Shown: piece by piece, positions 1 to 64,000 of the stretch
Numbering within the stretch: the first letter of the stretch is position 1
Layout: each line of letters starts with the position of its first letter
Origin: a virus
Taxonomy: Duplodnaviria; Heunggongvirae; Uroviricota; Caudoviricetes
Strand: one strand, 5' to 3'
IMG/VR virus record: IMGVR_UViG_3300032163_000007
Coordinates: 21,587 to 85,586 of that record
Length of the DNA stretch: 64,000 bases
The notes under the pieces: generated by a model
Seen by the model: only the letters and a program-made list of their open reading frames with translations
Database searches by the model: none
Told to the model about the DNA's origin: nothing
Made by a program: the position numbers and the translations under genes

Positions 1-468
1 CTGATTCAAAACTTAGAGGCTCTAGTCAGTATTGATAAGAACGACCTGGATGAAGAAATTATTAAGAACCCAAGTCGGTTTGCTTGGGTGGCTGTTTTAG
101 CTGAAGAGGCTGAGGTTGCTGAGGCCAGAGCAAAGCGTGAATACGAGAGTATGGAAAGCCTTACCGATCTAGGCATTAGATCCGGGGCAATCCCGCTTCC
201 TGAGGGGATTTCAAAGTTGACTGAAGGCGTAATAGAAGCGATAATTAAGTCAGATGAGAACCTAAAAGAAGAGTACGGTAAATACCTTCAAGCAAAACAT
301 CAAGCTAACACTATGAAGCGGATTGTACAGAGTCTTGTACAAAAGTCGGACATGCTTCGGACGTTTAGTTCTAATGTGAGGAAAGAACTGGAAAGCGACT
401 TCGACGTTAAGAAAGAAGTAGCCAAAAAGGTTCTCAAAGCATCCAAGGAAAGCCGAGGTGACCAATAG
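1..468 (+). CDS. hypothetical protein (5'-truncated; the frame is open from window position 1)
   Basis: No stop in frame upstream of the listed start at 88; charged coiled-coil composition; no recognisable motifs. Confidence 0.4.
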   Translation: MIQNLEALVSIDKNDLDEEIIKNPSRFAWVAVLAEEAEVAEARAKREYESMESLTDLGIRSGAIPLPEGISKLTEGVIEAIIKSDENLKEEYGKYLQAKHQANTMKRIVQSLVQKSDMLRTFSSNVRKELESDFDVKKEVAKKVLKASKESRGDQ

Positions 469-537
469 ACTTAAAAAGCATGTAACGAGTAGCGCAATAT
501 CGCACAAAAAAATTAAAGCAAGAAAAAGGAGTTTATT

Positions 538-1344
538 ATGGCATTGAACATGGATAAGATTAAGGCAAAGCAGGCAGAACTATCTGGCGAAAGAAAAGCA
601 GGCAGTAGTTCAGACCGCAAGTATTTTACCCCACAAGAAGGCGACAACCACATTCGTATTCTTCCTCCAATGGATGGAGAAGACACATTTTATTTTGAGT
701 TCCTCACACACTTTGGTGTAGGTCCAAACAACGAAACTGTAGAATGCCCTCGCTCATTCGTAAAGAAGGCTAAATGCCCAATTTGTGATATCGTATCGGA
801 GCTTTACAAAGGTGACGAAGAAGACAAGAAGAATGCAACAGCACTTCGAGCCAAGTCTCGCTACCGCGTAAACATGATCAACTTAGATAAGCCTGAAGAT
901 GGTGTACAGATTTATGAGTTCGGTAAACTCATTGCTCAAGATCTTCTAAGTTTCATCGTTGATGACGACTACGGTGATATCACCGATCTCGGAACAGGCC
1001 GTGATATTACAACTAAGCGTACAGGTACTAAACGTGATACAAAGTACACGATTATGCCACGCCCAGTTGCATCATCTCTTGATACAGAAGTCATGGAACT
1101 CGCTCACGACCTTCGTGCAACCTTTACCGAGCATTCGCTTGATGAAATTGAAGCGATCCTTGACGGCGAGGATAAAGAAGAGCGTGCTACCAAAGCAGCA
1201 GCTCCAAAGGCAGCTCCTAAAGCAGCAGCTAAGGAAGAGGCTGACGATAGTGAACCTCCTTTTGATGCTGATGAAGCTCCAAAGGCTACTGGTTCAACAA
1301 GTAAGGCAGACATTTTAGCTCGTCTAAAGAAGTCACAAGCCTAA
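538..1344 (+). CDS. ssDNA-binding protein, T4 gp32-like
   Basis: RBS AAAAAGGAG; 'NHIRILPP' resembles the gp32 N-terminus; His/Cys zinc site (H..ECP..CPIC); acidic C-terminal tail typical of SSBs. Confidence 0.7.
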   Translation: MALNMDKIKAKQAELSGERKAGSSSDRKYFTPQEGDNHIRILPPMDGEDTFYFEFLTHFGVGPNNETVECPRSFVKKAKCPICDIVSELYKGDEEDKKNATALRAKSRYRVNMINLDKPEDGVQIYEFGKLIAQDLLSFIVDDDYGDITDLGTGRDITTKRTGTKRDTKYTIMPRPVASSLDTEVMELAHDLRATFTEHSLDEIEAILDGEDKEERATKAAAPKAAPKAAAKEEADDSEPPFDADEAPKATGSTSKADILARLKKSQA

Positions 1345-1361
1345 GATTGTAGGATAGTATT

Positions 1362-1394
1362 AAAGACGCCCCCTTCCTGGGGGCGTCTTATTTT
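1362..1394 (+). terminator. rho-independent terminator
   Basis: GACGCCCCC-ttcct-GGGGGCGTC hairpin followed by TTATTTT. Confidence 0.7.
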
Positions 1395-1408
1395 CATAGG
1401 AGGATATT

Positions 1409-2455
1409 ATGGCTAAGAAAAAAGAATTAGACCCATCCGCTCCATTTAATGTTAAGAATCTTATCAGTAAAATGGCTAGTGAGTTTGGAGATGAGTTTGT
1501 AGCAGACCCTGACGAAGACAAGAGTATTCAAGGACTTCCCACAGGGATGCTTATCCTTGACAAAGAGATTGGTACAGAGGGCGAAGGTGGATTACCAATT
1601 GGTAAGGTTGTAGAGATCTTCGGAGACTACGCAACTGGTAAAACACTGCTAGGTATGATGGCTATTGCTGAGGCACAGCGTCGTGGTGGTATTGGTATCC
1701 TGCTCGATGTTGAGAGAGCTTACAACCCAATTCGCTGCGCTGAGCTCGGAGTGGATAATGAGAGCTTGGTAGTACTCTACCCAGAATCTCAAGAAATGGC
1801 TTATCAACAAATCATTGCAATTATGGAGGAGATCCGTGGCAGTGGTTTTGATAAAGAGATTGTTATGGTGTGGGACAGCCTTGCGGCTAGCGCCTCTAAC
1901 CAGGAGCTTGACAAAGAGATAGGTGAGAACACCGTAGCGGCTAATGCACGCGTTAATTCCTCAGCAATGAAGAAGGTAGCTAATGCAGTTCACAAGGGTA
2001 AGGCGATTCTCATCATTATCAACCAAATCAGAACAAATGTAGGTGTTATGTTTGGTCCTGATGCAGTTACCGCTGGTGGTAAAGCCGTTCGCTTCTACAG
2101 CAGTCTGCGTATGCACGCTAAGATTGATAAGAAGATTAAGTCTGAGGATAACAAAGACGACATCATTGGTATGTCGGGTTACTTTGAAATCATCAAGAAC
2201 CGCTTCAGTCAACCATTCGTCAAGTGTCCATTCGTCATGTACTTTGATGCAAGAGGCATTGATAAGCTCGCAGGAGTATTTGACTATCTGCTTCGTCATA
2301 AGAAGCTGAATCTAGCTAAGACAGCCGAAGGTAAAGACCGCAAAGGTTATTATATCCTCGACGGCTACACTGACACTTTCACAGAGAACACTTTTAACGC
2401 CTTCTTAGAAGAGCATCCAGATGTGATTGAGAAGCTCAGAAAGAACGAGCTGTAA
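1409..2455 (+). CDS. RecA/UvsX-family recombinase
   Basis: Walker A GDYATGKT; 'GGLPIGKVVEIFG' and 'ILLDVERAYNP' parallel the RecA core; RBS AGGAGG. Confidence 0.8.
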   Translation: MAKKKELDPSAPFNVKNLISKMASEFGDEFVADPDEDKSIQGLPTGMLILDKEIGTEGEGGLPIGKVVEIFGDYATGKTLLGMMAIAEAQRRGGIGILLDVERAYNPIRCAELGVDNESLVVLYPESQEMAYQQIIAIMEEIRGSGFDKEIVMVWDSLAASASNQELDKEIGENTVAANARVNSSAMKKVANAVHKGKAILIIINQIRTNVGVMFGPDAVTAGGKAVRFYSSLRMHAKIDKKIKSEDNKDDIIGMSGYFEIIKNRFSQPFVKCPFVMYFDARGIDKLAGVFDYLLRHKKLNLAKTAEGKDRKGYYILDGYTDTFTENTFNAFLEEHPDVIEKLRKNEL

Positions 2456-2456
2456 A

Positions 2457-3413
2457 ATGGCTTTAATTCTTGATGGTAATAACATAGCGTATCGAATCTG
2501 GTCCACAGAAGCAGGCAACCTCAGCACCCGTAAGGGTGAGAGGGTTGGTGTGTGTTATGGCTTCATTAAGATGCTACATAGCTTTCTAAACTCTGAAGAG
2601 TTTGACAGGTACCCCTCTTACAAGAGGCCTGTTATTGTAGTGTGGGACATTGGGAAGTCAAAGAGGCGGAGAGAATTATACCCCGAGTATAAAGGTAATA
2701 GGGAAAAGGATGACAGCTTCAATGACTTCATTGAGCAGGTAAATCTCATCAAAGAGGTTATTCCACACTTTCCTATTATATCCTTACAGCTGAAAGGCTA
2801 TGAGGGAGACGATCTCATTGCGGCTATATGTTATTACCTTCAAGAAGAGCAAAATGTTATAGTTACAGCAGATAAAGATCTTACTACACTTATTGACGAC
2901 AATGTCAGTATGTTTAAGTTGGACATGTTTACTGCGGGACATACCCTAATCACAAAGGCTAACTTTAGCGAGAAGCTGAAGATCAAGTACAAGAAAAAGG
3001 GAGAGCCAGCGGAGACACCTATCCCCTTCAACAAGATGATGGATCTCAAGGTTCTCGAAGGAGACACCTCTGACAATATTAACGGAGTTGCAGGTGTGGG
3101 AAAGGTTAGTATAGCGCAGCTATTTGAAACCTTTGGCGGTTTACAGGAAGCTCTTGCAGTAGAGGATTACGTAGGTGACACCAAGCTCATGAAGACGCTT
3201 GAAAAAATTCGTGCCAGTGAGGATATCATTAAACGTAATTATGAGCTCATTGATCTTAAAAAGTTCCTAGACGCTGAAATTCTTACTTATGTGGGCGAGG
3301 AATTGTTAAAAGACAAAGTAGTAAATGTTGAAGGTATTAGGGCCTTTTATAAAGAGAAGGAATTTTCCTCTCTGATGCTGTCACTTAATGACCTTTTATC
3401 TTATTTAATCTAG
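2457..3413 (+). CDS. 5'-3' exonuclease / flap endonuclease (T4 RNase H-like)
   Basis: N-terminal 'LILDGNNIAYR' typical of FEN/Pol I 5'-nuclease; acidic metal-binding clusters; start set at the ATG just after the upstream stop. Confidence 0.7.
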   Translation: MALILDGNNIAYRIWSTEAGNLSTRKGERVGVCYGFIKMLHSFLNSEEFDRYPSYKRPVIVVWDIGKSKRRRELYPEYKGNREKDDSFNDFIEQVNLIKEVIPHFPIISLQLKGYEGDDLIAAICYYLQEEQNVIVTADKDLTTLIDDNVSMFKLDMFTAGHTLITKANFSEKLKIKYKKKGEPAETPIPFNKMMDLKVLEGDTSDNINGVAGVGKVSIAQLFETFGGLQEALAVEDYVGDTKLMKTLEKIRASEDIIKRNYELIDLKKFLDAEILTYVGEELLKDKVVNVEGIRAFYKEKEFSSLMLSLNDLLSYLI

Positions 3414-3422
3414 GAGCTACTA

Positions 3423-4445
3423 TTGAAATTTATACTCTTTTCAGACATACACTTTCACAAGCATAATGCATTCGCCACATATATAGATGGTGTGCACAGT
3501 AGGGTATTCTACACATTCCTAGTCCTAGAACAAATTCTAGACTACGCCAGGGACAACCAGATCAAGGATATATTCTTTGCCGGTGACATGTATCACACAA
3601 AGAGCTACATAGATACCTCTGTAATTGACCCGGTATATGCGTTCTTCCTCAAGTACAGGGATGAGTTCAACTTTTACTTTATAAGTGGGAATCATGACTT
3701 TGCAGACAAGGGTAAGCATAGTCTACTAACCCCATTCAAGGCTCTAGGAAAACTCGCTGAGGGCCCGGAGGTATACACCCTAGGAACTACAAGAGTAGGC
3801 ATGATCCCCTATAGGTTTAACAAGCTATCACTACTCCAAGAGGTCTCAGAGATGAATGTAGATGTGCTTATCCTTCACGAAGGCATCTCAGGAGCTAAGG
3901 TTGAGGGCAGAGAGATTGAGGAGGGACTAAACCTCAAAGAGCTAAAGAAGACACTATCATCTAGAGTTAAACACGTGTTTATGGGACATTTTCACGATCC
4001 AAAGTGCTTGGATGACTCTATGGTTAGCTTTATTGGTGCGCCTATACACATCACTTTTGGAGATATAGGACCTAGAGGCTTCCAAGTATACGATACAGAC
4101 GCACATACACACGAGATGGTTGAGACAGTATTCCCCAAGTTTATTACATTGGACGACGCAGCTATTAAGAAGTACTCTGAGGAGGACCTCAAGGAGCTTT
4201 GTACAAGCAACTACGTAAGATTCCAAATAACAAAAGAGACTGCCTTAGTGGAGCGCATCAAAGAGGTTACTCCAGTAGTGATTAATTTGCAAGCAGAGAA
4301 GCGCGACTACGAGCAGCGATTAGACATCGGGGTCTCAGACGACCTATCAGATATTATGGCAAAGTACATAGCCAAGTTCAATACAAATTTTGATGTAGAC
4401 AAGCTACTAACTATAGGTAGTGAGATAATCGAGGAGTCCAAATGA
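3423..4445 (+). CDS. sbcD: SbcD/Mre11-like nuclease (T4 gp47-like)
   Basis: Calcineurin-like phosphoesterase motifs DIHF, GDMYH, GNHDF, GHFH; TTG start 7 nt after AGGAG; lies upstream of the SbcC/Rad50 gene. Confidence 0.75.
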   Translation: MKFILFSDIHFHKHNAFATYIDGVHSRVFYTFLVLEQILDYARDNQIKDIFFAGDMYHTKSYIDTSVIDPVYAFFLKYRDEFNFYFISGNHDFADKGKHSLLTPFKALGKLAEGPEVYTLGTTRVGMIPYRFNKLSLLQEVSEMNVDVLILHEGISGAKVEGREIEEGLNLKELKKTLSSRVKHVFMGHFHDPKCLDDSMVSFIGAPIHITFGDIGPRGFQVYDTDAHTHEMVETVFPKFITLDDAAIKKYSEEDLKELCTSNYVRFQITKETALVERIKEVTPVVINLQAEKRDYEQRLDIGVSDDLSDIMAKYIAKFNTNFDVDKLLTIGSEIIEESK

Positions 4446-6703
4446 TCCGCTTAAAAAAGATGTATTTACACAATTTCATGAGTTACAAGGAGCTAGAAGT
4501 AGAGCTCGACAATAAGGGCTTGATCTTTATAAGAGGAGAGAATAAGGAAGGCGCTTCCGCTAATTCCAATGGTGCGGGCAAATCAGCATTACCTGACGGC
4601 TTGAGTTGGGTTCAATTTGGTAAGACTATAAGAGGTGTCAGTGACAGTGAAGTCGTAAATAACAAGATCAGAAAAGACTGCATGGGAGCTCTTTTCTTAG
4701 AGGATGACATAACTGGTGACAACATCGAAATTAAGAGATACCAAGCTGACTCTAAGCATGGCAATGCCCTATATCTAAAAGTTAACGGGTCTGACATAAC
4801 TGGCACCGATAAGAAGGAGACCCAAATAAAGATTGAGTCACTACTCAATACGAATTTCGAGTTATTCATAAATAGCTTTTTATTTGGGCAGGGTATTCTA
4901 AAGTACTTTGCAGAACTCACCGACACTGATCAAAAGCGCGTACTCGAGACCGTTATGAACGTGGGTGAACTTGAAGACCATCTCAAGACTACCAGAAAGA
5001 AGCAAAAGGAAGTAAATGAAGATGTGGTGGGCACGCAGAATGAGCTTACCATGGTAAACTCAAAGGCAGAGACGCATGAGAGTCAGATTAAGTCTCTAGA
5101 GGCGCAGCAAAATGCTTTTGAACTCCAGAGAAAATTCAGCATCGAATCCACCGAGTTATCTATCAAGCGCATAGACACAGAAGAGTTAGAAGCGGAAGTG
5201 GCGTCAATCGAAAAAGAGATATTAGAGACGGAGGCTCTGAAGCAGCTGGAAGTTCCAGTGGATCAGAGAAAGAAGATGGAGCTTGAGACAAGCCTTAAAG
5301 CAGCTACAAGAAAGCGCATAGAAGCGGAGGGGTCTATACAGCAATACATAGCAGCTCTGTCTAAGCTTAACACAGAGTTTACTGTAGAAGACTTACTTCC
5401 TGTTGCTGAGTTACTTTTAGAGCGAAAAGACGAACTTGAGAGTCATCTGGTAGTCTATGATCAGAAGGAGCAGACAGCTCGAGAAGAGGCTCAAAAGGCT
5501 GGAACAGCCTATGCCATACACTTAAGCAACCTCAAGGCAATAGAGACTAGGGAGAATGAGTTTAGTAAGTTGGACGGAGTCAAGACCTGCCCAACATGCA
5601 GTCATGAGCTTACTGGGGAGCACTTGAAGAAAGAGCTAAAGAATCTTGAGAAGCAGTACCTTGAGATAGAGGCGGAGGCTTTAGAGGTATCCGAAGTACA
5701 AATAACACACGAGACGATAGCCGATGGCTGTGTTAGTGCGAGAAAGACGGCTCAAGTGGAGATCACTGATATAAATAATAACCTAGCAATAGTGACCAAG
5801 CAGATAGAAGATGTTGAGACCGCTGCTGCTTATGAGCTACAATTAAAGAATCTGAAAGAGACCCTCACTAGCGTAATTACACAAGAAGAGGATTTTAAAA
5901 GGCAGTTTGATGAATTAGACGTGAGCATAAGTAAAAACCTCTTAATACTACAAAAAAACAGCCAAATAGATAGAAGCTTGAGGTTGCTTGAGGACAGAAA
6001 GAGCAATTCCTCGATGTCACTACACAAAGCTGCATCAGAAATTAAAGCACTAAAGGCTAGACTCAAAGAGCTTGAGGACAGCAAGTCTCCATATCAGAAG
6101 AGCATTGAAGAGGCAAATGAAAGTATCAAAGTACAGAAAAGAAAAAACATAGACCTAGAGAAGGAGCTAGTAAAGCTTCGAGATAGAGCAGCCATGCTTG
6201 CGTTCTGGGAAGATGCCTTTAGCACTTCTGGGATACGATCTCTAATACTTGATAGTGTAGTACCAATATTAGATGAAAAAGCAAATGAGTACTCTAAGAT
6301 CCTGACAGACGGATCTATAAGAATTCAATTCAACACTCAACAAAGACTGAAGAGTGGAGAATTGCGAGATAAGTTCCAGGTACAGGTATTTAATTCAACC
6401 GGTGCCGAGGTATACAAAGGAAATAGCGGCGGAGAAAGACGGCGAATCGATTTATGCATACTCTTAGCACTTCAGCATTTAGCACAAACCAAAGCCAAGT
6501 ACTCATTTAACGTATTATTTTTTGATGAACCTTTCGAGAATTTGGACGCTGAAGGCCAAGAAAAAGTATATACACTACTAAAAGTTCTAGCAGAGAAGAC
6601 TCCTTCAGTATTTGTAATAACGCACCAAACAGAACTCCTGGCCTCAGGTGAAAATGTATGGACGATTAAAAAAGAGAAAGGATATTCTAAACTCTATGAC
6701 TAA
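4442..6703 (+). CDS. sbcC: SbcC/Rad50-like ATPase (T4 gp46-like)
   Basis: N-terminal Walker A GAGKS; long coiled coil; zinc-hook CPTC; C-terminal 'LFFDEPFENLD' Walker B/D-loop. Confidence 0.8.
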   Translation: MIRLKKMYLHNFMSYKELEVELDNKGLIFIRGENKEGASANSNGAGKSALPDGLSWVQFGKTIRGVSDSEVVNNKIRKDCMGALFLEDDITGDNIEIKRYQADSKHGNALYLKVNGSDITGTDKKETQIKIESLLNTNFELFINSFLFGQGILKYFAELTDTDQKRVLETVMNVGELEDHLKTTRKKQKEVNEDVVGTQNELTMVNSKAETHESQIKSLEAQQNAFELQRKFSIESTELSIKRIDTEELEAEVASIEKEILETEALKQLEVPVDQRKKMELETSLKAATRKRIEAEGSIQQYIAALSKLNTEFTVEDLLPVAELLLERKDELESHLVVYDQKEQTAREEAQKAGTAYAIHLSNLKAIETRENEFSKLDGVKTCPTCSHELTGEHLKKELKNLEKQYLEIEAEALEVSEVQITHETIADGCVSARKTAQVEITDINNNLAIVTKQIEDVETAAAYELQLKNLKETLTSVITQEEDFKRQFDELDVSISKNLLILQKNSQIDRSLRLLEDRKSNSSMSLHKAASEIKALKARLKELEDSKSPYQKSIEEANESIKVQKRKNIDLEKELVKLRDRAAMLAFWEDAFSTSGIRSLILDSVVPILDEKANEYSKILTDGSIRIQFNTQQRLKSGELRDKFQVQVFNSTGAEVYKGNSGGERRRIDLCILLALQHLAQTKAKYSFNVLFFDEPFENLDAEGQEKVYTLLKVLAEKTPSVFVITHQTELLASGENVWTIKKEKGYSKLYD

Positions 6704-6851
6704 GATTATCGCACTGAAAGAAAAGGTATGCCCAATCTGTAAGAAGCCCTTTGAGGCTGGAGTGGGAGAAGTATTTTGCAAGACTAGCTGCAGAAAAAAG
6801 GCTAGTGGAATTGAGAAGTACACAAGAAACTATATGATAGGCCGTGTGTAA
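6696..6851 (+). CDS. small zinc-ribbon protein
   Basis: CPICKK...CKTSC Cys pairs; ATG overlaps the sbcC stop. Confidence 0.4.
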   Translation: MTKIIALKEKVCPICKKPFEAGVGEVFCKTSCRKKASGIEKYTRNYMIGRV

Positions 6852-7180
6852 TGGAAGAGGTTATGAAGTGCCTGGAATGCCCTGATGTAGTTCTCGAACC
6901 AATGCGAGTTTCATGTCTTCCAGGGGGTGTTGGATATTTCTGCAGGTCATGCAAGTACATCTACAACATGCAAGAGTATCGTCGAATGAAGAGAGAGTTA
7001 GGGATTGTTGAAGATCATGAATTACCCCGTCCTGAGGACTTGGATCCATCCAAAGTAATAAGAATAGGCGGAGACAGTAGCCTACCCACTCAGGAATTAC
7101 CAGATAACATAAAAGAGTTGCTTACGGCCACCTTCGCGGAGACCAAGAATGCCTATAGTGACGGAATAGAGGAGAGATAA
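6851..7180 (+). CDS. small zinc-finger protein
   Basis: CLEC...C...CRSC Cys clusters. Confidence 0.4.
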   Translation: MEEVMKCLECPDVVLEPMRVSCLPGGVGYFCRSCKYIYNMQEYRRMKRELGIVEDHELPRPEDLDPSKVIRIGGDSSLPTQELPDNIKELLTATFAETKNAYSDGIEER

Positions 7181-7872
7181 TGAGAAAGATAGTAAAGCGG
7201 TTATTAGCAGACATCATTGATCAATTAACTGATACACAGCTACGATCTATGATTGATACTGCAGTAACATCATTAAGTGTTGCAAGCGTTGCAAGTATCA
7301 CTAGTTCCATAGAGCCAGGTCCAGAGACCTATCTCATTGACGATGTGATTAAAAAGGTTGAAGAAGAGGTAAACGCAGGGGACCACCCGCTGAACATTAT
7401 TGGCAGGCTTGTTAAAGAGGAGCCGGAAGAGTCTAAAGAGGCCCAGATAGAGAGAAAAGTTCTCACATCCTTTTTGGAAACAAAAGGACTCAAGAACATA
7501 GACCACGAAATATCTCTAAATGACCTTCGAGCGATAGCAAAGGGTCTAGGAGAAGCTAAGCCAGTTGCAGCCAAGCCAGACATCTCTAAACTGCCTCCAC
7601 CAATTGCAAAAAAAGGTAAAGCGACGCAAGATGATGTCATGGAAGCTGTACACAAACTAGCAGGACCTAATCTAAGTGATAAGGATAGAGAGTGGATAGG
7701 GGAGTGGCTGGGTAAGTACACTTTAGACCAAATCAATGACTCCCTAAAGGGGTCAATCGCACAAGGAGCCTATTCTCTCCGACACACAAATGGAGTGTTA
7801 AAAAAGTTTGATGTGATTGAAGCAGAAGCAGGCACCAGGGGTGGTCAAGTAGGCAGATGGAAGTTTGAGTAA
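7180..7872 (+). CDS. hypothetical protein
   Basis: Listed ORF with start/stop coupled to neighbours; no recognisable motifs. Confidence 0.4.
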   Translation: MRKIVKRLLADIIDQLTDTQLRSMIDTAVTSLSVASVASITSSIEPGPETYLIDDVIKKVEEEVNAGDHPLNIIGRLVKEEPEESKEAQIERKVLTSFLETKGLKNIDHEISLNDLRAIAKGLGEAKPVAAKPDISKLPPPIAKKGKATQDDVMEAVHKLAGPNLSDKDREWIGEWLGKYTLDQINDSLKGSIAQGAYSLRHTNGVLKKFDVIEAEAGTRGGQVGRWKFE

Positions 7873-9167
7873 TGGCTAACTATTCGTCAATAACACAATC
7901 CCCAGCAGTAAAGCATTTAGTAATAGACCCCAAGATCAGGGTTTGTGATAAACCTCTAGAGACTATGTCTTTTGAGGAGCTCATAGAGACTCTCAATCTA
8001 AAGGGTTACCGAACACTTAACAACTACATAGCGAAGGAAAAGCTGATAGGTTTCTTGGAGGGTGTAGAAGATGGAACTACTACGATGGACAATCTTCCAC
8101 CGCATATGAGAACTCTTACTGTTGCCAGATATAACACACTGGAAAAAATACACTACCTCAAGCAACGGGGGTACATGACTAATAGGACTATCACAGATAC
8201 TGAGATTAATGATGCCTATGAGTGCTTGAAGAACGGCAGAGAGGTACCTGAGAATAACAGATGTCGTCCTGACGTCTTTAGAAAGAAATCAGACAAGATA
8301 GCAATTTTATCTGACCGAGACGTAGCCCTGTTCGAGAAGAATGGTTTTGTAGACGAGGATATGTTTGCTAGGTATAGCGCCATCTACCGTGAGTTTGTAG
8401 TTAAGCGAACTCCTAGGGAAGACATTAAGAAGCGTTTCGGCGTAGACTATGATGAGATTGGTGAGGCAGTAAAGAAGATTAGAGGCTTTTTATCTGAGCG
8501 CTTTGTTCCACAAGATCAATTGGCGGACGCGCTTGAAGAGGGTAAGAGATCCTTAAATCAATTGTATGACACACTAGCTAAGGCGAATACACGACTTGCA
8601 GAATTTGATCATAAAACAGAGACGTCTTACTACACCTTTATCGAGACATACTTTCCTAAGAATAGCCAGCAAGAGCAGGTAATTATCAAAGGTATTGCCC
8701 GAGAGAGAGCCCTGCTTCTTGATTCCACACTAAAAGTTAGAAGAGCCATCTCTGACGAGCGCAAAGCTCTACTAGAGCTACAAGGACTCTTAGGTGGCCC
8801 CGTAAATCTACTGCAACTCAATGTAGTAAATAATCAGAGCAATCCTACTGCAAAGGGTATTTCAAACATACTTAACGCGGATATTAATGACGCCATTCTT
8901 AGTGGCTTTGATGGTACGGAGATTTCAGAGAAGGCCACAGATGACTTTGATTACGAGAAGTATATCACCAGGCTCAGTCAGGAAGACCAAGATGCTTTCG
9001 AAAAGCTATTAGACAAGATGACCGATTTCTACTTTGAAGATATGGAAGTTAAACAGATGGATGCTATCGAGCATACAAGGAATATGATTAGCCAGAAAAG
9101 AGGAGACTTCTCCTTTCTGGATAAGGTCATAGACGCAGAAGTCTCTGAGCCTGATTATGAGCAGTAA
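7872..9167 (+). CDS. hypothetical protein (lies directly upstream of the terminase large subunit; a small-terminase role is possible but unsupported)
   Basis: Position only; no recognisable motifs. Confidence 0.35.
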   Translation: MANYSSITQSPAVKHLVIDPKIRVCDKPLETMSFEELIETLNLKGYRTLNNYIAKEKLIGFLEGVEDGTTTMDNLPPHMRTLTVARYNTLEKIHYLKQRGYMTNRTITDTEINDAYECLKNGREVPENNRCRPDVFRKKSDKIAILSDRDVALFEKNGFVDEDMFARYSAIYREFVVKRTPREDIKKRFGVDYDEIGEAVKKIRGFLSERFVPQDQLADALEEGKRSLNQLYDTLAKANTRLAEFDHKTETSYYTFIETYFPKNSQQEQVIIKGIARERALLLDSTLKVRRAISDERKALLELQGLLGGPVNLLQLNVVNNQSNPTAKGISNILNADINDAILSGFDGTEISEKATDDFDYEKYITRLSQEDQDAFEKLLDKMTDFYFEDMEVKQMDAIEHTRNMISQKRGDFSFLDKVIDAEVSEPDYEQ

Positions 9168-10785
9168 GCCTATAAGCGCGAGCTTCTTCGACAAGCGAAT
9201 CAATAAAAACGCCGACCTATGGACAATGAAGCACAGGGCTCTCAAAAACAAGCCCTACAGGTTTAAGGGCAAAGCACCTAATCAACAGAGACCCTTTTTA
9301 CAACAGATGCTCAGGGATCCCGCTAGATACAAGTGTTACCAGAAGTCACGACAAGCGGGTGTATCTGAAAATTCAGTATCAGAAGTATTATACCTTTGTG
9401 ATATTCACGCCTATAGAAAATGGGTGTATGTATTCCCAACTTTCGGACAGATGAAGGACTTTGTGCAGACTCGAGTTGAGCCTGCTATTCAGTCCTCACC
9501 CTATATCACTAGTCTACTTGATAAAAAGAAGAACAACGTACACTTAAAGCACATTAAGAACTGCGATATTCTCTTCAGATCTGGTAGTAAAGCAAGCGCT
9601 GGTGAAGGTGTCGACGCAGATGGAGTATTCTTTGATGAACGAGATCGTATGAATACAAACATCCTAGATGCGTTTAAGGAAGGTCTATCAAGCTCAGACC
9701 TAGCTCTAATCAGAGACATTAGCACACCCAGCCTTCCAGGATCTGGTGTTAACATCAGCTTTGAAAAGTCCGATAAGAAATATTGGTTCGTTAAGTGCAC
9801 CAAGTGTGGGCATAAACAAAATCTAACGTACCCCGATAACCTAGTAAAGATTAAGTCAGAAAATAGATACACTTACAAATGCACCAAGTGTGGATGTGTT
9901 GATTGTATTGATAGGTCAGAGGGTGAGTGGGTCCCCGAAATTGTAGGAATACAGACAGAGGTCAGTGGGTATCAACTGTCCCAGTTAGACTGTCCTTGGA
10001 TCAGTGCAAGTGAGATCGTAGCTAAAAAAGATAAAATGTTTCCTCAGTTCTTCTACAACTACGTTTTGGGCAGACCCTACGTAGGTAGCAATCTATTAGT
10101 GCTGCAACAACACATTAATAATTGTATCAGTGATAAGTTTAATATCGTCACTAAGACTGGAAAGATCGTAGCAGGTGTTGACTGGGGAGATACCAGTTGG
10201 ATGGTTATAGGAATGCTTGTGGAGCAAAAGGTAGTTATATTATACTTTGAGAAAATAGCTTTCGCTGATCCAGAGATGCACATTCGACGAGTAAAGGAGC
10301 TTTTCGAGCAGTTTAAAGTGGATCTTATGGTATGCGATAGTGGCTATGGTAAGGATCGTAATGCCGTGCTGTTTAAAGAGCTCCCAGCAGGTAGAGTTGT
10401 TGCATGTAACTATGTAGACACAAGAAATTCAAGAATCATAGACAACGTTTGGGGCACATCTAAGCCGGCGGTTACTTCAAATAGAACCGTTAGTTTGAGA
10501 GTCATGGCAAGAGCTTGGCAGAGACAAGACTTCATATTCCCCCAAAACCTTCTCAATAATCCCAACGCTCTTGACTTCTTTAATCATTTAAAGGCCTTAG
10601 CCATCAAGCTAGAGGAAGTTGAAGAGGGTGTTGTTTTTGAACGTGTGGGGCACATAGGCGCCGACCACTTTTCTCACGCGTGCAATTACCTCTACATTGG
10701 AGCCTTCAAAGTCATGGGTAGATCCTATGTCGGGTTCATGCAAGAGGTCAAAGAAAACGAAAGAGCCCTCCTCGGAGGAAAGTAA
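9157..10785 (+). CDS. terminase large subunit
   Basis: Deviant Walker A 'KSRQAGVSE' (SRQxG[KV][ST] type); Walker B-like 'VFFDERD'; C-terminal acidic nuclease-like region; internal Cys4 zinc ribbon. Confidence 0.6.
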   Translation: MSSKPISASFFDKRINKNADLWTMKHRALKNKPYRFKGKAPNQQRPFLQQMLRDPARYKCYQKSRQAGVSENSVSEVLYLCDIHAYRKWVYVFPTFGQMKDFVQTRVEPAIQSSPYITSLLDKKKNNVHLKHIKNCDILFRSGSKASAGEGVDADGVFFDERDRMNTNILDAFKEGLSSSDLALIRDISTPSLPGSGVNISFEKSDKKYWFVKCTKCGHKQNLTYPDNLVKIKSENRYTYKCTKCGCVDCIDRSEGEWVPEIVGIQTEVSGYQLSQLDCPWISASEIVAKKDKMFPQFFYNYVLGRPYVGSNLLVLQQHINNCISDKFNIVTKTGKIVAGVDWGDTSWMVIGMLVEQKVVILYFEKIAFADPEMHIRRVKELFEQFKVDLMVCDSGYGKDRNAVLFKELPAGRVVACNYVDTRNSRIIDNVWGTSKPAVTSNRTVSLRVMARAWQRQDFIFPQNLLNNPNALDFFNHLKALAIKLEEVEEGVVFERVGHIGADHFSHACNYLYIGAFKVMGRSYVGFMQEVKENERALLGGK

Positions 10786-10811
10786 GTAAATTAACAGCGA
10801 TAGGAGCATTT

Positions 10812-11936
10812 ATGTCGAAAGAGTATTTAATAGCAAATGATCTAGGATATCTTCTAGATCTCATATGGAAGATCCCTCTGCTTACAAAGGCACAGGAAAG
10901 AGAGCTAACAGCTCTTGCAAAAGAAGTGAACAACCCGGATAAAGAAATTGCAAAGAAGGCCAAAGAGGCCAAGGATTTATTCGTTGTCAGTAACATGCGT
11001 CTAGTAATTAACATTGCCAGGCACTACTACCGTAAGGGCATAGAGTTAACGGATCTAGTACAAGAAGGAACATTTGGCTTAATAAGAGCTATAGAGAAGT
11101 TTGATCCCGATAGAGGCTTTAGGTTTAGTACGTACGCAACATACTGGATAGCTACGTTTATCTCGAAGGCTGCACAGAAGTCTACAGCACTATACATTCC
11201 TAATCACGCCAATCAAAAGCTTAACAGGTACTGCAAAATATCAAATGAGCTTATGGAGGCAGCCATAGACACTGACCTAGATAGATATACAATGATTAAA
11301 GAGCGTATGGCAGAGACTACCCTACAACTACCTATAGGAACTACTCTGAAGTCCTTCTTAAATAAATATCCTAATCGTTACCAGTACAACAAGACCTCCT
11401 GTATCTTAACGATAAAAGATGCAATGGAATCAGCAGATATTACTGATCTCCTAGACATGTTTCCTGATCGGTACGACGAGGCAAATCCCGACCAGCTACT
11501 AGAAAATCCTACAAGAGTTTTAATTGCAAAAGCAGTGCAGAGATCTCAGGGTGGAGACAGAGACTTTGAGCAGAGTGAGGAACTCTACAGAATAACACAG
11601 ACATTCTTTAGCTTAGAGGATAGTGTGGGTGAAAGCAACTTTACATTTGGCGATATTATCGTTGAAGAAGAATCCGCTGGAATGGAAGAAAAGACTCAGC
11701 TTCGAGAGGATGTAGAGATCGGAATGAAAGAAGCTCTTAATGACAAAGAGTTCTTTGTTCTGAAAGCTAGATATGGACTATTTGATAGTGACATTCTTGA
11801 GCTCGAAAAGATATCAGAAGTATTGGGAATCACAAAAGAGCGTATTCGTCAAATAGAGAGCACAGCAGCTAAGAAGCTTAGAGCATATTTTAAAGAGACG
11901 GAGTACGCATTACATTACGGAGGTAGGCATGTATAA
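10812..11936 (+). CDS. sigma-70 family RNA polymerase sigma factor, with a long insertion between regions 2 and 4
   Basis: Region 2 'RLVINIARHYYRKGIELTDLVQEGTFGLIRAIEKFDPDRGFRFSTYATYWI'; region 4.2 HTH 'ISEVLGITKERIRQIESTAAKKLR'. Confidence 0.8.
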   Translation: MSKEYLIANDLGYLLDLIWKIPLLTKAQERELTALAKEVNNPDKEIAKKAKEAKDLFVVSNMRLVINIARHYYRKGIELTDLVQEGTFGLIRAIEKFDPDRGFRFSTYATYWIATFISKAAQKSTALYIPNHANQKLNRYCKISNELMEAAIDTDLDRYTMIKERMAETTLQLPIGTTLKSFLNKYPNRYQYNKTSCILTIKDAMESADITDLLDMFPDRYDEANPDQLLENPTRVLIAKAVQRSQGGDRDFEQSEELYRITQTFFSLEDSVGESNFTFGDIIVEEESAGMEEKTQLREDVEIGMKEALNDKEFFVLKARYGLFDSDILELEKISEVLGITKERIRQIESTAAKKLRAYFKETEYALHYGGRHV

Positions 11937-12195
11937 ACCAAAACCAGCAACTTATGAGACCATCAAGGATTTTTCTACTAATCAGATAGTGTATGCCTGC
12001 TGTCAGCAAGCCCAGCACAAGGACCGAGTTACAGGGGTAATTTGGGATGTTGCTCTACAGAAGTCAGCTAAGGCTTATCCCAGAGAATCCAGCTATCAAG
12101 CGGCTAAGATTCTATTAAAGGAAAAAGGGCTAGATAGCGCGAAAAAGGTGGGTTTTTTGGTTGACTACTTCTGGCAAGTTACGAAGCATAATTAA
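11929..12195 (+). CDS. hypothetical protein
   Basis: Listed ORF; overlapping start. Confidence 0.35.
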   Translation: MYKPKPATYETIKDFSTNQIVYACCQQAQHKDRVTGVIWDVALQKSAKAYPRESSYQAAKILLKEKGLDSAKKVGFLVDYFWQVTKHN

Positions 12196-12210
12196 GCTAC
12201 GTCCTCTTAA

Positions 12211-12420
12211 ATGAAAGACATCGAACTCGAAGATACTGACCTAGAAAACTTATATATTGCTAGGTTTGATAAATTGGTAGAAAAGCATGTAGCCGTGAGG
12301 TTACTACAGGATCTAAAGAAAGAATTTCCTAGTGTATTTTTCATTGCTGCGTATGACGATACGAAGCTGAAGATTGCCCATGTTAAGAATGACAAAAAAA
12401 TAATAATTAGCGAGGTATAG
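12211..12420 (+). CDS. hypothetical protein
   Basis: Listed ORF. Confidence 0.3.
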   Translation: MKDIELEDTDLENLYIARFDKLVEKHVAVRLLQDLKKEFPSVFFIAAYDDTKLKIAHVKNDKKIIISEV

Positions 12421-12422
12421 TT

Positions 12423-12860
12423 TTGGGTATTAAGTGTGGCATAACCTGTCAAAATTGCTTTGAAAAGATCATATATGATATGGGGTCTAAAGAGCTTATT
12501 AAGTGCCCTAAATGCAAGGAAACCCAAAAAGAGAAGAAGAGGTTCAAGTGCTCAGTCTGTGATAGTGAGGATATGATTAGGGTTGATATAAATGGGGAGA
12601 TCCCCGAGATAATGTGTGAGTGTGGTGGGCTAATGACCACGGGGCATATAGAGGGAGCACCTGCGGTGCACTACAAGGGTAGTACAGGATTTCGTACCAG
12701 TGGTGGGTTAAATGGTGGCTGGGACTGGGGTAAACCGAAAGCAAATCCTCTTGATGGCCATAGAATGGGTAAAGAAGAGAAGAAGCATATTGAAGATCAG
12801 ACAACCAAGAAATATGTAAAACAAATAGAAGGAGCGAAAAAAGATGCAAGTACAAGCTAA
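12423..12860 (+). CDS. zinc-ribbon protein
   Basis: Four CxxC pairs (CQNC, CPKC, CSVC, CECG). Confidence 0.4.
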   Translation: MGIKCGITCQNCFEKIIYDMGSKELIKCPKCKETQKEKKRFKCSVCDSEDMIRVDINGEIPEIMCECGGLMTTGHIEGAPAVHYKGSTGFRTSGGLNGGWDWGKPKANPLDGHRMGKEEKKHIEDQTTKKYVKQIEGAKKDASTS

Positions 12861-13191
12861 TGATAATGAGACATCCACAGCAGTGGATATAGCGGATCTA
12901 CCAGGTTCAACAGCAACAAAACAACCAAAGTACACGCCACCACCACAGCAGCCAAATAGGGCTCAACGCAGGCTTAACACCAGGGGAGAGCGACATCGCC
13001 TAACAAAGAAAGTTCGTCACGTAAGAGGCAAGATGCTGTATGGCATGTTTGATATCACAAGCATTATGAAGCTGGGCATTTTTACACACCCAGGCACTGC
13101 CAGTCTAGCCATCAAAGCCGGCCTCAATGCCTCTAAGCTCATCGCTCTTCGTGCAGAACATGAAAAAGAGAAAGCGGAGGCAGTAGCATAA
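12844..13191 (+). CDS. hypothetical basic protein
   Basis: Listed ORF; Pro/Gln-rich and basic. Confidence 0.3.
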   Translation: MQVQANDNETSTAVDIADLPGSTATKQPKYTPPPQQPNRAQRRLNTRGERHRLTKKVRHVRGKMLYGMFDITSIMKLGIFTHPGTASLAIKAGLNASKLIALRAEHEKEKAEAVA

Positions 13192-13192
13192 C

Positions 13193-16100
13193 ATGATAAC
13201 AGAGAGAATCAAGTCTTTGGTAAGTACAAAAGGTATTAAGAAGGTAGTAAAGCGTAATGGTGAAACTGTTCCATTTAAGAAGGATAAAGTAGCAGAAGCC
13301 ATAAAGAAGGCAGCAGCATCTGTCAGTATTGATGATGTAGCAGCACTTAAGCTAGTCACTGAAGAGATCCTTGCAGAGATAAATAAATGGAATAGTAAAA
13401 CCATCCCAGCAGTAGAAGAGATTCAAGACTTAATAGAAAACACTTTAATTAAAAATAATCATGCGGAGATAGCTAAAGCATATATCCTTTACAGGGAGCA
13501 ACGTAGCAATATCCGAGACAAGGAAAAGCTGTTGCTAGACATCAGCAAGACTATGGATGGATACCTGGACCAGAGCGATTGGCGTGTTAACGAGAACAGC
13601 AACATCAATTATTCTCTGGGTGGGTTGATCCTACACAATGCAGGTACAATCACAGCCAATTATTGGCTCAATAATGTTTATCCCAAAGATGTAGCAGATG
13701 CCCATCGTAATGGTGACTATCACATCCATGACATGTCCGTGTTCGGTCCTTATTGTGCCGGCTGGTCGCTCAGACAACTCCTAGAAGAGGGTTTCGGTGG
13801 TGTATTGAACAAGATCACATCTAAACCAGCAAAACACCTTTCTACGCTTGTTTCACAAATGGTTAACTTCTTGGGTACACTTCAGAATGAATGGGCTGGT
13901 GCTCAGGCGTTCTCAAGCTTCGACACCTACTTGGCTCCTTTTGTCAGAGTAGATAATCTCACATACAAAGACGTTAAGCAACAAATTCAGAGCTTTATTT
14001 TTGGAATCAATACTCCGTCACGCTGGGGCAGCCAAGCCCCCTTTACCAACATCACGTTGGATTGGGTGGTACCTACGGACTTAAAAGACTACCCAGTAAT
14101 CATTGGTGGTAAGTCGCAAGACACTACGTACGGTGATTATCAGGTAGAGATGGATATTGTTAACAAGGCTTTCCTAGAGGTCATGCTTGAGGGTGATGCT
14201 GAAGGCAGAGGTTTTGCGTACCCAATTCCAACGTATAACATTACGAAGGACTTTAATTGGGATCATCCTAACTCTGACCTGCTATTTGGTATGGCAGCTA
14301 AGTATGGTACTCCCTATTTCCAGAACTTTATCAATAGCACACTGAACCCAGTAGATGTGCGTTCAATGTGCCCTCTAGCGGCTACGGAAAAGGTACTTAT
14401 TAAGTCTTCCCGGGGTAGAGGCTTGGAGTATGTGTCCATAGGCAACATTGTGAACGCCCAAGTTTTTGACCCTAATAGAGTTTATGAAGTCTACTCCGAT
14501 GGTAAGTTTGTGGAGGGTAGATTCCAGAGGTATGACGACCAGCAAATGCTGAGGGTTACTTTAGAAAACAACCACCAAATCACCATGAGTAAGAGTCACT
14601 TAAACTTTGTTAGGCTGTTTAAGGGGGAGGAAATAGTACTTGAGGGGGCGCATCTGAAGGACTCCATGTATCTTCCCTATAGTTTGAACTCCCTTAAGGG
14701 AGAGGGTGGAGACTTTGCTCTAGGACTTCTCGTAGGAGCTTTCGCCGGAGATGGGTCTCTCTGTGAAAGAGAGGGTGGATGGAGTATAAATCTATCCCTT
14801 AACAAAAATCAGAAAACTACTTTAGCACTAGAGTTAGAGAATATCTGCAAGAACGTCTTCGGCGCCTTAGTCAGTTACACAGAGTCCGAGACCTCGGAGC
14901 TACTATCCATGAGAGTTAATTCCCAAGCAGTAGTAGGATTAGTAAGTGACTTTGTGGACAGCAAGGGCTTAGATAAGTCCTACAAGGCTCGCGTCTTTGG
15001 AATGAGTGAGGGGTTCCGTAGGGGAGTGCTAGATGGGCACACTAGAACTGATGGTAACTTCGACAGGGAGACCCGACGCATTTACTCATCGTCCCCAAAA
15101 ATGGTAGAGTGCCTAAATATGTTAGCATCCTCTTTGGGCACAGTGACCTCCGTGTACGAGCACGAGTTAAATAGGGAGTCGGGAGCTCTGAGTAATAATT
15201 CAAACTATTGTGTAACCTTCCCGGAGTACAAGAGGGATAGCTATGGGAATCGTTGGTTTAAGGCTGATAACAAGCTGTGGATGAAGATTAAGTATGTGGA
15301 GGAAGTTCAAGGAAATGTAGGGTACTGTCTCGAGGTACTTGATGACGAACCTATGTTTACAGTAGGCACTACAGGCATACTCACGCATAATTGTCGCCTT
15401 CAGCTGGACAAACGTGAACTACGTAATCGTGGTGGTGGTCTGTTTGGTGCTGATGAGATGACAGGCAGTATTGGTGTAGTCACTATTAACTTGGCTCGTA
15501 TTGGGTACCTGGCTAAGACCAGAAAAGAGTTCCTTTCTAGGTTAGATCACCTAATCGACTTGGCTAGTGAGTCTCTAACAATTAAGCGTAAAGTCTGTAA
15601 CCAGCTTATGGAGGGCGGTTTATACCCCTATACAAAGCGTTACTTGGGTAGCTTTAAGAACCACTTTAACACAATTGGAATCAACGGTATGAACGAAGCC
15701 CTTCTCAATTTTATGGAGAAGGACATCTCTGATCCCAAGGCCAAACAGTTTGCTAAGGATATTCTTAATCATATGAGAACTCGTATGCAAGATCTCCAAG
15801 AAGAGACAGGAGACCTCTATAACTTAGAAGCTACTCCAGCCGAGTCTACTTCTTACAGGCTAGCAAAGATCGACAAAGACAAATATCCAAATATCATATG
15901 TTCTGGTACATGCGACCCATACTATACAAATAGTACGCAGCTACCAGTTGGGCACACCCCAGATATATTTGAGGCGTTAGATCATCAAGATGACCTACAG
16001 ACTCTTTATACTGGTGGTACGGTTCTGCATGGCTTTTTAGGAGAGAGACTGCAGGGCTCGGAAGCGTGTAAGAAGTTAGTGAAGAAAATTCTTTACAACT

Positions 16101-16261
16101 ATCACATTCCGTATCTTACTATATCTCCAACCTTCTCTATCTGTCCTACTCACGGATACTTAGCAGGTGAGCACTTCTTTTGCCCGAAGTGTGAGCAAGA
16201 AGAACGAGTATTGTTGCAAGGCCAGATTAGCAACCTAGAAACAGAACTGGAAAAAATGTAG
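13193..16261 (+). CDS. nrdD: anaerobic ribonucleoside-triphosphate reductase NrdD (class III) with an N-terminal ATP-cone and an in-frame intein; C-terminal zinc site; the glycyl-radical domain is absent from this ORF
   Basis: ATP-cone 'VKRNGETVPFKKDKVAEAIKKA'; NrdD-like core; C-terminal 'CPTHG...CPKCE'; an intein interrupts it (see mobile_element); no RVxGY motif in this ORF. Confidence 0.8.
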   Translation: MITERIKSLVSTKGIKKVVKRNGETVPFKKDKVAEAIKKAAASVSIDDVAALKLVTEEILAEINKWNSKTIPAVEEIQDLIENTLIKNNHAEIAKAYILYREQRSNIRDKEKLLLDISKTMDGYLDQSDWRVNENSNINYSLGGLILHNAGTITANYWLNNVYPKDVADAHRNGDYHIHDMSVFGPYCAGWSLRQLLEEGFGGVLNKITSKPAKHLSTLVSQMVNFLGTLQNEWAGAQAFSSFDTYLAPFVRVDNLTYKDVKQQIQSFIFGINTPSRWGSQAPFTNITLDWVVPTDLKDYPVIIGGKSQDTTYGDYQVEMDIVNKAFLEVMLEGDAEGRGFAYPIPTYNITKDFNWDHPNSDLLFGMAAKYGTPYFQNFINSTLNPVDVRSMCPLAATEKVLIKSSRGRGLEYVSIGNIVNAQVFDPNRVYEVYSDGKFVEGRFQRYDDQQMLRVTLENNHQITMSKSHLNFVRLFKGEEIVLEGAHLKDSMYLPYSLNSLKGEGGDFALGLLVGAFAGDGSLCEREGGWSINLSLNKNQKTTLALELENICKNVFGALVSYTESETSELLSMRVNSQAVVGLVSDFVDSKGLDKSYKARVFGMSEGFRRGVLDGHTRTDGNFDRETRRIYSSSPKMVECLNMLASSLGTVTSVYEHELNRESGALSNNSNYCVTFPEYKRDSYGNRWFKADNKLWMKIKYVEEVQGNVGYCLEVLDDEPMFTVGTTGILTHNCRLQLDKRELRNRGGGLFGADEMTGSIGVVTINLARIGYLAKTRKEFLSRLDHLIDLASESLTIKRKVCNQLMEGGLYPYTKRYLGSFKNHFNTIGINGMNEALLNFMEKDISDPKAKQFAKDILNHMRTRMQDLQEETGDLYNLEATPAESTSYRLAKIDKDKYPNIICSGTCDPYYTNSTQLPVGHTPDIFEALDHQDDLQTLYTGGTVLHGFLGERLQGSEACKKLVKKILYNYHIPYLTISPTFSICPTHGYLAGEHFFCPKCEQEERVLLQGQISNLETELEKM
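14369..15391 (+). mobile_element. intein (341 aa) with a LAGLIDADG homing-endonuclease domain inside NrdD
   Basis: Starts with Cys after '...VRSM'; ends '...GILTHN' followed by the extein Cys ('CRLQLD'); LAGLIDADG motifs 'LLVGAFAGDGS' and 'VLDGHTRTDGNF'. Confidence 0.75.
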
Positions 16262-16271
16262 GAGGAAAAAA

Positions 16272-16466
16272 ATGGGAAAGACAAAAGAACAGTTATTAGA
16301 AGAGATTAAAGTAATGAAAGATAAGCTAGCTAGTGTAAAAGGTAAGCCGGCAGAAGTTTACACACGGATTGTAGGATACTACAGAGCAGTTCAGAACTGG
16401 AATCTTGGTAAAAAGTCAGAGTATGCTGACAGAGTAGAATTCGCAGAGAAGCCCGAAGCGGCCTAA
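16272..16466 (+). CDS. NrdD C-terminal glycyl-radical domain encoded as a separate 64-aa ORF
   Basis: 'TRIVGYYRAVQNWNLGKKSEYADRV' matches the NrdD glycyl-radical motif (RVxGY...WNxGKxxE...R); own RBS GGAGG 6 nt upstream; different frame from nrdD, whose stop is 10 nt upstream. Confidence 0.7.
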   Translation: MGKTKEQLLEEIKVMKDKLASVKGKPAEVYTRIVGYYRAVQNWNLGKKSEYADRVEFAEKPEAA

Positions 16467-16501
16467 AACAGATCCTATGTACCCACGGTACAAAAGGTAA
16501 A

Positions 16502-16523
16502 GGGGCCGCCGTACGGCGGCCCC
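16502..16523 (+). other. GC-rich stem-loop GGGGCCGCC-gtac-GGCGGCCCC, no T-run
   Basis: Perfect 9-bp inverted repeat between the nrdD module and the next gene. Confidence 0.4.
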
Positions 16524-16543
16524 AGACACAATAAGGAGTAGAT

Positions 16544-17950
16544 ATGTACACACTGAGAGACATGGATTATGATGATTCTGAGGGAGAGGTTGGCGTTAAT
16601 GAGGAGTTCGAGACAGCAGCAGAGGCAGTAGAATGGATCGCGGATAACTTCGAACCAGAGGATGTCCCTGTGTTACGTAGCCTAAGATTTACCATCCCCG
16701 TAGAGAATAGAAGACTCAGGCCCTCCAGAGGTGTTAATATAGAGAAGCAATACTGCAAGTATGTTAAAGGTTTTCGACTAGAGTCCGACTACGAGCAGCC
16801 CGTATCGGAGAGCTACGCGGAAGAGGAATATATTCCCGTAGAACCTGAACCCGAGCCTGAAATAGGCGAGCTAACCAAAGAGGAGCTTCTTAAAGAGAAT
16901 CAGAGGCTAAAGAAGTCTAACCAGCTACTCATGGATAAGAATAGGCTTAATAACAAGGACTACCGAGGGACAACTAGGCAAGAAAACGCTCTAGAAGCTT
17001 ATACCAAGGCTATTTCTGTGGCGCTTCAGGGAGCATCCCTAGGTAGGTTCACAATAAAGCATAATACAATTGACGGAGACGCTCCTGTGGGTATCGTGCA
17101 ATTATCTGACATACACTTTAACGAACTAATCAATCTCAAACACAACAAGTATGACTTCTATGTAGCAGCGAAGCGTCTAGCTAAGTTAGCAATGCACGCC
17201 AAAACTCATTTCAAGGCTTGGGGAGTCAAAAGGATTTTAGTAGCATGTACAGGTGACCTTATTAACAATGATAACATTCCTGATAAGTTACTTAATGCTG
17301 CTACAAACAGAGCTAGAGCGAGTGTGCTCGCCACCTACGTATTGCAGCAGTTTATTATAGATCTCAACCAAGACTTTGACGTGAATGTCACAGGGGTAAG
17401 TGGTAATGAATCTCGTATCAAAGATGAGATTGGCTTCAGTGATGCCATCGCAACAGATAACTATGACAGCATGATTCTACAAATGCTTCACCTATTATTC
17501 AAAGACACAGATGTAAATGTATTCTTCTGCGGGCATAATGAGGGCTTTGTAGACGTAAATGGTAAAACGATAATGCTTATGCATGGTCACGTGCTCAAGG
17601 GTACGGACATTGAAAAATATGTGCAGCAGATTCGAGGCAGGCATTCAAGCAGAGGCCTTAACGTAGACTATGTCTTAATGGGGCATATGCATAGTGCTCG
17701 AATCGGGGATCAGTATGCTAGATCATCTTCATTATGTGGAGCTAATGATTATAGCGAGGATTCTCTGAACTTAAGTAGTAGAGCCAGCCAGAATATCTTC
17801 TTAGTAGATGAATCTGCAGTGCATGGTATTAGAGTAGACCTACAAGACACAACTGGGATCAGGGGCTACGATATAATTAAAGAGCACGAGATGTACAACG
17901 CTAAGTCCCACGATAAGTCTGTTAGATACGACAACATCTACAAGATTTAA
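16544..17950 (+). CDS. calcineurin-like metallophosphoesterase
   Basis: Motifs SDIHF, GDLIN, GNES, MHGH, GHMH; acidic N-terminus followed by a coiled coil. Confidence 0.55.
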   Translation: MYTLRDMDYDDSEGEVGVNEEFETAAEAVEWIADNFEPEDVPVLRSLRFTIPVENRRLRPSRGVNIEKQYCKYVKGFRLESDYEQPVSESYAEEEYIPVEPEPEPEIGELTKEELLKENQRLKKSNQLLMDKNRLNNKDYRGTTRQENALEAYTKAISVALQGASLGRFTIKHNTIDGDAPVGIVQLSDIHFNELINLKHNKYDFYVAAKRLAKLAMHAKTHFKAWGVKRILVACTGDLINNDNIPDKLLNAATNRARASVLATYVLQQFIIDLNQDFDVNVTGVSGNESRIKDEIGFSDAIATDNYDSMILQMLHLLFKDTDVNVFFCGHNEGFVDVNGKTIMLMHGHVLKGTDIEKYVQQIRGRHSSRGLNVDYVLMGHMHSARIGDQYARSSSLCGANDYSEDSLNLSSRASQNIFLVDESAVHGIRVDLQDTTGIRGYDIIKEHEMYNAKSHDKSVRYDNIYKI

Positions 17951-17971
17951 GCCATAATTAAGGATAGAGAC

Positions 17972-19678
17972 ATGGAAAACACCAAACAACTCATTGACCG
18001 TAATCTTAGAGAAGCTAACAAAGCAGTGGAGGATTCAAAAAGAGCTATGAATTTACTAAAGAGTTCCGACTCAAATGACAATTTCGGTAACAATACCATT
18101 GGTATTAACCAACAGGTAAAGACGGTAGATGAGCAAGCTCAATTAGGAACGGAACTAGTACAGGTTCACGTTGATCCTACAACTAAGACATTTCCATTTG
18201 GTGCATTTATTGATCCCTATATTACAGTTGATGCTGGTGGGTATGTAAAGAAGCAATCCCTACTCGACTTTAAGACACTGAGAAAAATTGCTAAAAAAGT
18301 AGAGCCCATATCTGCAATTATTAAATTGAGAAGCAACCAAGTTGGAGCCTTCTCCCACGTAAGTCATGACACAGATGGTGTAGGCTTTAAGATCATGTTA
18401 AGGAATCAGACCAAGCATCCTACACCACAAGAATTAGTTGAGATGCACGCAATTGAGGAGTTCTTACTCAACACAGGCTTCTCACACAACCCGAATAGAC
18501 AGGATAACTTCGAAGCATTCCAACGTAAAATTGTTAGAGACAGATTAACTCTTGATGCTATATCAGTGCAGCTAGTTGCTAATAAAAAAGGTGAACTAAC
18601 TGAATTCTGGGCTATGGACGCAGGTACAATCTTCTATGCAGTAGAACACTACAATGCAAGAAGAACCGGCACCTACCAGCCTATCCGATACATTCAAGAA
18701 CGTGACGGCCAAATTGTTGGTGAGTTCACGGGACTTGAGATGGCTTATGGAGTTGCTAATCCCACTACAGATCTAGAAAATCAGGGATATGGCGAAAGCG
18801 AAGTGGAACTCCTAATCGAAACTGTCACAGCTTACCTTTTTGCGAGAGACTACAATAAGTACTTTTTCTCAAAGAATAGTGTACCAGCAGGTATCATTAC
18901 CCTGGTAGGTAAGTATGGCGAACAAGAATTACAAGACTTTAAACGCCAATGGGTAGCACAGGTGCAAGGCACAAATAATGCATGGCGTGTTCCTATCGTA
19001 ACTGCTGAAGAGGGCAAGGGTGCCACATTCACTCCTTTTAAGACATCGCACAAGGATGCCGAGTACATGAACTACTTGGAGTTCCTAATTAAGATTACTG
19101 CAGCTGTTTATCAGACGTCACCAGAGGAAATCAACTTTGCGATGGGGTCTGGAGTTCAATCCTCTCCTATGGTAGCTAAAGAGGGTGGTCAAGCCATCCT
19201 CGCTTCCAAAGATAGGGGCTTAGTTCCACTGTTGAGGTTCCTAGAGAACTTCTACAATAAACACTTGGTACAGAGGCTAAATCCTAAATATAAGTTTATG
19301 TTTACAGGGACGCAGCCTGAGGATAGACAAGCTAAGGCCGATTTAAAGAATAAAAGAAGCTTCTATCTGACGATTAATGAATTGCGAGCAGAAGATGACC
19401 TCAAACCTATTAAACTCAAAGACGTCGAAGATCCGATGGACCTACCCAACAATCCCGCCCTTTTGCAGGCTTGGCAGGCTATGCAAATGCAGAAGCAGCA
19501 AGAAGAGATGCAAGCTCAGCAGCAGGCCACAGGTGATGGTGAGGCGGCACTTGCGGAGGACGAAGGGGAGCCAGGCAGTACTACTGGCGGGGAAGGAGCG
19601 GAAGCAGATGCTCCTGAAGTTATTGGAGAGGGCGCCCCTCTAGCCAAAAGCTTTATGGTTGAGACTTCCTTAGACTAA
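17972..19678 (+). CDS. hypothetical protein with an acidic C-terminal tail (a portal protein is possible, but unverified)
   Basis: 568 aa; Gln/Glu-rich acidic C-terminus; no diagnostic motif recognised. Confidence 0.3.
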   Translation: MENTKQLIDRNLREANKAVEDSKRAMNLLKSSDSNDNFGNNTIGINQQVKTVDEQAQLGTELVQVHVDPTTKTFPFGAFIDPYITVDAGGYVKKQSLLDFKTLRKIAKKVEPISAIIKLRSNQVGAFSHVSHDTDGVGFKIMLRNQTKHPTPQELVEMHAIEEFLLNTGFSHNPNRQDNFEAFQRKIVRDRLTLDAISVQLVANKKGELTEFWAMDAGTIFYAVEHYNARRTGTYQPIRYIQERDGQIVGEFTGLEMAYGVANPTTDLENQGYGESEVELLIETVTAYLFARDYNKYFFSKNSVPAGIITLVGKYGEQELQDFKRQWVAQVQGTNNAWRVPIVTAEEGKGATFTPFKTSHKDAEYMNYLEFLIKITAAVYQTSPEEINFAMGSGVQSSPMVAKEGGQAILASKDRGLVPLLRFLENFYNKHLVQRLNPKYKFMFTGTQPEDRQAKADLKNKRSFYLTINELRAEDDLKPIKLKDVEDPMDLPNNPALLQAWQAMQMQKQQEEMQAQQQATGDGEAALAEDEGEPGSTTGGEGAEADAPEVIGEGAPLAKSFMVETSLD

Positions 19679-20430
19679 TGCTAGATATATTCGGAATAAA
19701 CAAACTCGCTGACCTGTTAAAAGCAAGGTCATCACAAAGAACTCTAATCAGCAAGACTGACTTAGGTAATAGAACTCTGTACCTTTATAGGCAGCCAGAT
19801 GGCACTATGAAAGAGGTATATCACAAGAAGAGTTTAAACCCTCGTAAAGACACTGCTAAAGCTCCTATTCAAGCTCCTGGCATGAAGGGTGAGAGTGCAG
19901 ACGATGAACCTCCTAAGCCCCGACGCAAAAGAAAGCCAGAGCCTGAGAAGGAACAGAAGTACGCAACGTATCAAGAGCAGGGACCTGGACGCAGACACAA
20001 GTACTTTGTACCTTCGTCAGAAGAGTATGAACTCGTAGATGAGCAGGACTCAAGATCAGGTATCTCATTGAAGTGGAAGATACTGAAGCACAAGAAGAAG
20101 GGCACAGAGCTCCACCTCATGGAGGGAGACAAGTTCCATCTATCCTTATATGACTTTCAAAGCACTCCTTCAAAAGATAAAATAGCCTTCGCTGTAAATG
20201 TTCAGAACATAAAGATCGATAATGCGGTCTATAGAAAAGGCGTGCATCTTCCCGTGAAGGATTTTACTAGAGATCCTCTAAAGTTTCTTCTCCAGGTATC
20301 ATTCTTAAAAGATGAACAGATCCAACAGAAGACGGCTCACTGGGTTTCTACTAATAGCAACACAGACCTTAAGAGCGTTGTACATGGGATTGAATATGGA
20401 TTGGAATCTACGTATTTTCTAGAGTCATGA
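19678..20430 (+). CDS. hypothetical protein with a basic Lys/Arg/Pro-rich segment
   Basis: Listed ORF; 'PRRKRKPEPEKEQK'. Confidence 0.35.
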   Translation: MLDIFGINKLADLLKARSSQRTLISKTDLGNRTLYLYRQPDGTMKEVYHKKSLNPRKDTAKAPIQAPGMKGESADDEPPKPRRKRKPEPEKEQKYATYQEQGPGRRHKYFVPSSEEYELVDEQDSRSGISLKWKILKHKKKGTELHLMEGDKFHLSLYDFQSTPSKDKIAFAVNVQNIKIDNAVYRKGVHLPVKDFTRDPLKFLLQVSFLKDEQIQQKTAHWVSTNSNTDLKSVVHGIEYGLESTYFLES

Positions 20431-20957
20431 GGATACTAGGTTTGGACGCCTCGTCCAAGAGCTTTGGATGGGCGCTATACGACACTTCAAAGGATCATAT
20501 ATTTGCCAGTGGTGTTATACCCCTTAGAGGCAATGACTTAGGGGAAAAGCTTACCACTATCTATGATGAGTTGAGAAAACTCTACTCCGAATTTTATCCA
20601 GATGACATTGTTATAGAGGACATCTATTTAAAGAATGTTAAAACTATCGAAACTCTTAGTGAGGTTCGAGGTGCTGCTAGATTGGCCGTATGGCCAGAGC
20701 CCCTTCATAAAATCTCAACCAATTCTATGAAGAGCGGTATAGGTTTAACTAAGGCAATGCAAGATCCAGAGGTCAAAGCTAAGATCGCCGACTTAAAGGC
20801 CACACTAACCACCTCGCAGTATAAGGAAGGTATGCGTAAAATCAAGAAACAGCTTGTTATGGACATAGTTAATAAGCAGTTCGGTCTATGTCTGACTTGT
20901 GATGATGAGAGTGACGCCTGTGCCATCGCATATACTTACGCAAAAACTCTAAAGTAA
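20427..20957 (+). CDS. ruvC: RuvC-family Holliday junction resolvase
   Basis: 'ILGLDASSKSFGWAL' (catalytic Asp); 'IEDIY' (Glu); 'DESDACAIAY' (D..D), the RuvC fold signature. Confidence 0.65.
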   Translation: MRILGLDASSKSFGWALYDTSKDHIFASGVIPLRGNDLGEKLTTIYDELRKLYSEFYPDDIVIEDIYLKNVKTIETLSEVRGAARLAVWPEPLHKISTNSMKSGIGLTKAMQDPEVKAKIADLKATLTTSQYKEGMRKIKKQLVMDIVNKQFGLCLTCDDESDACAIAYTYAKTLK

Positions 20958-20990
20958 CTTTTTTCTTAGTTTCTAGTATAATTAGTAATA
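20951..20990 (+). promoter_or_regulatory. variant of the AAAGTAAGTTTTT motif (AAAGTAACTTTTTT...TCTAGTATAAT) with a -10-like TAGTATAAT
   Basis: Matches the recurring intergenic motif; contains TATAAT. Confidence 0.35.
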
Positions 20991-21432
20991 GCTAGCACAG
21001 CTCGCTCATGAGACCCGCAGATTGGCCTTGTGAGAATTGGGTGTTAGTGTAAGATTCTGTGAGTGGTTACAACTCTGAAGTGACACTCAGCGCCTCCTGC
21101 GCAACTGGTTTACCAGTGGAGGCGCAAAAATATATCCATCTACCAAGTGTAGTTTGGGTCCAGGAGTCCTCGCAAGGGCCTCCTGCTACCTCGTGCTCGA
21201 TAGTAAGAGGAAATGCTTTTAGCAGTCGTTTGGCGTAATTAAACGGCTCACCAAATAAAAATAGGCTATAATAAATATAGCAGCTACCACGTAGCTAACA
21301 AAGCAAGAAGGAGTTAACCACATGAAAGACAGTTATCGATATTTAAAACTAGAGTCCTCATGTCTGGAAAAACTCCATTCATCGTTGATCTAAAACCCCC
21401 GTATCGAGTTCGTTTATTGTTATGTGTTTTAA

Positions 21433-21523
21433 GGAAGGCCAACCCGATAGTTGGCGACGGGAGCTGTCTTGAAAACAGCCGAGCCGAAAGGCCTTAGAGG
21501 ATCGTCCCCTCTGCCTTCCGCCA
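21433..21523 (+). tRNA. tRNA-Ser(TGA)-like, type II, divergent D-arm and T-loop (possibly pseudo or atypical)
   Basis: 7-bp acceptor GGAAGGC/GCCTTCC + G + CCA; anticodon arm GCTGT-CTTGAAA-ACAGC; long variable arm with GAAA tetraloop; T-stem AGAGG/CCTCT with loop ATCGTCC; layout parallels E. coli tRNA-Ser(UGA). Confidence 0.5.
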
Positions 21524-21558
21524 TTAAATAGAGTAGTGTTCGAATTCTTGGAAGGATG

Positions 21559-21571
21559 CCATAATTAAGAT
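21559..21571 (+). promoter_or_regulatory. HEG-associated -10-like element CCATAATTAAGAT directly abutting the ATG
   Basis: Shared TAATTAAG core immediately upstream of all six homing-endonuclease starts. Confidence 0.45.
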
Positions 21572-22150
21572 ATGGAAATAGAAAGATTTTGTGATGTATG
21601 TGGTAAAGGCTTAGTTGGGAAGCAGCGGCACTACTGCTCCACTAGGTGTAAGCGTCTAAGCCACAAGAGCCTAGGGGGTACTGCATACTGCGTAATATGT
21701 GGAGAAAGTTTTCTAACACATGGAAGGTTAAGTCAGAAAACCTGCTCTACTACGTGTGCTGGCCTGTACAGGTCGAGAGCTCTAGATATTGAGAAGGTTG
21801 ATCGGGAGTACCGTCAGCGTAGTAAAGACCATTACGCAAAGTACAAGCAGGCGTATATTGACAGAAATAATAAGCAGTACGCAGAAGGCAAGGCATTTAT
21901 TAATGAGGAAAAGGTTCGTAGGGGTGGATGCTGCGTCTGTGGAGAGCTGGAACCTGTAGTACTTGACTTACACCACCTTGACCCAAAGCAGAAAGAAAAT
22001 AACTTAGCCCAGATGATCAGATACAGAAAAGAGCGAATTTTAGATGAGATGGCAAAAGGAGTTATTATATGCTCCAATTGTCACAAGAAGCATCATGCAG
22101 GACTTTTAGAGATTCCTTCCGATGCTGATAGAGGGCAGGTAGTCTCGTAA
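21572..22150 (+). CDS. HNH homing endonuclease with N-terminal zinc-ribbon repeats
   Basis: Repeated CxxCG...F and CSTxC motifs; HNH core 'DLHHLDP...N...CSNCHKKHH'; lies inside the tRNA array. Confidence 0.7.
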   Translation: MEIERFCDVCGKGLVGKQRHYCSTRCKRLSHKSLGGTAYCVICGESFLTHGRLSQKTCSTTCAGLYRSRALDIEKVDREYRQRSKDHYAKYKQAYIDRNNKQYAEGKAFINEEKVRRGGCCVCGELEPVVLDLHHLDPKQKENNLAQMIRYRKERILDEMAKGVIICSNCHKKHHAGLLEIPSDADRGQVVS

Positions 22151-22218
22151 GGGGCGAGGGTTGGCTGTAAACCAATTGCGGAAACGCCTTTATGGTTCAA
22201 ATCCATAACTGCCCACCA
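22133..22218 (+). tRNA. tRNA-Tyr(GTA)-like, type II; its 5' end overlaps the last 18 nt of the HNH gene
   Basis: Acceptor GGGCAGG/ACTGCCC (6 bp) + A + CCA; anticodon arm GTTGG-CTGTAAA-CCAAT; variable arm with GCG-GAAA-CGC; canonical T-arm TATGG-TTCAAAT-CCATA; 3 nt rather than 2 between acceptor and D-stem. Confidence 0.5.
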
Positions 22219-22255
22219 TAAAAATCGTTGACCTGAGTAGGTCGTAAAACTGCTC
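22219..22255 (+). repeat. conserved ~37-nt element (copy 1) immediately after a tRNA CCA end: TAAAAATCGTTGACCTGAGTAGGTCGTAAAACTGCTC
   Basis: Near-identical copy at 23599-23635; contains hairpin GACCT-gagt-AGGTC. Confidence 0.6.
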
Positions 22256-22320
22256 CGCGGTGGATAATAACAGAAAGTTGGTGATGTATATGTTGTAAAA
22301 GATCTAAGGAGGTCAACAAC

Positions 22321-22545
22321 ATGTCGAGATCAGTAAAGAAAAGTGGTTGGTGCACGGACGGACGCGATGGGCGTAAGTGGTGGAAAAACCAAGCCAACAG
22401 AAAGTTACGAAACGCGGAGGAAGTACCAAACGGTAAAGCATATAAGAAGCTTTATGAGAGTTGGAACATTCACGACTACAGGTTTCAAGTAGACCTGCAT
22501 GCGTGGTGGTTTGCAGAGAAGCCCTGGAAATACTTGGGCAAGTAA
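22321..22545 (+). CDS. hypothetical basic protein
   Basis: Strong RBS AAGGAGG; 74 aa, Lys/Trp-rich. Confidence 0.5.
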   Translation: MSRSVKKSGWCTDGRDGRKWWKNQANRKLRNAEEVPNGKAYKKLYESWNIHDYRFQVDLHAWWFAEKPWKYLGK

Positions 22546-22556
22546 ATTGTAAATGT

Positions 22557-22642
22557 GCCGGGATGATGTAATTGGTAGCCTTGCTAGTTTTAGAAACTAG
22601 TGTCCTTCGGACGTAGGAGTTCAAGTCTCCTTCCCGGTACCA
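22557..22642 (+). tRNA. tRNA-Leu(TAG), type II
   Basis: Strong similarity to bacterial tRNA-Leu (D-loop AATTGGTAG, variable arm GTGTCCTTCGGACGT, T-arm GGAGTTCAAGTCTCC); CCA encoded. Confidence 0.85.
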
Positions 22643-22654
22643 AAATAAATAGTA

Positions 22655-22727
22655 GCTCTTGTAGCCCAACGGTAGAGGCACCGTTCTTAAACAGCGTCAA
22701 GTACTGGTTCGAATCCAGTCAGGAGCA
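22655..22727 (+). tRNA. tRNA with anticodon TAA (would read UUA, Leu) but class I shape with a short variable loop
   Basis: Acceptor GCTCTTG/CAGGAGC; T-arm ACTGG-TTCGAAT-CCAGT; anticodon loop CTTAAAC; A73. Confidence 0.55.
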
Positions 22728-22743
22728 TAATAAAGGTATTTTA

Positions 22744-22815
22744 GGGATTGTAGCTCAGTGGTAGAGCAGCCGACTCTTAATCGGAAGGTCGATGGTTCAA
22801 ACCCATCCTGTCCCA
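22744..22815 (+). tRNA. tRNA-Lys(CTT)
   Basis: D-arm GCTC-AGTGGTA-GAGC; anticodon loop CTCTTAA; T-arm GATGG-TTCAAAC-CCATC; one U-U mismatch in the acceptor stem. Confidence 0.7.
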
Positions 22816-22818
22816 AGA

Positions 22819-22893
22819 GGATTCATAGCTCAATAGAAGAGCAGCCGGCTTTTAACCGGAAGGTTTAGGGTGCAAGTCCCTATGGATCCACCA
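22819..22893 (+). tRNA. tRNA-Lys(TTT)
   Basis: Acceptor GGATTCA/TGGATCC; anticodon loop CTTTTAA; T-arm TAGGG-TGCAAGT-CCCTA; CCA encoded. Confidence 0.75.
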
Positions 22894-22954
22894 AGGCAGT
22901 ATTAGAAAGGAAAGTAATTATGTTGAAACGAGTTAGATCAATTTAAGAAATAAT

Positions 22955-23044
22955 AGAAGCGTGGTCGAGAGGCTTATGACAGCAGTTTGCTAAACTGCCG
23001 AGCACGAAAGTGCTCCGTTGGTTCGATTCCAACCGCTTCTGCCA
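22955..23044 (+). tRNA. tRNA-Ser(GCT), type II
   Basis: Perfect acceptor AGAAGCG/CGCTTCT; anticodon loop TTGCTAA; long variable arm; T-arm GTTGG-TTCGATT-CCAAC; CCA encoded. Confidence 0.8.
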
Positions 23045-23047
23045 ATT

Positions 23048-23122
23048 GGCGCTGTCGTCTAATGGTTAGGACACCTGGTTTTCAACCAGGGAATCAGGGT
23101 TCAATTCCCTGCAGCGCTACCA
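23048..23122 (+). tRNA. tRNA-Glu(TTC)
   Basis: Anticodon arm CCTGG-TTTTCAA-CCAGG; T-arm CAGGG-TTCAATT-CCCTG; CCA encoded. Confidence 0.75.
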
Positions 23123-23130
23123 ACAATCAA

Positions 23131-23208
23131 GCGATCGTGGCCGAGTGGTCCAAGGCGGTGAGCTGCAACCTCACTAATCCAGAAGTTCGAATCTTCTCGA
23201 TCGCTCCA
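23131..23208 (+). tRNA. tRNA-Cys(GCA)
   Basis: Perfect acceptor GCGATCG/CGATCGC; anticodon arm GTGAG-CTGCAAC-CTCAC; T-arm AGAAG-TTCGAAT-CTTCT; CCA encoded. Confidence 0.7.
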
Positions 23209-23265
23209 AATTAAGTACTAAAAGTTACGCCATATAGTCTATAATATAAATAAGGAGTTGAAGTA

Positions 23266-23367
23266 AATGTCAGTTGTAGCACGTATCCCCCAGATCCAAC
23301 ATCAACAACGCATTAGCCATGCTCCAGCTATTGTAGTGCCCGCAGCGTGGGACGATAGCATCAAATA
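23266..23367 (+). CDS. micro-ORF (33 aa) inside the tRNA array, with its own promoter-like TATAAT/TATAAATA, an RBS and a terminator
   Basis: 'TAGTCTATAATATAAATAAGGAGttgaagtaaATG'; followed by a rho-independent terminator. Confidence 0.35.
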
Positions 23368-23393
23368 AATACAGCCTCCATTTTTAGACAGTT

Positions 23394-23423
23394 CAAAAAA
23401 GGAGGCTTCGGCCTCCTTTTTTT
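23394..23423 (+). terminator. rho-independent terminator (bidirectional type)
   Basis: AAAAAAGGAGGC-ttcg-GCCTCCTTTTTTT. Confidence 0.8.
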
Positions 23424-23445
23424 ATTGTCTGTGGAGTTTGTTAGA

Positions 23446-23519
23446 CCGTGTGTAGCTCAGTTTGGTAGAGTACTGGTTTTGGGAACCAGATGCCGAAGGT
23501 TCGAACCCTTCTACACGGA
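23446..23519 (+). tRNA. tRNA-Pro(TGG)
   Basis: Acceptor CCGTGTG/TACACGG; anticodon arm CTGGT-TTTGGGA-ACCAG; T-arm GAAGG-TTCGAAC-CCTTC. Confidence 0.75.
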
Positions 23520-23523
23520 AAAT

Positions 23524-23598
23524 CTGGGATAGGTGTTTTTAGAGGCATAGCCGCTTTGGAAGCGGGCGGGGTTGGGGCGGTTCCAACATTCCAGACCA
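23524..23598 (+). tRNA. degenerate tRNA-Pro(TGG)-like tandem copy (pseudo or atypical tRNA)
   Basis: 7-bp acceptor CTGGGAT/ATTCCAG + A + CCA; anticodon loop TTTGGAA on a 4-bp stem; T-stem GTTGG/CCAAC with non-canonical loop GGCGGTT; D-loop lacks GG. Confidence 0.35.
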
Positions 23599-23635
23599 TA
23601 AAAATTGCGGACCTGAGTAGGTCGTAAAACTGCTC
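23599..23635 (+). repeat. conserved ~37-nt post-CCA element (copy 2): TAAAAATTGCGGACCTGAGTAGGTCGTAAAACTGCTC
   Basis: Near-identical to 22219-22255; again directly follows a degenerate tRNA's CCA. Confidence 0.6.
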
Positions 23636-23648
23636 AGTACTTGAAACT

Positions 23649-23723
23649 AGGCTTATAGTGAAATGGTTATCACACTTCCCTTTGACGGAAGTATTATTGG
23701 TTCGAATCCAGTTAGGCCTGCCA
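23649..23723 (+). tRNA. tRNA-Gln(TTG)
   Basis: Acceptor AGGCTTA/TAGGCCT; D-arm GTGA-AATGGTTA-TCAC; anticodon arm CTTCC-CTTTGAC-GGAAG; T-arm ATTGG-TTCGAAT-CCAGT; CCA encoded. Confidence 0.75.
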
Positions 23724-23758
23724 AAGTTATATCTTGTTGTGTTTAGATCTTACTCTGC

Positions 23759-23771
23759 CTATAATTAAACT
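23759..23771 (+). promoter_or_regulatory. HEG-associated element CTATAATTAAACT abutting the ATG
   Basis: Shared TATAATTAA core. Confidence 0.45.
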
Positions 23772-24419
23772 ATGGAAAAGAAAAAAGAAGATCGATTTTG
23801 CAGCATATGTGGTAGACGCTTAGCTTGGAATCAAGTCAGCTGTTGCTCTAACACGTGTAGACTTGCACTCAAAGAGTCTAAGAAGACTATAAAGTTTTGC
23901 AAGCAGTGTGGAAAGCAGCTGGGACCTAAAGACTATCAGAAGCAGTTCTGTAATGGATCTTGTGCTGCTACGTACAATAACTTAGCAAAGGGTAGAGACA
24001 GAATGGTAGAGGCGGTATGTCCTATATGTGGTAAGAAGTTTACTACTCTACCACATAAGCGTAGAGTTAGTTGTAGCTCTGAGTGCGCCCTTGTGCTTAG
24101 GAGCCACAGAGTAGCGAGCCTTATAAAGAGTGGAGAGTTCACATACCAAGGAGGTGGTAGTGTCCCCCAAAGTGTTAGGCGATATATTATGCAGAAGTAT
24201 GGGAGTAAGTGTACTAAGTGCGGTTGGCATGAGGTCAATCCTAAAACAGGAAAGACACCGCTACATGTAGACCACATAGATGGTAACTCCCAGAATTATA
24301 AAGAGGAGAATCTAGATCTGCTATGCCCTAATTGCCACAGCCTGACCCCTACCTATGGTAGTCTTAATAAGGGTAACGGCAGGGATAGTATAAAGAAGCG
24401 GATTAAGGGTTTAGTATAG
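23772..24419 (+). CDS. HNH homing endonuclease with zinc-ribbon repeats
   Basis: Five CxxCG/CSxxC repeats; HNH core 'LHVDHIDGNSQNYKEENLDLLCPNCH'. Confidence 0.7.
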   Translation: MEKKKEDRFCSICGRRLAWNQVSCCSNTCRLALKESKKTIKFCKQCGKQLGPKDYQKQFCNGSCAATYNNLAKGRDRMVEAVCPICGKKFTTLPHKRRVSCSSECALVLRSHRVASLIKSGEFTYQGGGSVPQSVRRYIMQKYGSKCTKCGWHEVNPKTGKTPLHVDHIDGNSQNYKEENLDLLCPNCHSLTPTYGSLNKGNGRDSIKKRIKGLV

Positions 24420-24484
24420 CAGTAGTACGCCGATCTCCAAAATCGGAGGTAGGAGGGCAGCACTTCTAATCCTTGCCATATAAC

Positions 24485-24560
24485 GGGGCTGTAGCGCAAC
24501 TGGTAGCGCATTTGTCTTGCACACAAAAGGTCATCGGTTCGATCCCGATCAGCTCCACCA
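24485..24560 (+). tRNA. tRNA-Ala(TGC)
   Basis: D-arm GCGC-AACTGGTA-GCGC; anticodon arm TTTGT-CTTGCAC-ACAAA; T-arm ATCGG-TTCGATC-CCGAT; CCA encoded. Confidence 0.8.
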
Positions 24561-24563
24561 AGC

Positions 24564-24638
24564 GGTTTGTTGGTGTAATGGTTAGCACGGTTGATTGTCA
24601 ATCAACAAGCAGGAGTTCAATTCTCCTACTTACCGCCA
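24564..24638 (+). tRNA. tRNA-Asp(GTC), acceptor stem with two U-U mismatches
   Basis: D-arm GTGT-AATGGTTA-GCAC; anticodon arm GTTGA-TTGTCAA-TCAAC; T-arm AGGAG-TTCAATT-CTCCT; 3' end ...ACCGCCA. Confidence 0.6.
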
Positions 24639-24641
24639 TTT

Positions 24642-24716
24642 AGGATATTAGCTCAGCAGTAGAGCAATCGGCTGATAACCGATAGGTCCGTAGGGCAGCA
24701 CTACGATATCCTACCA
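24642..24716 (+). tRNA. tRNA-Ile(GAT) with atypical D-loop (no GG) and T-loop (GGCAGCA, no TTC)
   Basis: Perfect acceptor AGGATAT/ATATCCT + A + CCA; anticodon arm ATCGG-CTGATAA-CCGAT; T-stem CGTAG/CTACG. Confidence 0.55.
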
Positions 24717-24832
24717 TAAAGATTTGAGGGATAGAATGAGCCTGCGGTGGTTGAGACCCCACACTACGAAGAGGTAGTAAAAATAGCAGGCCCCCTTCAC
24801 TCCGCCCGGGTACGCGGTAAAACTGCCCATGA

Positions 24833-24905
24833 GGATCCTTAGCTCAGATGGTAGAGCGCCCTCCTTACAAGTGGGATGTCGTAGGTTCGAGTCCTACAGG
24901 ATCCA
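24833..24905 (+). tRNA. tRNA-Val(TAC)
   Basis: Perfect acceptor GGATCCT/AGGATCC; D-arm GCTC-AGATGGTA-GAGC; anticodon loop CTTACAA; T-arm GTAGG-TTCGAGT-CCTAC. Confidence 0.75.
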
Positions 24906-24908
24906 AAT

Positions 24909-24985
24909 GGGTAATTAGCTCAATGGATTAGAGCGCATGCCTACGAAGCATAAGGTTGAAGGTTCGAGTCCTTCATTGCCCTCCA
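24909..24985 (+). tRNA. tRNA-Arg(ACG)
   Basis: Acceptor GGGTAAT/ATTGCCC; anticodon loop CTACGAA; T-arm GAAGG-TTCGAGT-CCTTC; CCA encoded. Confidence 0.7.
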
Positions 24986-24988
24986 AGT

Positions 24989-25062
24989 GGTGATAGTAGT
25001 GTAATGGAAGCACACTTCTCTGTGAAAGAAGTAGACAGGGGTCAGTACCCGCTATCACACCA
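24989..25062 (+). tRNA. tRNA-His(GTG) with G-1 and a non-canonical shortened T-arm
   Basis: G-1 + acceptor GTGATAG/CTATCAC; anticodon arm CTTCT-CTGTGAA-AGAAG; T region GGGT-cagt-ACCC; CCA encoded. Confidence 0.5.
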
Positions 25063-25068
25063 TTAAAT

Positions 25069-25102
25069 TAAAGTAAGTTTTTTTAGACTTATAGATCCAT
25101 GT
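25069..25102 (+). promoter_or_regulatory. promoter-like motif AAAGTAAGTTTTTTT-N-TTATAGAT
   Basis: One of 7 copies of AAGTAAGTTTTT ... TATAG/CTAGT found 10-35 nt upstream of start codons. Confidence 0.45.
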
Positions 25103-25291
25103 ATGAAAATCACAGAATATAAAATAGTAGGATCTCAGAGAGCTTCAGATTTGGAACACAAAGTCAAGATGGGTCTAAGAGAGGGTTTCCAACCCCTTGG
25201 TGGGCCATTCTTCAGTACAATAGGAAGCTACTTCAGTCAAGCTCTAGTAAAATATGAGGAGGAAAAATGTTTAACAGTATCGGCGAAATAG
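25103..25291 (+). CDS. hypothetical protein
   Basis: Listed ORF immediately downstream of the promoter-like motif. Confidence 0.4.
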   Translation: MKITEYKIVGSQRASDLEHKVKMGLREGFQPLGGPFFSTIGSYFSQALVKYEEEKCLTVSAK

Positions 25292-25497
25292 TGGATTGGC
25301 TCAAAGAATCTAATTGGCCTCAGAAGATAGCTCTTCAGATCGACCCGAGGATAGCTCAACTGCCCCCAGAAGAGTTACATGAGAGGCAAACAGCTCTCAC
25401 ACACCTAGTAAATTACTTGCAACAAATGGGTTATGCAATGCAGCAGATAAACATGAATGCCCAGCAGATTCTTTTGTGGCAAAGGATGGTAGCATAA
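25267..25497 (+). CDS. hypothetical protein
   Basis: Listed ORF. Confidence 0.35.
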   Translation: MFNSIGEIVDWLKESNWPQKIALQIDPRIAQLPPEELHERQTALTHLVNYLQQMGYAMQQINMNAQQILLWQRMVA

Positions 25498-25910
25498 TGA
25501 CAGAGGTAGAAAAATGGTTAGCAGCTTGGGGAGATAGAACAGTTATAGCTTTTGATTTTGACGGAGTTATTGCAACCTATGAAGGTTGGCTAGGTGCAGA
25601 TGTGTTTGGGAAGCCTATTAAACAAACAATTGACTTTATGAACAGTCTACAGTTTAGGTCAGACTATAAGTTCTATGTTACAATCTTTACATCTAGGCAA
25701 GCTACTCCTGCTATCAAGAAATGGTTAGCAGATAACAACGTACACTACGATTCTATTAATGATAATAGTCACAATCCTCCAGACAGTTCTCATAAACCAT
25801 TCTATCATGTATTCATCGATGACAGAGCCATTGGTTACCGGGGTCAGCACATCTCTGATGTATCCAACGAGATGCATTGTATAATTAAGGGGATCTACGG
25901 ACATAAGTAG
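25476..25910 (+). CDS. HAD-superfamily hydrolase (nucleotidase-like)
   Basis: HAD motif I 'IAFDFDGVI'; C-terminal 'FIDDRA'. Confidence 0.5.
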   Translation: MAKDGSIMTEVEKWLAAWGDRTVIAFDFDGVIATYEGWLGADVFGKPIKQTIDFMNSLQFRSDYKFYVTIFTSRQATPAIKKWLADNNVHYDSINDNSHNPPDSSHKPFYHVFIDDRAIGYRGQHISDVSNEMHCIIKGIYGHK

Positions 25911-25918
25911 GAGTTAAG

Positions 25919-26488
25919 ATGGCTGATGTCAACTTCGATATAAACAAGCTTCGTGTTGGTGATATATTCAACTATATTCCTTTACCCCTTAGTACTGCTA
26001 AAGACCCCATGGATTGGTTGGGTAAAGCCTTTGGCATATTCATAGCGAAGGTGACTTGGTCAAAGTACAACCACACATCTCAGGTAGTAGCTATTTTCGA
26101 TGTAGAGCCCAGGATCAATATTACAGAAGCGCTTCCTAAACTAGGGGTCTACACAAAGCCCTTTAATCCCAAATGGTTTCCCAATATAACAATATTTAGA
26201 CCTGGCTCATGCTCCGCTGCAAAATCTAAGGAAGCCGCTAATTGGTGGAGATCCAAGAATGGTAGCAAGTATGATTATGTAGCAGCAGGCTTGAGTGGGT
26301 TCCGTAACTTTTTCAACTTCTTTAGACGCGAGAAGTTAATTTTTGACAACCAACAGAAATACTTTTGCAGCAATGGTGTGGCCCTAGGCTATGCTGAGCA
26401 AGGTGTTCAGATATCAAAATCTGAGCCCAGTCAATGCACCCCCGGTGACATTGGTCGCAACAAGGATTACTTAGTCATCGTTGAATAG
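25919..26488 (+). CDS. hypothetical protein
   Basis: Listed ORF; RBS GGAG. Confidence 0.4.
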   Translation: MADVNFDINKLRVGDIFNYIPLPLSTAKDPMDWLGKAFGIFIAKVTWSKYNHTSQVVAIFDVEPRINITEALPKLGVYTKPFNPKWFPNITIFRPGSCSAAKSKEAANWWRSKNGSKYDYVAAGLSGFRNFFNFFRREKLIFDNQQKYFCSNGVALGYAEQGVQISKSEPSQCTPGDIGRNKDYLVIVE

Positions 26489-26947
26489 TTGAAAACTCCA
26501 CAACTCGAACTTGCTGTCGTAAAATGGCTCAACCCCAGAATGAATCTCATTGTACCCAATGTGAGTTGGGGTCTTGTGAATCACGAGTGTGATCTATTAT
26601 CTATGTCCAAGTCTGGGTATCTAACAGAGATAGAACTAAAGGTATCCAAGTCAGATCTAATGAATGACTTCAAGAAGAGTCATACTCACTACGATAAGAA
26701 GATCAAGTATTTCTACTATGCCGTTCCAGAAGAATTAAAGGCTGTAGCTTTAGAGGTTATTCCTAAAGAGGCTGGACTCATAATAGCCTATAAAGCTAGG
26801 AATGGCCATATAAAAGCTGATGCCATTAAGTCTCCTATAGCTAGACCTGCAAAGGCTCTTAGTGATAAGGACCAGTTCCAACTGGCGCGTCTAGGCACCA
26901 TGAGAATTTGGAGCCTAAAGACGAAACTCCTAAAATACTTAAAGTAA
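26489..26947 (+). CDS. hypothetical protein (possible PD-(D/E)xK fold)
   Basis: TTG start; 'ECDLL...EIELK' resembles a D..E.K nuclease core (weak). Confidence 0.3.
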   Translation: MKTPQLELAVVKWLNPRMNLIVPNVSWGLVNHECDLLSMSKSGYLTEIELKVSKSDLMNDFKKSHTHYDKKIKYFYYAVPEELKAVALEVIPKEAGLIIAYKARNGHIKADAIKSPIARPAKALSDKDQFQLARLGTMRIWSLKTKLLKYLK

Positions 26948-26975
26948 GTTTTTTCTAAACCCTAGTAATCTACAT
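26941..26975 (+). promoter_or_regulatory. promoter-like motif AAAGTAAGTTTTTT-N-CCTAGTAAT
   Basis: Copy of the recurring motif; the upstream gene's TAA stop lies inside it. Confidence 0.45.
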
Positions 26976-26996
26976 CACAAAATAGAAGGAGTATGT

Positions 26997-27560
26997 ATGA
27001 AACTAAGTGTTAAGCAGATGTTATTATTGGGTGCGTTAGGTTTGTTACTTGTAGTGGGACTATTCGTAGGTGGAAGCTATATTAGCTACAGCAATAAAGA
27101 GGTTGGATTGCGTAATTTGATTACAGCTAAGATGACAGATAACCGCAGTGAGTATGATAACATGTGGAAGAAGATTTCTCAGATCGCACAAGTCAGCCAA
27201 AAAGATCGTGAATCCTTGAGTGAGTTGTTTAACGGCTATGCTAGTGCTCGTAATACCGGGGGTAAGAACCAGGTCATGACATGGATTAAGGAAAGCGTCC
27301 CAAACGTAGACAGCAAAACTTATACAAACCTGCAAAATATTATTGCATCGAGCCGCGACAGCTGGACACAGCGTCAAAAAGAGCTTATCGATTACAACCG
27401 AGAGCATGATAATTTGATCACCATGTTCCCCAGTTCATTGTTCGTAGGTAAGCGTGGTAAGATTGAGATCAAGATCGTTACTAGCACTAAAACAGAGACT
27501 ACGTTTCAAACGGGTAAAGATGATGATGTTGATATGTTTGCTGATCCTAAGCGTAGATAG
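26997..27560 (+). CDS. LemA-family membrane protein
   Basis: N-terminal TM; 'DYNREHDNLITMFPSSLFVG' matches the LemA C-terminal signature (YN..I..FP). Confidence 0.6.
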   Translation: MKLSVKQMLLLGALGLLLVVGLFVGGSYISYSNKEVGLRNLITAKMTDNRSEYDNMWKKISQIAQVSQKDRESLSELFNGYASARNTGGKNQVMTWIKESVPNVDSKTYTNLQNIIASSRDSWTQRQKELIDYNREHDNLITMFPSSLFVGKRGKIEIKIVTSTKTETTFQTGKDDDVDMFADPKRR

Positions 27561-27569
27561 GAGCTAACT

Positions 27570-28658
27570 ATGTGGATGATGTACTTAATAGCTTTGATCC
27601 CGATAGTCGTAGGAATGTTCCTATGGGCATTTTCTAAGAGAATAACACTCACTGAGTACCTACTCTCTTGTTTAACAGGCATTGTTGTTACAGTACTAAT
27701 CACCCTCCTCATGGCACTCGGCATGACTGGGGACATCGAGACCTGGTCAGGCCTAGTTACCAAAGCCACACATATTCCTACCTGGGTTAACACCTATGAG
27801 CAGGCTCACTATGTCACAGTAGGTAAGACTACAACCGTATACTACACCACTGAGTACAACACTAACCCAGAGCACTGGGTTGCTGAGGCTACCCTTGGAA
27901 GTAGGGGCGCTGAAATTGGTATCAGTGAGGCCAGGTATAATGATATCTTAAAGAAGTTTGGCAGAGAAGTAGTAGTTAATGGGAGTAGGCCTAGTTATCA
28001 TTCTGGAGATAGGAATGACTACGTTGCTGTTAACGATAGCAAATACGTCTATCCAATCACACAGGAGTATAGTTTTACAAATAAGGTAAAGGCTTGTCCT
28101 AGTGTGTTTTCATACACGAAGGTATCTCCTGGAATTAAGGTGTTCGAATACCCCAAGAACGAGGACCTCTTTAAGTCAGATAGACTCATGGGAGAAGCCA
28201 AGAAAGACTTCAACATCTACGAGTTTGACAAGTTAAACACGGCAGTAGGTATGAAGATCTGGGCAAACATCATAATTGTAGGTTTTAAGGGGCAGGACTC
28301 TAAGATTGCCCAACTACAAGAGGCAAAGTGGGTCGGTGGAAAGAAGAATGACCTAGTCATTTGCTATTCCAAAGAACCCAAATGGGCTTATGTGTTTGGA
28401 TGGACTGAGAATGAACAGGTAAAGCGAAATCTCGAAGAGCTGTTTACTATCGGAACGATCAGTGGTAATATGTTACCTCAGATCCAAGAAGTAGTTATGA
28501 AGGATTATAAGATTAAAGACTGGTCTAAGTTTGATTACTTGACTGTAGAACCTCCGGGCTGGGCATTTGCTCTCTTGATCGCTTTGATGCTGCTAACGCA
28601 GTTTGGGTACTACTGGTGGGCATTTACGAATGGAGAAGATAAAGATGAAAGTATTTAA
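27570..28658 (+). CDS. membrane protein (DUF2207-like partner of LemA): N-terminal TMs, large central domain, C-terminal TM
   Basis: Hydrophobic N- and C-termini; adjacent to the LemA gene, as is often seen in bacteria. Confidence 0.4.
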   Translation: MWMMYLIALIPIVVGMFLWAFSKRITLTEYLLSCLTGIVVTVLITLLMALGMTGDIETWSGLVTKATHIPTWVNTYEQAHYVTVGKTTTVYYTTEYNTNPEHWVAEATLGSRGAEIGISEARYNDILKKFGREVVVNGSRPSYHSGDRNDYVAVNDSKYVYPITQEYSFTNKVKACPSVFSYTKVSPGIKVFEYPKNEDLFKSDRLMGEAKKDFNIYEFDKLNTAVGMKIWANIIIVGFKGQDSKIAQLQEAKWVGGKKNDLVICYSKEPKWAYVFGWTENEQVKRNLEELFTIGTISGNMLPQIQEVVMKDYKIKDWSKFDYLTVEPPGWAFALLIALMLLTQFGYYWWAFTNGEDKDESI

Positions 28659-29799
28659 GAAGGACAATTTAATAATCAAAAGCTGGTGTGAGAATCCCGA
28701 GCAAGGTGCGCTGGACCAAGCATTCAATACAGCATCGGCTCCCTATATATTTAGACAAGTATGCCTAATGCCCGATACCCATCAAGGTTATGGCGTTCCC
28801 ATTGGGGGCGTAGTTGCGACTAAAGGAGTTATTCTTCCTGAAGCCGTAGGAGTTGACATTGGATGTGGGATGATCGCCGTAGAAACGAGTATTGACGTAC
28901 CCAGTGTTGATCAAATTAAGGCTGTGATGGGAAAGATTCGTGCAGTTATTCCTGTTGGAATGAATCACAGAGCAGATAAGTGCCCCATCTCTGCCATGCC
29001 TAGCATAGGAGACATCATCAGCAATGGTATCGTGGAACGAGAGTTTGAGTCAGCTAGAAAGCAACTTGGAACTCTTGGAAGCGGAAACCACTTCTTAGAA
29101 CTACAAAAGGATGCTAAAGGCAAGCTTTGGGTCATGATCCACAGCGGAAGCAGAAACATTGGATACAAGGTTGCAGAGCACTACATCGATGAAGCCAAGC
29201 TTCTGAATAAAATGTGGTACACAAACACTCCTGAAGAGATTTGTATGCTACCCGCTGACTCAGAACTAGGAATAGCCTATGCTGCTGAAATGCAATACTG
29301 CGTTGACTTCGCTCTGGCGAATCGAAAGATGATGCTTGATGACGTTATGGCTATTATCAGCCACGATCTAGGAGCTAGCTTCAAAGAGCCTATAAACATA
29401 GCGCATAACTATGCAGCTATTGAGCACCACTACGGAGAGAACGTAATAGTTCATCGCAAGGGTGCTACTAGAGCTAGACTCGGTGAATTAGGAATTATTC
29501 CTGGGAGTCAAGGAACAAAGTCGTATATTGTTGAGGGTCTCGGCAATCCTGAGAGCTTTCAAAGCTGCAGTCATGGTGCTGGGCGTACAATGGGCCGTAA
29601 AGAGGCTACACGAGTTTTAGATCTAGTTGCTGAGATTAAGATACTGGATGACCAAGGAATTGTTCACGGTATTAGAACTGCCAAGGACCTTGAAGAGGCT
29701 ACAAGTGCCTACAAGGACATCGATATAGTCATGGAAGAACAAAAGGATCTTGTTAAGATTGTTACTGAGTTGCTCCCTGTAGCAGTAATAAAGGGGTAA
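28645..29799 (+). CDS. rtcB: RtcB RNA 3'-phosphate/5'-OH ligase
   Basis: RtcB motifs PDTHQGYGVPIGG, GCGM, GSGNHF, HSGSRN, NYAAIEHH, HRKGAT, IPGSQG, SHGAGR. Confidence 0.85.
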   Translation: MKVFKKDNLIIKSWCENPEQGALDQAFNTASAPYIFRQVCLMPDTHQGYGVPIGGVVATKGVILPEAVGVDIGCGMIAVETSIDVPSVDQIKAVMGKIRAVIPVGMNHRADKCPISAMPSIGDIISNGIVEREFESARKQLGTLGSGNHFLELQKDAKGKLWVMIHSGSRNIGYKVAEHYIDEAKLLNKMWYTNTPEEICMLPADSELGIAYAAEMQYCVDFALANRKMMLDDVMAIISHDLGASFKEPINIAHNYAAIEHHYGENVIVHRKGATRARLGELGIIPGSQGTKSYIVEGLGNPESFQSCSHGAGRTMGRKEATRVLDLVAEIKILDDQGIVHGIRTAKDLEEATSAYKDIDIVMEEQKDLVKIVTELLPVAVIKG

Positions 29800-29800
29800 C

Positions 29801-30022
29801 ATGGTAAAATTCTACAAGATGGTCTTGTATGTGATTGACTACAATGGAGTCTACGAAGATGGAGTTGAAGATATCGTAACAGAGCTCGACAACTCCATCG
29901 ACGCGGGCATAACGCTAGGTAGAGTTAAGACTACGAATATTGATTGGGATGATGACCATGAGTTGAATGACACTCGCGCAACAATTGAGGATCACGATAG
30001 GTACTTTGATAAATGCAAATAG
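29801..30022 (+). CDS. hypothetical acidic protein
   Basis: Listed ORF. Confidence 0.35.
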   Translation: MVKFYKMVLYVIDYNGVYEDGVEDIVTELDNSIDAGITLGRVKTTNIDWDDDHELNDTRATIEDHDRYFDKCK

Positions 30023-30321
30023 GTAACAAAGCCACCTATGAGGAGTTCAACATTAGGAAGTTTGGAGAGCCTTTTGTTGAGCACGTCAAGAAGCGCATGT
30101 ATCTCGAATTGGGTAAATTCTTAACTGGTAAGATTCCCATAGACGAGCGAAAGACTATTGATCCACGTGGCTTCGACGCCACAGAGTATTCAGTAAAAGC
30201 TATAGTTCTGAGTTGGGAGAAGTGGAAATACATCGAGGCGATGCTCAGGGGCATATCCATATCTGCGAATCAATATGAGACGGCGCACGAAATTATTAGA
30301 ATGACGAAAGAGGAGTTATAA
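30013..30321 (+). CDS. hypothetical protein
   Basis: Listed ORF. Confidence 0.35.
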   Translation: MQIGNKATYEEFNIRKFGEPFVEHVKKRMYLELGKFLTGKIPIDERKTIDPRGFDATEYSVKAIVLSWEKWKYIEAMLRGISISANQYETAHEIIRMTKEEL

Positions 30322-31562
30322 TGGCTGATATACTAATAGGTTTGCAGTTTGGTGACGAGGGTAAGGGTAAGATCACAGATATACTATCCAAAGACGTCGA
30401 TACGGTCATACGCTTTCAGGGTGGGGCCAATGCTGGACATACCATTGTAGTAGATGGCAAGGAGTACAAACTTCACATGGTTCCAAGTGGTATCATCCAG
30501 GGCAAGCAGTGCCTCATTGGAAATGGCTGCGTAGTGGATTTTGACCAGGTAGAAAAAGAGTTTGCCATGCTAACTGCTGCAGGCCATGACATCTCCCTAA
30601 TTAAGATCAGTAAACTAGCACACGTAGTTGTGCCAGAGTACAAGAAATTGGACTCCCAACAAGAGGAAGGCCGCACAAATAAAATAGGCACAACTCAAAG
30701 AGGTATTGGACCCACATATGAGGCTAAAATCGCTCGTCGTGGTATTCAAGTAGGAGAATGTTATGAGCCCTTCATTACTATGGACCGACTCAGAGCCACT
30801 CTTAGTGGGGTTTATTTAGATGAGGAAATTAGAGACATCGCCTATAGGCTCAGAGCGCAGACTGACAAACTTCAGAGTCACTTCGTTGATGGTATTGAGT
30901 TTGTACAGGCTCTATTAGAATCTAATCAGAGAATTCTCTTAGAGGGGGCTCAAGGAACTCTTCTTGACGTAGACTTTGGTAGTTATCCGTACGTCACATC
31001 ATCCTCAACTACTGCAGGCGGAGCCTGTACTGGCTCTGGAATTAGCCCTCTTCACATTGAAAATATCTGGGGAGTATTTAAGGCCTATGTGACTAGAGTT
31101 GGAGAAGGTCCTTTTGACACTGAAGATTGCAAGTATGGGCAAGAGCGCCCTGACGGTACCTTTGAAGACGCTGAAGCATATATCAGAGAAAAAGGCCATG
31201 AGTTCGGTACAACCACGGGACGTCCTCGTCGTATAGGTTGGTTGGACCTCCCCGCTCTTAAGAGAGCCATAGCCATCAACGGCTGCAATAGATTGGCTAT
31301 GATGAAGTTAGATGTCTTATCTGGACTAGATCTAATTAAGGTTTGCTACGATTATCTCGACAACCGCATCTACACTGACGAATGGACTCCGATGTATGAA
31401 GAGTTTGAAGGCTGGACAGAGGACATCAGTGGAATCACTAACTACTTTGAGTTACCCCTAAATGCTCAAAAACTTATAGTGTATATCGAGAATGAGATAG
31501 GTAGATCATTAGATATAATTAGTACAAGCAATGATAGGAGCAAGGTGATCAATCTTGACTAG
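30321..31562 (+). CDS. adenylosuccinate synthetase family protein (PurA homolog; candidate PurZ)
   Basis: 'GLQFGDEGKGKITD' and 'RFQGGANAGHT' are PurA P-loop and His motifs; full-length (413 aa). Confidence 0.8.
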   Translation: MADILIGLQFGDEGKGKITDILSKDVDTVIRFQGGANAGHTIVVDGKEYKLHMVPSGIIQGKQCLIGNGCVVDFDQVEKEFAMLTAAGHDISLIKISKLAHVVVPEYKKLDSQQEEGRTNKIGTTQRGIGPTYEAKIARRGIQVGECYEPFITMDRLRATLSGVYLDEEIRDIAYRLRAQTDKLQSHFVDGIEFVQALLESNQRILLEGAQGTLLDVDFGSYPYVTSSSTTAGGACTGSGISPLHIENIWGVFKAYVTRVGEGPFDTEDCKYGQERPDGTFEDAEAYIREKGHEFGTTTGRPRRIGWLDLPALKRAIAINGCNRLAMMKLDVLSGLDLIKVCYDYLDNRIYTDEWTPMYEEFEGWTEDISGITNYFELPLNAQKLIVYIENEIGRSLDIISTSNDRSKVINLD

Positions 31563-31743
31563 CCCCTTTAAATTAGGTGACTTTGTTTGGTGTATGGGAG
31601 AAGGCTTTACATATGTGGGTCAACTCGAGGATGGCGAGATAATGCTCGTACGACCTATACAGGGTCATCCTTTCCATGTGCTAGAAACTGAGTACGTCTA
31701 TGCAGAGGATATGGCGAAATTCTATAAGGAGAATGGCAGATGA
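31555..31743 (+). CDS. hypothetical protein
   Basis: Listed ORF. Confidence 0.35.
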   Translation: MTSPFKLGDFVWCMGEGFTYVGQLEDGEIMLVRPIQGHPFHVLETEYVYAEDMAKFYKENGR

Positions 31744-32231
31744 GACTTGAACAAATCAGTCTTCTTGACTGTGAAGTCATGGCGAAGCAGCTTGCAAAGG
31801 TTGACGCTGAAGATGGGCAGAGTACTTGGATTTATGACGAGGCTATGCATCGGAACGCTGAATATTTCTCTATTATGCAGAAGAACCCCATAGGCTTTGT
31901 TGTGCTTAAAAAGGGTGGCTTTGGAGAGGTGTTGTTCTGGTTGAGCATAGAGCCCTCCAAGAGATATGGCAGTGCGGGAGCGCTCGCGACTTACATAGCG
32001 TTGAACTATGCCTTTGAGAAGCTTAAGGCCAAGTGTATCCTCAGCGATGTATTCCAAGATAATACCAAGTCGATGAAGATCCACAAGGCAATCTTTGTTA
32101 AGCATGACGACAAGCGTATAGTGAATAACAAAAAGGTAACAACTTTTGTTATGACTAGGAACAAGTTTGAAGCCAATAAAGAGATGTATGATAGAGTAGG
32201 AAGGGCTTTACGTGACAGTAACTACATTTAA
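31740..32231 (+). CDS. GNAT-like N-acetyltransferase
   Basis: 'RYGSAGALATYIALNYAF' resembles GNAT motif A (R..G.G/A). Confidence 0.4.
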   Translation: MRLEQISLLDCEVMAKQLAKVDAEDGQSTWIYDEAMHRNAEYFSIMQKNPIGFVVLKKGGFGEVLFWLSIEPSKRYGSAGALATYIALNYAFEKLKAKCILSDVFQDNTKSMKIHKAIFVKHDDKRIVNNKKVTTFVMTRNKFEANKEMYDRVGRALRDSNYI

Positions 32232-32322
32232 AGAAGCCTTCCAACAGGTATAGAGCTCCACAGTAACAGCTCAATATGTGAAAGCTAGGCTTGAGAAGGA
32301 AGCTGCTGAACCCAGAGACCCC

Positions 32323-32679
32323 ATGGACGAGGTGGTTCAGTATATTGTTGTACGCAAGGACCTCAACATGAGTAAAGGTAAGATGGCTGCACAAGTGGCA
32401 CATGCCAGCATTGCTACTGTCTATCCCTACCTATGGGACGCTGAGGTAAAGACATGGTTGGACAGGGCCTTCACAAAGATTATCTTAGAAGTAAAGAATC
32501 TAGCAGCTCTAGAAAAACTGGAACGTATGTGTATTGAGCGTCACATGGTGTTCAAGACAATAGTAGATAATGGCCGAACAGAGGTGGAGCCTAATACGCC
32601 CACATGCTTAGGGTTTAAGCCCTATAAAAAATCCCAGCTCGGTGACTTTCTCAAAAAGTACCAACTGTACAAAGATTAA
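32323..32679 (+). CDS. peptidyl-tRNA hydrolase, PTH2 family
   Basis: 'YIVVRKDLNMSKGKMAAQVAHAS' and 'DNGRTEVEPNTPTCLGFKP' match PTH2 conserved blocks; start set at the Met that gives a ~118-aa PTH2-sized product. Confidence 0.7.
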   Translation: MDEVVQYIVVRKDLNMSKGKMAAQVAHASIATVYPYLWDAEVKTWLDRAFTKIILEVKNLAALEKLERMCIERHMVFKTIVDNGRTEVEPNTPTCLGFKPYKKSQLGDFLKKYQLYKD

Positions 32680-32711
32680 AGTAAGTTTTCAAAAAGTTTA
32701 TAGGAGTATAT
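32677..32711 (+). promoter_or_regulatory. promoter-like motif TAAAGTAAGTTTTC-N-TTTATAGGAG
   Basis: Copy of the recurring motif. Confidence 0.45.
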
Positions 32712-33047
32712 ATGCAATCAATAAATATAGCAGGCCATCAAATAGACCTATACATAAGTCCCTCCCTAGAGGCGTTTAACCCACAAAATAGAGGCCTATT
32801 CGATCACAATAAAAATGACATATACATAGACAGCCATTTAGATAAAGATCTAAAGCAAGCAACTCTCGCACATGAGGTGCTTCACGCCATTTTTATGAGA
32901 AGTGGTGGAGAGAAATACTTGCAAGGCTTTGGTGTGGACGATGAGGCTGTCGAAACTCTAGTCCAGATTCTAGAGAATACCTTTTTTACATTCTTAAGGG
33001 GTAACACCAACTTTTACGAAAAAATTAATTTAGAAGGCGAGAAATAA
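32712..33047 (+). CDS. small HExxH metallopeptidase-like protein
   Basis: 'LAHEVLHAIF' zincin motif. Confidence 0.4.
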   Translation: MQSINIAGHQIDLYISPSLEAFNPQNRGLFDHNKNDIYIDSHLDKDLKQATLAHEVLHAIFMRSGGEKYLQGFGVDDEAVETLVQILENTFFTFLRGNTNFYEKINLEGEK

Positions 33048-33673
33048 TGGAAGAAGTATATGAGAAGACTATAATAGAGGCGCTTAATAAAGACCCAGCG
33101 GTGGCTCTACGTGATATCGCTGGAGCAGCCTCAAAAGCTGCGATTAGGACAAAGAAGAGGTTAGTTGGTCCATGGGGAAGGATCAAGTATGTTACTAAAA
33201 GGCTCAAGATGCGTTTACGAGGCGACTATGTTTGGCCTTCTAACTCTAGAGCACCAAATGATGATTCCAAGTTCATTACAGAAAATATGGAGAGAGCCTT
33301 TAGAAAACTTCCTCTAATATCCTTTGAAGAGGCTACTGCTCCCACTATCAGTCTTACTAAGACTGTAAAAGACATTGCCGAGAAGTATGAACTTGATCAG
33401 CCTACTGGGAACCTGAGTATACATGAATTTCGAATGAAACTCAAAGCGGATGCCGATCTGAAAGAGATGGAGTTTGAGGAGTTGAAGGCGGTTACTGAGG
33501 AGAGTCAGGGCCCTCCTCGCTGGGGTGACATGACAGAGAAGAGGTATAATCGCCTAACTAAACAATCTAATATAGAGATAGTCAAGGTTCAACAGGAGAT
33601 AGTGAGAAATCGTATAGAGTTTCCACGAAATCTAACAGAGTTTACCCAAGACTACAGAGGAGTGAAAAGATGA
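33047..33673 (+). CDS. hypothetical protein
   Basis: Listed ORF. Confidence 0.35.
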   Translation: MEEVYEKTIIEALNKDPAVALRDIAGAASKAAIRTKKRLVGPWGRIKYVTKRLKMRLRGDYVWPSNSRAPNDDSKFITENMERAFRKLPLISFEEATAPTISLTKTVKDIAEKYELDQPTGNLSIHEFRMKLKADADLKEMEFEELKAVTEESQGPPRWGDMTEKRYNRLTKQSNIEIVKVQQEIVRNRIEFPRNLTEFTQDYRGVKR

Positions 33674-34038
33674 CAAAAATACAAATACTTAAGAATGGAG
33701 CCTGTTTTGTAGGAGACGTTCTCATAGAAGACGCCTTTTTTATGTTTAAGCCTGAGGGGCTTGAGGTCATAGGGTTGGCAAGACATCGCAGACACTCCTG
33801 GGATAACATTACTGAGGATGATAGTGACTACTGGAAAGAAATTGATCCAGACTGTATTGAGACTCGTAAGAGACTTTTCTCTAAGAAGACCTATGGGTTT
33901 GTTGCAGCTGGTTTCCACTATCTTAAGAAATGTGAGGACTTCCAGTTGCTTACTAATAATTACGTAATCGTCGGTAATTACGAGCCGTATGTAGTAAAAG
34001 AGGGTATGGGATTAACGCGGTTCACAGAAAACGGTTAA
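33670..34038 (+). CDS. hypothetical protein (first gene of the deazaguanine island)
   Basis: Listed ORF; translationally coupled to the queD homolog. Confidence 0.35.
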   Translation: MTKIQILKNGACFVGDVLIEDAFFMFKPEGLEVIGLARHRRHSWDNITEDDSDYWKEIDPDCIETRKRLFSKKTYGFVAAGFHYLKKCEDFQLLTNNYVIVGNYEPYVVKEGMGLTRFTENG

Positions 34039-34051
34039 GAAAGGACAGAAG

Positions 34052-34555
34052 ATGATCATAAGAAAAAGTTTTAAGTTAGAGATGGGTCATAGAGTAGTAG
34101 GTTCCTATACAACGGGATGCCAAAGCAATCACGGACATAGTGCCGTAGTGGAGCTGTTTTTAGAGGCTAAGACATTGGATCACACAGGAATGATTATTGA
34201 TTTTACTGAGGTTAAAGATCTTCTTGGAGACTTTTTCAACCAGTTCGATCACCGCACACTAGTATGGGACCAAGACGTTGAGTATTTGGAAGCTCTGGAG
34301 AAGCTAGGTTTTGCTCTCATGATAGTGCCTTATAACAGTACTGCAGAGAACATCAGTAAGCACATGTACCAGTTTGTTAGAGAAGCCCTTAAGAACCGCG
34401 TTAGAGTGGCAAGTGTGCGCTACCACGAAACTGTCACGGGTTATGCTGAATACTTTGTGGAAGACTACGACAGAGACGCCATGAACAACAACCTGTTTGA
34501 TCTCAGTCATGTGTTCTTGTCAGAAGCTACATGCATTAAGGAGTACCAACGATGA
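34052..34555 (+). CDS. queD: 6-carboxy-5,6,7,8-tetrahydropterin synthase QueD (PTPS family)
   Basis: 'EMGHRVVGSYTTGCQSNHGHS' (H..C..HGH zinc/catalytic motif); 'TGMIIDFTEVKDL'. Confidence 0.75.
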   Translation: MIIRKSFKLEMGHRVVGSYTTGCQSNHGHSAVVELFLEAKTLDHTGMIIDFTEVKDLLGDFFNQFDHRTLVWDQDVEYLEALEKLGFALMIVPYNSTAENISKHMYQFVREALKNRVRVASVRYHETVTGYAEYFVEDYDRDAMNNNLFDLSHVFLSEATCIKEYQR

Positions 34556-35220
34556 AAATAAATACAATATACCCAGCAATCGAAGGAGAGGGAGTCCGAG
34601 TAGGCACTCCTCAGCTATTCATCCGTACACAAGGATGTAGTATTGGATGTAAGAATTGTGACACTGTGGGATCTTGGAATCCTAACACAGGCACAGAAAT
34701 GTCAGTGAAAGAAATCTTTCAAAAGGTCATTGATAGTGGTCTTGACTCAATTAGCATCACCGGAGGCAACCCCCTAGAACAGGATCTCTACGACCTAGTG
34801 GGATTACTTCACCGAAGAAATTTTACAGTTAATATCGAGATCACTGGCCAAGACAATGACGAAGAGGTTCTTGACTTAGTAGACTTTATTAGTTGTGACA
34901 TCAAGACTCCGTCCACTGGGGTTACAGCTAATCTAGATATTATCGACGACATCTTAAAAAGCTATGGCCACTGCACACAGATCAAGTGCGTATGTGCTGA
35001 CCAAGCTGACTTAGACTTCATTATCGATTGTTACAACCGGTTCAAAGATAGACTTGATTACCATATGGTTATCACGCCTTGTTGGACAGAGCGCGCAAGT
35101 GCTGCTGATGTTGAGTTTATTGATCATATCATGAAAACTGTTATGGATAACAACTACCACATGCGAGTCATTGTACAACAGCATAAGCTACTCTTCGGAA
35201 GTAAACGCGGCGACGTATGA
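34552..35220 (+). CDS. queE: 7-carboxy-7-deazaguanine synthase QueE (radical SAM)
   Basis: 'LFIRTQGCSIGCKNCDT' matches the QueE CxxxCxxC-D motif; 'ITGGNPL'. Confidence 0.75.
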   Translation: MKINTIYPAIEGEGVRVGTPQLFIRTQGCSIGCKNCDTVGSWNPNTGTEMSVKEIFQKVIDSGLDSISITGGNPLEQDLYDLVGLLHRRNFTVNIEITGQDNDEEVLDLVDFISCDIKTPSTGVTANLDIIDDILKSYGHCTQIKCVCADQADLDFIIDCYNRFKDRLDYHMVITPCWTERASAADVEFIDHIMKTVMDNNYHMRVIVQQHKLLFGSKRGDV

Positions 35221-35357
35221 TTGAGCGTTTATTAAAGCAACTACCACTAAGCGTCAGGAGAAAGATATATGAGATCCTTCGCGAGGAGTTTGAGTGGACC
35301 AGAGAAAAGATTGATGCAGCAATAGACAAGATTATAGAGGAGAACCAACCAAAATGA
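35217..35357 (+). CDS. small hypothetical ORF (46 aa), overlaps the queE stop and the PRTase start
   Basis: Found by eye between listed ORFs. Confidence 0.25.
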   Translation: MIERLLKQLPLSVRRKIYEILREEFEWTREKIDAAIDKIIEENQPK

Positions 35358-35782
35358 ATGTTATTACTTGGAAGCAGTATTTAAAAGATATTGATAAATT
35401 GGCAAGTAAGATTACTGAGAAGTTTGATTACATCTGGGGCATTCCCAGAGGTGGGCTAATTCCTGCTGTAATCCTAGCTCACAAGCTTGATATTCCTCTC
35501 GTGTCTGATAGAAAGATGTTAAGCATGAGGAATGATTATAAGCTTCTAATTGTGGATGACCTCTACGAGACAGGTAAAGCTCTATGTGAGGCAATAGCAA
35601 TGCTACCTTCAAAGGTTAGCTGGAGATCTGCTGTAGTTTATACCAAAGCGGATAAAGAGATCGCACACTATTCTGGTCCTCTGATGGATAAAGATGCTTG
35701 GATTGTGTTTCCCTACGAAAAAGTAGAAAACGCTGAAACAGATAGTGTGGAATATCAATTAAGTCGAAAGGATAAAGTATGA
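35354..35782 (+). CDS. type I purine phosphoribosyltransferase (Gpt/XGPRT-like)
   Basis: 'WGIPRGGLIPAVILAHKLDIPLV' and PRPP motif 'LLIVDDLYETGKAL'; 142 aa, the size of E. coli Gpt. Confidence 0.6.
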   Translation: MNVITWKQYLKDIDKLASKITEKFDYIWGIPRGGLIPAVILAHKLDIPLVSDRKMLSMRNDYKLLIVDDLYETGKALCEAIAMLPSKVSWRSAVVYTKADKEIAHYSGPLMDKDAWIVFPYEKVENAETDSVEYQLSRKDKV

Positions 35783-36066
35783 ACTATAAAGAGTGCGATA
35801 ACCTATTTTGGAAAAAGGTTCGTAAAGCCTCAGGCTTAAAGAATACGTATAGACTGAGTAAGGCTTGCAGACTAGCGTGTTATGAGATAGGTAAGCTTAT
35901 GTTAAAGGCTGCGGGTATGCCTATTAGTGTCTATAAGTCAGACCTAGCTGAGTGGCTAGTGTTGAAAGAGGATTATAGGGCGGCTGCTTTTGAGATGTTC
36001 GACACAGCTCAGTTCAAAAGCAAAATACAAGAGGTAACGTCGAGCTACCCAGAGGAGGGTAAGTAA
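35779..36066 (+). CDS. hypothetical protein
   Basis: Listed ORF. Confidence 0.35.
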   Translation: MNYKECDNLFWKKVRKASGLKNTYRLSKACRLACYEIGKLMLKAAGMPISVYKSDLAEWLVLKEDYRAAAFEMFDTAQFKSKIQEVTSSYPEEGK

Positions 36067-44311: not shown

Positions 44312-45100
44312 ATGGGTACAGATATTAAGGTAGGAATTGGTTCAGTAGTGGTGGGGTTGGTTGTAATCGTAGCGATTATGATGGCCTTCTCCTCAGTTAA
44401 GTTCGTCGGTATTGGTCAGCGCGGAGTTGTGTTTAATAAGTTCAGCGGTGAGATTAGTCGTACATTGGGTCAAGGTGTTAACTTCGTTAATCCTATTACT
44501 GACAAAGTGAAGAAGTATGATGTTAAGGTCACCAAAGAGACTTATGAAATGGAAGGTCTGAGTTCAGACAGTCAAACAATCAAAGCTAAGATCGTAGTCA
44601 ACTACAAACTTCGCAGTGAAAAATTGATCAGTATTTACCAGAACATCCAGGGTGATATCTCTGAGACGGTTCTTGCCAATGCGGTTATTGATACCACTAA
44701 AGCAGAGCTTGGTAAGTTTACCATCGATAACATTGCTAAGAACAGAGAGAGTCTCAAGCTAGCTGTTGAAGATGCCCTCAAAAAGCGCATGTTCTCACAG
44801 GGTATTGATATTCAGAACGTAAGTATCACTGATGTTAACTTCAGTGCGGAATTTGAAAAGTCCATCCAGGACAAAATGATTGCAGAGCAGCAAGCTCTTC
44901 AAGCTAAGAACAATAAGGAAAAGGTTCGTTATGAATCTGAGGCCAAAGCCATTGAAAACGAAAAGATGGCACAGAGTATCAGCCCAATGGTTCTTCAGCA
45001 ACGTCTGATCGAGAAATGGGATGGTCACCTACCAACAACTATGTCTGGTGGTGGAACAGGTGCAATGAGCTTCCTAATGAATTTAGGTACAGCGAAGTAA
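44312..45100 (+). CDS. SPFH/band-7 (prohibitin/HflC-like) membrane protein
   Basis: N-terminal TM; SPFH core and C-terminal coiled coil 'AEQQALQAKNNKEKV'. Confidence 0.65.
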   Translation: MGTDIKVGIGSVVVGLVVIVAIMMAFSSVKFVGIGQRGVVFNKFSGEISRTLGQGVNFVNPITDKVKKYDVKVTKETYEMEGLSSDSQTIKAKIVVNYKLRSEKLISIYQNIQGDISETVLANAVIDTTKAELGKFTIDNIAKNRESLKLAVEDALKKRMFSQGIDIQNVSITDVNFSAEFEKSIQDKMIAEQQALQAKNNKEKVRYESEAKAIENEKMAQSISPMVLQQRLIEKWDGHLPTTMSGGGTGAMSFLMNLGTAK

Positions 45101-45120
45101 GTTACAGTAGTTAAGGTGGT

Positions 45121-45150
45121 GGTGATTAGAAGCAGGGGCACAAGCCCCTG
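45121..45150 (+). terminator. rho-independent terminator
   Basis: AGCAGGGGC-acaa-GCCCCTGCT followed by ATGGTTTTC. Confidence 0.6.
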
Positions 45151-45715
45151 CTATGGTTTTCACCGCATCAGATAAAAATAATTGTCAGCGGTGTCGTGAG
45201 ACACCCACAGTGTAGAGCATACGGCTGTGACTAAATAGGGGTAATATACATCCCCAAATAAGAATGATTGCAGGCCTGAAATGTCAGGAGGATGGACTAG
45301 AATGCTGTTATGCTCCCCATCCATAAATGGAAGCAACCGTGCTGACAATTAGAATATAGACGTGGGTGGTTTGCAACCTAGAAGCAATCAAGGCATCGCC
45401 TCTTAACAATGCGTACCCGGCCGAGTGATATGGTCTAAAGTGGCTATAGGCCACAATGATGGTTAAAGCGTATCACCTCCTACCAGTCGGCAGACTGGGC
45501 CCACGCTATCCTCTAAGGAGTTTGTAAGTGTCAATAGGTCAATGGTTTGTAGTGCTAATAGTTATTGAAAGTATTCTGGGTGGATTGTGCTTCGGCCTGA
45601 TGGAAGGTGATATAATTAGGGCACTGTACTGGATCCTCATTGGTATACTTAACGCTCTAACACTCTATATGAAATGATAATTAGAATAGTATGTTAGAAG
45701 GTGGGTGATTGTAGC

Positions 45716-45844
45716 ATGAAGAAAGTAGCAAGTATCGTATTGGTTATGGCAGTAGTGGTAGTCCTCATAGGATGCGCCCCTAAGGCAGCAGTTAGCGCAG
45801 AAGCAGTAACAGCAAACGCGGTAGTAACAGTAGACGCAAAATAA
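45716..45844 (+). CDS. small lipoprotein (42 aa)
   Basis: RBS AAGGTGG; signal peptide with lipobox 'VLIGC'; not in the ORF track (<60 aa). Confidence 0.45.
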   Translation: MKKVASIVLVMAVVVVLIGCAPKAAVSAEAVTANAVVTVDAK

Positions 45845-45858
45845 AAACAATGGTTTTG

Positions 45859-45886
45859 AGGAACCCCTGCGGGGGTTCCATTTTTA
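45859..45886 (+). terminator. rho-independent terminator
   Basis: GGAACCCC-tgc-GGGGGTTCC followed by ATTTTT. Confidence 0.75.
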
Positions 45887-45887
45887 G

Positions 45888-45961
45888 GCCCGGTTAGCAT
45901 AGAGGTCATGCAGCGGATTTGTAATCCGCCTACGGGGGTTCAAATCCCTCACTGGGCTCCA
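45888..45961 (+). tRNA. tRNA-Thr(TGT)
   Basis: D-arm GCAT-AGAGGTC-ATGC; anticodon arm GCGGA-TTTGTAA-TCCGC; T-arm GGGGG-TTCAAAT-CCCTC; CCA encoded. Confidence 0.8.
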
Positions 45962-45980
45962 CTTTCATTAAGGATGTAAT

Positions 45981-46415
45981 ATGAATCAACACAAATACAC
46001 GATTGTCAGTGGAAGAAGCGGCAGTGGTAAATCCACGTTCGCCGAGCTCTTAGCTGCTCAATCAGGAGTCAAGCATATGGAAGTCTCAGATATAGCAAAA
46101 AGAATTCAGCTGGCTACAGGAGAAAACTTCTTTGACATCACAGCTCAGGAGATTTTCGAAGGGTTAATAGTTGAGCTTGGTGACGAGCCTGCAGTTATAT
46201 CGGGTATACGACAACCGGAGATATATGATCTGCTTGAAGCCGCCCTTAAAGATATCTATCACATCTACTTGGATGTACCTTATAAAGTAATCAGAGAACG
46301 CCTACTCGGAAGAGGGGGTGCCGATTACAACATTGATGCCAAGCTAGATATGGACAAGATTCTTGGGACCGAGAACCTTAGAGACAAAGCACACAAAGTA
46401 GTAGATTTTTCTTAA
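45981..46415 (+). CDS. P-loop kinase-like protein (nucleotide or polynucleotide kinase family)
   Basis: Walker A 'GRSGSGKST'; 144 aa. Confidence 0.4.
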   Translation: MNQHKYTIVSGRSGSGKSTFAELLAAQSGVKHMEVSDIAKRIQLATGENFFDITAQEIFEGLIVELGDEPAVISGIRQPEIYDLLEAALKDIYHIYLDVPYKVIRERLLGRGGADYNIDAKLDMDKILGTENLRDKAHKVVDFS

Positions 46416-46565
46416 CTAGTATAAAGGAGTAATCATGAGTTCCGATTGCGCGAAGTGTATCTTCAGTTTCGACAAGGAATTTTGCGACAGAGGAGGTTTG
46501 TGTGGAAGTTTTATACGTAGAAGCCCACAGACTGTAGGAAGTTTTAAAGAGAAAAAGGAGACAGT

Positions 46566-47360
46566 ATGTCAAAAGCAGTAAAGTTAGCGTTAATTACCCC
46601 AACGGTCTATCTAGATAAGTTTGCTAGCCAGGGGGATATACACTTGATCCTATCTCATCTGATAGGAGAGAACACCTACACTGAATACTACAGGAAGCAG
46701 AAGAAGCTCAAGATTATGGACAACGGTTTGTTTGAGAACCACGTTGCTGAGCCCACTACAGTACTTCTCAAGAAAGCTGAGATTGTTGGAGCTGATGTTA
46801 TTGTCGCTCCAGATGTATTATATGATTGTGATGCTACTCTTGCCGAGCTTGACAAATTCCAAGAAGCCATGGCAAAGTCTAAGAAGAAGTACAAGGTCTT
46901 TGGTGTGCCTCAGGGTAAGAACTTAGATGACTACCTGAGATGCCATCGTGGCATGTACCTGAGAGGGGTGGACTTCATAGGTCTGTCTATACTCGCCGTA
47001 CCAAAAGCCTTCAAAGAGATCACTGGCACCGACGACATCAGTCTCAACAGAATGGTATGTATGAACTATCTTGAGGACCAGAGGATGGTTTTTGATGGTA
47101 TCAAGTATCACTGCTTGGGTCTGGGCTCCTTTGCTGGAGAGATAGCTGTAATGGCTCAACACAAATGGGTATATAGCAATGACAGCTGCAGCTTCTTCCA
47201 AACTGCTAATGTTAGACAGCTACCATACTTTGGTGGGTATGTTGTGGGTGGCAAGCCTGAGGCAAAACTTGAATTTAATATGATGTTAATGGATAGTGGG
47301 AAAGAAGCTGTAGCCCAGAAAAACATTGAGACTCTCAAAAGATATGCACAAAGAGCTTAA
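46566..47360 (+). CDS. tRNA-guanine transglycosylase-like TIM-barrel protein (DpdA candidate, DNA 7-deazaguanine transglycosylase)
   Basis: TGT-like blocks 'IMDNGLFE' (~DSGGFQ), 'DVIVAPDVLYDCDAT' (~MAFDEC), 'VFGVPQGKNLDDYLRC' (~GIVQGG..DLR), 'GVDFIGLS', 'LGLG'; no CxCxxC zinc site. Confidence 0.45.
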   Translation: MSKAVKLALITPTVYLDKFASQGDIHLILSHLIGENTYTEYYRKQKKLKIMDNGLFENHVAEPTTVLLKKAEIVGADVIVAPDVLYDCDATLAELDKFQEAMAKSKKKYKVFGVPQGKNLDDYLRCHRGMYLRGVDFIGLSILAVPKAFKEITGTDDISLNRMVCMNYLEDQRMVFDGIKYHCLGLGSFAGEIAVMAQHKWVYSNDSCSFFQTANVRQLPYFGGYVVGGKPEAKLEFNMMLMDSGKEAVAQKNIETLKRYAQRA

Positions 47361-47389
47361 GTAAGTTTTTATTCTTTCTAGTTTTATTT
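47358..47389 (+). promoter_or_regulatory. promoter-like motif TAAGTAAGTTTTTATT-N-TCTAGTTTTAT
   Basis: Copy of the recurring motif. Confidence 0.45.
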
Positions 47390-49018
47390 ATGAAATTCGA
47401 TGAAACCGTTTATTTACACGTAAGAAATAGCTTTGTCACTATAAAGTGCGAGTATATTACTGCGTTCCAAAAGCTCAAGAGAGAGCTATCCTTTCGTCCC
47501 ATGGGCTACAACTATAGTCCTAAGTTTAAGAGTGGCATGTGGGATGGATATATTCAGTTTGTTAGAGGTGACAAATTGATGACTGGGCTTCTACCTCTAA
47601 TCATAGAGGCATGCAAAGCCAATAAGTATCCATATAAAATCATTGATGAGCGCAAGGACCCCCTTAAAGAGCTTAATGAAATCAACCTCAGTAATGGCAT
47701 TACTCTCAGAGATGATCAGTATGAGGCCGTAGCTGAGGTAATTCATAACAAGAGGGGCATTGTGGCAGCTGCTACAAACGCAGGCAAAACATATATTGCT
47801 ACGGGCCTATATAAAGCTACAGGCCTAAAGACTCTATTCCTTACACATCGTGAAGAGCTCTTTACTCAGACCGAAGAAACCTTTGAAGGCATGCTTGGAG
47901 AAAAGATTGGTCACATCTGGGACAAGGACAACGACCACAACTTCAAGCTGACCATTGGAATGGTTCCCACAATAGCTAGGCGTCTTGAGAATCCCGAAGA
48001 AACTCTAAAGGGCCTGAAGAAGAGACTACTCGATCATAGTATAGAGTTACGTAAAGCCTGTGATGTGTTGAATAAGGTTGCAGGTCCTATTGGGATTAAG
48101 ACTTACACAGCTAAAGTAAAGAAGATTGAAAGCAATATGAAGAGAGTGCAAACTTCAGTTACTAACCTCACAAACAATATGGCCGCAGAGATCCAGAGAT
48201 GGAAAGATCTCAATAAGTACCTCTCTGAAGTAGAGATGGTTATAGTGGATGAAGCGCATCATAGTAGTGCTGAGACTTATGAGGATATTCTCTTAAAGTG
48301 CGACAGTGCATTCTACCGAGTGGGATTAACAGGTACTCCTGACTCCAAGGACAAGGTCAAAGATCTAAAGCTGAGAGGTTTGTTGGGGGAGGTCATATAT
48401 ACTATATCCAATCAGGAACTGATCGAGCTTGGAGTGAGCTCCACACCTACGATACACTTCCTTACTACACGTAAGCCTATTGTTGCTTCAGATTATCAGA
48501 GTGCCTATAAGTTAGGAATTATCAAGAACAGTGAGCGCAATGATCACATTGTTGAGGTATGTAAGAAGAAGCTAGCAGACAACAAGCCAGTCCTAATTCT
48601 AATCAACCATACAGACCATGGAGACCACCTGCACGAGTACCTCCTCAGGAGTGGATTCAAAGCCGACGATGTGGCGTTCATTCATGGTGGAAGCGTTGAC
48701 AGCCATAGAAAGGCAAAATTGACGGCTTTCAAGGAGGGTAAGGTGCCTATACTAATAGCATCTCTCATCTTACAGGAAGGAGTCAGCGTAAATAGCATAG
48801 GAGCGTTGATATTTGCCTTAGGTGGTAAGTCAAACGTACGAGTGTTACAGATTGCAGGTCGTGCTCTACGACTTAATAACTATGGCAATAAGGTGGAGAT
48901 CTACGACTTTTTAGACTATGGAGATCAATACCTGAAAGAGCATAGTAAGGAGAGGTATAGCACATATAAGAAAAGCTTCGGAGTAGAAGCTTTTGCAGAA
49001 GGGACACCAGAAGTATGA
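47390..49018 (+). CDS. SF2 DEAH-box helicase (UvsW-like)
   Basis: Motif I 'ATNAGKTYIA'; motif II 'VDEAHH'; motif III 'GLTGTP'; motif VI 'QIAGRALR'. Confidence 0.65.
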   Translation: MKFDETVYLHVRNSFVTIKCEYITAFQKLKRELSFRPMGYNYSPKFKSGMWDGYIQFVRGDKLMTGLLPLIIEACKANKYPYKIIDERKDPLKELNEINLSNGITLRDDQYEAVAEVIHNKRGIVAAATNAGKTYIATGLYKATGLKTLFLTHREELFTQTEETFEGMLGEKIGHIWDKDNDHNFKLTIGMVPTIARRLENPEETLKGLKKRLLDHSIELRKACDVLNKVAGPIGIKTYTAKVKKIESNMKRVQTSVTNLTNNMAAEIQRWKDLNKYLSEVEMVIVDEAHHSSAETYEDILLKCDSAFYRVGLTGTPDSKDKVKDLKLRGLLGEVIYTISNQELIELGVSSTPTIHFLTTRKPIVASDYQSAYKLGIIKNSERNDHIVEVCKKKLADNKPVLILINHTDHGDHLHEYLLRSGFKADDVAFIHGGSVDSHRKAKLTAFKEGKVPILIASLILQEGVSVNSIGALIFALGGKSNVRVLQIAGRALRLNNYGNKVEIYDFLDYGDQYLKEHSKERYSTYKKSFGVEAFAEGTPEV

Positions 49019-49977
49019 CTAAACTAGACGAAGTATACCAGAGACTAGCACTGCCGAAGGAATTATCCTTTGTCCGGGACAACCTACTGTACATGGTACT
49101 AGCAGGCAGCCATGCCTATGGTACCAATACTGCAGAGTCTGACGAAGACTTCAGAGGAGTTTGTATAGCGCCTCTGAGATACTATATGACCAACCAAGGT
49201 TTTGAGCAGCGTGAGGATAAGACCAACGACATCACTGTGTACAGTATTAACAAGTTTTTTCAGTTGGCTTCTGAAGTCAACCCGAATATCATTGAACTGC
49301 TTTTTATTGATCCCAAAGAGGCTGTTTATGTGCATCCTCTAATGGAGGAAATTCTCAAGAAGAAAGATATGTTTCTCAGCAGAAAGGCCGAGCACACCTT
49401 CTTAGGATATGCCTATGCACAGCTACAGCGTATTAGAACGCATAAGAAGTGGCTTGATAAGCCTCTGACGCAGCCAAAGCGTGAAGATTTCGGCTTGGAG
49501 CCAGTTCCACGTATAGCACATGAGAAGATCAAGGCGTTTTACACCCTTGGAGCTGACTGCTACAACATGGTAGGCAGTGACTTTGGTGACTATTTACGTA
49601 GGGAAGATGCATTCAACACGGCTCAAAGCTCATGGGATAAGTATAACGGCTGGCAAAAGAGCCGAAATCCTAAGAGATTCGAGTTAGAGAAGGCTTATTC
49701 CTACGATGTTAAGCATGGTATGCACCTTTGCCGTCTGCTATGTATGGCAGAAGAGATTGCTGTGGAGCGGACTATTAAAGTTAGACGTCCAGATGCAGAG
49801 TTCCTCTTAGATATTCGCAATGGCAAGTTCACGTATGAGGAAATCCTCCAATGGGCTGCTGATAAAGAGGCGAGAGTTAAAGCTGCGTTTGAGAGGAGCA
49901 GCCTCCCATGGGGTGTAAATCATGAGGCAATCAACTCCCTTTTAGAGAATACTCTAAGAAGTTTCTTTGGAATCTGA
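49015..49977 (+). CDS. nucleotidyltransferase-fold protein (Pol beta superfamily)
   Basis: 'LAGSHAYGTNTAESDEDFRGVCI' (GS...D.D signature). Confidence 0.5.
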   Translation: MTKLDEVYQRLALPKELSFVRDNLLYMVLAGSHAYGTNTAESDEDFRGVCIAPLRYYMTNQGFEQREDKTNDITVYSINKFFQLASEVNPNIIELLFIDPKEAVYVHPLMEEILKKKDMFLSRKAEHTFLGYAYAQLQRIRTHKKWLDKPLTQPKREDFGLEPVPRIAHEKIKAFYTLGADCYNMVGSDFGDYLRREDAFNTAQSSWDKYNGWQKSRNPKRFELEKAYSYDVKHGMHLCRLLCMAEEIAVERTIKVRRPDAEFLLDIRNGKFTYEEILQWAADKEARVKAAFERSSLPWGVNHEAINSLLENTLRSFFGI

Positions 49978-50003
49978 AAAGGAAGAACACAATCCGCTTG
50001 TGG

Positions 50004-50016
50004 CTATAATTAAGAC
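50004..50016 (+). promoter_or_regulatory. HEG-associated element CTATAATTAAGAC abutting the ATG
   Basis: Shared TATAATTAAG core. Confidence 0.45.
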
Positions 50017-50808
50017 ATGATTAAAACTGAAGAAGAAAAAAGGAAGATCTACGCAAAGATCTCAGCAACAAAGAGAACTCCTGAGGGCAGGAAGAGACAC
50101 GCTGAGGCCTTAAGGAAGTCAAAGGAGAAGTGGAAACAGACAAGAGCTAGAAATAAAAAACCAGCACATAATAAGCTACCTGATACAGCGAAAGTCAAGA
50201 AAGTGTGCTTAAATTGTGGTAAAGAGATGCTTGTACTGCCCTGCTATTCAGAAACTAAGCACTTTTGCAGCAGACTATGTGTGACCCTATACAGAAAGGG
50301 AAGGGTTCATGAGGGGTATAACCTTAACAGCCATCATGACAAGGGTCGTTGGGGAATTATAGGTAGATACCAGGGCATTCTATTTAGAAGCCTTCTAGAG
50401 CTCTCGTTTATTACAAAAAAACTAAAAGAGAGCCAAAGCCTGCAGTCAGAACCCTTTTCTATAGTGCTTCAAGACTATTTACAGGAAGGAGAGTTTAAGG
50501 CCTTTAGTATAAAACCTAGTACTCTATACTTTCCCGATTTCCTCGTAGATGGTACTCTTCTTGTGGAGATTAAGCCTAGCAACCAGGTGAGCCAGAATCT
50601 TAATCAAGCAAAGACGTTAGCTGCACAAAGATACTGTGATACGAGAGGCCTCAAGTATCAGTTGCTCACTGAGCACGACATCGATCCTCAATACTACTAT
50701 AATACAATGAAGTTCGTATCCCAGAGTCCAAAGGAGGATTTCGTTTGGTATAAAAAGCCTACTAATAAGAGGCTAATCAAACAGTTTAACATGGAGGGAA
50801 AATTATGA
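50017..50808 (+). CDS. putative homing endonuclease: zinc-ribbon N-region + PD-(D/E)xK-like C-terminal domain
   Basis: 'CLNCGKEM...FCSRLCVTLY' matches the HEG repeat family; 'FPDFLVDG...LVEIKP' looks like a D..E.K nuclease core. Confidence 0.45.
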   Translation: MIKTEEEKRKIYAKISATKRTPEGRKRHAEALRKSKEKWKQTRARNKKPAHNKLPDTAKVKKVCLNCGKEMLVLPCYSETKHFCSRLCVTLYRKGRVHEGYNLNSHHDKGRWGIIGRYQGILFRSLLELSFITKKLKESQSLQSEPFSIVLQDYLQEGEFKAFSIKPSTLYFPDFLVDGTLLVEIKPSNQVSQNLNQAKTLAAQRYCDTRGLKYQLLTEHDIDPQYYYNTMKFVSQSPKEDFVWYKKPTNKRLIKQFNMEGKL

Positions 50809-51365
50809 GAGTAGCAACATTAGTCCTAGCAGTCTGCATGACGCTAGGGAGTATCACAAGCAGAGGTGACGAAAAGGCGTCACCAAACCAAATCACCCAC
50901 CAGATTATTAGCGAGTACATAAAAGGAAACTATCAAGCAGTTAGTAGAGAAGATGTGCGAGCAATAGTGCAGACCACTACGATATTATGCAATGAGCATC
51001 AAGTTGATCCTTTTTTGATTACCGCGATTCTATCAGTGGAGTCTAACTTTAACAGGTACGCAGTTAGTAATGTAGGTGCGAGAGGGTTGGGTCAATTGAT
51101 GCCATTTAATTGGGCACCATACGGTATTACGGATCCCCATGATATCCACCAGAACCTTAAGGGGACGGTGCTTATGATGAAGGAGCTTCTGGCTTTTTGG
51201 CATGGCGACACCACTCTAGCGTTAGCTTCGTACTACCAAGGTATTGAGGCCACTAAAAGAATGGTAAGGAGAGGAGTGGCGTTACCACGCTACACTCTTG
51301 CGTATGTGGCCAGCATATCTCGAGCGTACAAGATTGTGGCACGCAGTGCACAAGCATCACTTTAG
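50805..51365 (+). CDS. lytic transglycosylase (SLT domain) with signal peptide
   Basis: 'LSVESNFNRYAVSNVGARGLGQLM' SLT catalytic motif; N-terminal signal sequence. Confidence 0.75.
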   Translation: MRVATLVLAVCMTLGSITSRGDEKASPNQITHQIISEYIKGNYQAVSREDVRAIVQTTTILCNEHQVDPFLITAILSVESNFNRYAVSNVGARGLGQLMPFNWAPYGITDPHDIHQNLKGTVLMMKELLAFWHGDTTLALASYYQGIEATKRMVRRGVALPRYTLAYVASISRAYKIVARSAQASL

Positions 51366-51374
51366 GAGGAACAA

Positions 51375-51539
51375 ATGGATCAGATCACAATAGTAGCATA
51401 TTCACATGGGGAAACGACGAGAGTTAGCTTTCCTGATGACGCAGATATCTACGAACTCGCAGAAAAGTTCAGAGTGATTGCATTGGGTTTAGGCTACCAT
51501 AATGAGAATATCAAAGAGATTCTCCCAGAAGCGGAATAA
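51375..51539 (+). CDS. small hypothetical ORF (54 aa)
   Basis: RBS AGGAGG; fills the gap before nrdG. Confidence 0.3.
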   Translation: MDQITIVAYSHGETTRVSFPDDADIYELAEKFRVIALGLGYHNENIKEILPEAE

Positions 51540-52237
51540 TGAAGGGCTGGCAAAAGACAAGTCTTATTGATTTTGGGGACGAGATAGTTTCGATGTTTTT
51601 CTATGGAGGCTGTAACTTTAGGTGTCCTTTTTGTCACAACAGGGATCTGGTGCTTAATCCGGACAGTTTGCCGGATATCGCCGAAAGCGATGCATTCCAG
51701 TATCTCAGTGACAAAAGAAAGATATACGATGGGGTCGTTATAAGTGGTGGGGAACCTACACTTGACCCCCGTATCGCTGAGATCTGTGGGATGTTTAAGA
51801 GGTCCGGCTTTACAATAAAACTGGACACAAATGGAAGTAGACCCGAAGTACTTAAGAGCTTGGTTGACGCCAAGCTGGTTGATTACGTTGCGATGGACAT
51901 CAAAACATCGCTTACTAAGTACCCACAGGCTGCACCTTTTATTGCTGCCGAGGATCTTGTAGCTGATGTCAAGCAGTCTGTGGGTTTTCTGATAAATGGC
52001 AAAGTGGATTACGAGTTCCGGTCTACCATATATCCTCCTTGGTTTGAAGCCGAGGACTGGGAGGAGATAGCTGAGTGGCTCAAAGGAGCCAAGCGCTACT
52101 ACTTACAGCAGTTCAATCCCAAGAATACTTTGGATCCCGAAGCTACGAAGGTAATTCCTCACAGAAAAGACTATCTAGAGATTAGAGCTGAGTATTTATC
52201 AGGATTTATGGATCTCTGCGAAGTCCGACTCATCTAA
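51539..52237 (+). CDS. nrdG: anaerobic ribonucleotide reductase activating protein NrdG (radical SAM)
   Basis: 'GGCNFRCPFCHN' CxxxCxxC cluster; 'ISGGEPTLDP'; NrdD is present in the same genome. Confidence 0.7.
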   Translation: MKGWQKTSLIDFGDEIVSMFFYGGCNFRCPFCHNRDLVLNPDSLPDIAESDAFQYLSDKRKIYDGVVISGGEPTLDPRIAEICGMFKRSGFTIKLDTNGSRPEVLKSLVDAKLVDYVAMDIKTSLTKYPQAAPFIAAEDLVADVKQSVGFLINGKVDYEFRSTIYPPWFEAEDWEEIAEWLKGAKRYYLQQFNPKNTLDPEATKVIPHRKDYLEIRAEYLSGFMDLCEVRLI

Positions 52238-52268
52238 AGTAAGTTTTTCTTTTCTTATAGATAAATGT
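52235..52268 (+). promoter_or_regulatory. promoter-like motif TAAAGTAAGTTTTTCTTTTCTTATAGAT
   Basis: Copy of the recurring motif; the nrdG TAA stop lies inside it. Confidence 0.45.
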
Positions 52269-53723
52269 ATGAAATACAATTTATACCCACAGCATCAGCA
52301 CGATTTTTTAGCCAGACTAGATACTAGCGTAAAAGCTAGAGGTGGTAACCTATTCTTTGTTGGTGGTTGTGTTCGAGATGCCCTTCGTGGTAATTCAAAT
52401 CCCAGCGATACTGATATTCTGGTAGTTCGAATCACTGATGAGCAGTTTAGAGAGGCTCTAGAAGAGTTTAAGAATACTCCATCATTTTCAACCATTACCT
52501 ACGACTTTGTAGGTAAGAGCTTCGGCGTGTACAAAGTTAGTGTGACTTCAAAAGTTGAGGGAGATTACTTCATCGGTAATGGTGTCAGTAGTGTTATTGA
52601 CTTTGCATTCCCCCGTAAAGAGGTAAGTACTGGTGACGGCCACAGAGACTTTGAGAATGAGTTTGATCCATTTATGCCCATCGAAGAAGACCTAGCACGT
52701 AGAGATTTTACTATGAACGCCATTGCTATCAGCTTTGATGGTAAGACCATCGTTGACCCCTTCAAAGGAAGAACTGACATTAACAAAGGCATACTACGAA
52801 GCATTGGCACTAATTCTATCAGTGAGGACTACTTGAGAGCGCTTCGAGGTGTTCAGTTCGTAGCTAGGTTTAACCTCTATATCAATGCTGATACTCTGAA
52901 GCAGATTCAAGACAATGTGTACCTAATTGATACTATTTCTGAGGATCGTATCCGCCAGGAACTGGCGAAGCTGCTTAAGGCTCCATTTGTTCATAGAGGG
53001 TTTGAACTCCTCAAGAATACTGGGTTGTTACAAGCCATTTGTGAGCCTCTATACAATTGCAACGCAAACAACAACTACAACTGGTTGCATCACAAGTACA
53101 ATACATACTGCCATACCATTCAAGCCATTGACAATTTGTCAAGAACCTGTGATCCTGTGGTAGCAGTTGCAGCAATGCTCCATGACATTGGAAAGCCTCT
53201 AACTGAGAGCGTAGATGAGTATGGAATCTATCACAACTACCGCCACGAAGAGGCTAGTGTAAAACTGGCCAAGGTTTGGCTGGAAAGCTACCACTACAGT
53301 AATGACGACACCGAACAGATCTTATGGCTGATTGCCAATCATATGGGACAACCTCATAGAGAGGCTAGTCCAGGACGACGCAAGCAGATCAAGAAGCTGC
53401 TGAGATCAGCTAAAGATAAGTCATGGGTAATCAACCTATTCCTACTAAAACAAGCAGACTCAAACGCCAGCCTGGACTTTGTTCATACCAATGAGGTCAT
53501 GGACTGGATCTCTACGATGACTGATATCATTGAGCAGCAAGAGGCATTCTCACTTAAAGACCTACAGGTGCATGGCTTTGATATGCTGGAACTTGGGCTT
53601 AAGGGACCAGCTATTGGTCACATGCTTAACAAGCTACTCACTGACGTAATTGAGGGAGACATTGTCAACGAAAGAGATGCTCTACTGGACTACGTGAAAG
53701 TTACCCAACTGGTTGTAGTATGA
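52269..53723 (+). CDS. cca: CCA-adding tRNA nucleotidyltransferase with C-terminal HD domain
   Basis: Head motif 'FVGGCVRDALRG...DTDILV'; 'RRDFTMNA'; HD motif 'AAMLHDIGKP'. Confidence 0.75.
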   Translation: MKYNLYPQHQHDFLARLDTSVKARGGNLFFVGGCVRDALRGNSNPSDTDILVVRITDEQFREALEEFKNTPSFSTITYDFVGKSFGVYKVSVTSKVEGDYFIGNGVSSVIDFAFPRKEVSTGDGHRDFENEFDPFMPIEEDLARRDFTMNAIAISFDGKTIVDPFKGRTDINKGILRSIGTNSISEDYLRALRGVQFVARFNLYINADTLKQIQDNVYLIDTISEDRIRQELAKLLKAPFVHRGFELLKNTGLLQAICEPLYNCNANNNYNWLHHKYNTYCHTIQAIDNLSRTCDPVVAVAAMLHDIGKPLTESVDEYGIYHNYRHEEASVKLAKVWLESYHYSNDDTEQILWLIANHMGQPHREASPGRRKQIKKLLRSAKDKSWVINLFLLKQADSNASLDFVHTNEVMDWISTMTDIIEQQEAFSLKDLQVHGFDMLELGLKGPAIGHMLNKLLTDVIEGDIVNERDALLDYVKVTQLVVV

Positions 53724-54166
53724 TAGGATGTAAACAGTGTGGCCTCTGCTGCAAGGCAATTGCTCTGAGGTACTCTAAGAAGTATGTCAGAGATGTTGTC
53801 AGGACTTCAAAGCGAGCAGGAGACAAGAATACTGACGGGCTACTCATGCTCAATCACTGGAAGCGTATTCCAAGGCTTGAGGCTGAGGCTATTAACCCTG
53901 AGTATATTGGCACACACGAGGGTTACTACTTTTACAGGTGTAACAAGCTCAAAGACAATAAATGCAGTGATCACGGAGGAAAAACCAGAATTTGCAGTGG
54001 GTATCCGTTCTATGATGACTTTCCTGATCCCCTAGAGGTAAATGACAAACTCATGACGAGTAAGTGTGGCTTTTACATGACCCCAGAGAATACAGAGGAA
54101 TATGTAGAGCACCTGTTACTGTGCAAGCCCTTTGGCAAATGGATTCCACCCAACCAATTAACTTAA
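53720..54166 (+). CDS. YkgJ-family Cys-cluster protein (CxxCxxCC)
   Basis: 'CKQCGLCCK' plus C-terminal Cys/His. Confidence 0.45.
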   Translation: MIGCKQCGLCCKAIALRYSKKYVRDVVRTSKRAGDKNTDGLLMLNHWKRIPRLEAEAINPEYIGTHEGYYFYRCNKLKDNKCSDHGGKTRICSGYPFYDDFPDPLEVNDKLMTSKCGFYMTPENTEEYVEHLLLCKPFGKWIPPNQLT

Positions 54167-54210
54167 TGTATTTTTATACATTTCAATAGAAATAAATGAA
54201 GGAGAGACGT

Positions 54211-54492
54211 ATGTTAAAACCGTTACGAGGCAGAGTATTAGTACAGGTTCCAAAGCAAGAAGAAGTAGTTAAGAATGGGATCATTCTTACTGGTGGGGCA
54301 CCTGCTCCAACAGAGGGCGTTGTAGTTGCTGTCGGCATTGCAGAAGAGGCTGCTGATGGTCGTGTAATTCCCGGAGAAGTGTTCGTAGGAGACACCATAG
54401 TATTTCCAGCTCATTCAGGACAAAAGGTCAAGGATGGGGACGAAGAGTACTTGGTGTTCTACGAACGAGATATCATCGCAACAAGAAAGTAG
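54211..54492 (+). CDS. groES: co-chaperonin GroES (Hsp10) homolog
   Basis: 'LKPLRGRVLVQ...GGIILTG...GVVVAVG...GDTIVFPAHSGQKVK.DGEEYLVF...DIIA' parallels GroES; RBS AAGGAGAG. Confidence 0.75.
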   Translation: MLKPLRGRVLVQVPKQEEVVKNGIILTGGAPAPTEGVVVAVGIAEEAADGRVIPGEVFVGDTIVFPAHSGQKVKDGDEEYLVFYERDIIATRK

Positions 54493-54500
54493 GAGGCAAT

Positions 54501-55700
54501 ATGAAGGATTACTTAGAGCAGAGATTTCCAGGAAAAGAGATCAAAGTATGGGATACCCTATATAAAAAGACCAGCACAGGTGCAGTAAGTGAATGGACGA
54601 TTGGTGTTGCAGGCAACGTCATTGTTACATTTTTTGGCCAGGTAGATGGTAAACTGCAGAGTGTCGAAGAAACTGTTGCAGGTAAGAACATCGGCAGAAA
54701 GAATGAACGCTCACCAGAGCAGCAGGCTCTAGCAGAAGCTGAGAGTGCTTGGCAGAAGCGAGCAAAGACAAACGCTCACGTGGATGTTGAAGTGGCAAAA
54801 GTAGAAACAGAGAAGGCTTCCAAAGAGGGTGGCTATTTACCTATGCTGGCTCATGCCTGGGAAGATCACAAAGACAAGATCACATTCCCTTGCTTTGTTC
54901 AGCCCAAGCTAGACGGTGCCAGATGCATTGCTATTAAATCTAATGCAGAGGGCGTTAAACTCTACAGCCGTACTGGTAAAGAGACTAATACCGTTCCCCA
55001 TATCAACTTCGAACTCATGCAGATTATGCGTGATGGAGAGATTTGGGATGGAGAGTTGTATGAGCATGATGCCGATTTTAATGATAGTGTGGGCTCATTA
55101 CGTGCCACTGTAAACACCAACTCCAACGCAACAGCGAAGATTAAGTACTGGGTCTATGATTGTCCTCGTATTGAGGAGCTCAAAGAGGAGGCTGGGTTTG
55201 CGGCAAGATACCAAAGACTTGAGCGTAGAATACAGACGCTATCTAATGTGAGATCAAGGCCCATGGACGTAGTACTTGTGCCCACACATGAGGTATTTAA
55301 TGCTGATGCCATCCCTGCACTACACAAACAGTACACAGCAGACGCCTACGAAGGTGTTATGGTCAGACAGAAGAACATGAAGTACACACAAAAGCGTACT
55401 AACACACTCCTCAAGTATAAGACGTTTAAGGATGAAGAGTTCATCTGCATTGGTTATGAAGAGGGTAAGGCGTCTAAGGCTGGCATGGTTGGAGCATTCA
55501 TCCTGAAGATAGAGAATGAGGCTTATCCAAACCGTAACTCTTTTAAGGCTGGCTTAATAGGCACGGAAGTCTATTCCAAGGATCTGTTTGAGCATCCTGA
55601 AAAGTTTATGAATAAGCCGATTACGATACAGTACTTCTCTAAGTCAAAGTATGGCATACCGAGATTTCCTAAAGCAAAGGCGGTACGTGATTATGAATAA
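54501..55700 (+). CDS. ATP-dependent DNA ligase
   Basis: Motif I 'QPKLDGARC' (KxDGxR); nucleotidyltransferase fold; 399 aa. Confidence 0.65.
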   Translation: MKDYLEQRFPGKEIKVWDTLYKKTSTGAVSEWTIGVAGNVIVTFFGQVDGKLQSVEETVAGKNIGRKNERSPEQQALAEAESAWQKRAKTNAHVDVEVAKVETEKASKEGGYLPMLAHAWEDHKDKITFPCFVQPKLDGARCIAIKSNAEGVKLYSRTGKETNTVPHINFELMQIMRDGEIWDGELYEHDADFNDSVGSLRATVNTNSNATAKIKYWVYDCPRIEELKEEAGFAARYQRLERRIQTLSNVRSRPMDVVLVPTHEVFNADAIPALHKQYTADAYEGVMVRQKNMKYTQKRTNTLLKYKTFKDEEFICIGYEEGKASKAGMVGAFILKIENEAYPNRNSFKAGLIGTEVYSKDLFEHPEKFMNKPITIQYFSKSKYGIPRFPKAKAVRDYE

Positions 55701-55848
55701 GGCGCTTTGGACGTGTTTTGTTATTGCCTTTTGCTTTGGGGTAGTTAATCTTCCCCTGGGGCTACCCTGGTGGACCTATTTTCTAAAGGGCTGCATATTC
55801 GGTGGTTGTATGGGCTTTGTAGCAGGGGTGCTTCATGATAATTACTAG
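55651..55848 (+). CDS. small membrane protein
   Basis: Two hydrophobic helices. Confidence 0.35.
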   Translation: MAYRDFLKQRRYVIMNKALWTCFVIAFCFGVVNLPLGLPWWTYFLKGCIFGGCMGFVAGVLHDNY

Positions 55849-56032
55849 CACAGGAAAATACTGGATCAGATTGATTATCATAGCCTTGTTATGGCTTGGA
55901 GTGGTGGCGTTAGCTGCTACTGAGATGAAGCACCTCTTGAAGAATCTCCATGGGTGGAGATGGGCTGTAGCTGAGATCGGTTTTATAGCTACAATTGTAT
56001 TCTTGGGAGGTAAGATCAGTGATTCTGTATAG
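55835..56032 (+). CDS. small membrane protein
   Basis: Two hydrophobic helices. Confidence 0.35.
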   Translation: MIITSTGKYWIRLIIIALLWLGVVALAATEMKHLLKNLHGWRWAVAEIGFIATIVFLGGKISDSV

Positions 56033-56291
56033 AGAGGTTAAGAACAAGGCCTTTACTACATGGCTCAATGACCGGATCGGCGTACGCTTTATTAAGCGTT
56101 TAGGCATTGTTAAGGGTTACTACTTTGGTAACCGAGAAGTTGCGCATGAAGAGCATATCACATATTTGGGTATAGTTTATTTAGCAGAACAGGGATTGCA
56201 CTTGTTTAGAGAAGTTGAGGTTCAAGAAGGCCCACTGGCAAGTACAATTCGCGATGCTGTGTTTGCTAAGATAGAAGAGATAGGAGCATAA
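55995..56291 (+). CDS. hypothetical protein
   Basis: Listed ORF. Confidence 0.35.
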   Translation: MYSWEVRSVILYREVKNKAFTTWLNDRIGVRFIKRLGIVKGYYFGNREVAHEEHITYLGIVYLAEQGLHLFREVEVQEGPLASTIRDAVFAKIEEIGA

Positions 56292-56430
56292 GATGCATAA
56301 TGAGTTATTGGCTACAGTAATGGGAATATTTTTTTGGTTTCTAATCTTTGGTGCATTGATCACATGCAACACAACTACAGCTTGCTGTGCTATTGCTATT
56401 GCGGTTGCATTTTACAAATAAGGAGAACAC

Positions 56431-56679
56431 ATGAAGGTTATTGAACAAAGTGTAGAGATTATTGACTTGGGTGGAACACCCCTGGAAATTTACAAGAAGC
56501 TTGAGAACATCGGCAGGGTTTGCTATAAGTCAGAAGATAAAATCACAGATGAGACCCATGACAAGTTTCTCAGGGATGTCATAAGAAGAGGTCACGAGTC
56601 TGTACTTGAGCACCACAACATCACGTTGAGGTTTATCACGGACCGTGGTGTAACCCATGAAATTGTCATGCCCGCTTAA
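56431..56679 (+). pseudogene. thyX: thyX (FAD-dependent thymidylate synthase), N-terminal part; the gene is split by a frameshift
   Basis: 'RVCYKS...HESVLEHHNITLRFITDRGVTHEIV' matches the ThyX N-terminal half; stops 4 codons later. Confidence 0.6.
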
Positions 56680-57076
56680 CTTTGCCAGCTACTCGCAAGA
56701 AAGTACACGCTATGTGAACTATAATAAGGTTGGTATGGAAGTGATCCTTCCAGTTGAGTTTGCGAACACTATCACTGATGTGAATAGAAGTACGCAGTAT
56801 TGGCAGTGGCAAGAGGCTATGAAACGAGCCGAGGACCATTACAACAATATGATCAAAAATGGTGCTGTGCCACAGCTTGCCAGATCAGTTCTACCAAACA
56901 GTTTGAAAACGGAGTTAGTGATGACAGCGAACATCAGAGAATGGCGACACTTTCTCAAGTTGCGTACAGCTATGGCAGCGCATCCACAGCTAAGGAGCCT
57001 AGCTACAACTCTACAAACTATGCTTGCTACCGAACTCCCTATTTTCTTTGAGGTCACCCCTAAGTTGGATCAGTAG
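56657..57076 (+). pseudogene. thyX: thyX C-terminal part in the +1 frame; the RHR part of the ThyX motif is replaced
   Basis: 'ASYSQESTRYVNY' is the ThyX S..S.RY motif, but the positions that should be RHR read CPL/PLN. Confidence 0.6.
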
Positions 57077-57085
57077 CAAGAATGA

Positions 57086-57099
57086 GTAATAATTAAGAT
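57086..57099 (+). promoter_or_regulatory. HEG-associated element GTAATAATTAAGAT abutting the ATG
   Basis: Shared AATTAAGAT core. Confidence 0.45.
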
Positions 57100-58155
57100 A
57101 TGAAAAAGAGCATGGGATACACAGAAGACACAAAGATCCTTACAGAGGATGGTTGGAGGTGGGTTAAAGATCTGGAGAGTGGGTGCATGGTCCACACCCT
57201 CGACTATCAGGGGCAACTATGTGTAACTCCGGTTCAAAAAGTTATATGTGAGGAATACTCTGGAGAAGTTCTCCATTTGAAGTCTTCAAAGATAGACCTG
57301 GATATAGGGGCCCTCCAACCTCTCTTTGTGAGAACAGAGAATAAAAGTCCTTTACATGTGCCCGCTCAGGATGTAACTCATAAGCATATTTTTCTAAAGG
57401 GAGCTCAAATCCCTGAAATTATGGCTGAGCAGATTGTTGGGTTGCCGTCAGTGGTTGATGGCGGGTTCCTAAAAAGAGTTGTTGCAGAGAGATATCTAGA
57501 TACGAACCAGTTTCTACTTTTCTTAGGACTTTGGGTAACGGATGGGTCTATCCGATTAACCGGTAGAGCTGGAAATCAGGTTAGAATATCCCAAGTTAAA
57601 CCTTCCGTCAGAGCTGTGATAGATAAACTTCTAGCTGCCTTAGACTTTAAGTACTCTTATAGTTGCAAAAGCTACTACATGTACTCTAAACAACTTTTCT
57701 GCTTCCTTCGGGAGCAGTTCATAAAAAATAACGACCCTAAAAAAGGATATTACGTTAGTATCCCTTTATGGATAAAAAAGATGCACGCGTTACACTTAGA
57801 GCATTTAGTAAAGGGGTTAATGCTTGGAGATGGAAGATTAGAGCCTAACTGCGAGTACAGTGGGTACCTTACAACAGCTTCGGAGGCTCTAGCTGAAGAT
57901 TTCGCAGAGATAGCCTTAAAGATGGGAAGATGCGCAACAATCCGGAAGAAGGGAGTGGGTATGGTTCATAGTAAGCAGAAAGTTCCCTACTACTTTGTGT
58001 CTCTTCTTAAACCTATTACACACTACGCAAGGACTACGCAAGTCTTAAGCAAATTTTATAGTGGTCCTCTATACAGTATATTTCTAGATGGCCAGAAACC
58101 TGTATATATAATGCAAAAAGGTAAAACTTTATGGGGAGGTACAAATGGCGAATGA
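57100..58155 (+). CDS. free-standing LAGLIDADG homing endonuclease with an intein-like (Hint) N-terminal segment
   Basis: 'LFLGLWVTDGS' and 'LVKGLMLGDGRL' LAGLIDADG motifs; N-terminal 'DTKILTEDGWRWVKDL' resembles intein block A; no C-terminal HN splice junction. Confidence 0.6.
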   Translation: MKKSMGYTEDTKILTEDGWRWVKDLESGCMVHTLDYQGQLCVTPVQKVICEEYSGEVLHLKSSKIDLDIGALQPLFVRTENKSPLHVPAQDVTHKHIFLKGAQIPEIMAEQIVGLPSVVDGGFLKRVVAERYLDTNQFLLFLGLWVTDGSIRLTGRAGNQVRISQVKPSVRAVIDKLLAALDFKYSYSCKSYYMYSKQLFCFLREQFIKNNDPKKGYYVSIPLWIKKMHALHLEHLVKGLMLGDGRLEPNCEYSGYLTTASEALAEDFAEIALKMGRCATIRKKGVGMVHSKQKVPYYFVSLLKPITHYARTTQVLSKFYSGPLYSIFLDGQKPVYIMQKGKTLWGGTNGE

Positions 58156-58426
58156 CCTCTTTCTAGAGATGAAGTCTGACCTCAAGAAGCACGCTGAAGA
58201 TTCGGATAGACGTTTGTCAGATATTCAAAATCATGTGGAGCAGTTGGCTCTTACAGAGATGATAGTGAATGCTAAACTTCGTCATCTCGAGTATGCCAAT
58301 GTGGTCTACAAAGAGGCCTTGAGCCTTGCTTGTGAGTTGCTAGAAGAGTTTACAGGTAAGCAATCAGAGGAGTTTGCTGCAGACTTTAAGAAGCAGGCAG
58401 ATTCAGAAATGAGTGATGGAAGATGA
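58145..58426 (+). CDS. hypothetical coiled-coil protein
   Basis: Listed ORF. Confidence 0.35.
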   Translation: MANDLFLEMKSDLKKHAEDSDRRLSDIQNHVEQLALTEMIVNAKLRHLEYANVVYKEALSLACELLEEFTGKQSEEFAADFKKQADSEMSDGR

Positions 58427-58592
58427 TTGATTTGACAAAGATAGCTCTCCACAAAAGAGAGGATGCTCTAATTGAACGACTGGGTATAAAGAGAGACCTT
58501 CAAGGGACTCTTCACCAGGTAGACATTCTCGAGGCGATAATTAAGCGCATAGAGGCCTTAGAAAGAAAGGCGAAAATATAAGGAGATGCGCT

Positions 58593-58862
58593 ATGTTCAA
58601 GACCCTGTTTAAGACTATCGGGAAGATAATCAAGGATTTGTTTCAGGAGTTTGGGTCATTTAGTTTGTCAAGGTTGAGCTTTGCAATTACTCCGGTATCA
58701 GGGCTATGCATCGCCTTCTCAAAAGGTGACATCCCACCTGGGGTGGTCACAGTAATAGGTACTCTGCTAGTATACGTATTTTCATCGAAGACAGGATTGA
58801 ACCTTGCTGCAAAGATGGATGCAAAGCTACTTGCTGAGGCCGATAAAGCTACAAAGGAGTAA
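58593..58862 (+). CDS. small membrane protein (holin-like topology)
   Basis: Two TM helices with a charged C-terminus. Confidence 0.35.
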   Translation: MFKTLFKTIGKIIKDLFQEFGSFSLSRLSFAITPVSGLCIAFSKGDIPPGVVTVIGTLLVYVFSSKTGLNLAAKMDAKLLAEADKATKE

Positions 58863-58864
58863 CA

Positions 58865-59125
58865 ATGTTACAGAAGAACTTAAAGAAAGCCAATATGATG
58901 AAGTTCATTGGCTACATGAAGAAATTATATGAGGGTTTGACATGGGAAAAGAAGTCAGATGACGAAGATGTCTATGTCATCCATTTACCAGGGCTCAAGT
59001 CCCAGATAAAGGTTGAGATGATGAACTTAGGAAGCCTAGTGAACATTCCCACGGAGCTCTACCACTTCGACAAAAAGGCCTATGACAGGCTTGAAGTGCA
59101 GATAAACTCCTACTTCAACAAGTAG
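58865..59125 (+). CDS. hypothetical protein
   Basis: Listed ORF. Confidence 0.35.
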   Translation: MLQKNLKKANMMKFIGYMKKLYEGLTWEKKSDDEDVYVIHLPGLKSQIKVEMMNLGSLVNIPTELYHFDKKAYDRLEVQINSYFNK

Positions 59126-59131
59126 TAATAT

Positions 59132-59170
59132 CACCACGAATATTGGTACTATAACCAATATTCGTGGTAG
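59132..59170 (+). other. long perfect stem-loop CACCACGAATATTGGT-actat-AACCAATATTCGTGGTAG, no T-run
   Basis: 16-bp inverted repeat immediately after a stop codon. Confidence 0.5.
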
Positions 59171-59204
59171 ATTCACACCCAGAAAATTAAATGTAAGAAT
59201 TCTT

Positions 59205-59232
59205 TAAGTTTTAGTATAATACATCTAAAGGA
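59205..59232 (+). promoter_or_regulatory. promoter-like motif TTTTAGTATAATACATCTAAAGGAG
   Basis: Member of the GTA(A)TATACATC motif family; contains TATAAT. Confidence 0.45.
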
Positions 59233-59233
59233 G

Positions 59234-59533
59234 ATGAGTTATATGAGTTTATTTTGTGGTGAGTGCGGACAGCCGTGCGGTATTGAGGTCGTTGACCTAG
59301 GTATTGGAGTCTATGATTGTGGAGGTCATTCTGAAGTTGATTCCAGACCCTGCTGCGTCAGTGATTGCTGTGAGGCAGATATCTACGCAGAGCAATGCGA
59401 AACCTGTGAAGGAGCCTGCGTAGTACTTGATCCTGATACTGGCCATATGGTTAAGTGTGATGACTGTAATGGTACAGGTCTCACGGGCCTCATGGATGAA
59501 GACGAATTAGAAGATATAGCAAGAGGAGATTAA
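59234..59533 (+). CDS. Cys-rich protein (DnaJ-type zinc-finger-like CxxCxGxG repeats)
   Basis: 'CGECGQPCG', 'CETCEGAC', 'CDDCNGTG'. Confidence 0.4.
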   Translation: MSYMSLFCGECGQPCGIEVVDLGIGVYDCGGHSEVDSRPCCVSDCCEADIYAEQCETCEGACVVLDPDTGHMVKCDDCNGTGLTGLMDEDELEDIARGD

Positions 59534-59535
59534 AA

Positions 59536-60432
59536 TTGATTAAATGCTTTTACCATAGTAGCGACTTAGACGGCAAGTGCAGTGCAGCGATAGTTAGACT
59601 CAAGTATCCCGATTGTGAATTGTTTCCCATCGACTACAACGATCCTTTCCCCTGGGAAGATATAACAGCTACTGACACAATAGTCATGGTTGACTTTAGT
59701 TTAGCCGCTTCAGACATGAAGTACTTGGCCGAGAAGTGTAAATTGGTTTGGATCGACCACCACGCAACGGCTCTTGACGCCGCTAAGGTGATTGGCTTTG
59801 AGCCAGAAGGTTTGCGCAAAGTAGGAGATGCCGCTTGTGAGCTGGTTTGGGACTACTATTTTGACAGTCACTATCACCCCACCGCAGTTATATTCTTGGG
59901 CAGATATGATGTCTGGGATCACAGCAATGCAGACGTGGTACCATTTCAAATGGGTGCACGTATGTATGCTCTCGAACCTGATGACTCGATGTGGAAGGTT
60001 CTTCTTGTGCCTCCATCGATGAACCCCAAAGAAACCCAGGACTTAGTCTTGAAGATCCTCGGTGAGGGTAAGATTATCCTCGAGTATGAGAAGCAACAGA
60101 ACGCAGATCTGTGTAGAAAGCATGCCTTTGAGGTTGATTGGGGTGGTCTGAAAATGATCGCTGTTAACTCCGCAAAGGGCAGTGCTGTACTTGATAGTGT
60201 TGTAAAGCCAGAGCATGATCTCACTTGTACGTTCTCCACGAATAGTGTGGTATGGTGGGTTAGCCTATATAGTGGCAAGCCTGATGTACACTGTGGTGAA
60301 ATCGCCAAGATGTTTGGTGGTGGAGGACACAAGGGTGCAGCTGGGTTCACTTGCAATGAATTGCCTTGGCTCAAAGCCAATCCTAAAAGAGATACATTGT
60401 CAGAGATCAATGAGCTTCTGGGCATCCTATGA
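59536..60432 (+). CDS. DHH-family phosphoesterase (NrnA-like nanoRNase/pAp phosphatase)
   Basis: DHH motifs 'YHSSDLDG', 'MVDFS', 'WIDHHAT' and 'MFGGGGHKGAAGF' (DHHA1 GGGH). Confidence 0.7.
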   Translation: MIKCFYHSSDLDGKCSAAIVRLKYPDCELFPIDYNDPFPWEDITATDTIVMVDFSLAASDMKYLAEKCKLVWIDHHATALDAAKVIGFEPEGLRKVGDAACELVWDYYFDSHYHPTAVIFLGRYDVWDHSNADVVPFQMGARMYALEPDDSMWKVLLVPPSMNPKETQDLVLKILGEGKIILEYEKQQNADLCRKHAFEVDWGGLKMIAVNSAKGSAVLDSVVKPEHDLTCTFSTNSVVWWVSLYSGKPDVHCGEIAKMFGGGGHKGAAGFTCNELPWLKANPKRDTLSEINELLGIL

Positions 60433-60902
60433 AAAACCAGAAAGAGGTAATGGAGTTAGCTGCAGAGCTTCACAAAGGCCAGACTCGTGAAGATGGCATC
60501 GAGCCTTATGTGAACCATCCTCTCAGAGTATCCACACTATACCAGGAATACACTTGGTCTAGTAACCAAATCATGATTGCGCTCCTGCATGATACGATTG
60601 AGGACTGTGGCGTGACGGAGGATGACCTTGTAATGAAGCATGGAGTTCCTCCTGCTGTAGCTATGGGAGTTGCAATGCTTTCTAGAGTGAAAGATGAGTC
60701 TTATGTGGACTTTATCCACCGCATTGGTAAGAGCTTCAAGTCTATGAGGGATATCAAAATCGCTGATATAAAGGATAATCTTAGGAACCATAAGAAGAGT
60801 AGTAGAAGAGATAAGTATGAGCTTGCTCTAGCTCTGCTGCAGTCTTATGGGGACCTCGAAGAAAAAACAACCGTAATTCTTAATGTATTAAAGCAAAAAT
60901 AA
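60429..60902 (+). CDS. HD-domain hydrolase of the RelA/SpoT (p)ppGpp-hydrolase type (small alarmone hydrolase-like)
   Basis: 'HPLRVSTLY...IMIALLHDTIEDCG' matches the SpoT/Mesh1 HD signature. Confidence 0.6.
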   Translation: MKNQKEVMELAAELHKGQTREDGIEPYVNHPLRVSTLYQEYTWSSNQIMIALLHDTIEDCGVTEDDLVMKHGVPPAVAMGVAMLSRVKDESYVDFIHRIGKSFKSMRDIKIADIKDNLRNHKKSSRRDKYELALALLQSYGDLEEKTTVILNVLKQK

Positions 60903-60929
60903 ATAGTAATATACATCTAAAAGAAAGAG
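60900..60929 (+). promoter_or_regulatory. promoter-like motif AATAGTAATATACATCTAAAAGAAAGAGG
   Basis: Member of the GTAATATACATC family. Confidence 0.45.
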
Positions 60930-61199
60930 GTGCTTATTATGCAAGCAACACAAATTAAAGAACTAGTTAAGTCAACAAAAGGTAAGGTATTTGGTATACA
61001 GTTTGTTAAGCGTACCACTGGTGAGTTGAGAAAAATGACTTGCCGTACTGGAGCCAGAGTTGGTGTAACGGGTGAAGGTCGTAAGTATGACCTCGATGAG
61101 AAGAATCTTCTAAGTGTCTACGATATGAAGAAAGGCTTCAGAACTATACCGATCGAAGGTGTAGTATCATTTACGTTTAAGGGTGTGAAGTATGAGTAA
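60930..61199 (+). CDS. hypothetical protein
   Basis: Listed ORF; RBS AGAGG. Confidence 0.4.
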   Translation: MLIMQATQIKELVKSTKGKVFGIQFVKRTTGELRKMTCRTGARVGVTGEGRKYDLDEKNLLSVYDMKKGFRTIPIEGVVSFTFKGVKYE

Positions 61200-61368
61200 G
61201 AAAAAAGTAAACGAAGCTATCGTTGAGATCGAAAAGGCTCAAGATGTACTAGGTGAGCTTAAGAAGCATATAGTCTTGGAGATATCTAAGGCAAAGGCAT
61301 CTAGCTTAGGGGTTCAGCTTGAAAAGGCCTTGGATCTGCTTGAGGAGGCAAAGCATGACGGAGAGTAA
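61192..61368 (+). CDS. small coiled-coil ORF (58 aa)
   Basis: Found by eye; overlaps the upstream stop. Confidence 0.25.
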   Translation: MSKKKVNEAIVEIEKAQDVLGELKKHIVLEISKAKASSLGVQLEKALDLLEEAKHDGE

Positions 61369-61427
61369 AGCGATACTAGCCTCCGTAAAGCGTGCCATGT
61401 CTGATGTGTAGGGTGGCTTTAGCAGAA

Positions 61428-62198
61428 ATGTTAAAAGCATATCACAAAGACCGTCAGAATCCTCCTAAACAAGGGAATAGGCATACAATGCGCACCTTTG
61501 CTCTAGGAGACGTACACGGCAACTATAAGGCACTGATGCAAGTGCTGGAGCGAGCCAACTTCAACTATGAAGAGGACACGCTCATTGGTTTAGGGGACTA
61601 CTGCGACGGGTATCCTCAGACCAAAGAGGTCATTGATGAGCTGCTGAAGATCAAAAATCTGATACCTATTATGGGTAATCATGACGAATGGCTAAGAGAA
61701 TACTTCCGCAAGGGAGCTATGCCTCATATATGGGTGTCTCAGGGCGGTCAGGCCACATTAGAGAGCTATGATTTTACTTTCAATGAAGCTCATCTCAACT
61801 TCCTTGACCACTGCAGATACTCATATACTGATGAAAAGAACAGGATTTTCTGTCACGGCGGCTTCCCCAAAGACACCACAGACATCCTTGATGTGGATCG
61901 CCACATCATAACTTGGGACAGAAGCCTAGTCAAAAATGCTATAACTAAAAAGCAATACTCGACTGACAAGACCCGTACCAAGTACGTGGAAGCATTTGAA
62001 GAGGTTTGGGTGGGTCACACGACTACCCAAGGTTGGAAGACATTCCAGCCTATCATAGCATTCAATATCTATTTGCTCGATACTGGCGCAGGCTGGGACG
62101 GCAAGCTAACTCTGATGGATGTAGACTCCAAGGAAGTCTTTCAGAGTGATTTTGGATGGGAATTGTATGGAGAAAATCAGGGAAGAGGTACTTACTAG
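61428..62198 (+). CDS. PPP-family Ser/Thr phosphatase or ApaH-like diadenosine tetraphosphatase
   Basis: 'LGDVHGNY', 'GDYCDGYPQ' and 'GNHDEW' metallophosphatase motifs; start uncertain (61428 or 61498). Confidence 0.6.
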   Translation: MLKAYHKDRQNPPKQGNRHTMRTFALGDVHGNYKALMQVLERANFNYEEDTLIGLGDYCDGYPQTKEVIDELLKIKNLIPIMGNHDEWLREYFRKGAMPHIWVSQGGQATLESYDFTFNEAHLNFLDHCRYSYTDEKNRIFCHGGFPKDTTDILDVDRHIITWDRSLVKNAITKKQYSTDKTRTKYVEAFEEVWVGHTTTQGWKTFQPIIAFNIYLLDTGAGWDGKLTLMDVDSKEVFQSDFGWELYGENQGRGTY

Positions 62199-62389
62199 TG
62201 GCTGCATATAGATATAAGTGCGAGATATGTGGTTTCATCAATGACGTCAACCACAGCGTCGAAGAGTTGGACACACACAAAGAAATCTGTCCTATGTGTG
62301 AACACGAAATGTTCCGACCAATAGGTGCCGTGGGCTTCCAACTAAAGGGTCAGGGTTTTCATGTTAATGATTATCCCAAGCCAATATAG
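62156..62389 (+). CDS. small zinc-ribbon protein
   Basis: 'CEICG...CPMCEHE'; start uncertain. Confidence 0.35.
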   Translation: MGIVWRKSGKRYLLVAAYRYKCEICGFINDVNHSVEELDTHKEICPMCEHEMFRPIGAVGFQLKGQGFHVNDYPKPI

Positions 62390-62424
62390 CATAATCAACC
62401 AAAAATCTTAATGTATCTTTCCTC

Positions 62425-62462
62425 TTTTGTATAGTAATATACATCAAAACTAGGAGGAATTC
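62425..62462 (+). promoter_or_regulatory. promoter-like motif TTTTGTATAGTAATATACATCAAAACTAGGAGG
   Basis: Member of the GTAATATACATC family. Confidence 0.45.
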
Positions 62463-62464
62463 TT

Positions 62465-62776
62465 ATGAGAGAAATAGAAACCATGAAAGACGTCGTAATG
62501 GACATCCTGAAGAAGGATCCTAAGTCGCGGGATTGCGATAAGCGTATGCTTACTGCTCTTGCGATGCGCAACTTCAACTTGAGAGAAGTCTGTAATAACG
62601 ATGGAGTGTTAATGGAAAGGGTTATAGGCATTTTCATGAAGCTTCCGTCAGGTTCTGCGATTCGCGCTCGTACGCACATTCAATGTGAGTTAGGAATGTA
62701 CCTACCCTCGCCGGAGGTCGCTAAGCGAAGAGGACAACGCTTTGAAGAGATCAAGGCAAATATACATACCTTATAG
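62465..62776 (+). CDS. hypothetical protein
   Basis: Listed ORF; RBS AGGAGG. Confidence 0.4.
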   Translation: MREIETMKDVVMDILKKDPKSRDCDKRMLTALAMRNFNLREVCNNDGVLMERVIGIFMKLPSGSAIRARTHIQCELGMYLPSPEVAKRRGQRFEEIKANIHTL

Positions 62777-62787
62777 GAGAAAACTAG

Positions 62788-63138
62788 ATGGATAAAATTA
62801 AGGCTCACGCCAAAGCATTACCTGTGGAGATGCGCTTACAGATATTAGAGAATGTCATGTTTAAGCATTTCAAAGAAGACTTCAAGAATCAAGTGGGGAC
62901 ATTCTACGGTGAGTATATAAAGGCCCAGACCACACCAATTCCCGAGTATGCTGACCTCATGACAGTAGAGGAGTTCATTGAGCGTGTGGTAACTGGAAGC
63001 ATCACTGATAACGATGGTCATGGCTTTTACGTAACCAATGACCTAATATACTCAATGTTTCCTGTGAACATAGGGAGCACCTATAACACAGCTTCAACAA
63101 AGAAGGGCTTCACACACGTGGCCTGGTTTAATAAATAG
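62788..63138 (+). CDS. hypothetical protein
   Basis: Listed ORF. Confidence 0.4.
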   Translation: MDKIKAHAKALPVEMRLQILENVMFKHFKEDFKNQVGTFYGEYIKAQTTPIPEYADLMTVEEFIERVVTGSITDNDGHGFYVTNDLIYSMFPVNIGSTYNTASTKKGFTHVAWFNK

Positions 63139-63147
63139 GAGGAAAGC

Positions 63148-63732
63148 ATGCCAACAGGATACACCTCAGACATTGAGGACGGAATTACGTTCAATGAATT
63201 TATTATGAATTGTGCCAGAGCTTTTGGAGCCTGCATCTCACTAAGGGATAGTAACGATCCCATACCCGAGAAGTTTGAAGTAGGTACCTACGAGGCCAAT
63301 GCTATAGTGGAGGCTAAGGCCAGACTGAAGATGCTCAACAAGATAGATCCAGCGACGCTAGCAGAGGCAGCGGAACTGTATAATGAGAAGAACATTCATC
63401 AGCACTGGGATTCCTTAGCAAAGGACACATCTCGAAGAGATGCCTATGAGGCTATGCTTAAACAGGTCAAAGCATGGAAACCACCAACAAAAGAGCACAA
63501 AGGGCTCAAAGAGTTTATGGTGGAGCAGATAAACTCTAGCATAGAGTGGGATTGTAATCATGAGCGCAGTATGCCTGAGGTGCTCACTCCTAAACGGTAC
63601 TTGGAGTTAGAGTTGGATCGCGCTAAATGCAATGTTGAGTACTTCACAAAGTCTCTGAAAGAAGAGAAAGCAAGAGTAGCGTCAAGAAACAAATGGATCA
63701 AGGCGCTGAGAGATTCAATAAAGGAGGCATGA
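63148..63732 (+). CDS. hypothetical protein
   Basis: Listed ORF; RBS AGGAGG. Confidence 0.4.
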   Translation: MPTGYTSDIEDGITFNEFIMNCARAFGACISLRDSNDPIPEKFEVGTYEANAIVEAKARLKMLNKIDPATLAEAAELYNEKNIHQHWDSLAKDTSRRDAYEAMLKQVKAWKPPTKEHKGLKEFMVEQINSSIEWDCNHERSMPEVLTPKRYLELELDRAKCNVEYFTKSLKEEKARVASRNKWIKALRDSIKEA

Positions 63733-63733
63733 C

Positions 63734-64000
63734 ATGGCAGACGTTTATCAGATGGTCACAGACCGTATCATCAAGAACTTAGAAGAGGGAAAGATTCCTT
63801 GGAAACGTCCATGGAAAGGTACCGAGCTCGCACCAAAGAACTTCGTGAGTCGGAAACCCTACAAGGGCTTCAACCTATTCATGCTGGCCTTCGAAACAGA
63901 GGAGTACTTCTTGACTTTCAACCAGGCCAAGAAACTCGGTGGACACATCAAGGCTGGAGCCAAGGGTCTCCCAGTCATTTATTGGAACATGAGTGAGGTC
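63734..64000 (+). CDS. ArdC-like (DUF1738) N-terminal ssDNA-binding domain protein, 3'-truncated by the window edge
   Basis: 'VYQMVTDRIIKNLEEGKIPWKRPW...KPYKGFNLFMLAF...GLPVIYW' parallels the ArdC/TraC N-domain; RBS AAGGAGG. Confidence 0.55.
   Translation, partial: MADVYQMVTDRIIKNLEEGKIPWKRPWKGTELAPKNFVSRKPYKGFNLFMLAFETEEYFLTFNQAKKLGGHIKAGAKGLPVIYWNMSEV

What the first reader, a model, noticed from the sequence alone, without database searches (positions are those of the whole stretch)
28645..29799. tRNA repair set: RtcB ligase, CCA-adding enzyme (52269-53723) and PTH2 (32323-32679) alongside two tRNA arrays
RtcB seals the 2',3'-cyclic-P/5'-OH breaks made by anticodon nucleases, and the CCA enzyme rebuilds 3' ends. 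Several encoded tRNAs lack a genomic CCA (Leu-UAA-like, Lys-CTT, Pro, Val, Asn, Asp). PTH2 recycles peptidyl-tRNA. The set is larger than in T4, which uses Pnk+Rnl1, and suggests a counter-defence strategy against tRNA-cleaving or 3'-end-modifying systems.
Basis: partly seen in the sequence, partly recalled or inferred. Interest (0 to 1): 0.6.

Follow-up and report, generated by a model that had tools for sequence, protein, structure and literature searches.

The report
Phage tRNA-repair and Ro/Y-RNA toolkit
A large uncultured phage carries about 24 tRNA genes, enzymes predicted to re-join, re-tip and recycle damaged tRNAs, and a Ro60 protein with three small Y RNAs; this combination is already described for big phages, so it is a very complete new example, not a new kind of system.

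Summary
The three genes are real and look catalytically intact: RtcB (28645-29799), a class-II CCA-type nucleotidyltransferase with an HD domain (52269-53723) and PTH2 (32278-32679). They lie among two tRNA clusters in a phage contig of at least 172 kb. Six of about 24 tRNAs lack an encoded CCA: Leu-UAA, Lys-CUU, Pro, Val, Asn and Met.

There is also an RlaP nucleotidyltransferase (49015-49977), a 121-aa GGQ "mini release factor" (40484-40849), and a Ro60/TROVE protein (41298-42755). Three Y-like RNAs (40930-41261) precede the Ro60 gene, and one has a tRNA-like domain. Their two-helix scaffold covaries strongly across six related loci and a Vibrio phage.

Together the parts resemble the Salmonella rsr-yrlBA-rtcBA repair operon plus tRNA end repair and ribosome rescue. 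They are scattered over 24 kb, not arranged as an operon.

The same toolkit (tRNAs, RtcB, RlaP, CCA enzyme, TROVE, PTH2) was described for jumbo phages as anti-nuclease counter-defence (PMC7824862). I therefore class this as a rich new member of a known kind. The counter-defence role is plausible but untested; CCA addition could simply mature the six CCA-less tRNAs.

Side observation: several tRNAs have a non-canonical elbow that recurs in other viral contigs.

The parts
28645..29799 (+). RtcB RNA ligase (3'-P or 2',3'-cyclic-P joined to 5'-OH), 384 aa
   Evidence: Pfam RtcB E 4.4e-107, profile positions 1-426 of 426. Alignment to P. horikoshii RtcB (1UC2/4DWQ) keeps D95/C98 (GVDIGCG), N202/H203 (GSGNHF), H234 (HSGSR), H329 (AHN) and the GMP-accepting H404 (SHGAGR). 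708 phage records carry a homologue; the best is 42% identical.
32278..32679 (+). PTH2-type peptidyl-tRNA hydrolase, 133 aa
   Evidence: Pfam PTH2 E 7.8e-32. Alignment to S. solfataricus Pth2 (1XTY) keeps K18, D86 and T90. Only 38 phage records have a homologue.
40484..40849 (+). Stand-alone GGQ (RF-1 domain) protein, 121 aa; predicted peptidyl-tRNA hydrolase acting on stalled ribosomes
   Evidence: Pfam RF-1 E 4.9e-15. GGQ motif in KKGGNGGQKV. PDB hits are the GGQ domains of RF1, RF2 and PrfH only. Full-length homologues at 44-49% identity occur in 209 phage records, 206 of them named Mycobacterium phage, annotated 'RF-1 domain peptide chain release factor'.
40930..41007 (+). Y-like RNA Ya (short; no tRNA-like domain)
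   Evidence: Outer helix GUUCUG/CAGAAC, 5' loop CAUUAAA, inner helix 8 of 8 paired, then invariant UUACAUCG. Same scaffold as the 17 other elements in alignment A2.
41025..41162 (+). Y-like RNA Yb with a tRNA-like domain (T arm, stem, D arm), YrlA-type
   Evidence: Rfam YrlA RF02553 at 41039-41152: 41 bits (gathering score 69), E 1.9e-6 in a 10-kb search and 9e-8 in 471 nt, full model length. It lies 136 nt upstream of the TROVE gene on the same strand. Helices pair 8 of 8 and 6 of 6. Equivalent sub-threshold YrlA hits lie upstream of TROVE in L050 and L051.
41182..41261 (+). Y-like RNA Yc (short)
   Evidence: Outer helix CCUCAG/CUGAGG and inner helix GCGAAGAA/UUCUUCGC flank UUACAUCG. It overlaps a promoter-like match at 41227-41255.
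41298..42755 (+). Ro60 orthologue (TROVE ring plus vWA domain), 485 aa
   Evidence: Pfam TROVE E 1.8e-19. Best PDB hit is Thermus phage phiLo Ro60 (9KOP/9L5Y) over residues 17-467, including the MIDAS-like DESGSM (PMC12135203). 736 homologues at E below 1e-30; the best is 55% identical.
49015..49977 (+). RlaP (RNA-ligase-associated Pol-beta) nucleotidyltransferase, 320 aa
   Evidence: Pfam RlaP E 2.7e-22. NTase signature GSHAYG...SDED. 591 phage records have a homologue. In related contig L053 the genes run TROVE, two genes, RlaP, CCA/HD in one row.
52269..53723 (+). Class-II CCA-type tRNA nucleotidyltransferase with C-terminal HD domain, 484 aa
   Evidence: Pfam PolyA_pol, PolyA_pol_RNAbd, HD and tRNA_NucTran2_2. 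Motif A GGCVRD..DTD, motif B RRDFTMNA, motif D EDYLRALRGVQF and HDIGKP all align to B. stearothermophilus CCA enzyme 1MIV and to PDB 3WFO. NCBIfam ranks CCA models (143, 131, 124 bits) above PcnB (71 bits), but none reaches its equivalog cut-off.
21433..25062 (+). tRNA cluster 1: 19 genes (Ser, Tyr, Leu, Leu-UAA-like, Lys x2, Ser, Glu, Cys, Pro x2, Gln, Trp, Ala, Asp, Ile, Val, Arg, His), interrupted by an HNH endonuclease ORF
   Evidence: HNH domain at 23772-24419.
43175..45961 (+). tRNA cluster 2: Met, Asn, Gly, a Phe-like gene, Thr, interspersed with a homing-endonuclease-like ORF and an SPFH protein
60429..60902 (+). Possible accessory part: small RelA/SpoT-type (HD_4) hydrolase, 157 aa
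   Evidence: Pfam HD_4 E 2.9e-9. NCBIfam spoT_relA, hydrolase region only, E 3.7e-16. Any link to tRNA 3'-end repair is my inference, not shown.

Best explanation
The window is the early or metabolic region of an uncultured tailed phage of at least 172 kb. It encodes a dispersed toolkit for keeping translation running during infection.

**Shown by sequence**
- About 24 phage tRNAs are present.
- RtcB has every metal-binding residue and the GMP-accepting histidine.
- RlaP has the Pol-beta nucleotidyltransferase signature.
- The class-II nucleotidyltransferase has an intact CCA-type pocket and an HD phosphohydrolase domain.
- PTH2 has its catalytic Lys, Asp and Thr, and the 121-aa protein has a GGQ motif.
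- The Ro60 orthologue is preceded by three structured Y-like RNAs.

**Inferred mechanism**
1. Host or competitor ribonucleases cut tRNAs, mostly in the anticodon loop, leaving 2',3'-cyclic-phosphate and 5'-OH ends. RtcB re-seals these directly with GTP and Mn2+, so no kinase or phosphatase step is needed, unlike T4.
2. Where a nucleotide has been trimmed off, RlaP adds one or two nucleotides back to the 3'-OH.
3. The CCA enzyme adds CCA to the six phage tRNAs that lack it and rebuilds nibbled 3' ends. Its HD domain may first remove 2',3'-cyclic or 3' phosphates.
4. The GGQ protein and PTH2 free ribosomes and tRNAs trapped as peptidyl-tRNA.
5. Ro60 with its Y RNAs binds misfolded or broken RNAs. 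It either hands them to a host 3'-5' exonuclease (PNPase) or scaffolds the repair enzymes through the tRNA-like domain of Yb.
For: **Enzyme identities and active sites:**

**tRNA complement and CCA status:**

**Y RNAs**
- Sub-threshold but significant YrlA hits lie directly upstream of TROVE on the same strand in the window, L050 and L051.
- Across 18 elements from six loci, 97.6% of helix cells pair, against 63% when shuffled (0 of 500 shuffles reach the observed value) and 31-40% when the partners are slid.
- 13 of 14 pairs show compensatory change.
- Only 0.6% of random positions reach the same pairing.
- The same scaffold occurs in cultured Vibrio phage phiKT1024.

**Recurrent linkage**
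- L053 has TROVE, RlaP and CCA/HD in one row. L052 has TROVE next to a tmRNA, with Thg1 about 6.6 kb upstream.
- RtcB and RlaP are each common in the same host-genus groups: Mycobacterium 221 and 261 records, Erwinia 17 and 14. The mini release factor is also common in Mycobacterium phages (206).
- One mycobacterial prophage has PTH2 and the mini release factor within 2 kb, beside a tRNA.

**Literature**
- RlaP adds 1-2 NMP to damaged RNA and restores aminoacylation of repaired tRNA (PMC12776372).
- Jumbo-phage tRNA, RtcB, RlaP, CCA, TROVE and PTH2 have been interpreted as counter-defence (PMC7824862).
Against: - No function was tested. The host and its nucleases are unknown.
- The genes are not an operon. 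They are spread over 24 kb among nucleotide-metabolism and DNA genes, so co-function rests on recurrence and on family knowledge.
- No RtcA, archease or RtcR was found in the ORFs scanned (most of those of 90 aa or more).
- The CCA enzyme is below every NCBIfam equivalog cut-off. CC-adding, A-adding or poly(A) activity cannot be excluded.
- The six CCA-less tRNAs give the CCA enzyme a sufficient housekeeping role.
- The only biochemically studied phage Ro60 (phiLo) forms a complex with host PNPase (PMC12135203). That points to RNA decay or takeover, not repair.
- The Y-RNA 3' partners were chosen by pairing, which inflates the percentage paired. L050 and L051 are close relatives, so there are fewer than 18 independent elements.
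Confidence: 0.6

Rival explanations
1. Housekeeping, not counter-defence. The phage brings a near-complete tRNA set, and the enzymes serve that set. The CCA enzyme matures the six CCA-less tRNAs. PTH2 and the GGQ protein cope with peptidyl-tRNA drop-off under very heavy late translation. RtcB handles ordinary RNA breakage or some processing step.
For: - Six of 24 tRNAs have A-rich trailers in place of CCA and must be processed and CCA-tailed.
- All these genes sit among metabolic auxiliaries (PurA, NrdD/NrdG, QueD/QueE/FolE2, ThyX) that simply boost capacity.
Against: - From general knowledge, bacteria already have a CCA enzyme.
- RtcB and RlaP have no known biosynthetic substrate in bacteria, and none of the 24 tRNA genes has an intron.
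- RlaP prefers damaged RNA (PMC12776372).
- This reading and the repair reading are not mutually exclusive.
Confidence: 0.25
2. The Ro60/Y-RNA module is an RNA-decay or takeover device, unconnected to RtcB. The Y RNAs tether Ro60 to host PNPase or another exonuclease, either to degrade structured host RNAs or to divert PNPase from host functions such as crRNA maturation.
For: - Thermus phage phiLo Ro60 with two upstream Y-like RNAs forms a Ro60-Y RNA-PNPase complex with host PNPase (PMC12135203).
- The bacterial Ro60/Y RNA complex specialises PNPase for structured-RNA decay (PMC4201824).
- In the window, TROVE is 12 kb from RtcB, and most TROVE relatives show no RtcB within 10 kb.
Against: - In Salmonella, rsr and its Y RNAs share an operon with rtcBA.
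- In relative L053, TROVE is followed by RlaP and a CCA/HD enzyme.
- Yb carries a tRNA-like domain, which would suit recruitment of tRNA enzymes.
Confidence: 0.3
3. The repeated structured elements at 40930-41261 are not Y RNAs. They are cis-regulatory or repeat elements in a long 5' leader of the TROVE gene, for example attenuators or processing sites.
For: - Only Yb resembles an Rfam family, and it scores below the gathering threshold (41 against 69 bits).
- The published Ro-binding motif GNCGAAN(0-1)G is replaced by UUACAUCG.
- Yc overlaps a promoter-like match.
- No expression data are available.
Against: - The stem, internal loop, stem layout with a conserved single-stranded motif is the Y-RNA architecture (PMC12135203).
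- Arrays of one to four such elements always sit upstream of TROVE on its strand, in six metagenomic loci and one Vibrio phage.
- The variable inserts include tRNA-like domains, as in YrlA.
Confidence: 0.1

Closest known systems
RNA-repair toolkit of jumbo and large phages (Iyer, Anantharaman, Krishnan, Burroughs, Aravind 2021, PMC7824862, section 3.4.9)
   Same: The parts list is the same: many phage tRNAs, RtcB, RlaP, a CCA-adding enzyme, a TROVE protein with a tRNA-like partner RNA, and archaeo-eukaryotic PTH2. The proposed purpose is also the same: undoing host RNase attacks and rescuing jammed ribosomes.
   Different: - This phage is unrelated at DNA level to any deposited phage. Its proteins are at most 40-55% identical to relatives.
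- It combines all of these parts in one 64-kb window and adds a GGQ mini release factor.
- It has no ATP-grasp RNA ligase or Pnkp in the part of the contig examined.
Salmonella enterica rsr-yrlBA-rtcBA RNA repair operon (PMC7790460; PMC4201824)
   Same: It has Ro60 (Rsr), two or more Y RNAs of which one (YrlA) has a tRNA-like domain, and RtcB. The operon is tied to tRNA halves ending in 2',3'-cyclic phosphate.
   Different: - No RtcA and no RtcR/sigma-54 control were found here.
- The genes are 12 kb apart, not in one operon.
- The Y RNAs lie upstream of Ro60 and carry UUACAUCG where the published motif is GNCGAAN(0-1)G.
Thermus phage phiLo Ro60 with Yrl1 and Yrl2 (PMC12135203; PDB 9KOP, 9L5Y)
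   Same: It is the best structural relative of the window's TROVE protein. It too has several Y-like RNAs directly upstream of the phage Ro60 gene, each with a stem, bulge, stem layout.
   Different: - Similarity is distant (phmmer E 2e-11).
- phiLo has two Y RNAs with a CGAA motif. This phage has three with UUACAUCG, one of them tRNA-like.
- The phiLo paper does not mention RtcB (0 occurrences).
Phage T4 Pnkp plus Rnl1 repair of PrrC-cleaved tRNA-Lys (textbook knowledge)
   Same: It is a phage-encoded reversal of anticodon-loop cleavage.
   Different: T4 heals the ends (kinase and phosphatase) and then seals them with an ATP-dependent ligase. Here a single RtcB would seal 2',3'-cyclic-P and 5'-OH ends directly. 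No Pnkp or Rnl homologue was found.
E. coli RtcB2-PrfH ribosome rescue and repair pair (PMC9304027)
   Same: An RtcB ligase occurs together with a GGQ-domain factor that lacks stop-codon recognition. The window's GGQ protein hits PrfH structures and the PrfH model.
   Different: - The GGQ protein is only 121 aa (GGQ domain plus a roughly 40-aa tail), scores 48 bits against the PrfH cut-off of 167, and lies 11 kb from RtcB.
- RtcB scores higher on the general RtcB model than on the PrfH-linked model.
Large mycobacteriophages of about 154-164 kb (e.g. ScottMcG, Cane17, Myrna)
   Same: They hold the closest full-length homologues of the mini release factor (47-49% identity) in genomes of about 154-161 kb. 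Mycobacterium phages also account for many of the RtcB and RlaP matches, and some carry PTH2. The tallies are by host genus, so I did not confirm that all of these sit in the same genomes.
   Different: - The host phylum differs and there is no DNA similarity.
- Mycobacterium is not among the ten most frequent host genera of TROVE matches.
- The gene order is unrelated.

Membership tests
RtcB RNA ligase (PF01139) | Full-length match above the Pfam gathering score | tested here: met
   359 bits against 27; profile positions 1-426 of 426.
RtcB RNA ligase (PF01139) | Metal ligands Asp95, Cys98, His203, His234, His329 and the GMP-accepting His404 (P. horikoshii numbering) | tested here: met
   All are conserved in the alignment to 1UC2/4DWQ: DIGCG, GNHF, HSGSR, AHN, SHGAGR.
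RtcB RNA ligase (PF01139) | GTP- and Mn2+-dependent joining of 3'-P or 2',3'-cyclic-P ends to 5'-OH ends | not testable with these tools
   Needs an enzyme assay.
Class-II CCA-adding enzyme | Head-domain motif A (GGxVRD...DxD), motif B (RRD) and motif D (EDxxR) | tested here: met
   GGCVRD..DTD, RRDFTMNA and EDYLRALR align to 1MIV.
Class-II CCA-adding enzyme | Score above an NCBIfam CCA equivalog cut-off | tested here: not met
   Best is PRK13299 at 142.7 bits against 290. CCA models still outrank PcnB (71 bits).
Class-II CCA-adding enzyme | Adds C-C-A specifically, not CC only, A only or poly(A) | not testable with these tools
   Top PDB relatives are the B. stearothermophilus CCA enzyme (1MIV) and a class-II tRNA nucleotidyltransferase deposited as 'Poly A polymerase' (3WFO), which from memory is the Aquifex aeolicus CC-adding enzyme. 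Specificity needs an assay.
Class-II CCA-adding enzyme | HD phosphohydrolase domain, as in the multifunctional E. coli Cca | tested here: met
   Pfam HD E 6.9e-8; the HDIGKP motif aligns to 3WFO.
PTH2 (PF01981) | Domain match above the gathering score, plus catalytic Lys18, Asp86 and Thr90 (S. solfataricus numbering; the residue roles are recalled from memory) | tested here: met
   110 bits against 23. KGK and DnGrT are conserved against 1XTY. It is below the NCBIfam equivalog cut-off (93.6 against 126).
Ro60 / TROVE (PF05731) | TROVE ring plus a vWA domain with a MIDAS motif | tested here: met
   70.7 bits against 23. Alignment to phiLo Ro60 covers residues 17-467, with DESGSM opposite DVSGSM.
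Ro60 / TROVE (PF05731) | YrlA-like RNA within 4 kb on the same strand with E below 5e-5 (criterion of PMC4201824) | tested here: met
   The YrlA hit ends 146 nt upstream of the TROVE start codon, E 1.9e-6. I used the Rfam model, not the authors' own models.
YrlA Y RNA (Rfam RF02553) | Rfam gathering score | tested here: not met
   41 bits against 69. L050 scores 38 and L051 scores 35.
YrlA Y RNA (Rfam RF02553) | tRNA-like domain (T arm, stem, D arm) closed by a 5'/3' stem | tested here: met
   GCAGG-UUCGAGU-CCUGC and GCUC-AGUUGGUAG-AGC. The closing helices covary.
YrlA Y RNA (Rfam RF02553) | Ro-binding motif GNCGAAN(0-1)G near the 5' end | tested here: not met
   It is replaced by the motif UACAUCG (usually UUACAUCG), which is invariant in all 18 elements.
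RlaP (PF10127) | Domain above the gathering score, plus the Pol-beta NTase G[GS]...DxD signature | tested here: met
   80 bits against 23. GSHAYG...SDED.
PrfH / ArfB ribosome-rescue factors | GGQ catalytic motif | tested here: met
   GGNGGQ; Pfam RF-1.
PrfH / ArfB ribosome-rescue factors | Full-length family match (the PrfH N-terminal domain, or the basic C-terminal tail of ArfB) | tested here: not met
   PrfH model 48.5 bits against 166.65; ArfB model 24.7 against 100. The tail WLKMETARRIAAKAGNYVDDY... is not markedly basic.
T4-type heal-and-seal (Pnkp plus Rnl1/Rnl2) | Presence of a polynucleotide kinase-phosphatase and an ATP-dependent RNA ligase | tested here: not met
   - No such Pfam or NCBIfam match in the ORFs scanned (most of those of 90 aa or more) or in the 10-kb flanks.
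- The ligase at 54501-55700 is a DNA-ligase-type enzyme.
- The metallophosphatase at 61392-62198 hits the Pnkp model only at 18 bits.

The most novel reading that the evidence does not exclude
Two linked possibilities are not excluded.

1. The three Y RNAs define a phage-specific Y-RNA subfamily: outer helix, 7-nt loop, 8-bp helix, invariant UACAUCG (usually UUACAUCG), then variable cargo. The tRNA-like member would dock the phage's own RtcB, RlaP and CCA enzymes onto Ro60. That would make a portable ribonucleoprotein 'tRNA repair station', as opposed to the PNPase-based decay machine known from bacteria.

2. The phage tRNAs with the non-canonical elbow (D-loop AGCAGUA with T-loop GGCAGCA) recur in unrelated viral contigs with different anticodons. 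They could be a virus-borne tRNA scaffold selected to escape host enzymes or nucleases that read the tRNA elbow.
Probability: 0.15. Interest if true: 0.7.

Novelty: new member of a known kind. Interest (0 to 1): 0.4.

Why it matters
tRNA-cleaving and tRNA-modifying effectors (PrrC, RloC, colicin-like toxins, toxSAS and others) are a major branch of anti-phage immunity. The only phage repair route understood in detail is T4 Pnkp plus Rnl1.

This contig is one of the most complete examples of the alternative route, which has not been tested experimentally: direct RtcB sealing, RlaP and CCA end rebuilding, ribosome rescue, and Ro60 with Y RNAs.

The comparison also gives practical leads:
- The Y-RNA scaffold found here is present in cultured Vibrio phages (phiKT1024, and probably Va1), where it can be tested.
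- Related contigs place TROVE, RlaP and the CCA enzyme side by side, which argues that they work together.
- The Rfam YrlA model misses these RNAs at its gathering threshold, so phage Y RNAs are probably under-annotated.

Tried and rejected
- **DNA similarity:** megablast of 27500-33000 against 50,697 phage records found nothing. The phage has no close sequenced relative.
- **PurZ:** I tested whether the PurA-like gene beside RtcB is PurZ (a diaminopurine-genome marker). It is an ordinary adenylosuccinate synthase (457 bits against the PurA cut-off of 402; the PurZ model gives 142 against 300).
- **Membrane protein and RtcB:** the two-TM protein (27570-28658) overlaps the RtcB start codon. A homologue lies about 1 kb upstream of RtcB in Erwinia phage Ea35-70, but no RtcB is annotated within 4 kb of the Tenacibaculum phage PTm1 homologue. 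I dropped it as part of the system.
- **GNAT next to PTH2:** I tested whether 31740-32231 is a TacT-like tRNA acetyltransferase. It gives only weak generic GNAT and PseH hits. Rejected.
- **Missing RtcB partners:** I looked for archease, RtcA, RtcR, Pnkp, Rnl1/Rnl2 and Thg1 among the ORFs scanned (most of those of 90 aa or more) and in both contig flanks. None was found.
- **Rfam on Vibrio phage phiKT1024 and on L001:** no YrlA hit. The phiKT1024 element was recovered only with the scaffold rule derived here.
- **MFE folding of Yb alone:** uninformative (z = -1.9).
- **Permissive ARAGORN:** it called a 'tRNA-Thr' at 41025-41097. This is the 5' part of Yb, not a tRNA.
- **T-arm/D-arm pattern scan of viral contigs:** it returned mostly tandem tRNAs. 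A minority looked YrlA-like, with related UAC(A/U)UC motifs.

Full report
**1. What the window is**

All substantial ORFs lie on the + strand. Pfam identifies the following:
- phage replication and recombination genes: gp32, a RecA/UvsX-like protein, FEN, Mre11/Rad50-like proteins, UvsW and a DNA ligase;
- large terminase, portal, RuvC and a sigma-70-like factor;
- NrdD/NrdG, ThyX, PurA and QueD/QueE/FolE2.

Megablast finds no deposited phage with similar DNA. An exact-protein look-up places the window at about 100.7-164.7 kb of a 171,862-bp metagenomic contig, ENA ERZ27247924 k141_804020. GC content is 43%. The terminase is about 35% identical to those of SPO1-like Bacillus phages. This is a novel, large tailed phage.

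**2. Check of the observation**

RtcB (28645-29799), the CCA-type enzyme (52269-53723) and PTH2 are all confirmed by Pfam at E 4e-107, 9e-18 (plus three further domains) and 8e-32.

- RtcB aligns to P. horikoshii RtcB with every metal ligand and the GMP-accepting histidine conserved.
- The nucleotidyltransferase keeps motifs A, B and D of class-II CCA enzymes and an HDIGKP motif. NCBIfam ranks CCA models above poly(A) polymerase, but none reaches an equivalog cut-off.
- PTH2 keeps the residues equivalent to Lys18, Asp86 and Thr90 of S. solfataricus Pth2. Its ORF most likely starts at GTG 32278.

**3. The tRNAs**

Default ARAGORN gives 19 tRNAs. Rfam and permissive ARAGORN add five more. The total is 24, in clusters at 21433-25062 and 43175-45961, with homing-endonuclease-like ORFs inside both clusters.

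I took the Rfam model end as the discriminator base and read the next three bases. Six genes lack CCA: Leu-UAA-like, Lys-CUU, Pro no.1, Val, Met and Asn. Asp has CCA. No tRNA has an intron.

**4.

- 49015-49977 is an RlaP nucleotidyltransferase with the GS...DxD signature.
- 40484-40849 is a 121-aa protein consisting of little more than a GGQ release-factor domain. Full-length homologues at 44-49% identity occur in 209 phage records, 206 of them named Mycobacterium phage.
- 41298-42755 is a Ro60 orthologue (TROVE plus vWA). Its best structural relative is Thermus phage phiLo Ro60.
- 60429-60902 is a small RelA/SpoT-type hydrolase.
- No archease, RtcA, RtcR, Pnkp or ATP-dependent RNA ligase was found among the ORFs scanned or in the contig flanks.

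**5. The Y RNAs**

The 449-nt gap upstream of the Ro60 gene contains a full-length but sub-threshold match to Rfam YrlA at 41039-41152: 41 bits against a gathering score of 69, E 1.9e-6. It has a canonical T arm and D arm in the permuted order typical of YrlA.

I fetched five contigs that encode TROVE proteins 48-54% identical to the window's. All five have long non-coding gaps upstream of TROVE. Two of them give the same sub-threshold YrlA hit on the same strand.

Reading the gaps showed one to four elements per locus, in tandem where there are several, with a common scaffold:
- an outer helix of about 6 bp;
- a 7-nt loop (consensus UAUUAMA);
- an 8-bp inner helix;
- one nucleotide and then an invariant UACAUCG;
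- a variable insert of 22-250 nt, in several cases tRNA-like;
- the 3' strand of the inner helix;
- an 8-9-nt loop (GAAUUCAU-like);
- the 3' strand of the outer helix.

The window has three: Ya 40930-41007, Yb 41025-41162 (the YrlA hit) and Yc 41182-41261.

I aligned the scaffold parts of 18 elements (A2) and counted pairs:
- 97.6% of cells pair, against 63% in shuffles (0 of 500 reach the observed value) and 31-40% when partners are slid.
- 13 of 14 pairs show compensatory changes.
- The covariation score is 0.91 against 0.23 for shuffles.

Because I chose the 3' partners by pairing, I ran the same search from random positions. Only 0.6% reach full pairing, against 14 of 18 real elements. TACATCG sites elsewhere in these loci find no partner.

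The same scaffold, pairing 8 of 8 and 5 of 6, lies upstream of TROVE in cultured Vibrio phage phiKT1024. The conserved motif differs from the published GNCGAAN(0-1)G.

Phage Ro60 genes with YrlA-like RNAs (22 phages) and phiLo Ro60 with two upstream Y-like RNAs are already published. This is therefore a variant of a known arrangement.

**6. How it most likely works**

The identities above are shown by sequence. The pathway is inferred from family knowledge.
- RtcB seals 2',3'-cyclic-P and 5'-OH breaks directly.
- RlaP adds back one or two lost nucleotides (PMC12776372).
- The CCA enzyme tails the six CCA-less tRNAs and rebuilds damaged 3' ends. Its HD domain may clean phosphorylated ends, as E. 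coli Cca is known to do.
- The GGQ protein and PTH2 release and recycle peptidyl-tRNA.
- Ro60 with its Y RNAs triages broken or misfolded RNA.

Support for co-function comes from recurrence:
- TROVE, RlaP and CCA/HD lie in one row in L053.
- TROVE lies next to a tmRNA in L052, with Thg1 about 6.6 kb upstream.
- The same phage host-genus groups (Mycobacterium, Erwinia, Caulobacter, Brevundimonas, Prevotella Lak phages) recur in several of the RtcB, RlaP, CCA, TROVE, PTH2 and mini-release-factor searches.

Frequencies among 50,697 phage records are RtcB 708, RlaP 591, CCA-type 499, mini release factor 209, TROVE 87 and PTH2 38.

**7. Limits and rivals**

- The genes are dispersed over 24 kb, the host is unknown and nothing has been tested.
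- The CCA enzyme may be pure housekeeping for the CCA-less tRNAs.
- The Ro60 module may be a decay or takeover device that recruits host PNPase, as phiLo suggests.
- The Y-like elements could in principle be leader structures rather than separate RNAs.

I put 0.6 on the integrated repair and translation-maintenance reading. The identities themselves are near certain.

**8. Novelty**

Iyer et al. 2021 explicitly describe tRNAs, RtcB, RlaP, the CCA enzyme, TROVE and PTH2 in jumbo phages as a response to host RNases. The finding is therefore a new and unusually complete member of a known kind.

The points that go somewhat beyond the literature are:
- the UUACAUCG Y-RNA scaffold and its arrays;
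- the linkage of TROVE with RlaP and the CCA enzyme in relatives;
- the non-canonical-elbow tRNAs (section 9).

**9. Side observation followed part-way**

Five of the tRNAs are missed by default ARAGORN because their D and T loops are non-canonical. Trp-CCA and Ile-GAU share D-loop AGCAGUA and T-loop GGCAGCA.

A pattern scan of viral contigs found eight further perfect cloverleaves with exactly these loops. They carry other anticodons (Pro, Ile, Gly, Val, and Ile-UAU twice in a giant-virus MAG).

One keyword search of the held library (tRNA elbow, T-loop, phage, non-canonical tRNA) returned nothing describing this elbow.

Noticed in passing
window 24405-24478 (Trp-CCA), 24642-24716 (Ile-GAU); also 23524-23598 (Pro no.2), 24990-25062 (His), 44148-44223 (Phe-like); L058 3521-3596 and seven other viral loci: Five tRNAs have non-canonical elbows, so default ARAGORN misses them. 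Trp and Ile share D-loop AGCAGUA (no G18/G19) and T-loop GGCAGCA (no T-Psi-C). The same loop pair occurs in eight perfect cloverleaves with other anticodons in unrelated viral contigs, including a giant-virus MAG. Only 2 of the first 120 pattern hits in cellular genomes were cloverleaves, and that scan was truncated. All five carry an encoded CCA.
   Followed up: partly
window 44148-44223: A tRNA-like gene has an 8-nt anticodon loop (UCGAAGCC), a 3-bp anticodon stem with two C/A mismatches and a T-loop UGCGACA. Rfam scores it 24.7 bits, below threshold. It is the only candidate for Phe, and it could be a pseudo-tRNA or a frameshift-type tRNA.
   Followed up: partly
window 22655-22727: The tRNA with anticodon UAA (Leu codons) has a class-I shape: 73 nt with a short variable loop, not the long variable arm expected of tRNA-Leu. 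It has A73 and no encoded CCA.
   Followed up: no
window 27570-28658: A 362-aa protein with hydrophobic N- and C-terminal segments (likely transmembrane; phrog_2087, function unknown) overlaps the RtcB start codon by 14 nt. A 22%-identical homologue lies about 1 kb upstream of RtcB in Erwinia phage Ea35-70, but no RtcB is annotated within 4 kb of the Tenacibaculum phage PTm1 homologue.
   Followed up: partly
L052 8479-8857 (- strand) and 2489-3403; L053 7812-11754: Relatives place other RNA-maintenance genes next to TROVE. L052 has a full tmRNA (89.7 bits) in the upstream gap and a Thg1-family gene about 6.6 kb upstream. L053 has TROVE, a CTP-transferase-like gene, a small ORF, RlaP and CCA/HD in one row.
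   Followed up: partly
window 59536-62198: A cluster of phosphoesterases: a DHH/DHHA1 protein, a small RelA/SpoT-type HD_4 hydrolase, and an ApaH/PrpA-like metallophosphatase. They may degrade alarmones, Ap4A or nanoRNA. Any link to reversing tRNA 3'-pyrophosphorylation by toxSAS is speculation.
   Followed up: no
window 34052-37625: QueD (PTPS), QueE (radical SAM), a phosphoribosyltransferase-like ORF and FolE2 GTP cyclohydrolase are present, which are genes of a 7-deazaguanine pathway. No QueC or transglycosylase was seen in the window, so whether the target is DNA or tRNA is open.
   Followed up: no
window 13193-16261: The anaerobic ribonucleotide reductase NrdD is 1022 aa, and the Pfam match is split into two stretches. 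This suggests an insertion of roughly 300 aa. No intein or endonuclease domain was reported at E below 0.01.
   Followed up: no
window 55995-58155: ThyX appears split into two adjacent gene calls of 82 and 139 aa, the second matching only the C-terminal part of the Thy1 profile. A LAGLIDADG homing-endonuclease-like ORF follows directly. This could be a frameshift, an intron or a mobile-element insertion.
   Followed up: no
window 30321-31562: The phage encodes a genuine adenylosuccinate synthase (PurA; above the NCBIfam equivalog cut-off), not PurZ. The distantly related Vibrio phages Va1 and phiKT1024 also carry one about 2.3 kb upstream of their TROVE gene.
   Followed up: yes
window 44312-45100: An SPFH/Band-7 (HflK/C-like) protein is encoded inside tRNA cluster 2. 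A Band_7 gene also lies about 10 kb upstream of TROVE in L051.
   Followed up: no

What the first reader, a model, noticed from the sequence alone, without database searches (positions are those of the whole stretch)
46566..49977. TGT-like (DpdA candidate) gene next to an SF2 helicase and a nucleotidyltransferase
The 264-aa protein has the TGT TIM-barrel blocks, including 'DVLYDCDAT' aligned to the catalytic Asp motif, but lacks the zinc-binding CxCxxC. This is expected for DNA-acting DpdA rather than tRNA Tgt. It is 9 kb away from the queD/queE/folE2 island. It is followed by a DEAH helicase and a Pol-beta-type NTase; bacterial dpd clusters also contain helicases.
Basis: inference. Interest (0 to 1): 0.6.

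Follow-up and report, generated by a model that had tools for sequence, protein, structure and literature searches.

The report
Phage DpdA3 7-deazaguanine DNA transglycosylase
The 264-aa gene is a real but already-known kind of phage enzyme (DpdA3) that most likely swaps guanine in the phage's DNA for 7-deazaguanine to evade host restriction; the helicase and nucleotidyltransferase next to it belong to unrelated replication and RNA-repair modules.

The parts
46566..47360 (+). DpdA3-family guanine transglycosylase: a minimal TGT-fold TIM barrel of 264 aa with no Zn subdomain. Predicted catalytic residues are D52 (acid/base), D83 (base binding), Q116 and D206 (nucleophile).
45981..46415 (+). Small P-loop (AAA_18, NMP-kinase-like) protein directly upstream. 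It belongs to the kinase family that directly precedes DpdA3 in phiST, MA9V-3, L012 and L089.
   Evidence: Pfam AAA_18. The profile of the DpdA3-adjacent kinases hits only this ORF in the window, E 5.6e-12. Adjacency shown.
38261..38740 (+). DpdL homolog (proposed 7-carboxy-7-deazaguanine decarboxylase, a QueD paralog) with the motif LKNEHRHMF = LxxxHRHxF.
   Evidence: Sequence. tblastn hits the phiST and ACP17 DpdL loci. phmmer vs phiST CGPG_00067 gives 6e-12. Motif definition from PMC10516641.
36810..37625 (+). GTP cyclohydrolase IB (FolE2), first step of 7-deazaguanine synthesis.
   Evidence: PF02649, E 5.4e-72.
35354..35782 (+). Xanthine-guanine-PRTase-like phosphoribosyltransferase embedded in the que operon.
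   Evidence: PF00156. NCBIfam xanthine PRTase 1.6e-14, below cutoff. PDB purine/XG PRTases. Gpt-type motifs conserved. Sits next to FolE in 11 of 13 loci.
34552..35220 (+). QueE (7-carboxy-7-deazaguanine synthase, radical SAM).
   Evidence: Pfam Fer4_12 and Radical_SAM. The best NCBIfam hits are four QueE models, E 4e-29 to 4e-19.
34052..34555 (+). QueD (6-carboxytetrahydropterin synthase) with the CxxxHGH signature (CQSNHGH).
   Evidence: PF01242, E 1.6e-25. TIGR03367. Sequence.
47390..49018 (+). UvsW-like SF2 DEAH helicase. A neighbour inside the flagged interval, judged NOT part of the modification system.
   Evidence: UvsW_N, ResIII and Helicase_C. phrog_16 DNA helicase. DpdE/DpdF scores negligible. 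Near DpdA3 in 1 of 80 loci.
49015..49977 (+). RlaP-family Pol-beta nucleotidyltransferase. A neighbour inside the flagged interval, judged part of the phage's RNA-repair gene set and NOT of the modification system.
   Evidence: PF10127, E 2.7e-22. phrog_388. Near DpdA3 in 0 of 80 loci. RtcB, Ro/TROVE and a CCA enzyme are in the same window.

Best explanation
ORF 46566-47360 encodes a DpdA3-subfamily guanine transglycosylase. It is the last step of a phage pathway that replaces guanine in the phage's own DNA with 7-deazaguanine. The inferred pathway is: GTP -> (FolE2) dihydroneopterin triphosphate -> (QueD) CPH4 -> (QueE) 7-carboxy-7-deazaguanine -> (DpdL) 7-deazaguanine. DpdA3 then exchanges the base for guanine by the TGT double-displacement mechanism. 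In that mechanism D206 is the nucleophile that forms a covalent enzyme-deoxyribose intermediate, D52 is the general acid/base, and D83 and Q116 read the Watson-Crick edge. The expected product is 2'-deoxy-7-deazaguanosine (dDG) DNA, probably at very high substitution, which protects the genome from restriction enzymes. Shown here: fold, family membership, conserved catalytic residues, gene content and neighbourhood statistics. Inferred: substrate (DG rather than CDG), DNA as the acceptor, extent of replacement, and the protective role. The adjacent UvsW-like helicase and RlaP NTase are unrelated neighbours.
Confidence: 0.78

Rival explanations
1. Nucleotide-pool (pre-replicative) route. The deazaguanine base is turned into a nucleotide, either by the Gpt-like PRTase (TubE/ToyH-like) or by DpdA3 exchanging the base on dGMP/dGTP. 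The adjacent NMP-kinase-like protein phosphorylates it and the phage polymerase incorporates it. In this reading DpdA3 is not a DNA transglycosylase.
For: DpdA3 phages show 100% replacement (PMC10516641), which is typical of pool-level pathways. A P-loop NMP-kinase-like gene directly precedes DpdA3 in 5 lineages, and dNMP/thymidylate kinases sit close downstream of DpdA3 in D479 (adjacent) and immuto (two genes away). A PRTase is embedded in the que operon in 13 of 80 loci, the window and immuto. MazG or DUF1599 'nucleotide modification' genes sit in phiST, immuto and L008-L011. DpdA3 lacks bDpdA's DNA-binding insertions and Zn domain.
Against: No TGT-family enzyme is known to act on free nucleotides. 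The PRTase keeps the Gpt-type acidic residue, Lys and Trp expected for an N7-bearing 6-oxopurine, which fits guanine salvage better. The PRTase is present in only a minority of loci and the kinase in a subset. The field's current view is post-replicative insertion (PMC10516641).
Confidence: 0.12
2. It is a tRNA-guanine transglycosylase that modifies position 34 of phage- or host-encoded GUN-anticodon tRNAs, not DNA.
For: The window encodes 19 tRNAs, including the classical TGT substrates Tyr(GTA), Asp(GTC) and Asn(GTT). It also holds many translation and RNA-repair genes. The fold is TGT-like.
Against: The best structural match is DNA-acting bDpdA, not tRNA TGT. The protein belongs to DpdA3, whose phages carry the modified base in DNA at ~100% (PMC10516641). 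It lacks the Zn subdomain present in all tRNA TGTs (PMC10164549). The DpdL route yields unsubstituted 7-deazaguanine, which to my knowledge has not been reported in tRNA. Whether the other DpdA3 loci also carry tRNA genes was not checked.
Confidence: 0.04
3. One reading: DpdA, the SF2 helicase and the Pol-beta NTase form one functional dpd-like module, analogous to bacterial dpd islands that contain helicases.
For: The genes are tightly packed and co-oriented (29-bp gap, then a 4-bp overlap). The helicase adjacency is kept in the 61%-identical sister contig L088. Bacterial dpdD-K do include helicase-like proteins (PMC10164549).
Against: The helicase is near DpdA3 in 1 of 80 loci and the NTase in 0 of 80. 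The helicase is UvsW-type and sits in a genome with gp32, a RecA/UvsX-like protein, gp46/47-like proteins, RuvC and a ligase. DpdE/DpdF scores are 14.7 and 15.8 bits. Bacterial Dpd helicases belong to the restriction half of that system, not the modification half. RlaP goes with RtcB, Ro and CCA RNA-repair genes, which are present here.
Confidence: 0.03
4. Cap10-like nucleobase-protein conjugation: the TGT-fold enzyme attaches a 7-deazaguanine to a protein rather than to a nucleic acid.
Against: Cap10 ranks 13th, below generic TIM barrels. No CD-NTase or Cap9 context is present. DpdA3 phages have modified DNA.
Confidence: 0.02

Closest known systems
DpdA3 subfamily (Cellulophaga phage phiST CGPG_00065, Flavobacterium phage immuto DpdA, Campylobacter phage CP220; Hutinet et al. 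2023, PMC10516641)
   Same: About 260-aa minimal TGT fold with no Zn motif, undetectable by Pfam TGT. Full-length profile match (1e-71 and 1e-49). TM 0.85 to the phiST model. Co-encoded with FolE, QueD and QueE, and in the phiST type with DpdL, a preceding P-loop kinase and no QueC.
   Different: Only 22-25% identical to the named members. Uses FolE2 instead of FolE. The cluster is split by ~7.8 kb of RNA-repair and tRNA genes. No MazG. The host phage is a ~172-kb deep-branching lineage (TerL ~35% identical to SPO1-like phages).
Bacterial DpdA (Salmonella Montevideo, PDB 7UI4), the DNA preQ0 insertase of the Dpd R-M system
   Different: 413 aa against 264 aa. bDpdA has four insertions and a conserved CxCx2Cx22H Zn site, needs the ParB-like ATPase DpdB, inserts preQ0 at <0.1% of G, and is part of an R-M island. 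None of these features is present here, and there is no hit to the PADLOC DpdA models.
tRNA-guanine transglycosylases (bacterial Tgt, archaeal ArcTGT; PF01702)
   Same: (beta/alpha)8 fold and motif order: D-x3-F, D, Q-G, LxGxG, D. Double-displacement chemistry is inferred.
   Different: No N-terminal beta-lid, no Zn subdomain and no C-terminal tRNA-binding domains. No Pfam hit. 10-14% identity.
DpdA4 / DUF6610 (PF20314; Halovirus HVTV-1 HVTV1_69)
   Same: Another divergent viral DpdA group. 5 of 121 relatives of the window protein hit DUF6610 (best E 3e-6).
   Different: The window protein itself does not hit DUF6610. DpdA4 is reported as specific to archaeal viruses and linked to preQ1.
DpdL (phiST CGPG_00067, Acidovorax phage ACP17), for ORF 38261-38740
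   Same: QueD-paralog T-fold protein with LxxxHRHxF. Co-occurs with DpdA3 and excludes QueC.
   Different: Carries a ~45-residue N-terminal extension. Its activity is unproven in any system.

Membership tests
DpdA3 subfamily | Sequence homology to the founding members (phiST CGPG_00065, immuto DpdA3) | tested here: met
DpdA3 subfamily | Structural equivalence to a founding member | tested here: met
   BFVD top hit is phiST M4SLA5: TM 0.85/0.86, rmsd 2.6 A, E 1.2e-15.
DpdA3 subfamily | Genomic association with 7-deazaguanine biosynthesis genes | tested here: met
   The window has FolE2, QueD, QueE and DpdL. Across 80 loci the counts are QueC 63, QueD 54, QueE 48 and FolE 40.
DpdA3 subfamily | Complete replacement of G by a 7-deazaguanine in virion DNA | not testable with these tools
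   Requires LC-MS/MS of phage DNA. The phage is known only as a metagenomic contig.
TGT/DpdA superfamily | TGT-type (beta/alpha)8 fold | tested here: met
TGT/DpdA superfamily | Three invariant active-site aspartates (Zm D102/D156/D280; bDpdA D95/D130/D256) | tested here: met
   D52, D83 and D206 align to them in extended hhalign and are invariant or >=90% conserved in the family. All lie at C-terminal ends of predicted beta-strands. The alignment itself is statistically weak.
TGT/DpdA superfamily | Significant match to the PF01702 profile | tested here: not met
   No hit at E<=1 for the window protein. Only 2 of 121 relatives reach E 0.006. hhalign vs a Tgt alignment gives E 0.02-0.06.
TGT/DpdA superfamily | Structural Zn site CxCxxC...H | tested here: not met
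   Absent in the window protein and in 0 of 121 relatives. It is conserved in TGTs and bDpdA (PMC10164549).
Bacterial Dpd modification/restriction system | bDpdA-type protein | tested here: not met
   No PADLOC DpdA hit for the window protein or for the phiST and immuto DpdA3s.
Bacterial Dpd modification/restriction system | DpdB (ParB-like ATPase) partner | not tested
   No dedicated search for a ParB-like or DpdB protein was run. None of the window ORFs scanned with Pfam returned a ParB-type domain, and the ORFs next to the DpdA3 gene are a P-loop kinase and a UvsW-like helicase.
Bacterial Dpd modification/restriction system | Dpd helicases (DpdE/F/J) | tested here: not met
   Helicase vs NCBIfam DpdE scores 14.7 bits (cutoff 500). 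Against PADLOC DpdF it scores 15.8 bits, E 1e-3. It matches UvsW_N above the Pfam cutoff.
DpdL (CDG decarboxylase, proposed) | LxxxHRHxF motif replacing QueD's CxxxHGH, and homology to phiST CGPG_00067 | tested here: met
   LKNEHRHMF in ORF 38261-38740. phmmer gives 6e-12 to CGPG_00067. tblastn hits the phiST and ACP17 loci.
DpdL (CDG decarboxylase, proposed) | Occurs with DpdA, FolE, QueD and QueE but without QueC | tested here: met
   0 of 6 DpdL loci have QueC, and the window has no QueC. Caveat: 108 kb of the contig were not seen.
UvsW helicase (for ORF 47390-49018) | UvsW N-terminal domain plus SF2 core | tested here: met
   PF21241 at 34.8 bits (cutoff 25.3), ResIII 83 bits, Helicase_C 41 bits.
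RlaP NTase (for ORF 49015-49977) | PF10127 match and RNA-repair gene context | tested here: met
   PF10127 at 80 bits (cutoff 23). RtcB, TROVE/Ro and a CCA enzyme are in the window.

The most novel reading that the evidence does not exclude
DpdA3 does not work alone. Together with the conserved NMP-kinase-like P-loop protein just upstream and the Gpt-like PRTase inside the que operon, it forms a closed purine loop that makes total G replacement possible. There are two versions. (a) Guanine sink: the PRTase and kinase convert the guanine released by each exchange back to GMP/GTP. This removes the competing base and refuels FolE. (b) The base is installed at nucleotide level, before replication. 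In that case DpdA3 would be the first TGT-fold enzyme acting on free nucleotides. The DpdA papers I could search mention neither component.
Probability: 0.15. Interest if true: 0.7.

Novelty: new member of a known kind. Interest (0 to 1): 0.35.

Why it matters
It adds a deep-branching ~172-kb uncultured phage to the set predicted to carry fully 7-deazaguanine-substituted DNA. Such DNA resists many restriction enzymes and is relevant to sequencing and cloning artefacts and to biotechnology. The census shows that the DpdA3 family is very large (thousands of 50%-identity clusters), yet the standard profile libraries (Pfam, NCBIfam, PADLOC) miss it, so routine annotation will not flag these phages. 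The split into DpdL-linked and QueC-linked clades, with a switch at position 141 in the loop aligned to the TGT 7-substituent loop, gives a testable specificity determinant. The kinase and PRTase partners point to experiments that could explain why DpdA3 alone reaches 100% replacement and why it has resisted heterologous reconstitution.

Tried and rejected
1. Pfam, NCBIfam and PADLOC scans of the 264-aa protein gave no hits, and PHROGs gave only an unknown-function family.
2. phmmer and profile searches against PDB sequences found no TGT.
3. Megablast of 8 kb against phages found no match.
4. tblastn of E. coli Tgt against phages returned only bacterial-type Tgt, no DpdA1/2.
5. The search for related loci with the 121-sequence alignment failed because it had no conserved stretch. 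The 6-sequence alignment worked.
6. The Tgt homologs collected for a profile were all >=83% identical, so profile-profile significance stayed poor, and global hhalign was meaningless.
7. The second radical-SAM gene (51539-52237) was considered as a second QueE and rejected. It is NrdG (165 bits, above cutoff) and pairs with NrdD at 13193-16261.
8. The PurA-like gene was considered as PurZ (Z-genome) and rejected. It matches bacterial PurA at 1e-93 over the full length, against ~1e-14 partial matches to PurZ.
9. The small Cys-rich ORF 46435-46581 was considered as a detached zinc module. It is not conserved in relatives.
10. The AAA_28 protein 38942-39556 is not related to the DpdA3-adjacent kinases.
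11. No MazG, DUF1599, QueF, DpdN or QueC relatives were found in the window.
Full report
OBSERVATION. The flagged interval holds three co-oriented ORFs: 46566-47360 (264 aa), 47390-49018 (542 aa) and 49015-49977 (320 aa). The window is part of a 171,862-bp ENA metagenome contig, and the gene lies at about 147 kb on it. The contig is clearly a large tailed phage. Essentially all long ORFs lie on the + strand, and there are 19 tRNAs, a terminase, a portal, gp32, a RecA/UvsX-like protein, a FEN, Mre11/Rad50-like proteins, NrdD/NrdG and a ligase. Its terminase is only ~35% identical to those of SPO1-like Bacillus phages, and megablast finds no close relative. 'DVLYDCDAT' is residues 83-91. The protein has five Cys and no CxCxxC. 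The helicase carries DEAH at residue 287. QueD, QueE and FolE2 are real, and FolE2 ends 8,941 bp upstream.

WHAT THE 264-aa PROTEIN IS. HMMER-level profile searches fail. There is no Pfam hit at E<=1, no NCBIfam hit, no PADLOC Dpd hit and no PDB sequence hit. PHROGs gives only an unknown-function family.

tblastn against phages, however, finds weak full-length matches. One is the annotated 'DNA guanine transglycosylase DpdA' of Flavobacterium phage immuto. Hutinet et al. 2023 place that protein in a new subfamily, DpdA3, together with Cellulophaga phiST CGPG_00065 and Campylobacter CP220. DpdA3 was detectable only by HHpred and is associated with 100% G replacement (PMC10516641).

An exhaustive profile search shows that the window protein belongs to a very large family: 4,527 representative clusters at E<=1e-3, nearly all ~260 aa. 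An HMM built from 139 of these relatives hits phiST CGPG_00065 at 6.5e-71 and immuto DpdA3 at 4.9e-49 over the full length.

ACTIVE SITE. hhalign of the family against E. coli Tgt is not statistically significant (E 0.02-0.06), because I could only build a shallow Tgt profile. Its extended alignment nevertheless pairs the following, without any guidance:
- LDNGxFE with TDSGGFQ: D52 = Ec D89 = Zm D102 = bDpdA D95. F56 matches the stacking Phe99.
- APD with FDE: D83 = Ec D143 = Zm D156 = bDpdA D130.
- VPQG with IIQG: Q116 = Zm Q203 = bDpdA H181.
- HLLGLG with YLMGVG.
- SNDS with MFDC: D206 = Ec D264 = Zm D280 = bDpdA D256.
D52 and D206 are invariant, and D83 and Q116 are >=90% conserved, in 121 sequences. 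All sit at the C-terminal ends of predicted strands. In bDpdA, D95A and D256A abolish exchange (PMC10164549).

ZINC. [quoted passage not shown] Zinc loss (0 of 121 members have the motif) is a property of the minimal DpdA3 type.

PATHWAY AND PREDICTED BASE.
- ORF 34052-34555 has QueD's CxxxHGH signature (CQSNHGH).
- ORF 38261-38740 carries LKNEHRHMF, exactly the LxxxHRHxF signature given for DpdL, the proposed CDG decarboxylase. It matches phiST CGPG_00067 (6e-12) and the ACP17 locus.
- A QueC HMM built from 63 viral QueCs finds nothing in the six-frame translation of the window.
- In 80 IMG/VR loci encoding relatives, unbiased clustering of neighbours gives QueC in 63, QueD in 54, QueE in 48 and FolE in 40, all on the same strand.
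- The six loci closest to the window protein are exactly the six with DpdL, and none of them has QueC.
- In an NJ tree the DpdL-linked proteins (window, D479, RHph_I1_18, L008-L012, phiST, MA9V-3) group together. They differ from the QueC-linked majority at four positions. These include S141 (100%) against N (81%), in the beta6 loop that I align to the loop that reads the 7-substituent in TGTs, and L85 against W, next to D83. L031 is an exception.
- phiST, with the same gene set, carries dDG at 100%.
The best prediction is therefore a pathway from GTP to 7-deazaguanine, inserted by DpdA3 to give dDG DNA. Insertion of CDG cannot be excluded. The second radical-SAM gene at 51539 is NrdG, not QueE.

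HELICASE AND NTase. The helicase matches UvsW_N, ResIII and Helicase_C. It sits in a genome with a T4-like recombination set. Its scores against DpdE (14.7 bits, cutoff 500) and DpdF (15.8 bits) reflect generic SF2 similarity. The NTase is RlaP (PF10127), named in Pfam as an RNA-repair-pathway Pol-beta NTase. The window also encodes RtcB, a Ro/TROVE protein, a CCA-adding enzyme, PTH2 and a GGQ release-factor-like protein. Within 10 kb of DpdA3 relatives, a helicase homolog occurs in 1 of 80 loci and the NTase in 0 of 80. Only the 61%-identical sister contig keeps the helicase next door (57% identical), which is inherited gene order. Bacterial Dpd helicases belong to the restriction half of that system (PMC10164549). 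The cluster reading is not supported.

CONSERVED PARTNERS THAT WERE NOT FLAGGED.
(i) Kinase. ORF 45981-46415, 150 bp upstream, is an AAA_18, NMP-kinase-like P-loop protein. Homologous proteins immediately precede DpdA3, often overlapping its start codon, in phiST (CGPG_00066), MA9V-3, L012 and the contig of P0004. A profile of those proteins picks this ORF as its only hit in the window (E 5.6e-12). In L008-L011 the same slot holds a DUF1599 'nucleotide modification associated domain 1' protein.
(ii) PRTase. A 142-aa PRTase (35354-35782) lies between QueE and FolE2, and immuto has the same arrangement. In 13 of 80 loci a homolog is present, directly after FolE in 11 of them. It is closest to xanthine-guanine PRTases. 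It keeps the Gpt-type DDxx(D/E)TG loop, the Lys and the WIxxPW Trp. The functional roles of those residues are recalled from the Gpt/HGPRT literature and were not verified here.
The 2023 DpdA3 paper contains no occurrence of 'phosphoribosyl', and full-text searches found no paper linking a PRTase to DpdA.
My inference, which is untested: each exchange frees one guanine, about 74,000 per genome (0.43 x 171,862). The PRTase and kinase may recycle that guanine to GTP for FolE and remove the competing base, which would help drive replacement to completion. The alternative is a pre-replicative nucleotide route. I give that family of ideas ~15%.

COMPARISON AND NOVELTY. This works like, and is a member of, the DpdA3 subfamily, and its companion is a DpdL. 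It is not a bacterial-type DpdA and not part of a Dpd R-M system. It differs from the named DpdA3 phages in four ways: low identity (22-25%), FolE2 instead of FolE (seen in 1 of 80 related loci), a cluster split by ~7.8 kb of RNA-repair and tRNA genes, and no MazG. DpdA3 and DpdL biochemistry remains unproven anywhere. Verdict: a correct and useful annotation of a new member of a known kind, of moderate-to-low surprise, with one worthwhile lead in the kinase and PRTase partners.

Noticed in passing
window 30321-31562 (+): Full-length adenylosuccinate synthetase gene (PF00709, E 1.6e-142) 2.5 kb upstream of QueD. It was checked as a possible PurZ (2-aminoadenine genome). It matches bacterial PurA at E~1e-93 and ~40% identity over the full length, against only ~1e-14 partial matches to PurZ structures, so it is a PurA-type metabolic gene.
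   Followed up: partly
window 35354-35782 (+); L010, L027, L028, L036, L045, L050, L065, L069, L074, L079, L080: A Gpt-like phosphoribosyltransferase is embedded in the 7-deazaguanine operon: directly after FolE in 11 of 13 viral loci, and between QueE and FolE(2) in the window and in phage immuto. Its role is unknown. It could salvage guanine or make a deazaguanine nucleotide.
   Followed up: partly
window 45981-46415 (+); L003 7329-7808; L005 8342-8812; L012 9558-10001; L089 208-753: A small AAA_18, NMP-kinase-like P-loop protein directly precedes DpdA3 in five separate lineages (four confirmed DpdL-type; L089 is too short to tell). A DUF1599 (NMAD1) protein occupies the same slot in L008-L011. 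The ENA gene call (112 aa) starts downstream of the P-loop; the 144-aa ORF is more likely correct.
   Followed up: partly
window 46435-46581 (+): A 48-aa Cys-rich ORF (CxxC-x8-C-x5-C) with a strong RBS, whose stop overlaps the DpdA3 start. It is not found upstream of the 61%-identical homolog or in phiST or L012, so it is probably not a conserved partner.
   Followed up: partly
window 28603-29799, 32278-32679, 40484-40849, 41298-42755, 49015-49977, 52269-53723, plus 19 tRNAs at 21433-24985 and 43175-45961: A large RNA-repair and translation-rescue gene set: RtcB ligase, PTH2, a GGQ-motif release-factor/ArfB-like protein (by eye: GGNGGQKVQKTE), Ro60/TROVE, the RlaP NTase and a CCA-adding enzyme with an HD domain, alongside many tRNAs. 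It suggests a counter-defence against tRNA- or RNA-targeting host nucleases.
   Followed up: no
window 13193-16261 (+) and 51539-52237 (+): Anaerobic RNR NrdD (1,022 aa, Pfam match in two stretches, so possibly carrying an insertion or intein) and its activase NrdG, 35 kb apart. They suggest an anaerobic or facultative host.
   Followed up: no
window 50017-50808, 57100-58155, 23772-24419, 39643-40497: Several probable homing or mobile endonuclease genes (TnsA-like N-terminal domain, LAGLIDADG, HNH, and a Zn-finger-rich ORF) are scattered among the metabolic genes. They may explain why the que cluster is split.
   Followed up: no
window 36810-37625 (+): The pathway starts with FolE2 (GTP cyclohydrolase IB) rather than the FolE used in almost all related loci (FolE2 in 1 of 80, FolE in 40 of 80).
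   Followed up: partly
L031 (IMGVR_UViG_3300033151_000594): Its DpdA3 groups with the DpdL-type clade and has the S141/L85/I10 signature, yet the locus encodes QueC. It is a possible intermediate or dual-pathway phage.
   Followed up: no
window 10812-11936 (+): A phage-encoded sigma-70 family factor (regions 2 and 4) lies right after the terminase gene.
   Followed up: no

What the first reader, a model, noticed from the sequence alone, without database searches (positions are those of the whole stretch)
52235..52268. Recurring intergenic motif TAAAGTAAGTTTTT-N6-8-(T)TATAG/CTAGT: candidate phage-specific promoter, possibly read by the phage sigma factor
At least seven copies lie 10-35 nt upstream of start codons, with core AAGTAAG at 25071, 26942, 32679, 44231, 47359 and 52237, a variant at 20951, and partial copies at 10783 and 45095. 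The upstream gene's TAA stop is often embedded in the motif. Spacing between AAGTAAG and TATAG is 12-14 nt, unlike sigma-70 promoters. The genome encodes its own sigma-70-family protein (10812-11936) that could recognise it.
Basis: seen in the sequence. Interest (0 to 1): 0.6.

Follow-up and report, generated by a model that had tools for sequence, protein, structure and literature searches.

The report
Phage-specific promoter motif, probably leaderless
A 35-bp two-part DNA signal recurs in front of genes of an uncultivated large phage and is most likely the phage's own promoter type; this is a familiar kind of element, and its link to the phage sigma factor is unproven.

Summary
T-AAAGTAAGTTTTT with at most 1 mismatch occurs 7 times in the window, all on the + strand, against 0.2 expected. 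An eighth copy lies at 37624 and two more just upstream of the window. Every copy is intergenic or overlaps the upstream stop codon, and every copy has an invariant TAG 21-23 nt after the block start.

New evidence for a promoter:
- At six sites, including a weak copy before the sigma gene, the start codon ATG begins exactly 11 nt after the T of TAG. These genes lack the usual ribosome-binding site.
- A pyrimidine-purine step sits at that position in 14 of 18 sites.
- This fits a -35-like block, a TAG(T/A)A(T/A) -10 region, and a start at that A, giving leaderless mRNAs.
- There is no hairpin, so it is not a terminator.

The sigma link is not shown. The sigma is RpoD-like, and its -35-reading helix is almost canonical, which predicts TTG; the block has no TTG. 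A second motif, yATAATTAAG-NN-ATG, found mainly before homing-endonuclease genes, is a rival target for this sigma. No relatives carrying the motif were found, so conservation could not be tested.

Verdict: a new member of a known kind (phage-specific promoters), of moderate interest.

The parts
52235..52269 (+). Motif copy given in the finding: TAAAGTAAGTTTTT, 9 nt, TAG (52258-52260), 8 nt, ATG of the CCA-adding enzyme gene (52269). Predicted start at A 52269, giving a leaderless mRNA.
47357..47390 (+). Strong copy (TTAAGTAAGTTTTT...CTAG). ATG of the UvsW-like helicase gene (47390) lies 11 nt after the T of TAG, and there is no Shine-Dalgarno sequence.
44230..44264 (+). Strong copy after the tRNA-Gly and tRNA-like region. 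It is followed by a 5' leader with the palindrome GTAAGAGCGCTCTTAC, a Shine-Dalgarno sequence, and the SPFH/Band 7 gene (44312).
37623..37657 (+).
32677..32712 (+). Strong copy. ATG of gene 32712 lies 11 nt after the T of TAG.
26940..26974 (+). Strong copy (CTAG type, TAGTAATCTACATC) upstream of the virion-protein gene 26997 and RtcB.
25069..25103 (+). Strong copy immediately after the last tRNA of the cluster. ATG of gene 25103 lies 11 nt after the T of TAG, and there is no Shine-Dalgarno sequence.
20950..20985 (+). Strong copy (AAAGTAAC...CTAGTATAAT) at the head of the tRNA gene cluster (21433-25059).
10778..10812 (+). Weak copy (GAAAGTAAGTAAAT...ATAG). The ATG of the sigma gene lies exactly 11 nt after the T of TAG.
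10812..11936 (+). Phage sigma-70-family gene (374 aa). Regions 1.2-2 and 4 are RpoD/RpoS-like and region 3 is divergent. It is the candidate reader of the motif.
62409..62443 (+). Weaker variant (TAATGTATCTTTCC...TATAGTAATATACATC), 19 bits against a null maximum of about 10.7, upstream of gene 62465.
54164..54198 (+). Weaker variant (TAATGTATTTTTAT...AATAG), 12.8 bits, upstream of the Cpn10-like gene.
59189..59223 (+). Borderline variant (AAATGTAAGAATTC...TTTAGTATAATACATC), 9.2 bits, preceded by a hairpin at 59140-59173.

Best explanation
The motif is a class of phage-specific promoters used by the host core RNA polymerase with a sigma-70-family holoenzyme.

Proposed anatomy, numbered from the predicted start:
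- A conserved block (T/C)T-AAAGTAAG-TTTTT at about -35 to -21. It covers the -35 window and the first half of the spacer.
- A variable T/A-rich stretch of 7-9 bp.
- An invariant TAG that opens a -10 region TAG(T/A)A(T/A).
- Initiation at a purine, usually A, 11 nt downstream of the T of TAG.

At six sites that A is the A of the start codon, so the transcript is leaderless. At the other sites it gives a 5' leader of about 14-50 nt that carries a Shine-Dalgarno sequence.

The genes served are of the middle (delayed-early) type:
- DNA replication and nucleotide metabolism;
- the tRNA cluster;
- RNA repair (RtcB, CCA-adding enzyme, UvsW-like helicase).

The specificity factor for the upstream block is most simply the phage's own RpoD-like sigma. 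Its gene carries a weak copy of the motif, which would give positive feedback. This last step is inferred, not shown; I put it at about 0.4. The promoter reading as such I put at about 0.75.
For: Shown by computation:
1. Seven copies with at most 1 mismatch against 0.2 expected, all on the coding strand. Ten strong copies occur in 80.6 kb of the contig, none inside a coding sequence.
2. The four further sites that a position-weight scan places above the null maximum are also on the + strand and intergenic.
3. TAG is present at a fixed distance in every strong copy.
4. ATG begins exactly 11 nt after the T of TAG at 6 of 18 sites (binomial tail 8e-7) and at no neighbouring offset more than twice. 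A pyrimidine-purine step sits at that position in 14 of 18 sites (3e-6), and it is an A in 14 of 18.
5. Three of these six genes appear in the list of 26 genes with no Shine-Dalgarno-like sequence, whereas 83 of 109 genes have one. No alternative in-frame start is seen before the GG motif of the CCA enzyme, and Pfam domains confirm the N-termini.
6. The same phage uses the same design with a canonical hexamer: yAyAAT, 6 nt, ATG before seven homing-endonuclease genes.
7. No shared hairpin: minimum free energy -3.4 to -11 kcal/mol, z-scores -1.0 to +1.6. Ordinary intrinsic terminators exist elsewhere.
8. Canonical TTGACA-N17-TATAAT sites are not enriched (33 found against 36.6 expected) and are almost absent from intergenic DNA.
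9. The sigma gene is real and RpoD-like. Residues that read -12 and the extended -10 in E. coli sigma-70 are changed (Q437T, T440S, E458Q; alignment, numbering from established knowledge). This is compatible with an unusual TAG element there.

By analogy: SPO1 uses a phage sigma, Gp28, for its middle genes (PMC13401047).
Against: - No transcription start data exist.
- No related genome carries the motif, so conservation could not be tested.
- The predicted -10 hexamer TAGnnn has T at its last position in only 8 of 18 sites. That is weak for a sigma-70-family -10 element.
- Columns 4-9 after TAG have a TATAAT-like consensus (A 14/18, A 15/18, T 10/18). If that were the hexamer, the start would fall downstream of the six ATGs.
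- The sigma's region 4.2 recognition helix is nearly identical to that of primary sigmas (TKERIRQIE against TRERIRQIE). This predicts a TTG-type -35, which the block lacks.
- A second motif with a perfect TATAAT is an alternative target for this sigma.
- Only 80.6 kb of the 172-kb genome could be read.
Confidence: 0.62

Rival explanations
1. The motif is an activator-dependent middle promoter that works like a T4 middle promoter. The block AAAGTAAGTTTTT, centred near -28, would be the binding site of a separate phage DNA-binding activator that replaces the -35 contact. The host primary sigma, or the phage sigma, would read only the -10 region. The phage sigma would then be a middle gene product that drives a later class, for example the yATAATTAAG motif.
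For: - The block sits where the MotA box sits. That box is centred at -30, 12 +/- 1 bp from the -10 element (PMC2988021). Here 9-12 bp separate the block from the -10 region.
- The block has no TTG, although the sigma has a canonical region 4.2 helix.
- A weak copy precedes the sigma gene, as T4 gene 55 is served by a middle promoter (from memory).
- A -10-only second motif exists that could be the sigma's own target.
Against: - No MotA, MotCF or AsiA Pfam family was found on any protein of the 80.6 kb examined.
- The block bears no resemblance to the MotA box consensus (a/t)(a/t)(a/t)TGCTTtA.
- T4 middle promoters need an excellent TAnnnT -10 element, whereas here the -10 is weak apart from TAG.
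- The sigma keeps an intact region 4, which argues that it reads an upstream element.
Confidence: 0.2
2. Block 1 is itself the -10-like element of a phage-sigma promoter, as in phiEco32, where AATGTA is centred at -11.5. Transcription would then start in or just after the T-run. TAG and the ATG 11 nt later would lie in a short leader without a Shine-Dalgarno sequence.
For: - phiEco32 gp36 promoters have the consensus AATGTA at -11.5 (PMC12276001).
- The core here is AA(A/T)GTA, and four weak sites read exactly AATGTA.
- T-AAAGT fits TAnnnT.
Against: - It leaves the invariant TAG, the fixed TAG-to-ATG distance and the pyrimidine-purine step 11 nt after TAG unexplained.
- No conserved purine is seen at the implied start.
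- gp36 is only a distant sigma homologue, whereas this sigma is RpoD-like.
- Leaders without a Shine-Dalgarno sequence would be odd in a genome where 83 of 109 genes have one.
Confidence: 0.08
3. The motif acts at the RNA level. It would be an intercistronic processing (RNase) site, or a translation-initiation signal independent of Shine-Dalgarno pairing, placed about 33 nt before start codons on long polycistronic transcripts.
For: - It overlaps the stop codon of the upstream gene at 6 of 8 in-window copies, and two copies directly follow tRNAs.
- The distance to the ATG is fixed at six sites.
Against: - The distance to the start codon is 48-108 nt at the other strong sites, which have their own Shine-Dalgarno sequences.
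- There is no RNA structure.
- Apart from the motif and the second motif, no other promoter-like signal was found in the 80 kb of densely packed, co-directional genes examined.
- A 14-nt exact sequence plus a spaced TAG is more than known RNase or ribosomal protein S1 sites need.
Confidence: 0.07
4. The motif is an intrinsic terminator or other transcription stop signal that uses the T-run.
For: There is a T-run directly after the stop codon of the upstream gene.
Against: - No G+C-rich hairpin precedes the T-run, and folding is no better than for shuffled sequence.
- Canonical terminators with hairpins are present elsewhere in the same genome and look different.
Confidence: 0.01

Closest known systems
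Bacillus phage SPO1 middle promoters read by the phage sigma Gp28
   Same: - A large lytic myovirus relies on host core RNA polymerase and a phage-encoded sigma-70-family protein with regions 2 and 4.
- The phage sigma Gp28 transcribes the middle genes (PMC13401047).
- That these promoters are bipartite, with phage-specific -35 and -10 sequences, and serve replication-type genes is my recollection, not checked here.
- The terminase here is most similar (35%) to SPO1-group terminases.
   Different: - The sequences are unrelated. The SPO1 middle consensus AGGAGA / TTTNTTT is quoted from memory.
- Gp28 is a small, divergent sigma, whereas this sigma is RpoD/RpoS-like over regions 1.2-2 and 4.2.
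- The conserved upstream block here is 14 bp long and runs into the spacer.
- Six promoters here appear to give leaderless mRNAs.
Bacteriophage T4 middle promoters (MotA box plus sigma-70 -10 element; sigma appropriation)
   Same: - A phage-specific element centred near -30 replaces the -35 hexamer, a fixed short distance upstream of a -10 element.
- It serves prereplicative genes (replication, nucleotide metabolism, tRNAs) (PMC2988021).
   Different: - There is no TGCTT core.
- No MotA or AsiA homologue was detected in the 80 kb read.
- The -10 is weak apart from TAG, whereas T4 needs an excellent TAnnnT.
- This phage has its own sigma with a region 4.
phiEco32 middle/late promoters read by the phage sigma gp36
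   Same: - A phage-encoded sigma redirects host core polymerase to a short phage-specific element AATGTA (PMC12276001).
- The core of block 1 here is AA(A/T)GTA.
   Different: - In phiEco32 the element is the -10 (centred at -11.5). Here the geometry places it near -30.
- gp36 is a distant sigma homologue that works with the co-factor gp79.
- No homology between gp36 and this sigma was tested.
T4 late promoters (TATAAATA, gp55)
   Same: The comparison applies to the second motif (yATAATTAAG) rather than to the finding. It is a -10-only element without a -35, found before a portal gene and free-standing homing-endonuclease genes.
   Different: - The sequence differs.
- The sigma here has a region 4, which gp55 lacks (from memory).
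- Assignment of the second motif to the late class is a guess.

Membership tests
Sigma-70-family bipartite promoter | Two conserved elements on the coding strand upstream of genes, at a fixed spacing compatible with sigma domains 4 and 2 (16-18 bp between hexamers). | tested here: met
   (T/C)TAAAG / AAAGTA lies 16-18 bp before TAGnnn, and the TAG offset is 21-23 nt in all strong copies. All copies are co-directional with genes and intergenic.
Sigma-70-family bipartite promoter | A -10 hexamer with A at position 2 and T at position 6 (TAnnnT). | tested here: inconclusive
   T and A of TAG are each present in 17 of 18 sites, but position 6 is T in only 8 of 18. A better TATAAT-like consensus lies 3 nt further downstream, but it conflicts with the six start codons.
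Sigma-70-family bipartite promoter | A TTGACA-like -35 hexamer. | tested here: not met
   There is no TTG in the block. Canonical promoters are not enriched.
Sigma-70-family bipartite promoter | Transcription initiates 6-8 nt downstream of the -10 element. | not testable with these tools
   Only indirect evidence: a pyrimidine-purine step in 14 of 18 sites and ATG in 6 of 18 sites at +11 from the T of TAG.
Promoter read by the phage sigma (10812-11936) | Holoenzyme with this sigma, and not host holoenzyme, initiates at the motif. | not testable with these tools
   The sigma is real. Contact residues for -12 and the extended -10 are changed, but the region 4.2 helix is canonical. Co-occurrence across genomes could not be tested because no relative was found.
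T4-type middle promoter (sigma appropriation) | MotA box (a/t)(a/t)(a/t)TGCTTtA centred at -30. | tested here: not met
   The block is TAAAGTAAGTTTTT. Its position is similar, but the sequence is not.
T4-type middle promoter (sigma appropriation) | MotA and AsiA homologues encoded by the phage. | tested here: inconclusive
   No MotA, MotCF or AsiA Pfam hit in any gene of the 80.6 kb, using precomputed hits and scans.
phiEco32 gp36-type promoter | AATGTA centred at -11.5 relative to the start. | tested here: inconclusive
   The hexamer AA(A/T)GTA is present. Its position relative to the start cannot be measured, and the indirect evidence places it near -30.
T7-like single-subunit RNA polymerase promoter | About 23 bp conserved from -17 to +6 with the start after TATA, and a single-subunit RNA polymerase gene. 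| tested here: not met
   The stretch corresponding to -11 to -6 is variable here. No such polymerase gene is present in the 80.6 kb. TATAG is replaced by CTAG in 4 of 10 strong copies.
Intrinsic terminator | A G+C-rich hairpin directly followed by a U-run. | tested here: not met
   No hairpin is present; z-scores are -1.0 to +1.6.

The most novel reading that the evidence does not exclude
A phage-encoded sigma that is close to primary sigmas has been retuned by a few substitutions: Q437T, T440S and E458Q at the -12 and extended -10 contacts, and R584K in region 4.2. It would read a private promoter made of a 14-bp -35/spacer block plus a TAG-type -10. That promoter is placed so that many transcripts, including the sigma's own, are leaderless. 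The phage's DNA may also be chemically modified, since it carries 7-deazaguanine pathway genes and a PurA/PurZ-like gene. This would be a new sigma-promoter specificity pair and a self-reinforcing switch that does not depend on ribosome-binding sites.
Probability: 0.25. Interest if true: 0.55.

Novelty: new member of a known kind. Interest (0 to 1): 0.38.

Why it matters
If confirmed, the motif gives the transcription map of the middle-type genes of an uncultivated 172-kb phage lineage that has no sequenced close relative. These genes cover replication, the tRNA cluster and RNA repair.

It would also pair an RpoD-like phage sigma with a non-canonical promoter. That pair could inform how few substitutions change sigma specificity, and it could serve as an orthogonal expression pair.

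The apparent use of leaderless mRNAs by two different promoter-like motifs in one phage is a testable and fairly unusual design.

The general phenomenon is textbook: large phages carry their own promoter consensus and their own sigma factors.

Tried and rejected
1. Comparative test, which failed for lack of relatives:
- megablast of 12 kb against 50,697 phage records found nothing.
- The sigma has no homologue above about 47% partial identity among 5.8 billion proteins, apart from itself.
- Sigma-related loci L121 and L122 share only generic region 2 similarity.
- The terminase has no close relative in IMG/VR.
- Homologues of the phage-specific protein 27570-28658 (47-61% identity) lie on contigs of 28, 50 and 35% G+C without the motif.
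- Pattern scans of viral contigs and metagenome contigs returned only single chance hits.
- The only other contig of the phage found, L126, is 100% identical.

2. A literature search for the motif string gave only an unrelated repeat in phage Felix O1.

3. The terminator and structured-RNA idea was rejected.

4. The Bacteroidetes-type -7 element (TAnnTTTG, from memory) was considered for GTAAGTTTTT. I rejected it because there is no upstream TTTG and the phage uses strong Shine-Dalgarno sequences.

5. The FliA-type -35 element (TAAAGTTT, from memory) was considered. I rejected it because there is no GCCGATAA-like -10 and the sigma scores far better as RpoD/RpoS than as FliA.

6. The T7-like promoter reading (TATAG as the start) was rejected; see the membership test.

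7. The only minus-strand gene carries a weak helix-turn-helix and sits beside a palindromic AAAGTAA...TTACTTT. I considered it as the block-binding factor, but it is an HNH homing endonuclease. The minus-strand half of the palindrome lacks TAG, so it is not counted as a motif copy.

Full report
**Source and context**

The window is bases 100,697-164,696 of a 171,862-bp metagenomic contig (ENA ERZ27247924, k141_804020). I could read 80.6 kb of it: the window plus 9.5 kb upstream and 7.2 kb downstream.

It is a large phage with about 43% G+C. Nearly all genes are on the + strand. Its gene content includes:
- a gp32-like single-strand binding protein, a RecA/UvsX-like protein, SbcCD-like proteins, a DnaB helicase and a PolA-type polymerase;
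- a terminase 35% identical to those of SPO1-group Bacillus phages;
- a portal protein and an anaerobic ribonucleotide reductase;
- at least 22 tRNA genes;
- RNA repair genes RtcB, RlaP-type nucleotidyltransferase, CCA-adding enzyme and a Ro/TROVE protein.

No sequenced phage is close to it.

Yes.
- The heptamer AAGTAAG alone is not enriched: 17 found against 14.5 expected.
- The 13-mer AAAGTAAGTTTTT with at most 1 mismatch occurs 7 times against 0.20 expected, and no shuffle reaches 7. All seven are on the + strand.
- Two more strong copies lie 8.1 and 4.3 kb upstream of the window, in front of the DnaB and PolA gene groups.
- The T before the block is conserved, and TAG follows 21-23 nt after the block start in every strong copy.
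- A two-block weight matrix built from the ten strong copies finds four further sites above the best score of ten random sequences (about 10.7 bits): 62410, 69084, 54165 and 66739. All are on the + strand and intergenic, and no hit of that strength lies inside a gene.
- These weaker sites read TTAATGTA(T/A) instead of TTAAAGTAAG.
- The 'partial' copy before the sigma gene (10779) keeps the TAG spacing. The one at 45095 does not and is probably chance.
- At six of the eight in-window copies the upstream gene's TAA lies within the block. The other two follow tRNAs.

**What argues for a promoter**

The strongest new observation is a fixed distance to start codons.
- At six sites the ATG begins exactly 11 nt after the T of TAG. 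These are 25103, 32712, 47390 (UvsW-like helicase), 52269 (CCA enzyme), 10812 (the sigma gene) and an in-frame ATG at -8108. The binomial tail is 8e-7, and no neighbouring offset has more than two.
- Three of these genes are in the list of 26 genes with no Shine-Dalgarno-like sequence, while 83 of 109 genes have one.
- For the CCA enzyme and the helicase, Pfam domains leave no room for a later start.
- Across all 18 strong and weak sites, the same position carries a pyrimidine-purine step in 14 (tail 3e-6) and an A in 14. This matches the known preference at bacterial start sites (established knowledge).

The simplest reading is that transcription starts at that A. Six mRNAs would then be leaderless, and the others would have leaders of about 14-50 nt with a Shine-Dalgarno sequence.

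Working back from that start:
- TAG opens the -10 region, with consensus TAG(T/A)A(T/A).
- (T/C)TAAAG / AAAGTA falls in the -35 window, 16-18 bp upstream.
- The rest of the block (AAG TTTTT) fills the upstream half of the spacer.

Further points:
- The region does not fold: minimum free energy -3.4 to -11 kcal/mol, z-scores -1.0 to +1.6.
- Normal hairpin terminators occur elsewhere in the genome.
- Canonical TTGACA-N17-TATAAT sites are not enriched (33 against 36.6 expected) and are nearly absent from intergenic DNA.
- The genes served are replication, nucleotide metabolism, the tRNA cluster and RNA repair. This is the set that T4 and SPO1 express as middle genes (PMC2988021; PMC13401047).

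**A second motif that bears on the interpretation**

While listing genes without a Shine-Dalgarno sequence I found yATAATTAAG.
- There are 8 exact ATAATTAAG in the window, all on the + strand, against 1.05 expected.
- In seven genes a TATAAT-like hexamer is followed by exactly 6 nt and then ATG. This is the canonical distance from a -10 element to a start site.
- All seven are homing-endonuclease-like: four HNH, one EndoVII/HNH, one TnsA-like and one LAGLIDADG. They include the only minus-strand gene of the region.
- Looser copies precede the portal gene and two other genes.

This has two consequences. It shows independently that this phage places promoter-like -10 elements so that ATG is at +1, which supports the leaderless reading of the finding. 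It also provides a rival target for the phage sigma.

**Who reads the motif?**

The ORF 10812-11936 is a genuine sigma-70-family protein. It has Pfam regions 2 and 4, and its best NCBIfam matches are RpoD and RpoS over regions 1.2-2. It has no close homologue anywhere.

I aligned it to primary sigmas and numbered it by E. coli sigma-70 (numbering from established knowledge).
- Unchanged or conservatively changed melting residues: Y430 and W434 are kept, and W433 becomes Y.
- Changed contacts for -12 and the extended -10: Q437T, T440S, R441K and E458Q, with H455 kept. This fits an unusual element such as TAG at or just upstream of the -10.
- The region 4.2 recognition helix is TKERIRQIE against TRERIRQIE. 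E585, R588 and Q589 are kept, which predicts a TTG-type -35. The block has no TTG.

The sigma's intact region 4 argues that it reads some upstream element, and the finding is the only bipartite motif seen. Its residues do not predict this particular block, however.

The alternative is an activator bound to the block, as MotA binds its box centred at -30 in T4. This has no positive support: no MotA or AsiA family was found in the 80.6 kb. More than half of the genome is unread.

The resemblance of AA(A/T)GTA to the phiEco32 gp36 element AATGTA at -11.5 is a lead for a different register, in which block 1 is the -10. That register leaves TAG and the ATG spacing unexplained.

**Weak points**
- There are no start-site data and no comparative data.
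- The last position of the proposed hexamer is T in only 8 of 18 sites.
- Columns 4-9 after TAG have a TATAAT-like consensus that cannot be the hexamer for the six leaderless genes.
- The exact register is therefore uncertain, even though the promoter reading is robust.

**Verdict**

I put the promoter interpretation at about 0.75 and the link to the phage sigma at about 0.4, since it is plausible but unshown.

This is a new member of a well-known kind, the phage-specific promoter consensus in a large phage that encodes a sigma factor. The leaderless design and the RpoD-like sigma give it moderate interest.

Noticed in passing
window 21560-21574, 23760-23774, 39631-39645, 43291-43305, 50005-50019, 57088-57102; L125:13545-13560 (minus strand); looser copies at 12187, 17953, 25880: A second recurrent motif, yATAATTAAG. 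In seven genes a TATAAT-like hexamer lies exactly 6 nt before the ATG, with no Shine-Dalgarno sequence. All seven genes are homing-endonuclease-like. Looser copies precede the portal gene and two other genes. It is a candidate -10-only (late-type?) leaderless promoter.
   Followed up: partly
window 41039-41152: A full-length match to Rfam YrlA (Y RNA-like, RF02553), 41 bits, E 1e-6, below the gathering score of 69. It lies directly upstream of the TROVE/Ro-like gene 41298-42755. A degenerate copy of the motif (AAAGTAC...CTAG, about 40883) and a TTGACG-N15-TATACT site (40833) lie upstream of it.
   Followed up: partly
window 45101-45887: About 790 nt without a convincing ORF and with no Rfam match even at E up to 1. 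It lies between the SPFH gene and a terminator plus tRNA-Thr. It contains G+C-rich hairpins and may be an unknown non-coding RNA or an intron remnant.
   Followed up: no
window 34052-35220, 36810-37625, 30321-31562: Genes for QueD (PTPS), a QueE-like radical SAM enzyme, FolE2 GTP cyclohydrolase and an adenylosuccinate synthetase homologue (PHROG annotated as PurZ-like). The phage DNA may carry 7-deazaguanine and/or other base modifications, which would affect promoter recognition.
   Followed up: no
window 28603-29799, 32278-32679, 40484-40849, 49015-49977, 52269-53723: An unusually complete RNA repair and translation rescue set: RtcB ligase, Pth2 peptidyl-tRNA hydrolase, an RF-1-domain (ArfB-like) protein, an RlaP nucleotidyltransferase and a CCA-adding enzyme, alongside at least 22 tRNAs.
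   Followed up: no
window 56431-58155: thyX (Pfam Thy1) is split into two overlapping ORFs (56431-56679 and 56657-57076), followed at once by a LAGLIDADG endonuclease gene (57100-58155). The anaerobic reductase likewise has a separate 64-aa ORF with an NRDD hit (16272-16466).
   Followed up: no
window 44270-44290: The leader downstream of the 44231 copy carries a second AAAGTAAG inside a perfect palindrome, GTAAGAGCGCTCTTAC. It could be a 5' stabilising hairpin or an operator.
   Followed up: no
window about 66735-66760 (outside the window; L125 about 13590-13612): In the only divergent intergenic region, the + strand copy has an A-run instead of the T-run, and its spacer holds TTACTTT. This gives the palindrome AAAGTAAgaaaaaaTTACTTT. 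The minus-strand half lacks TAG.
   Followed up: partly
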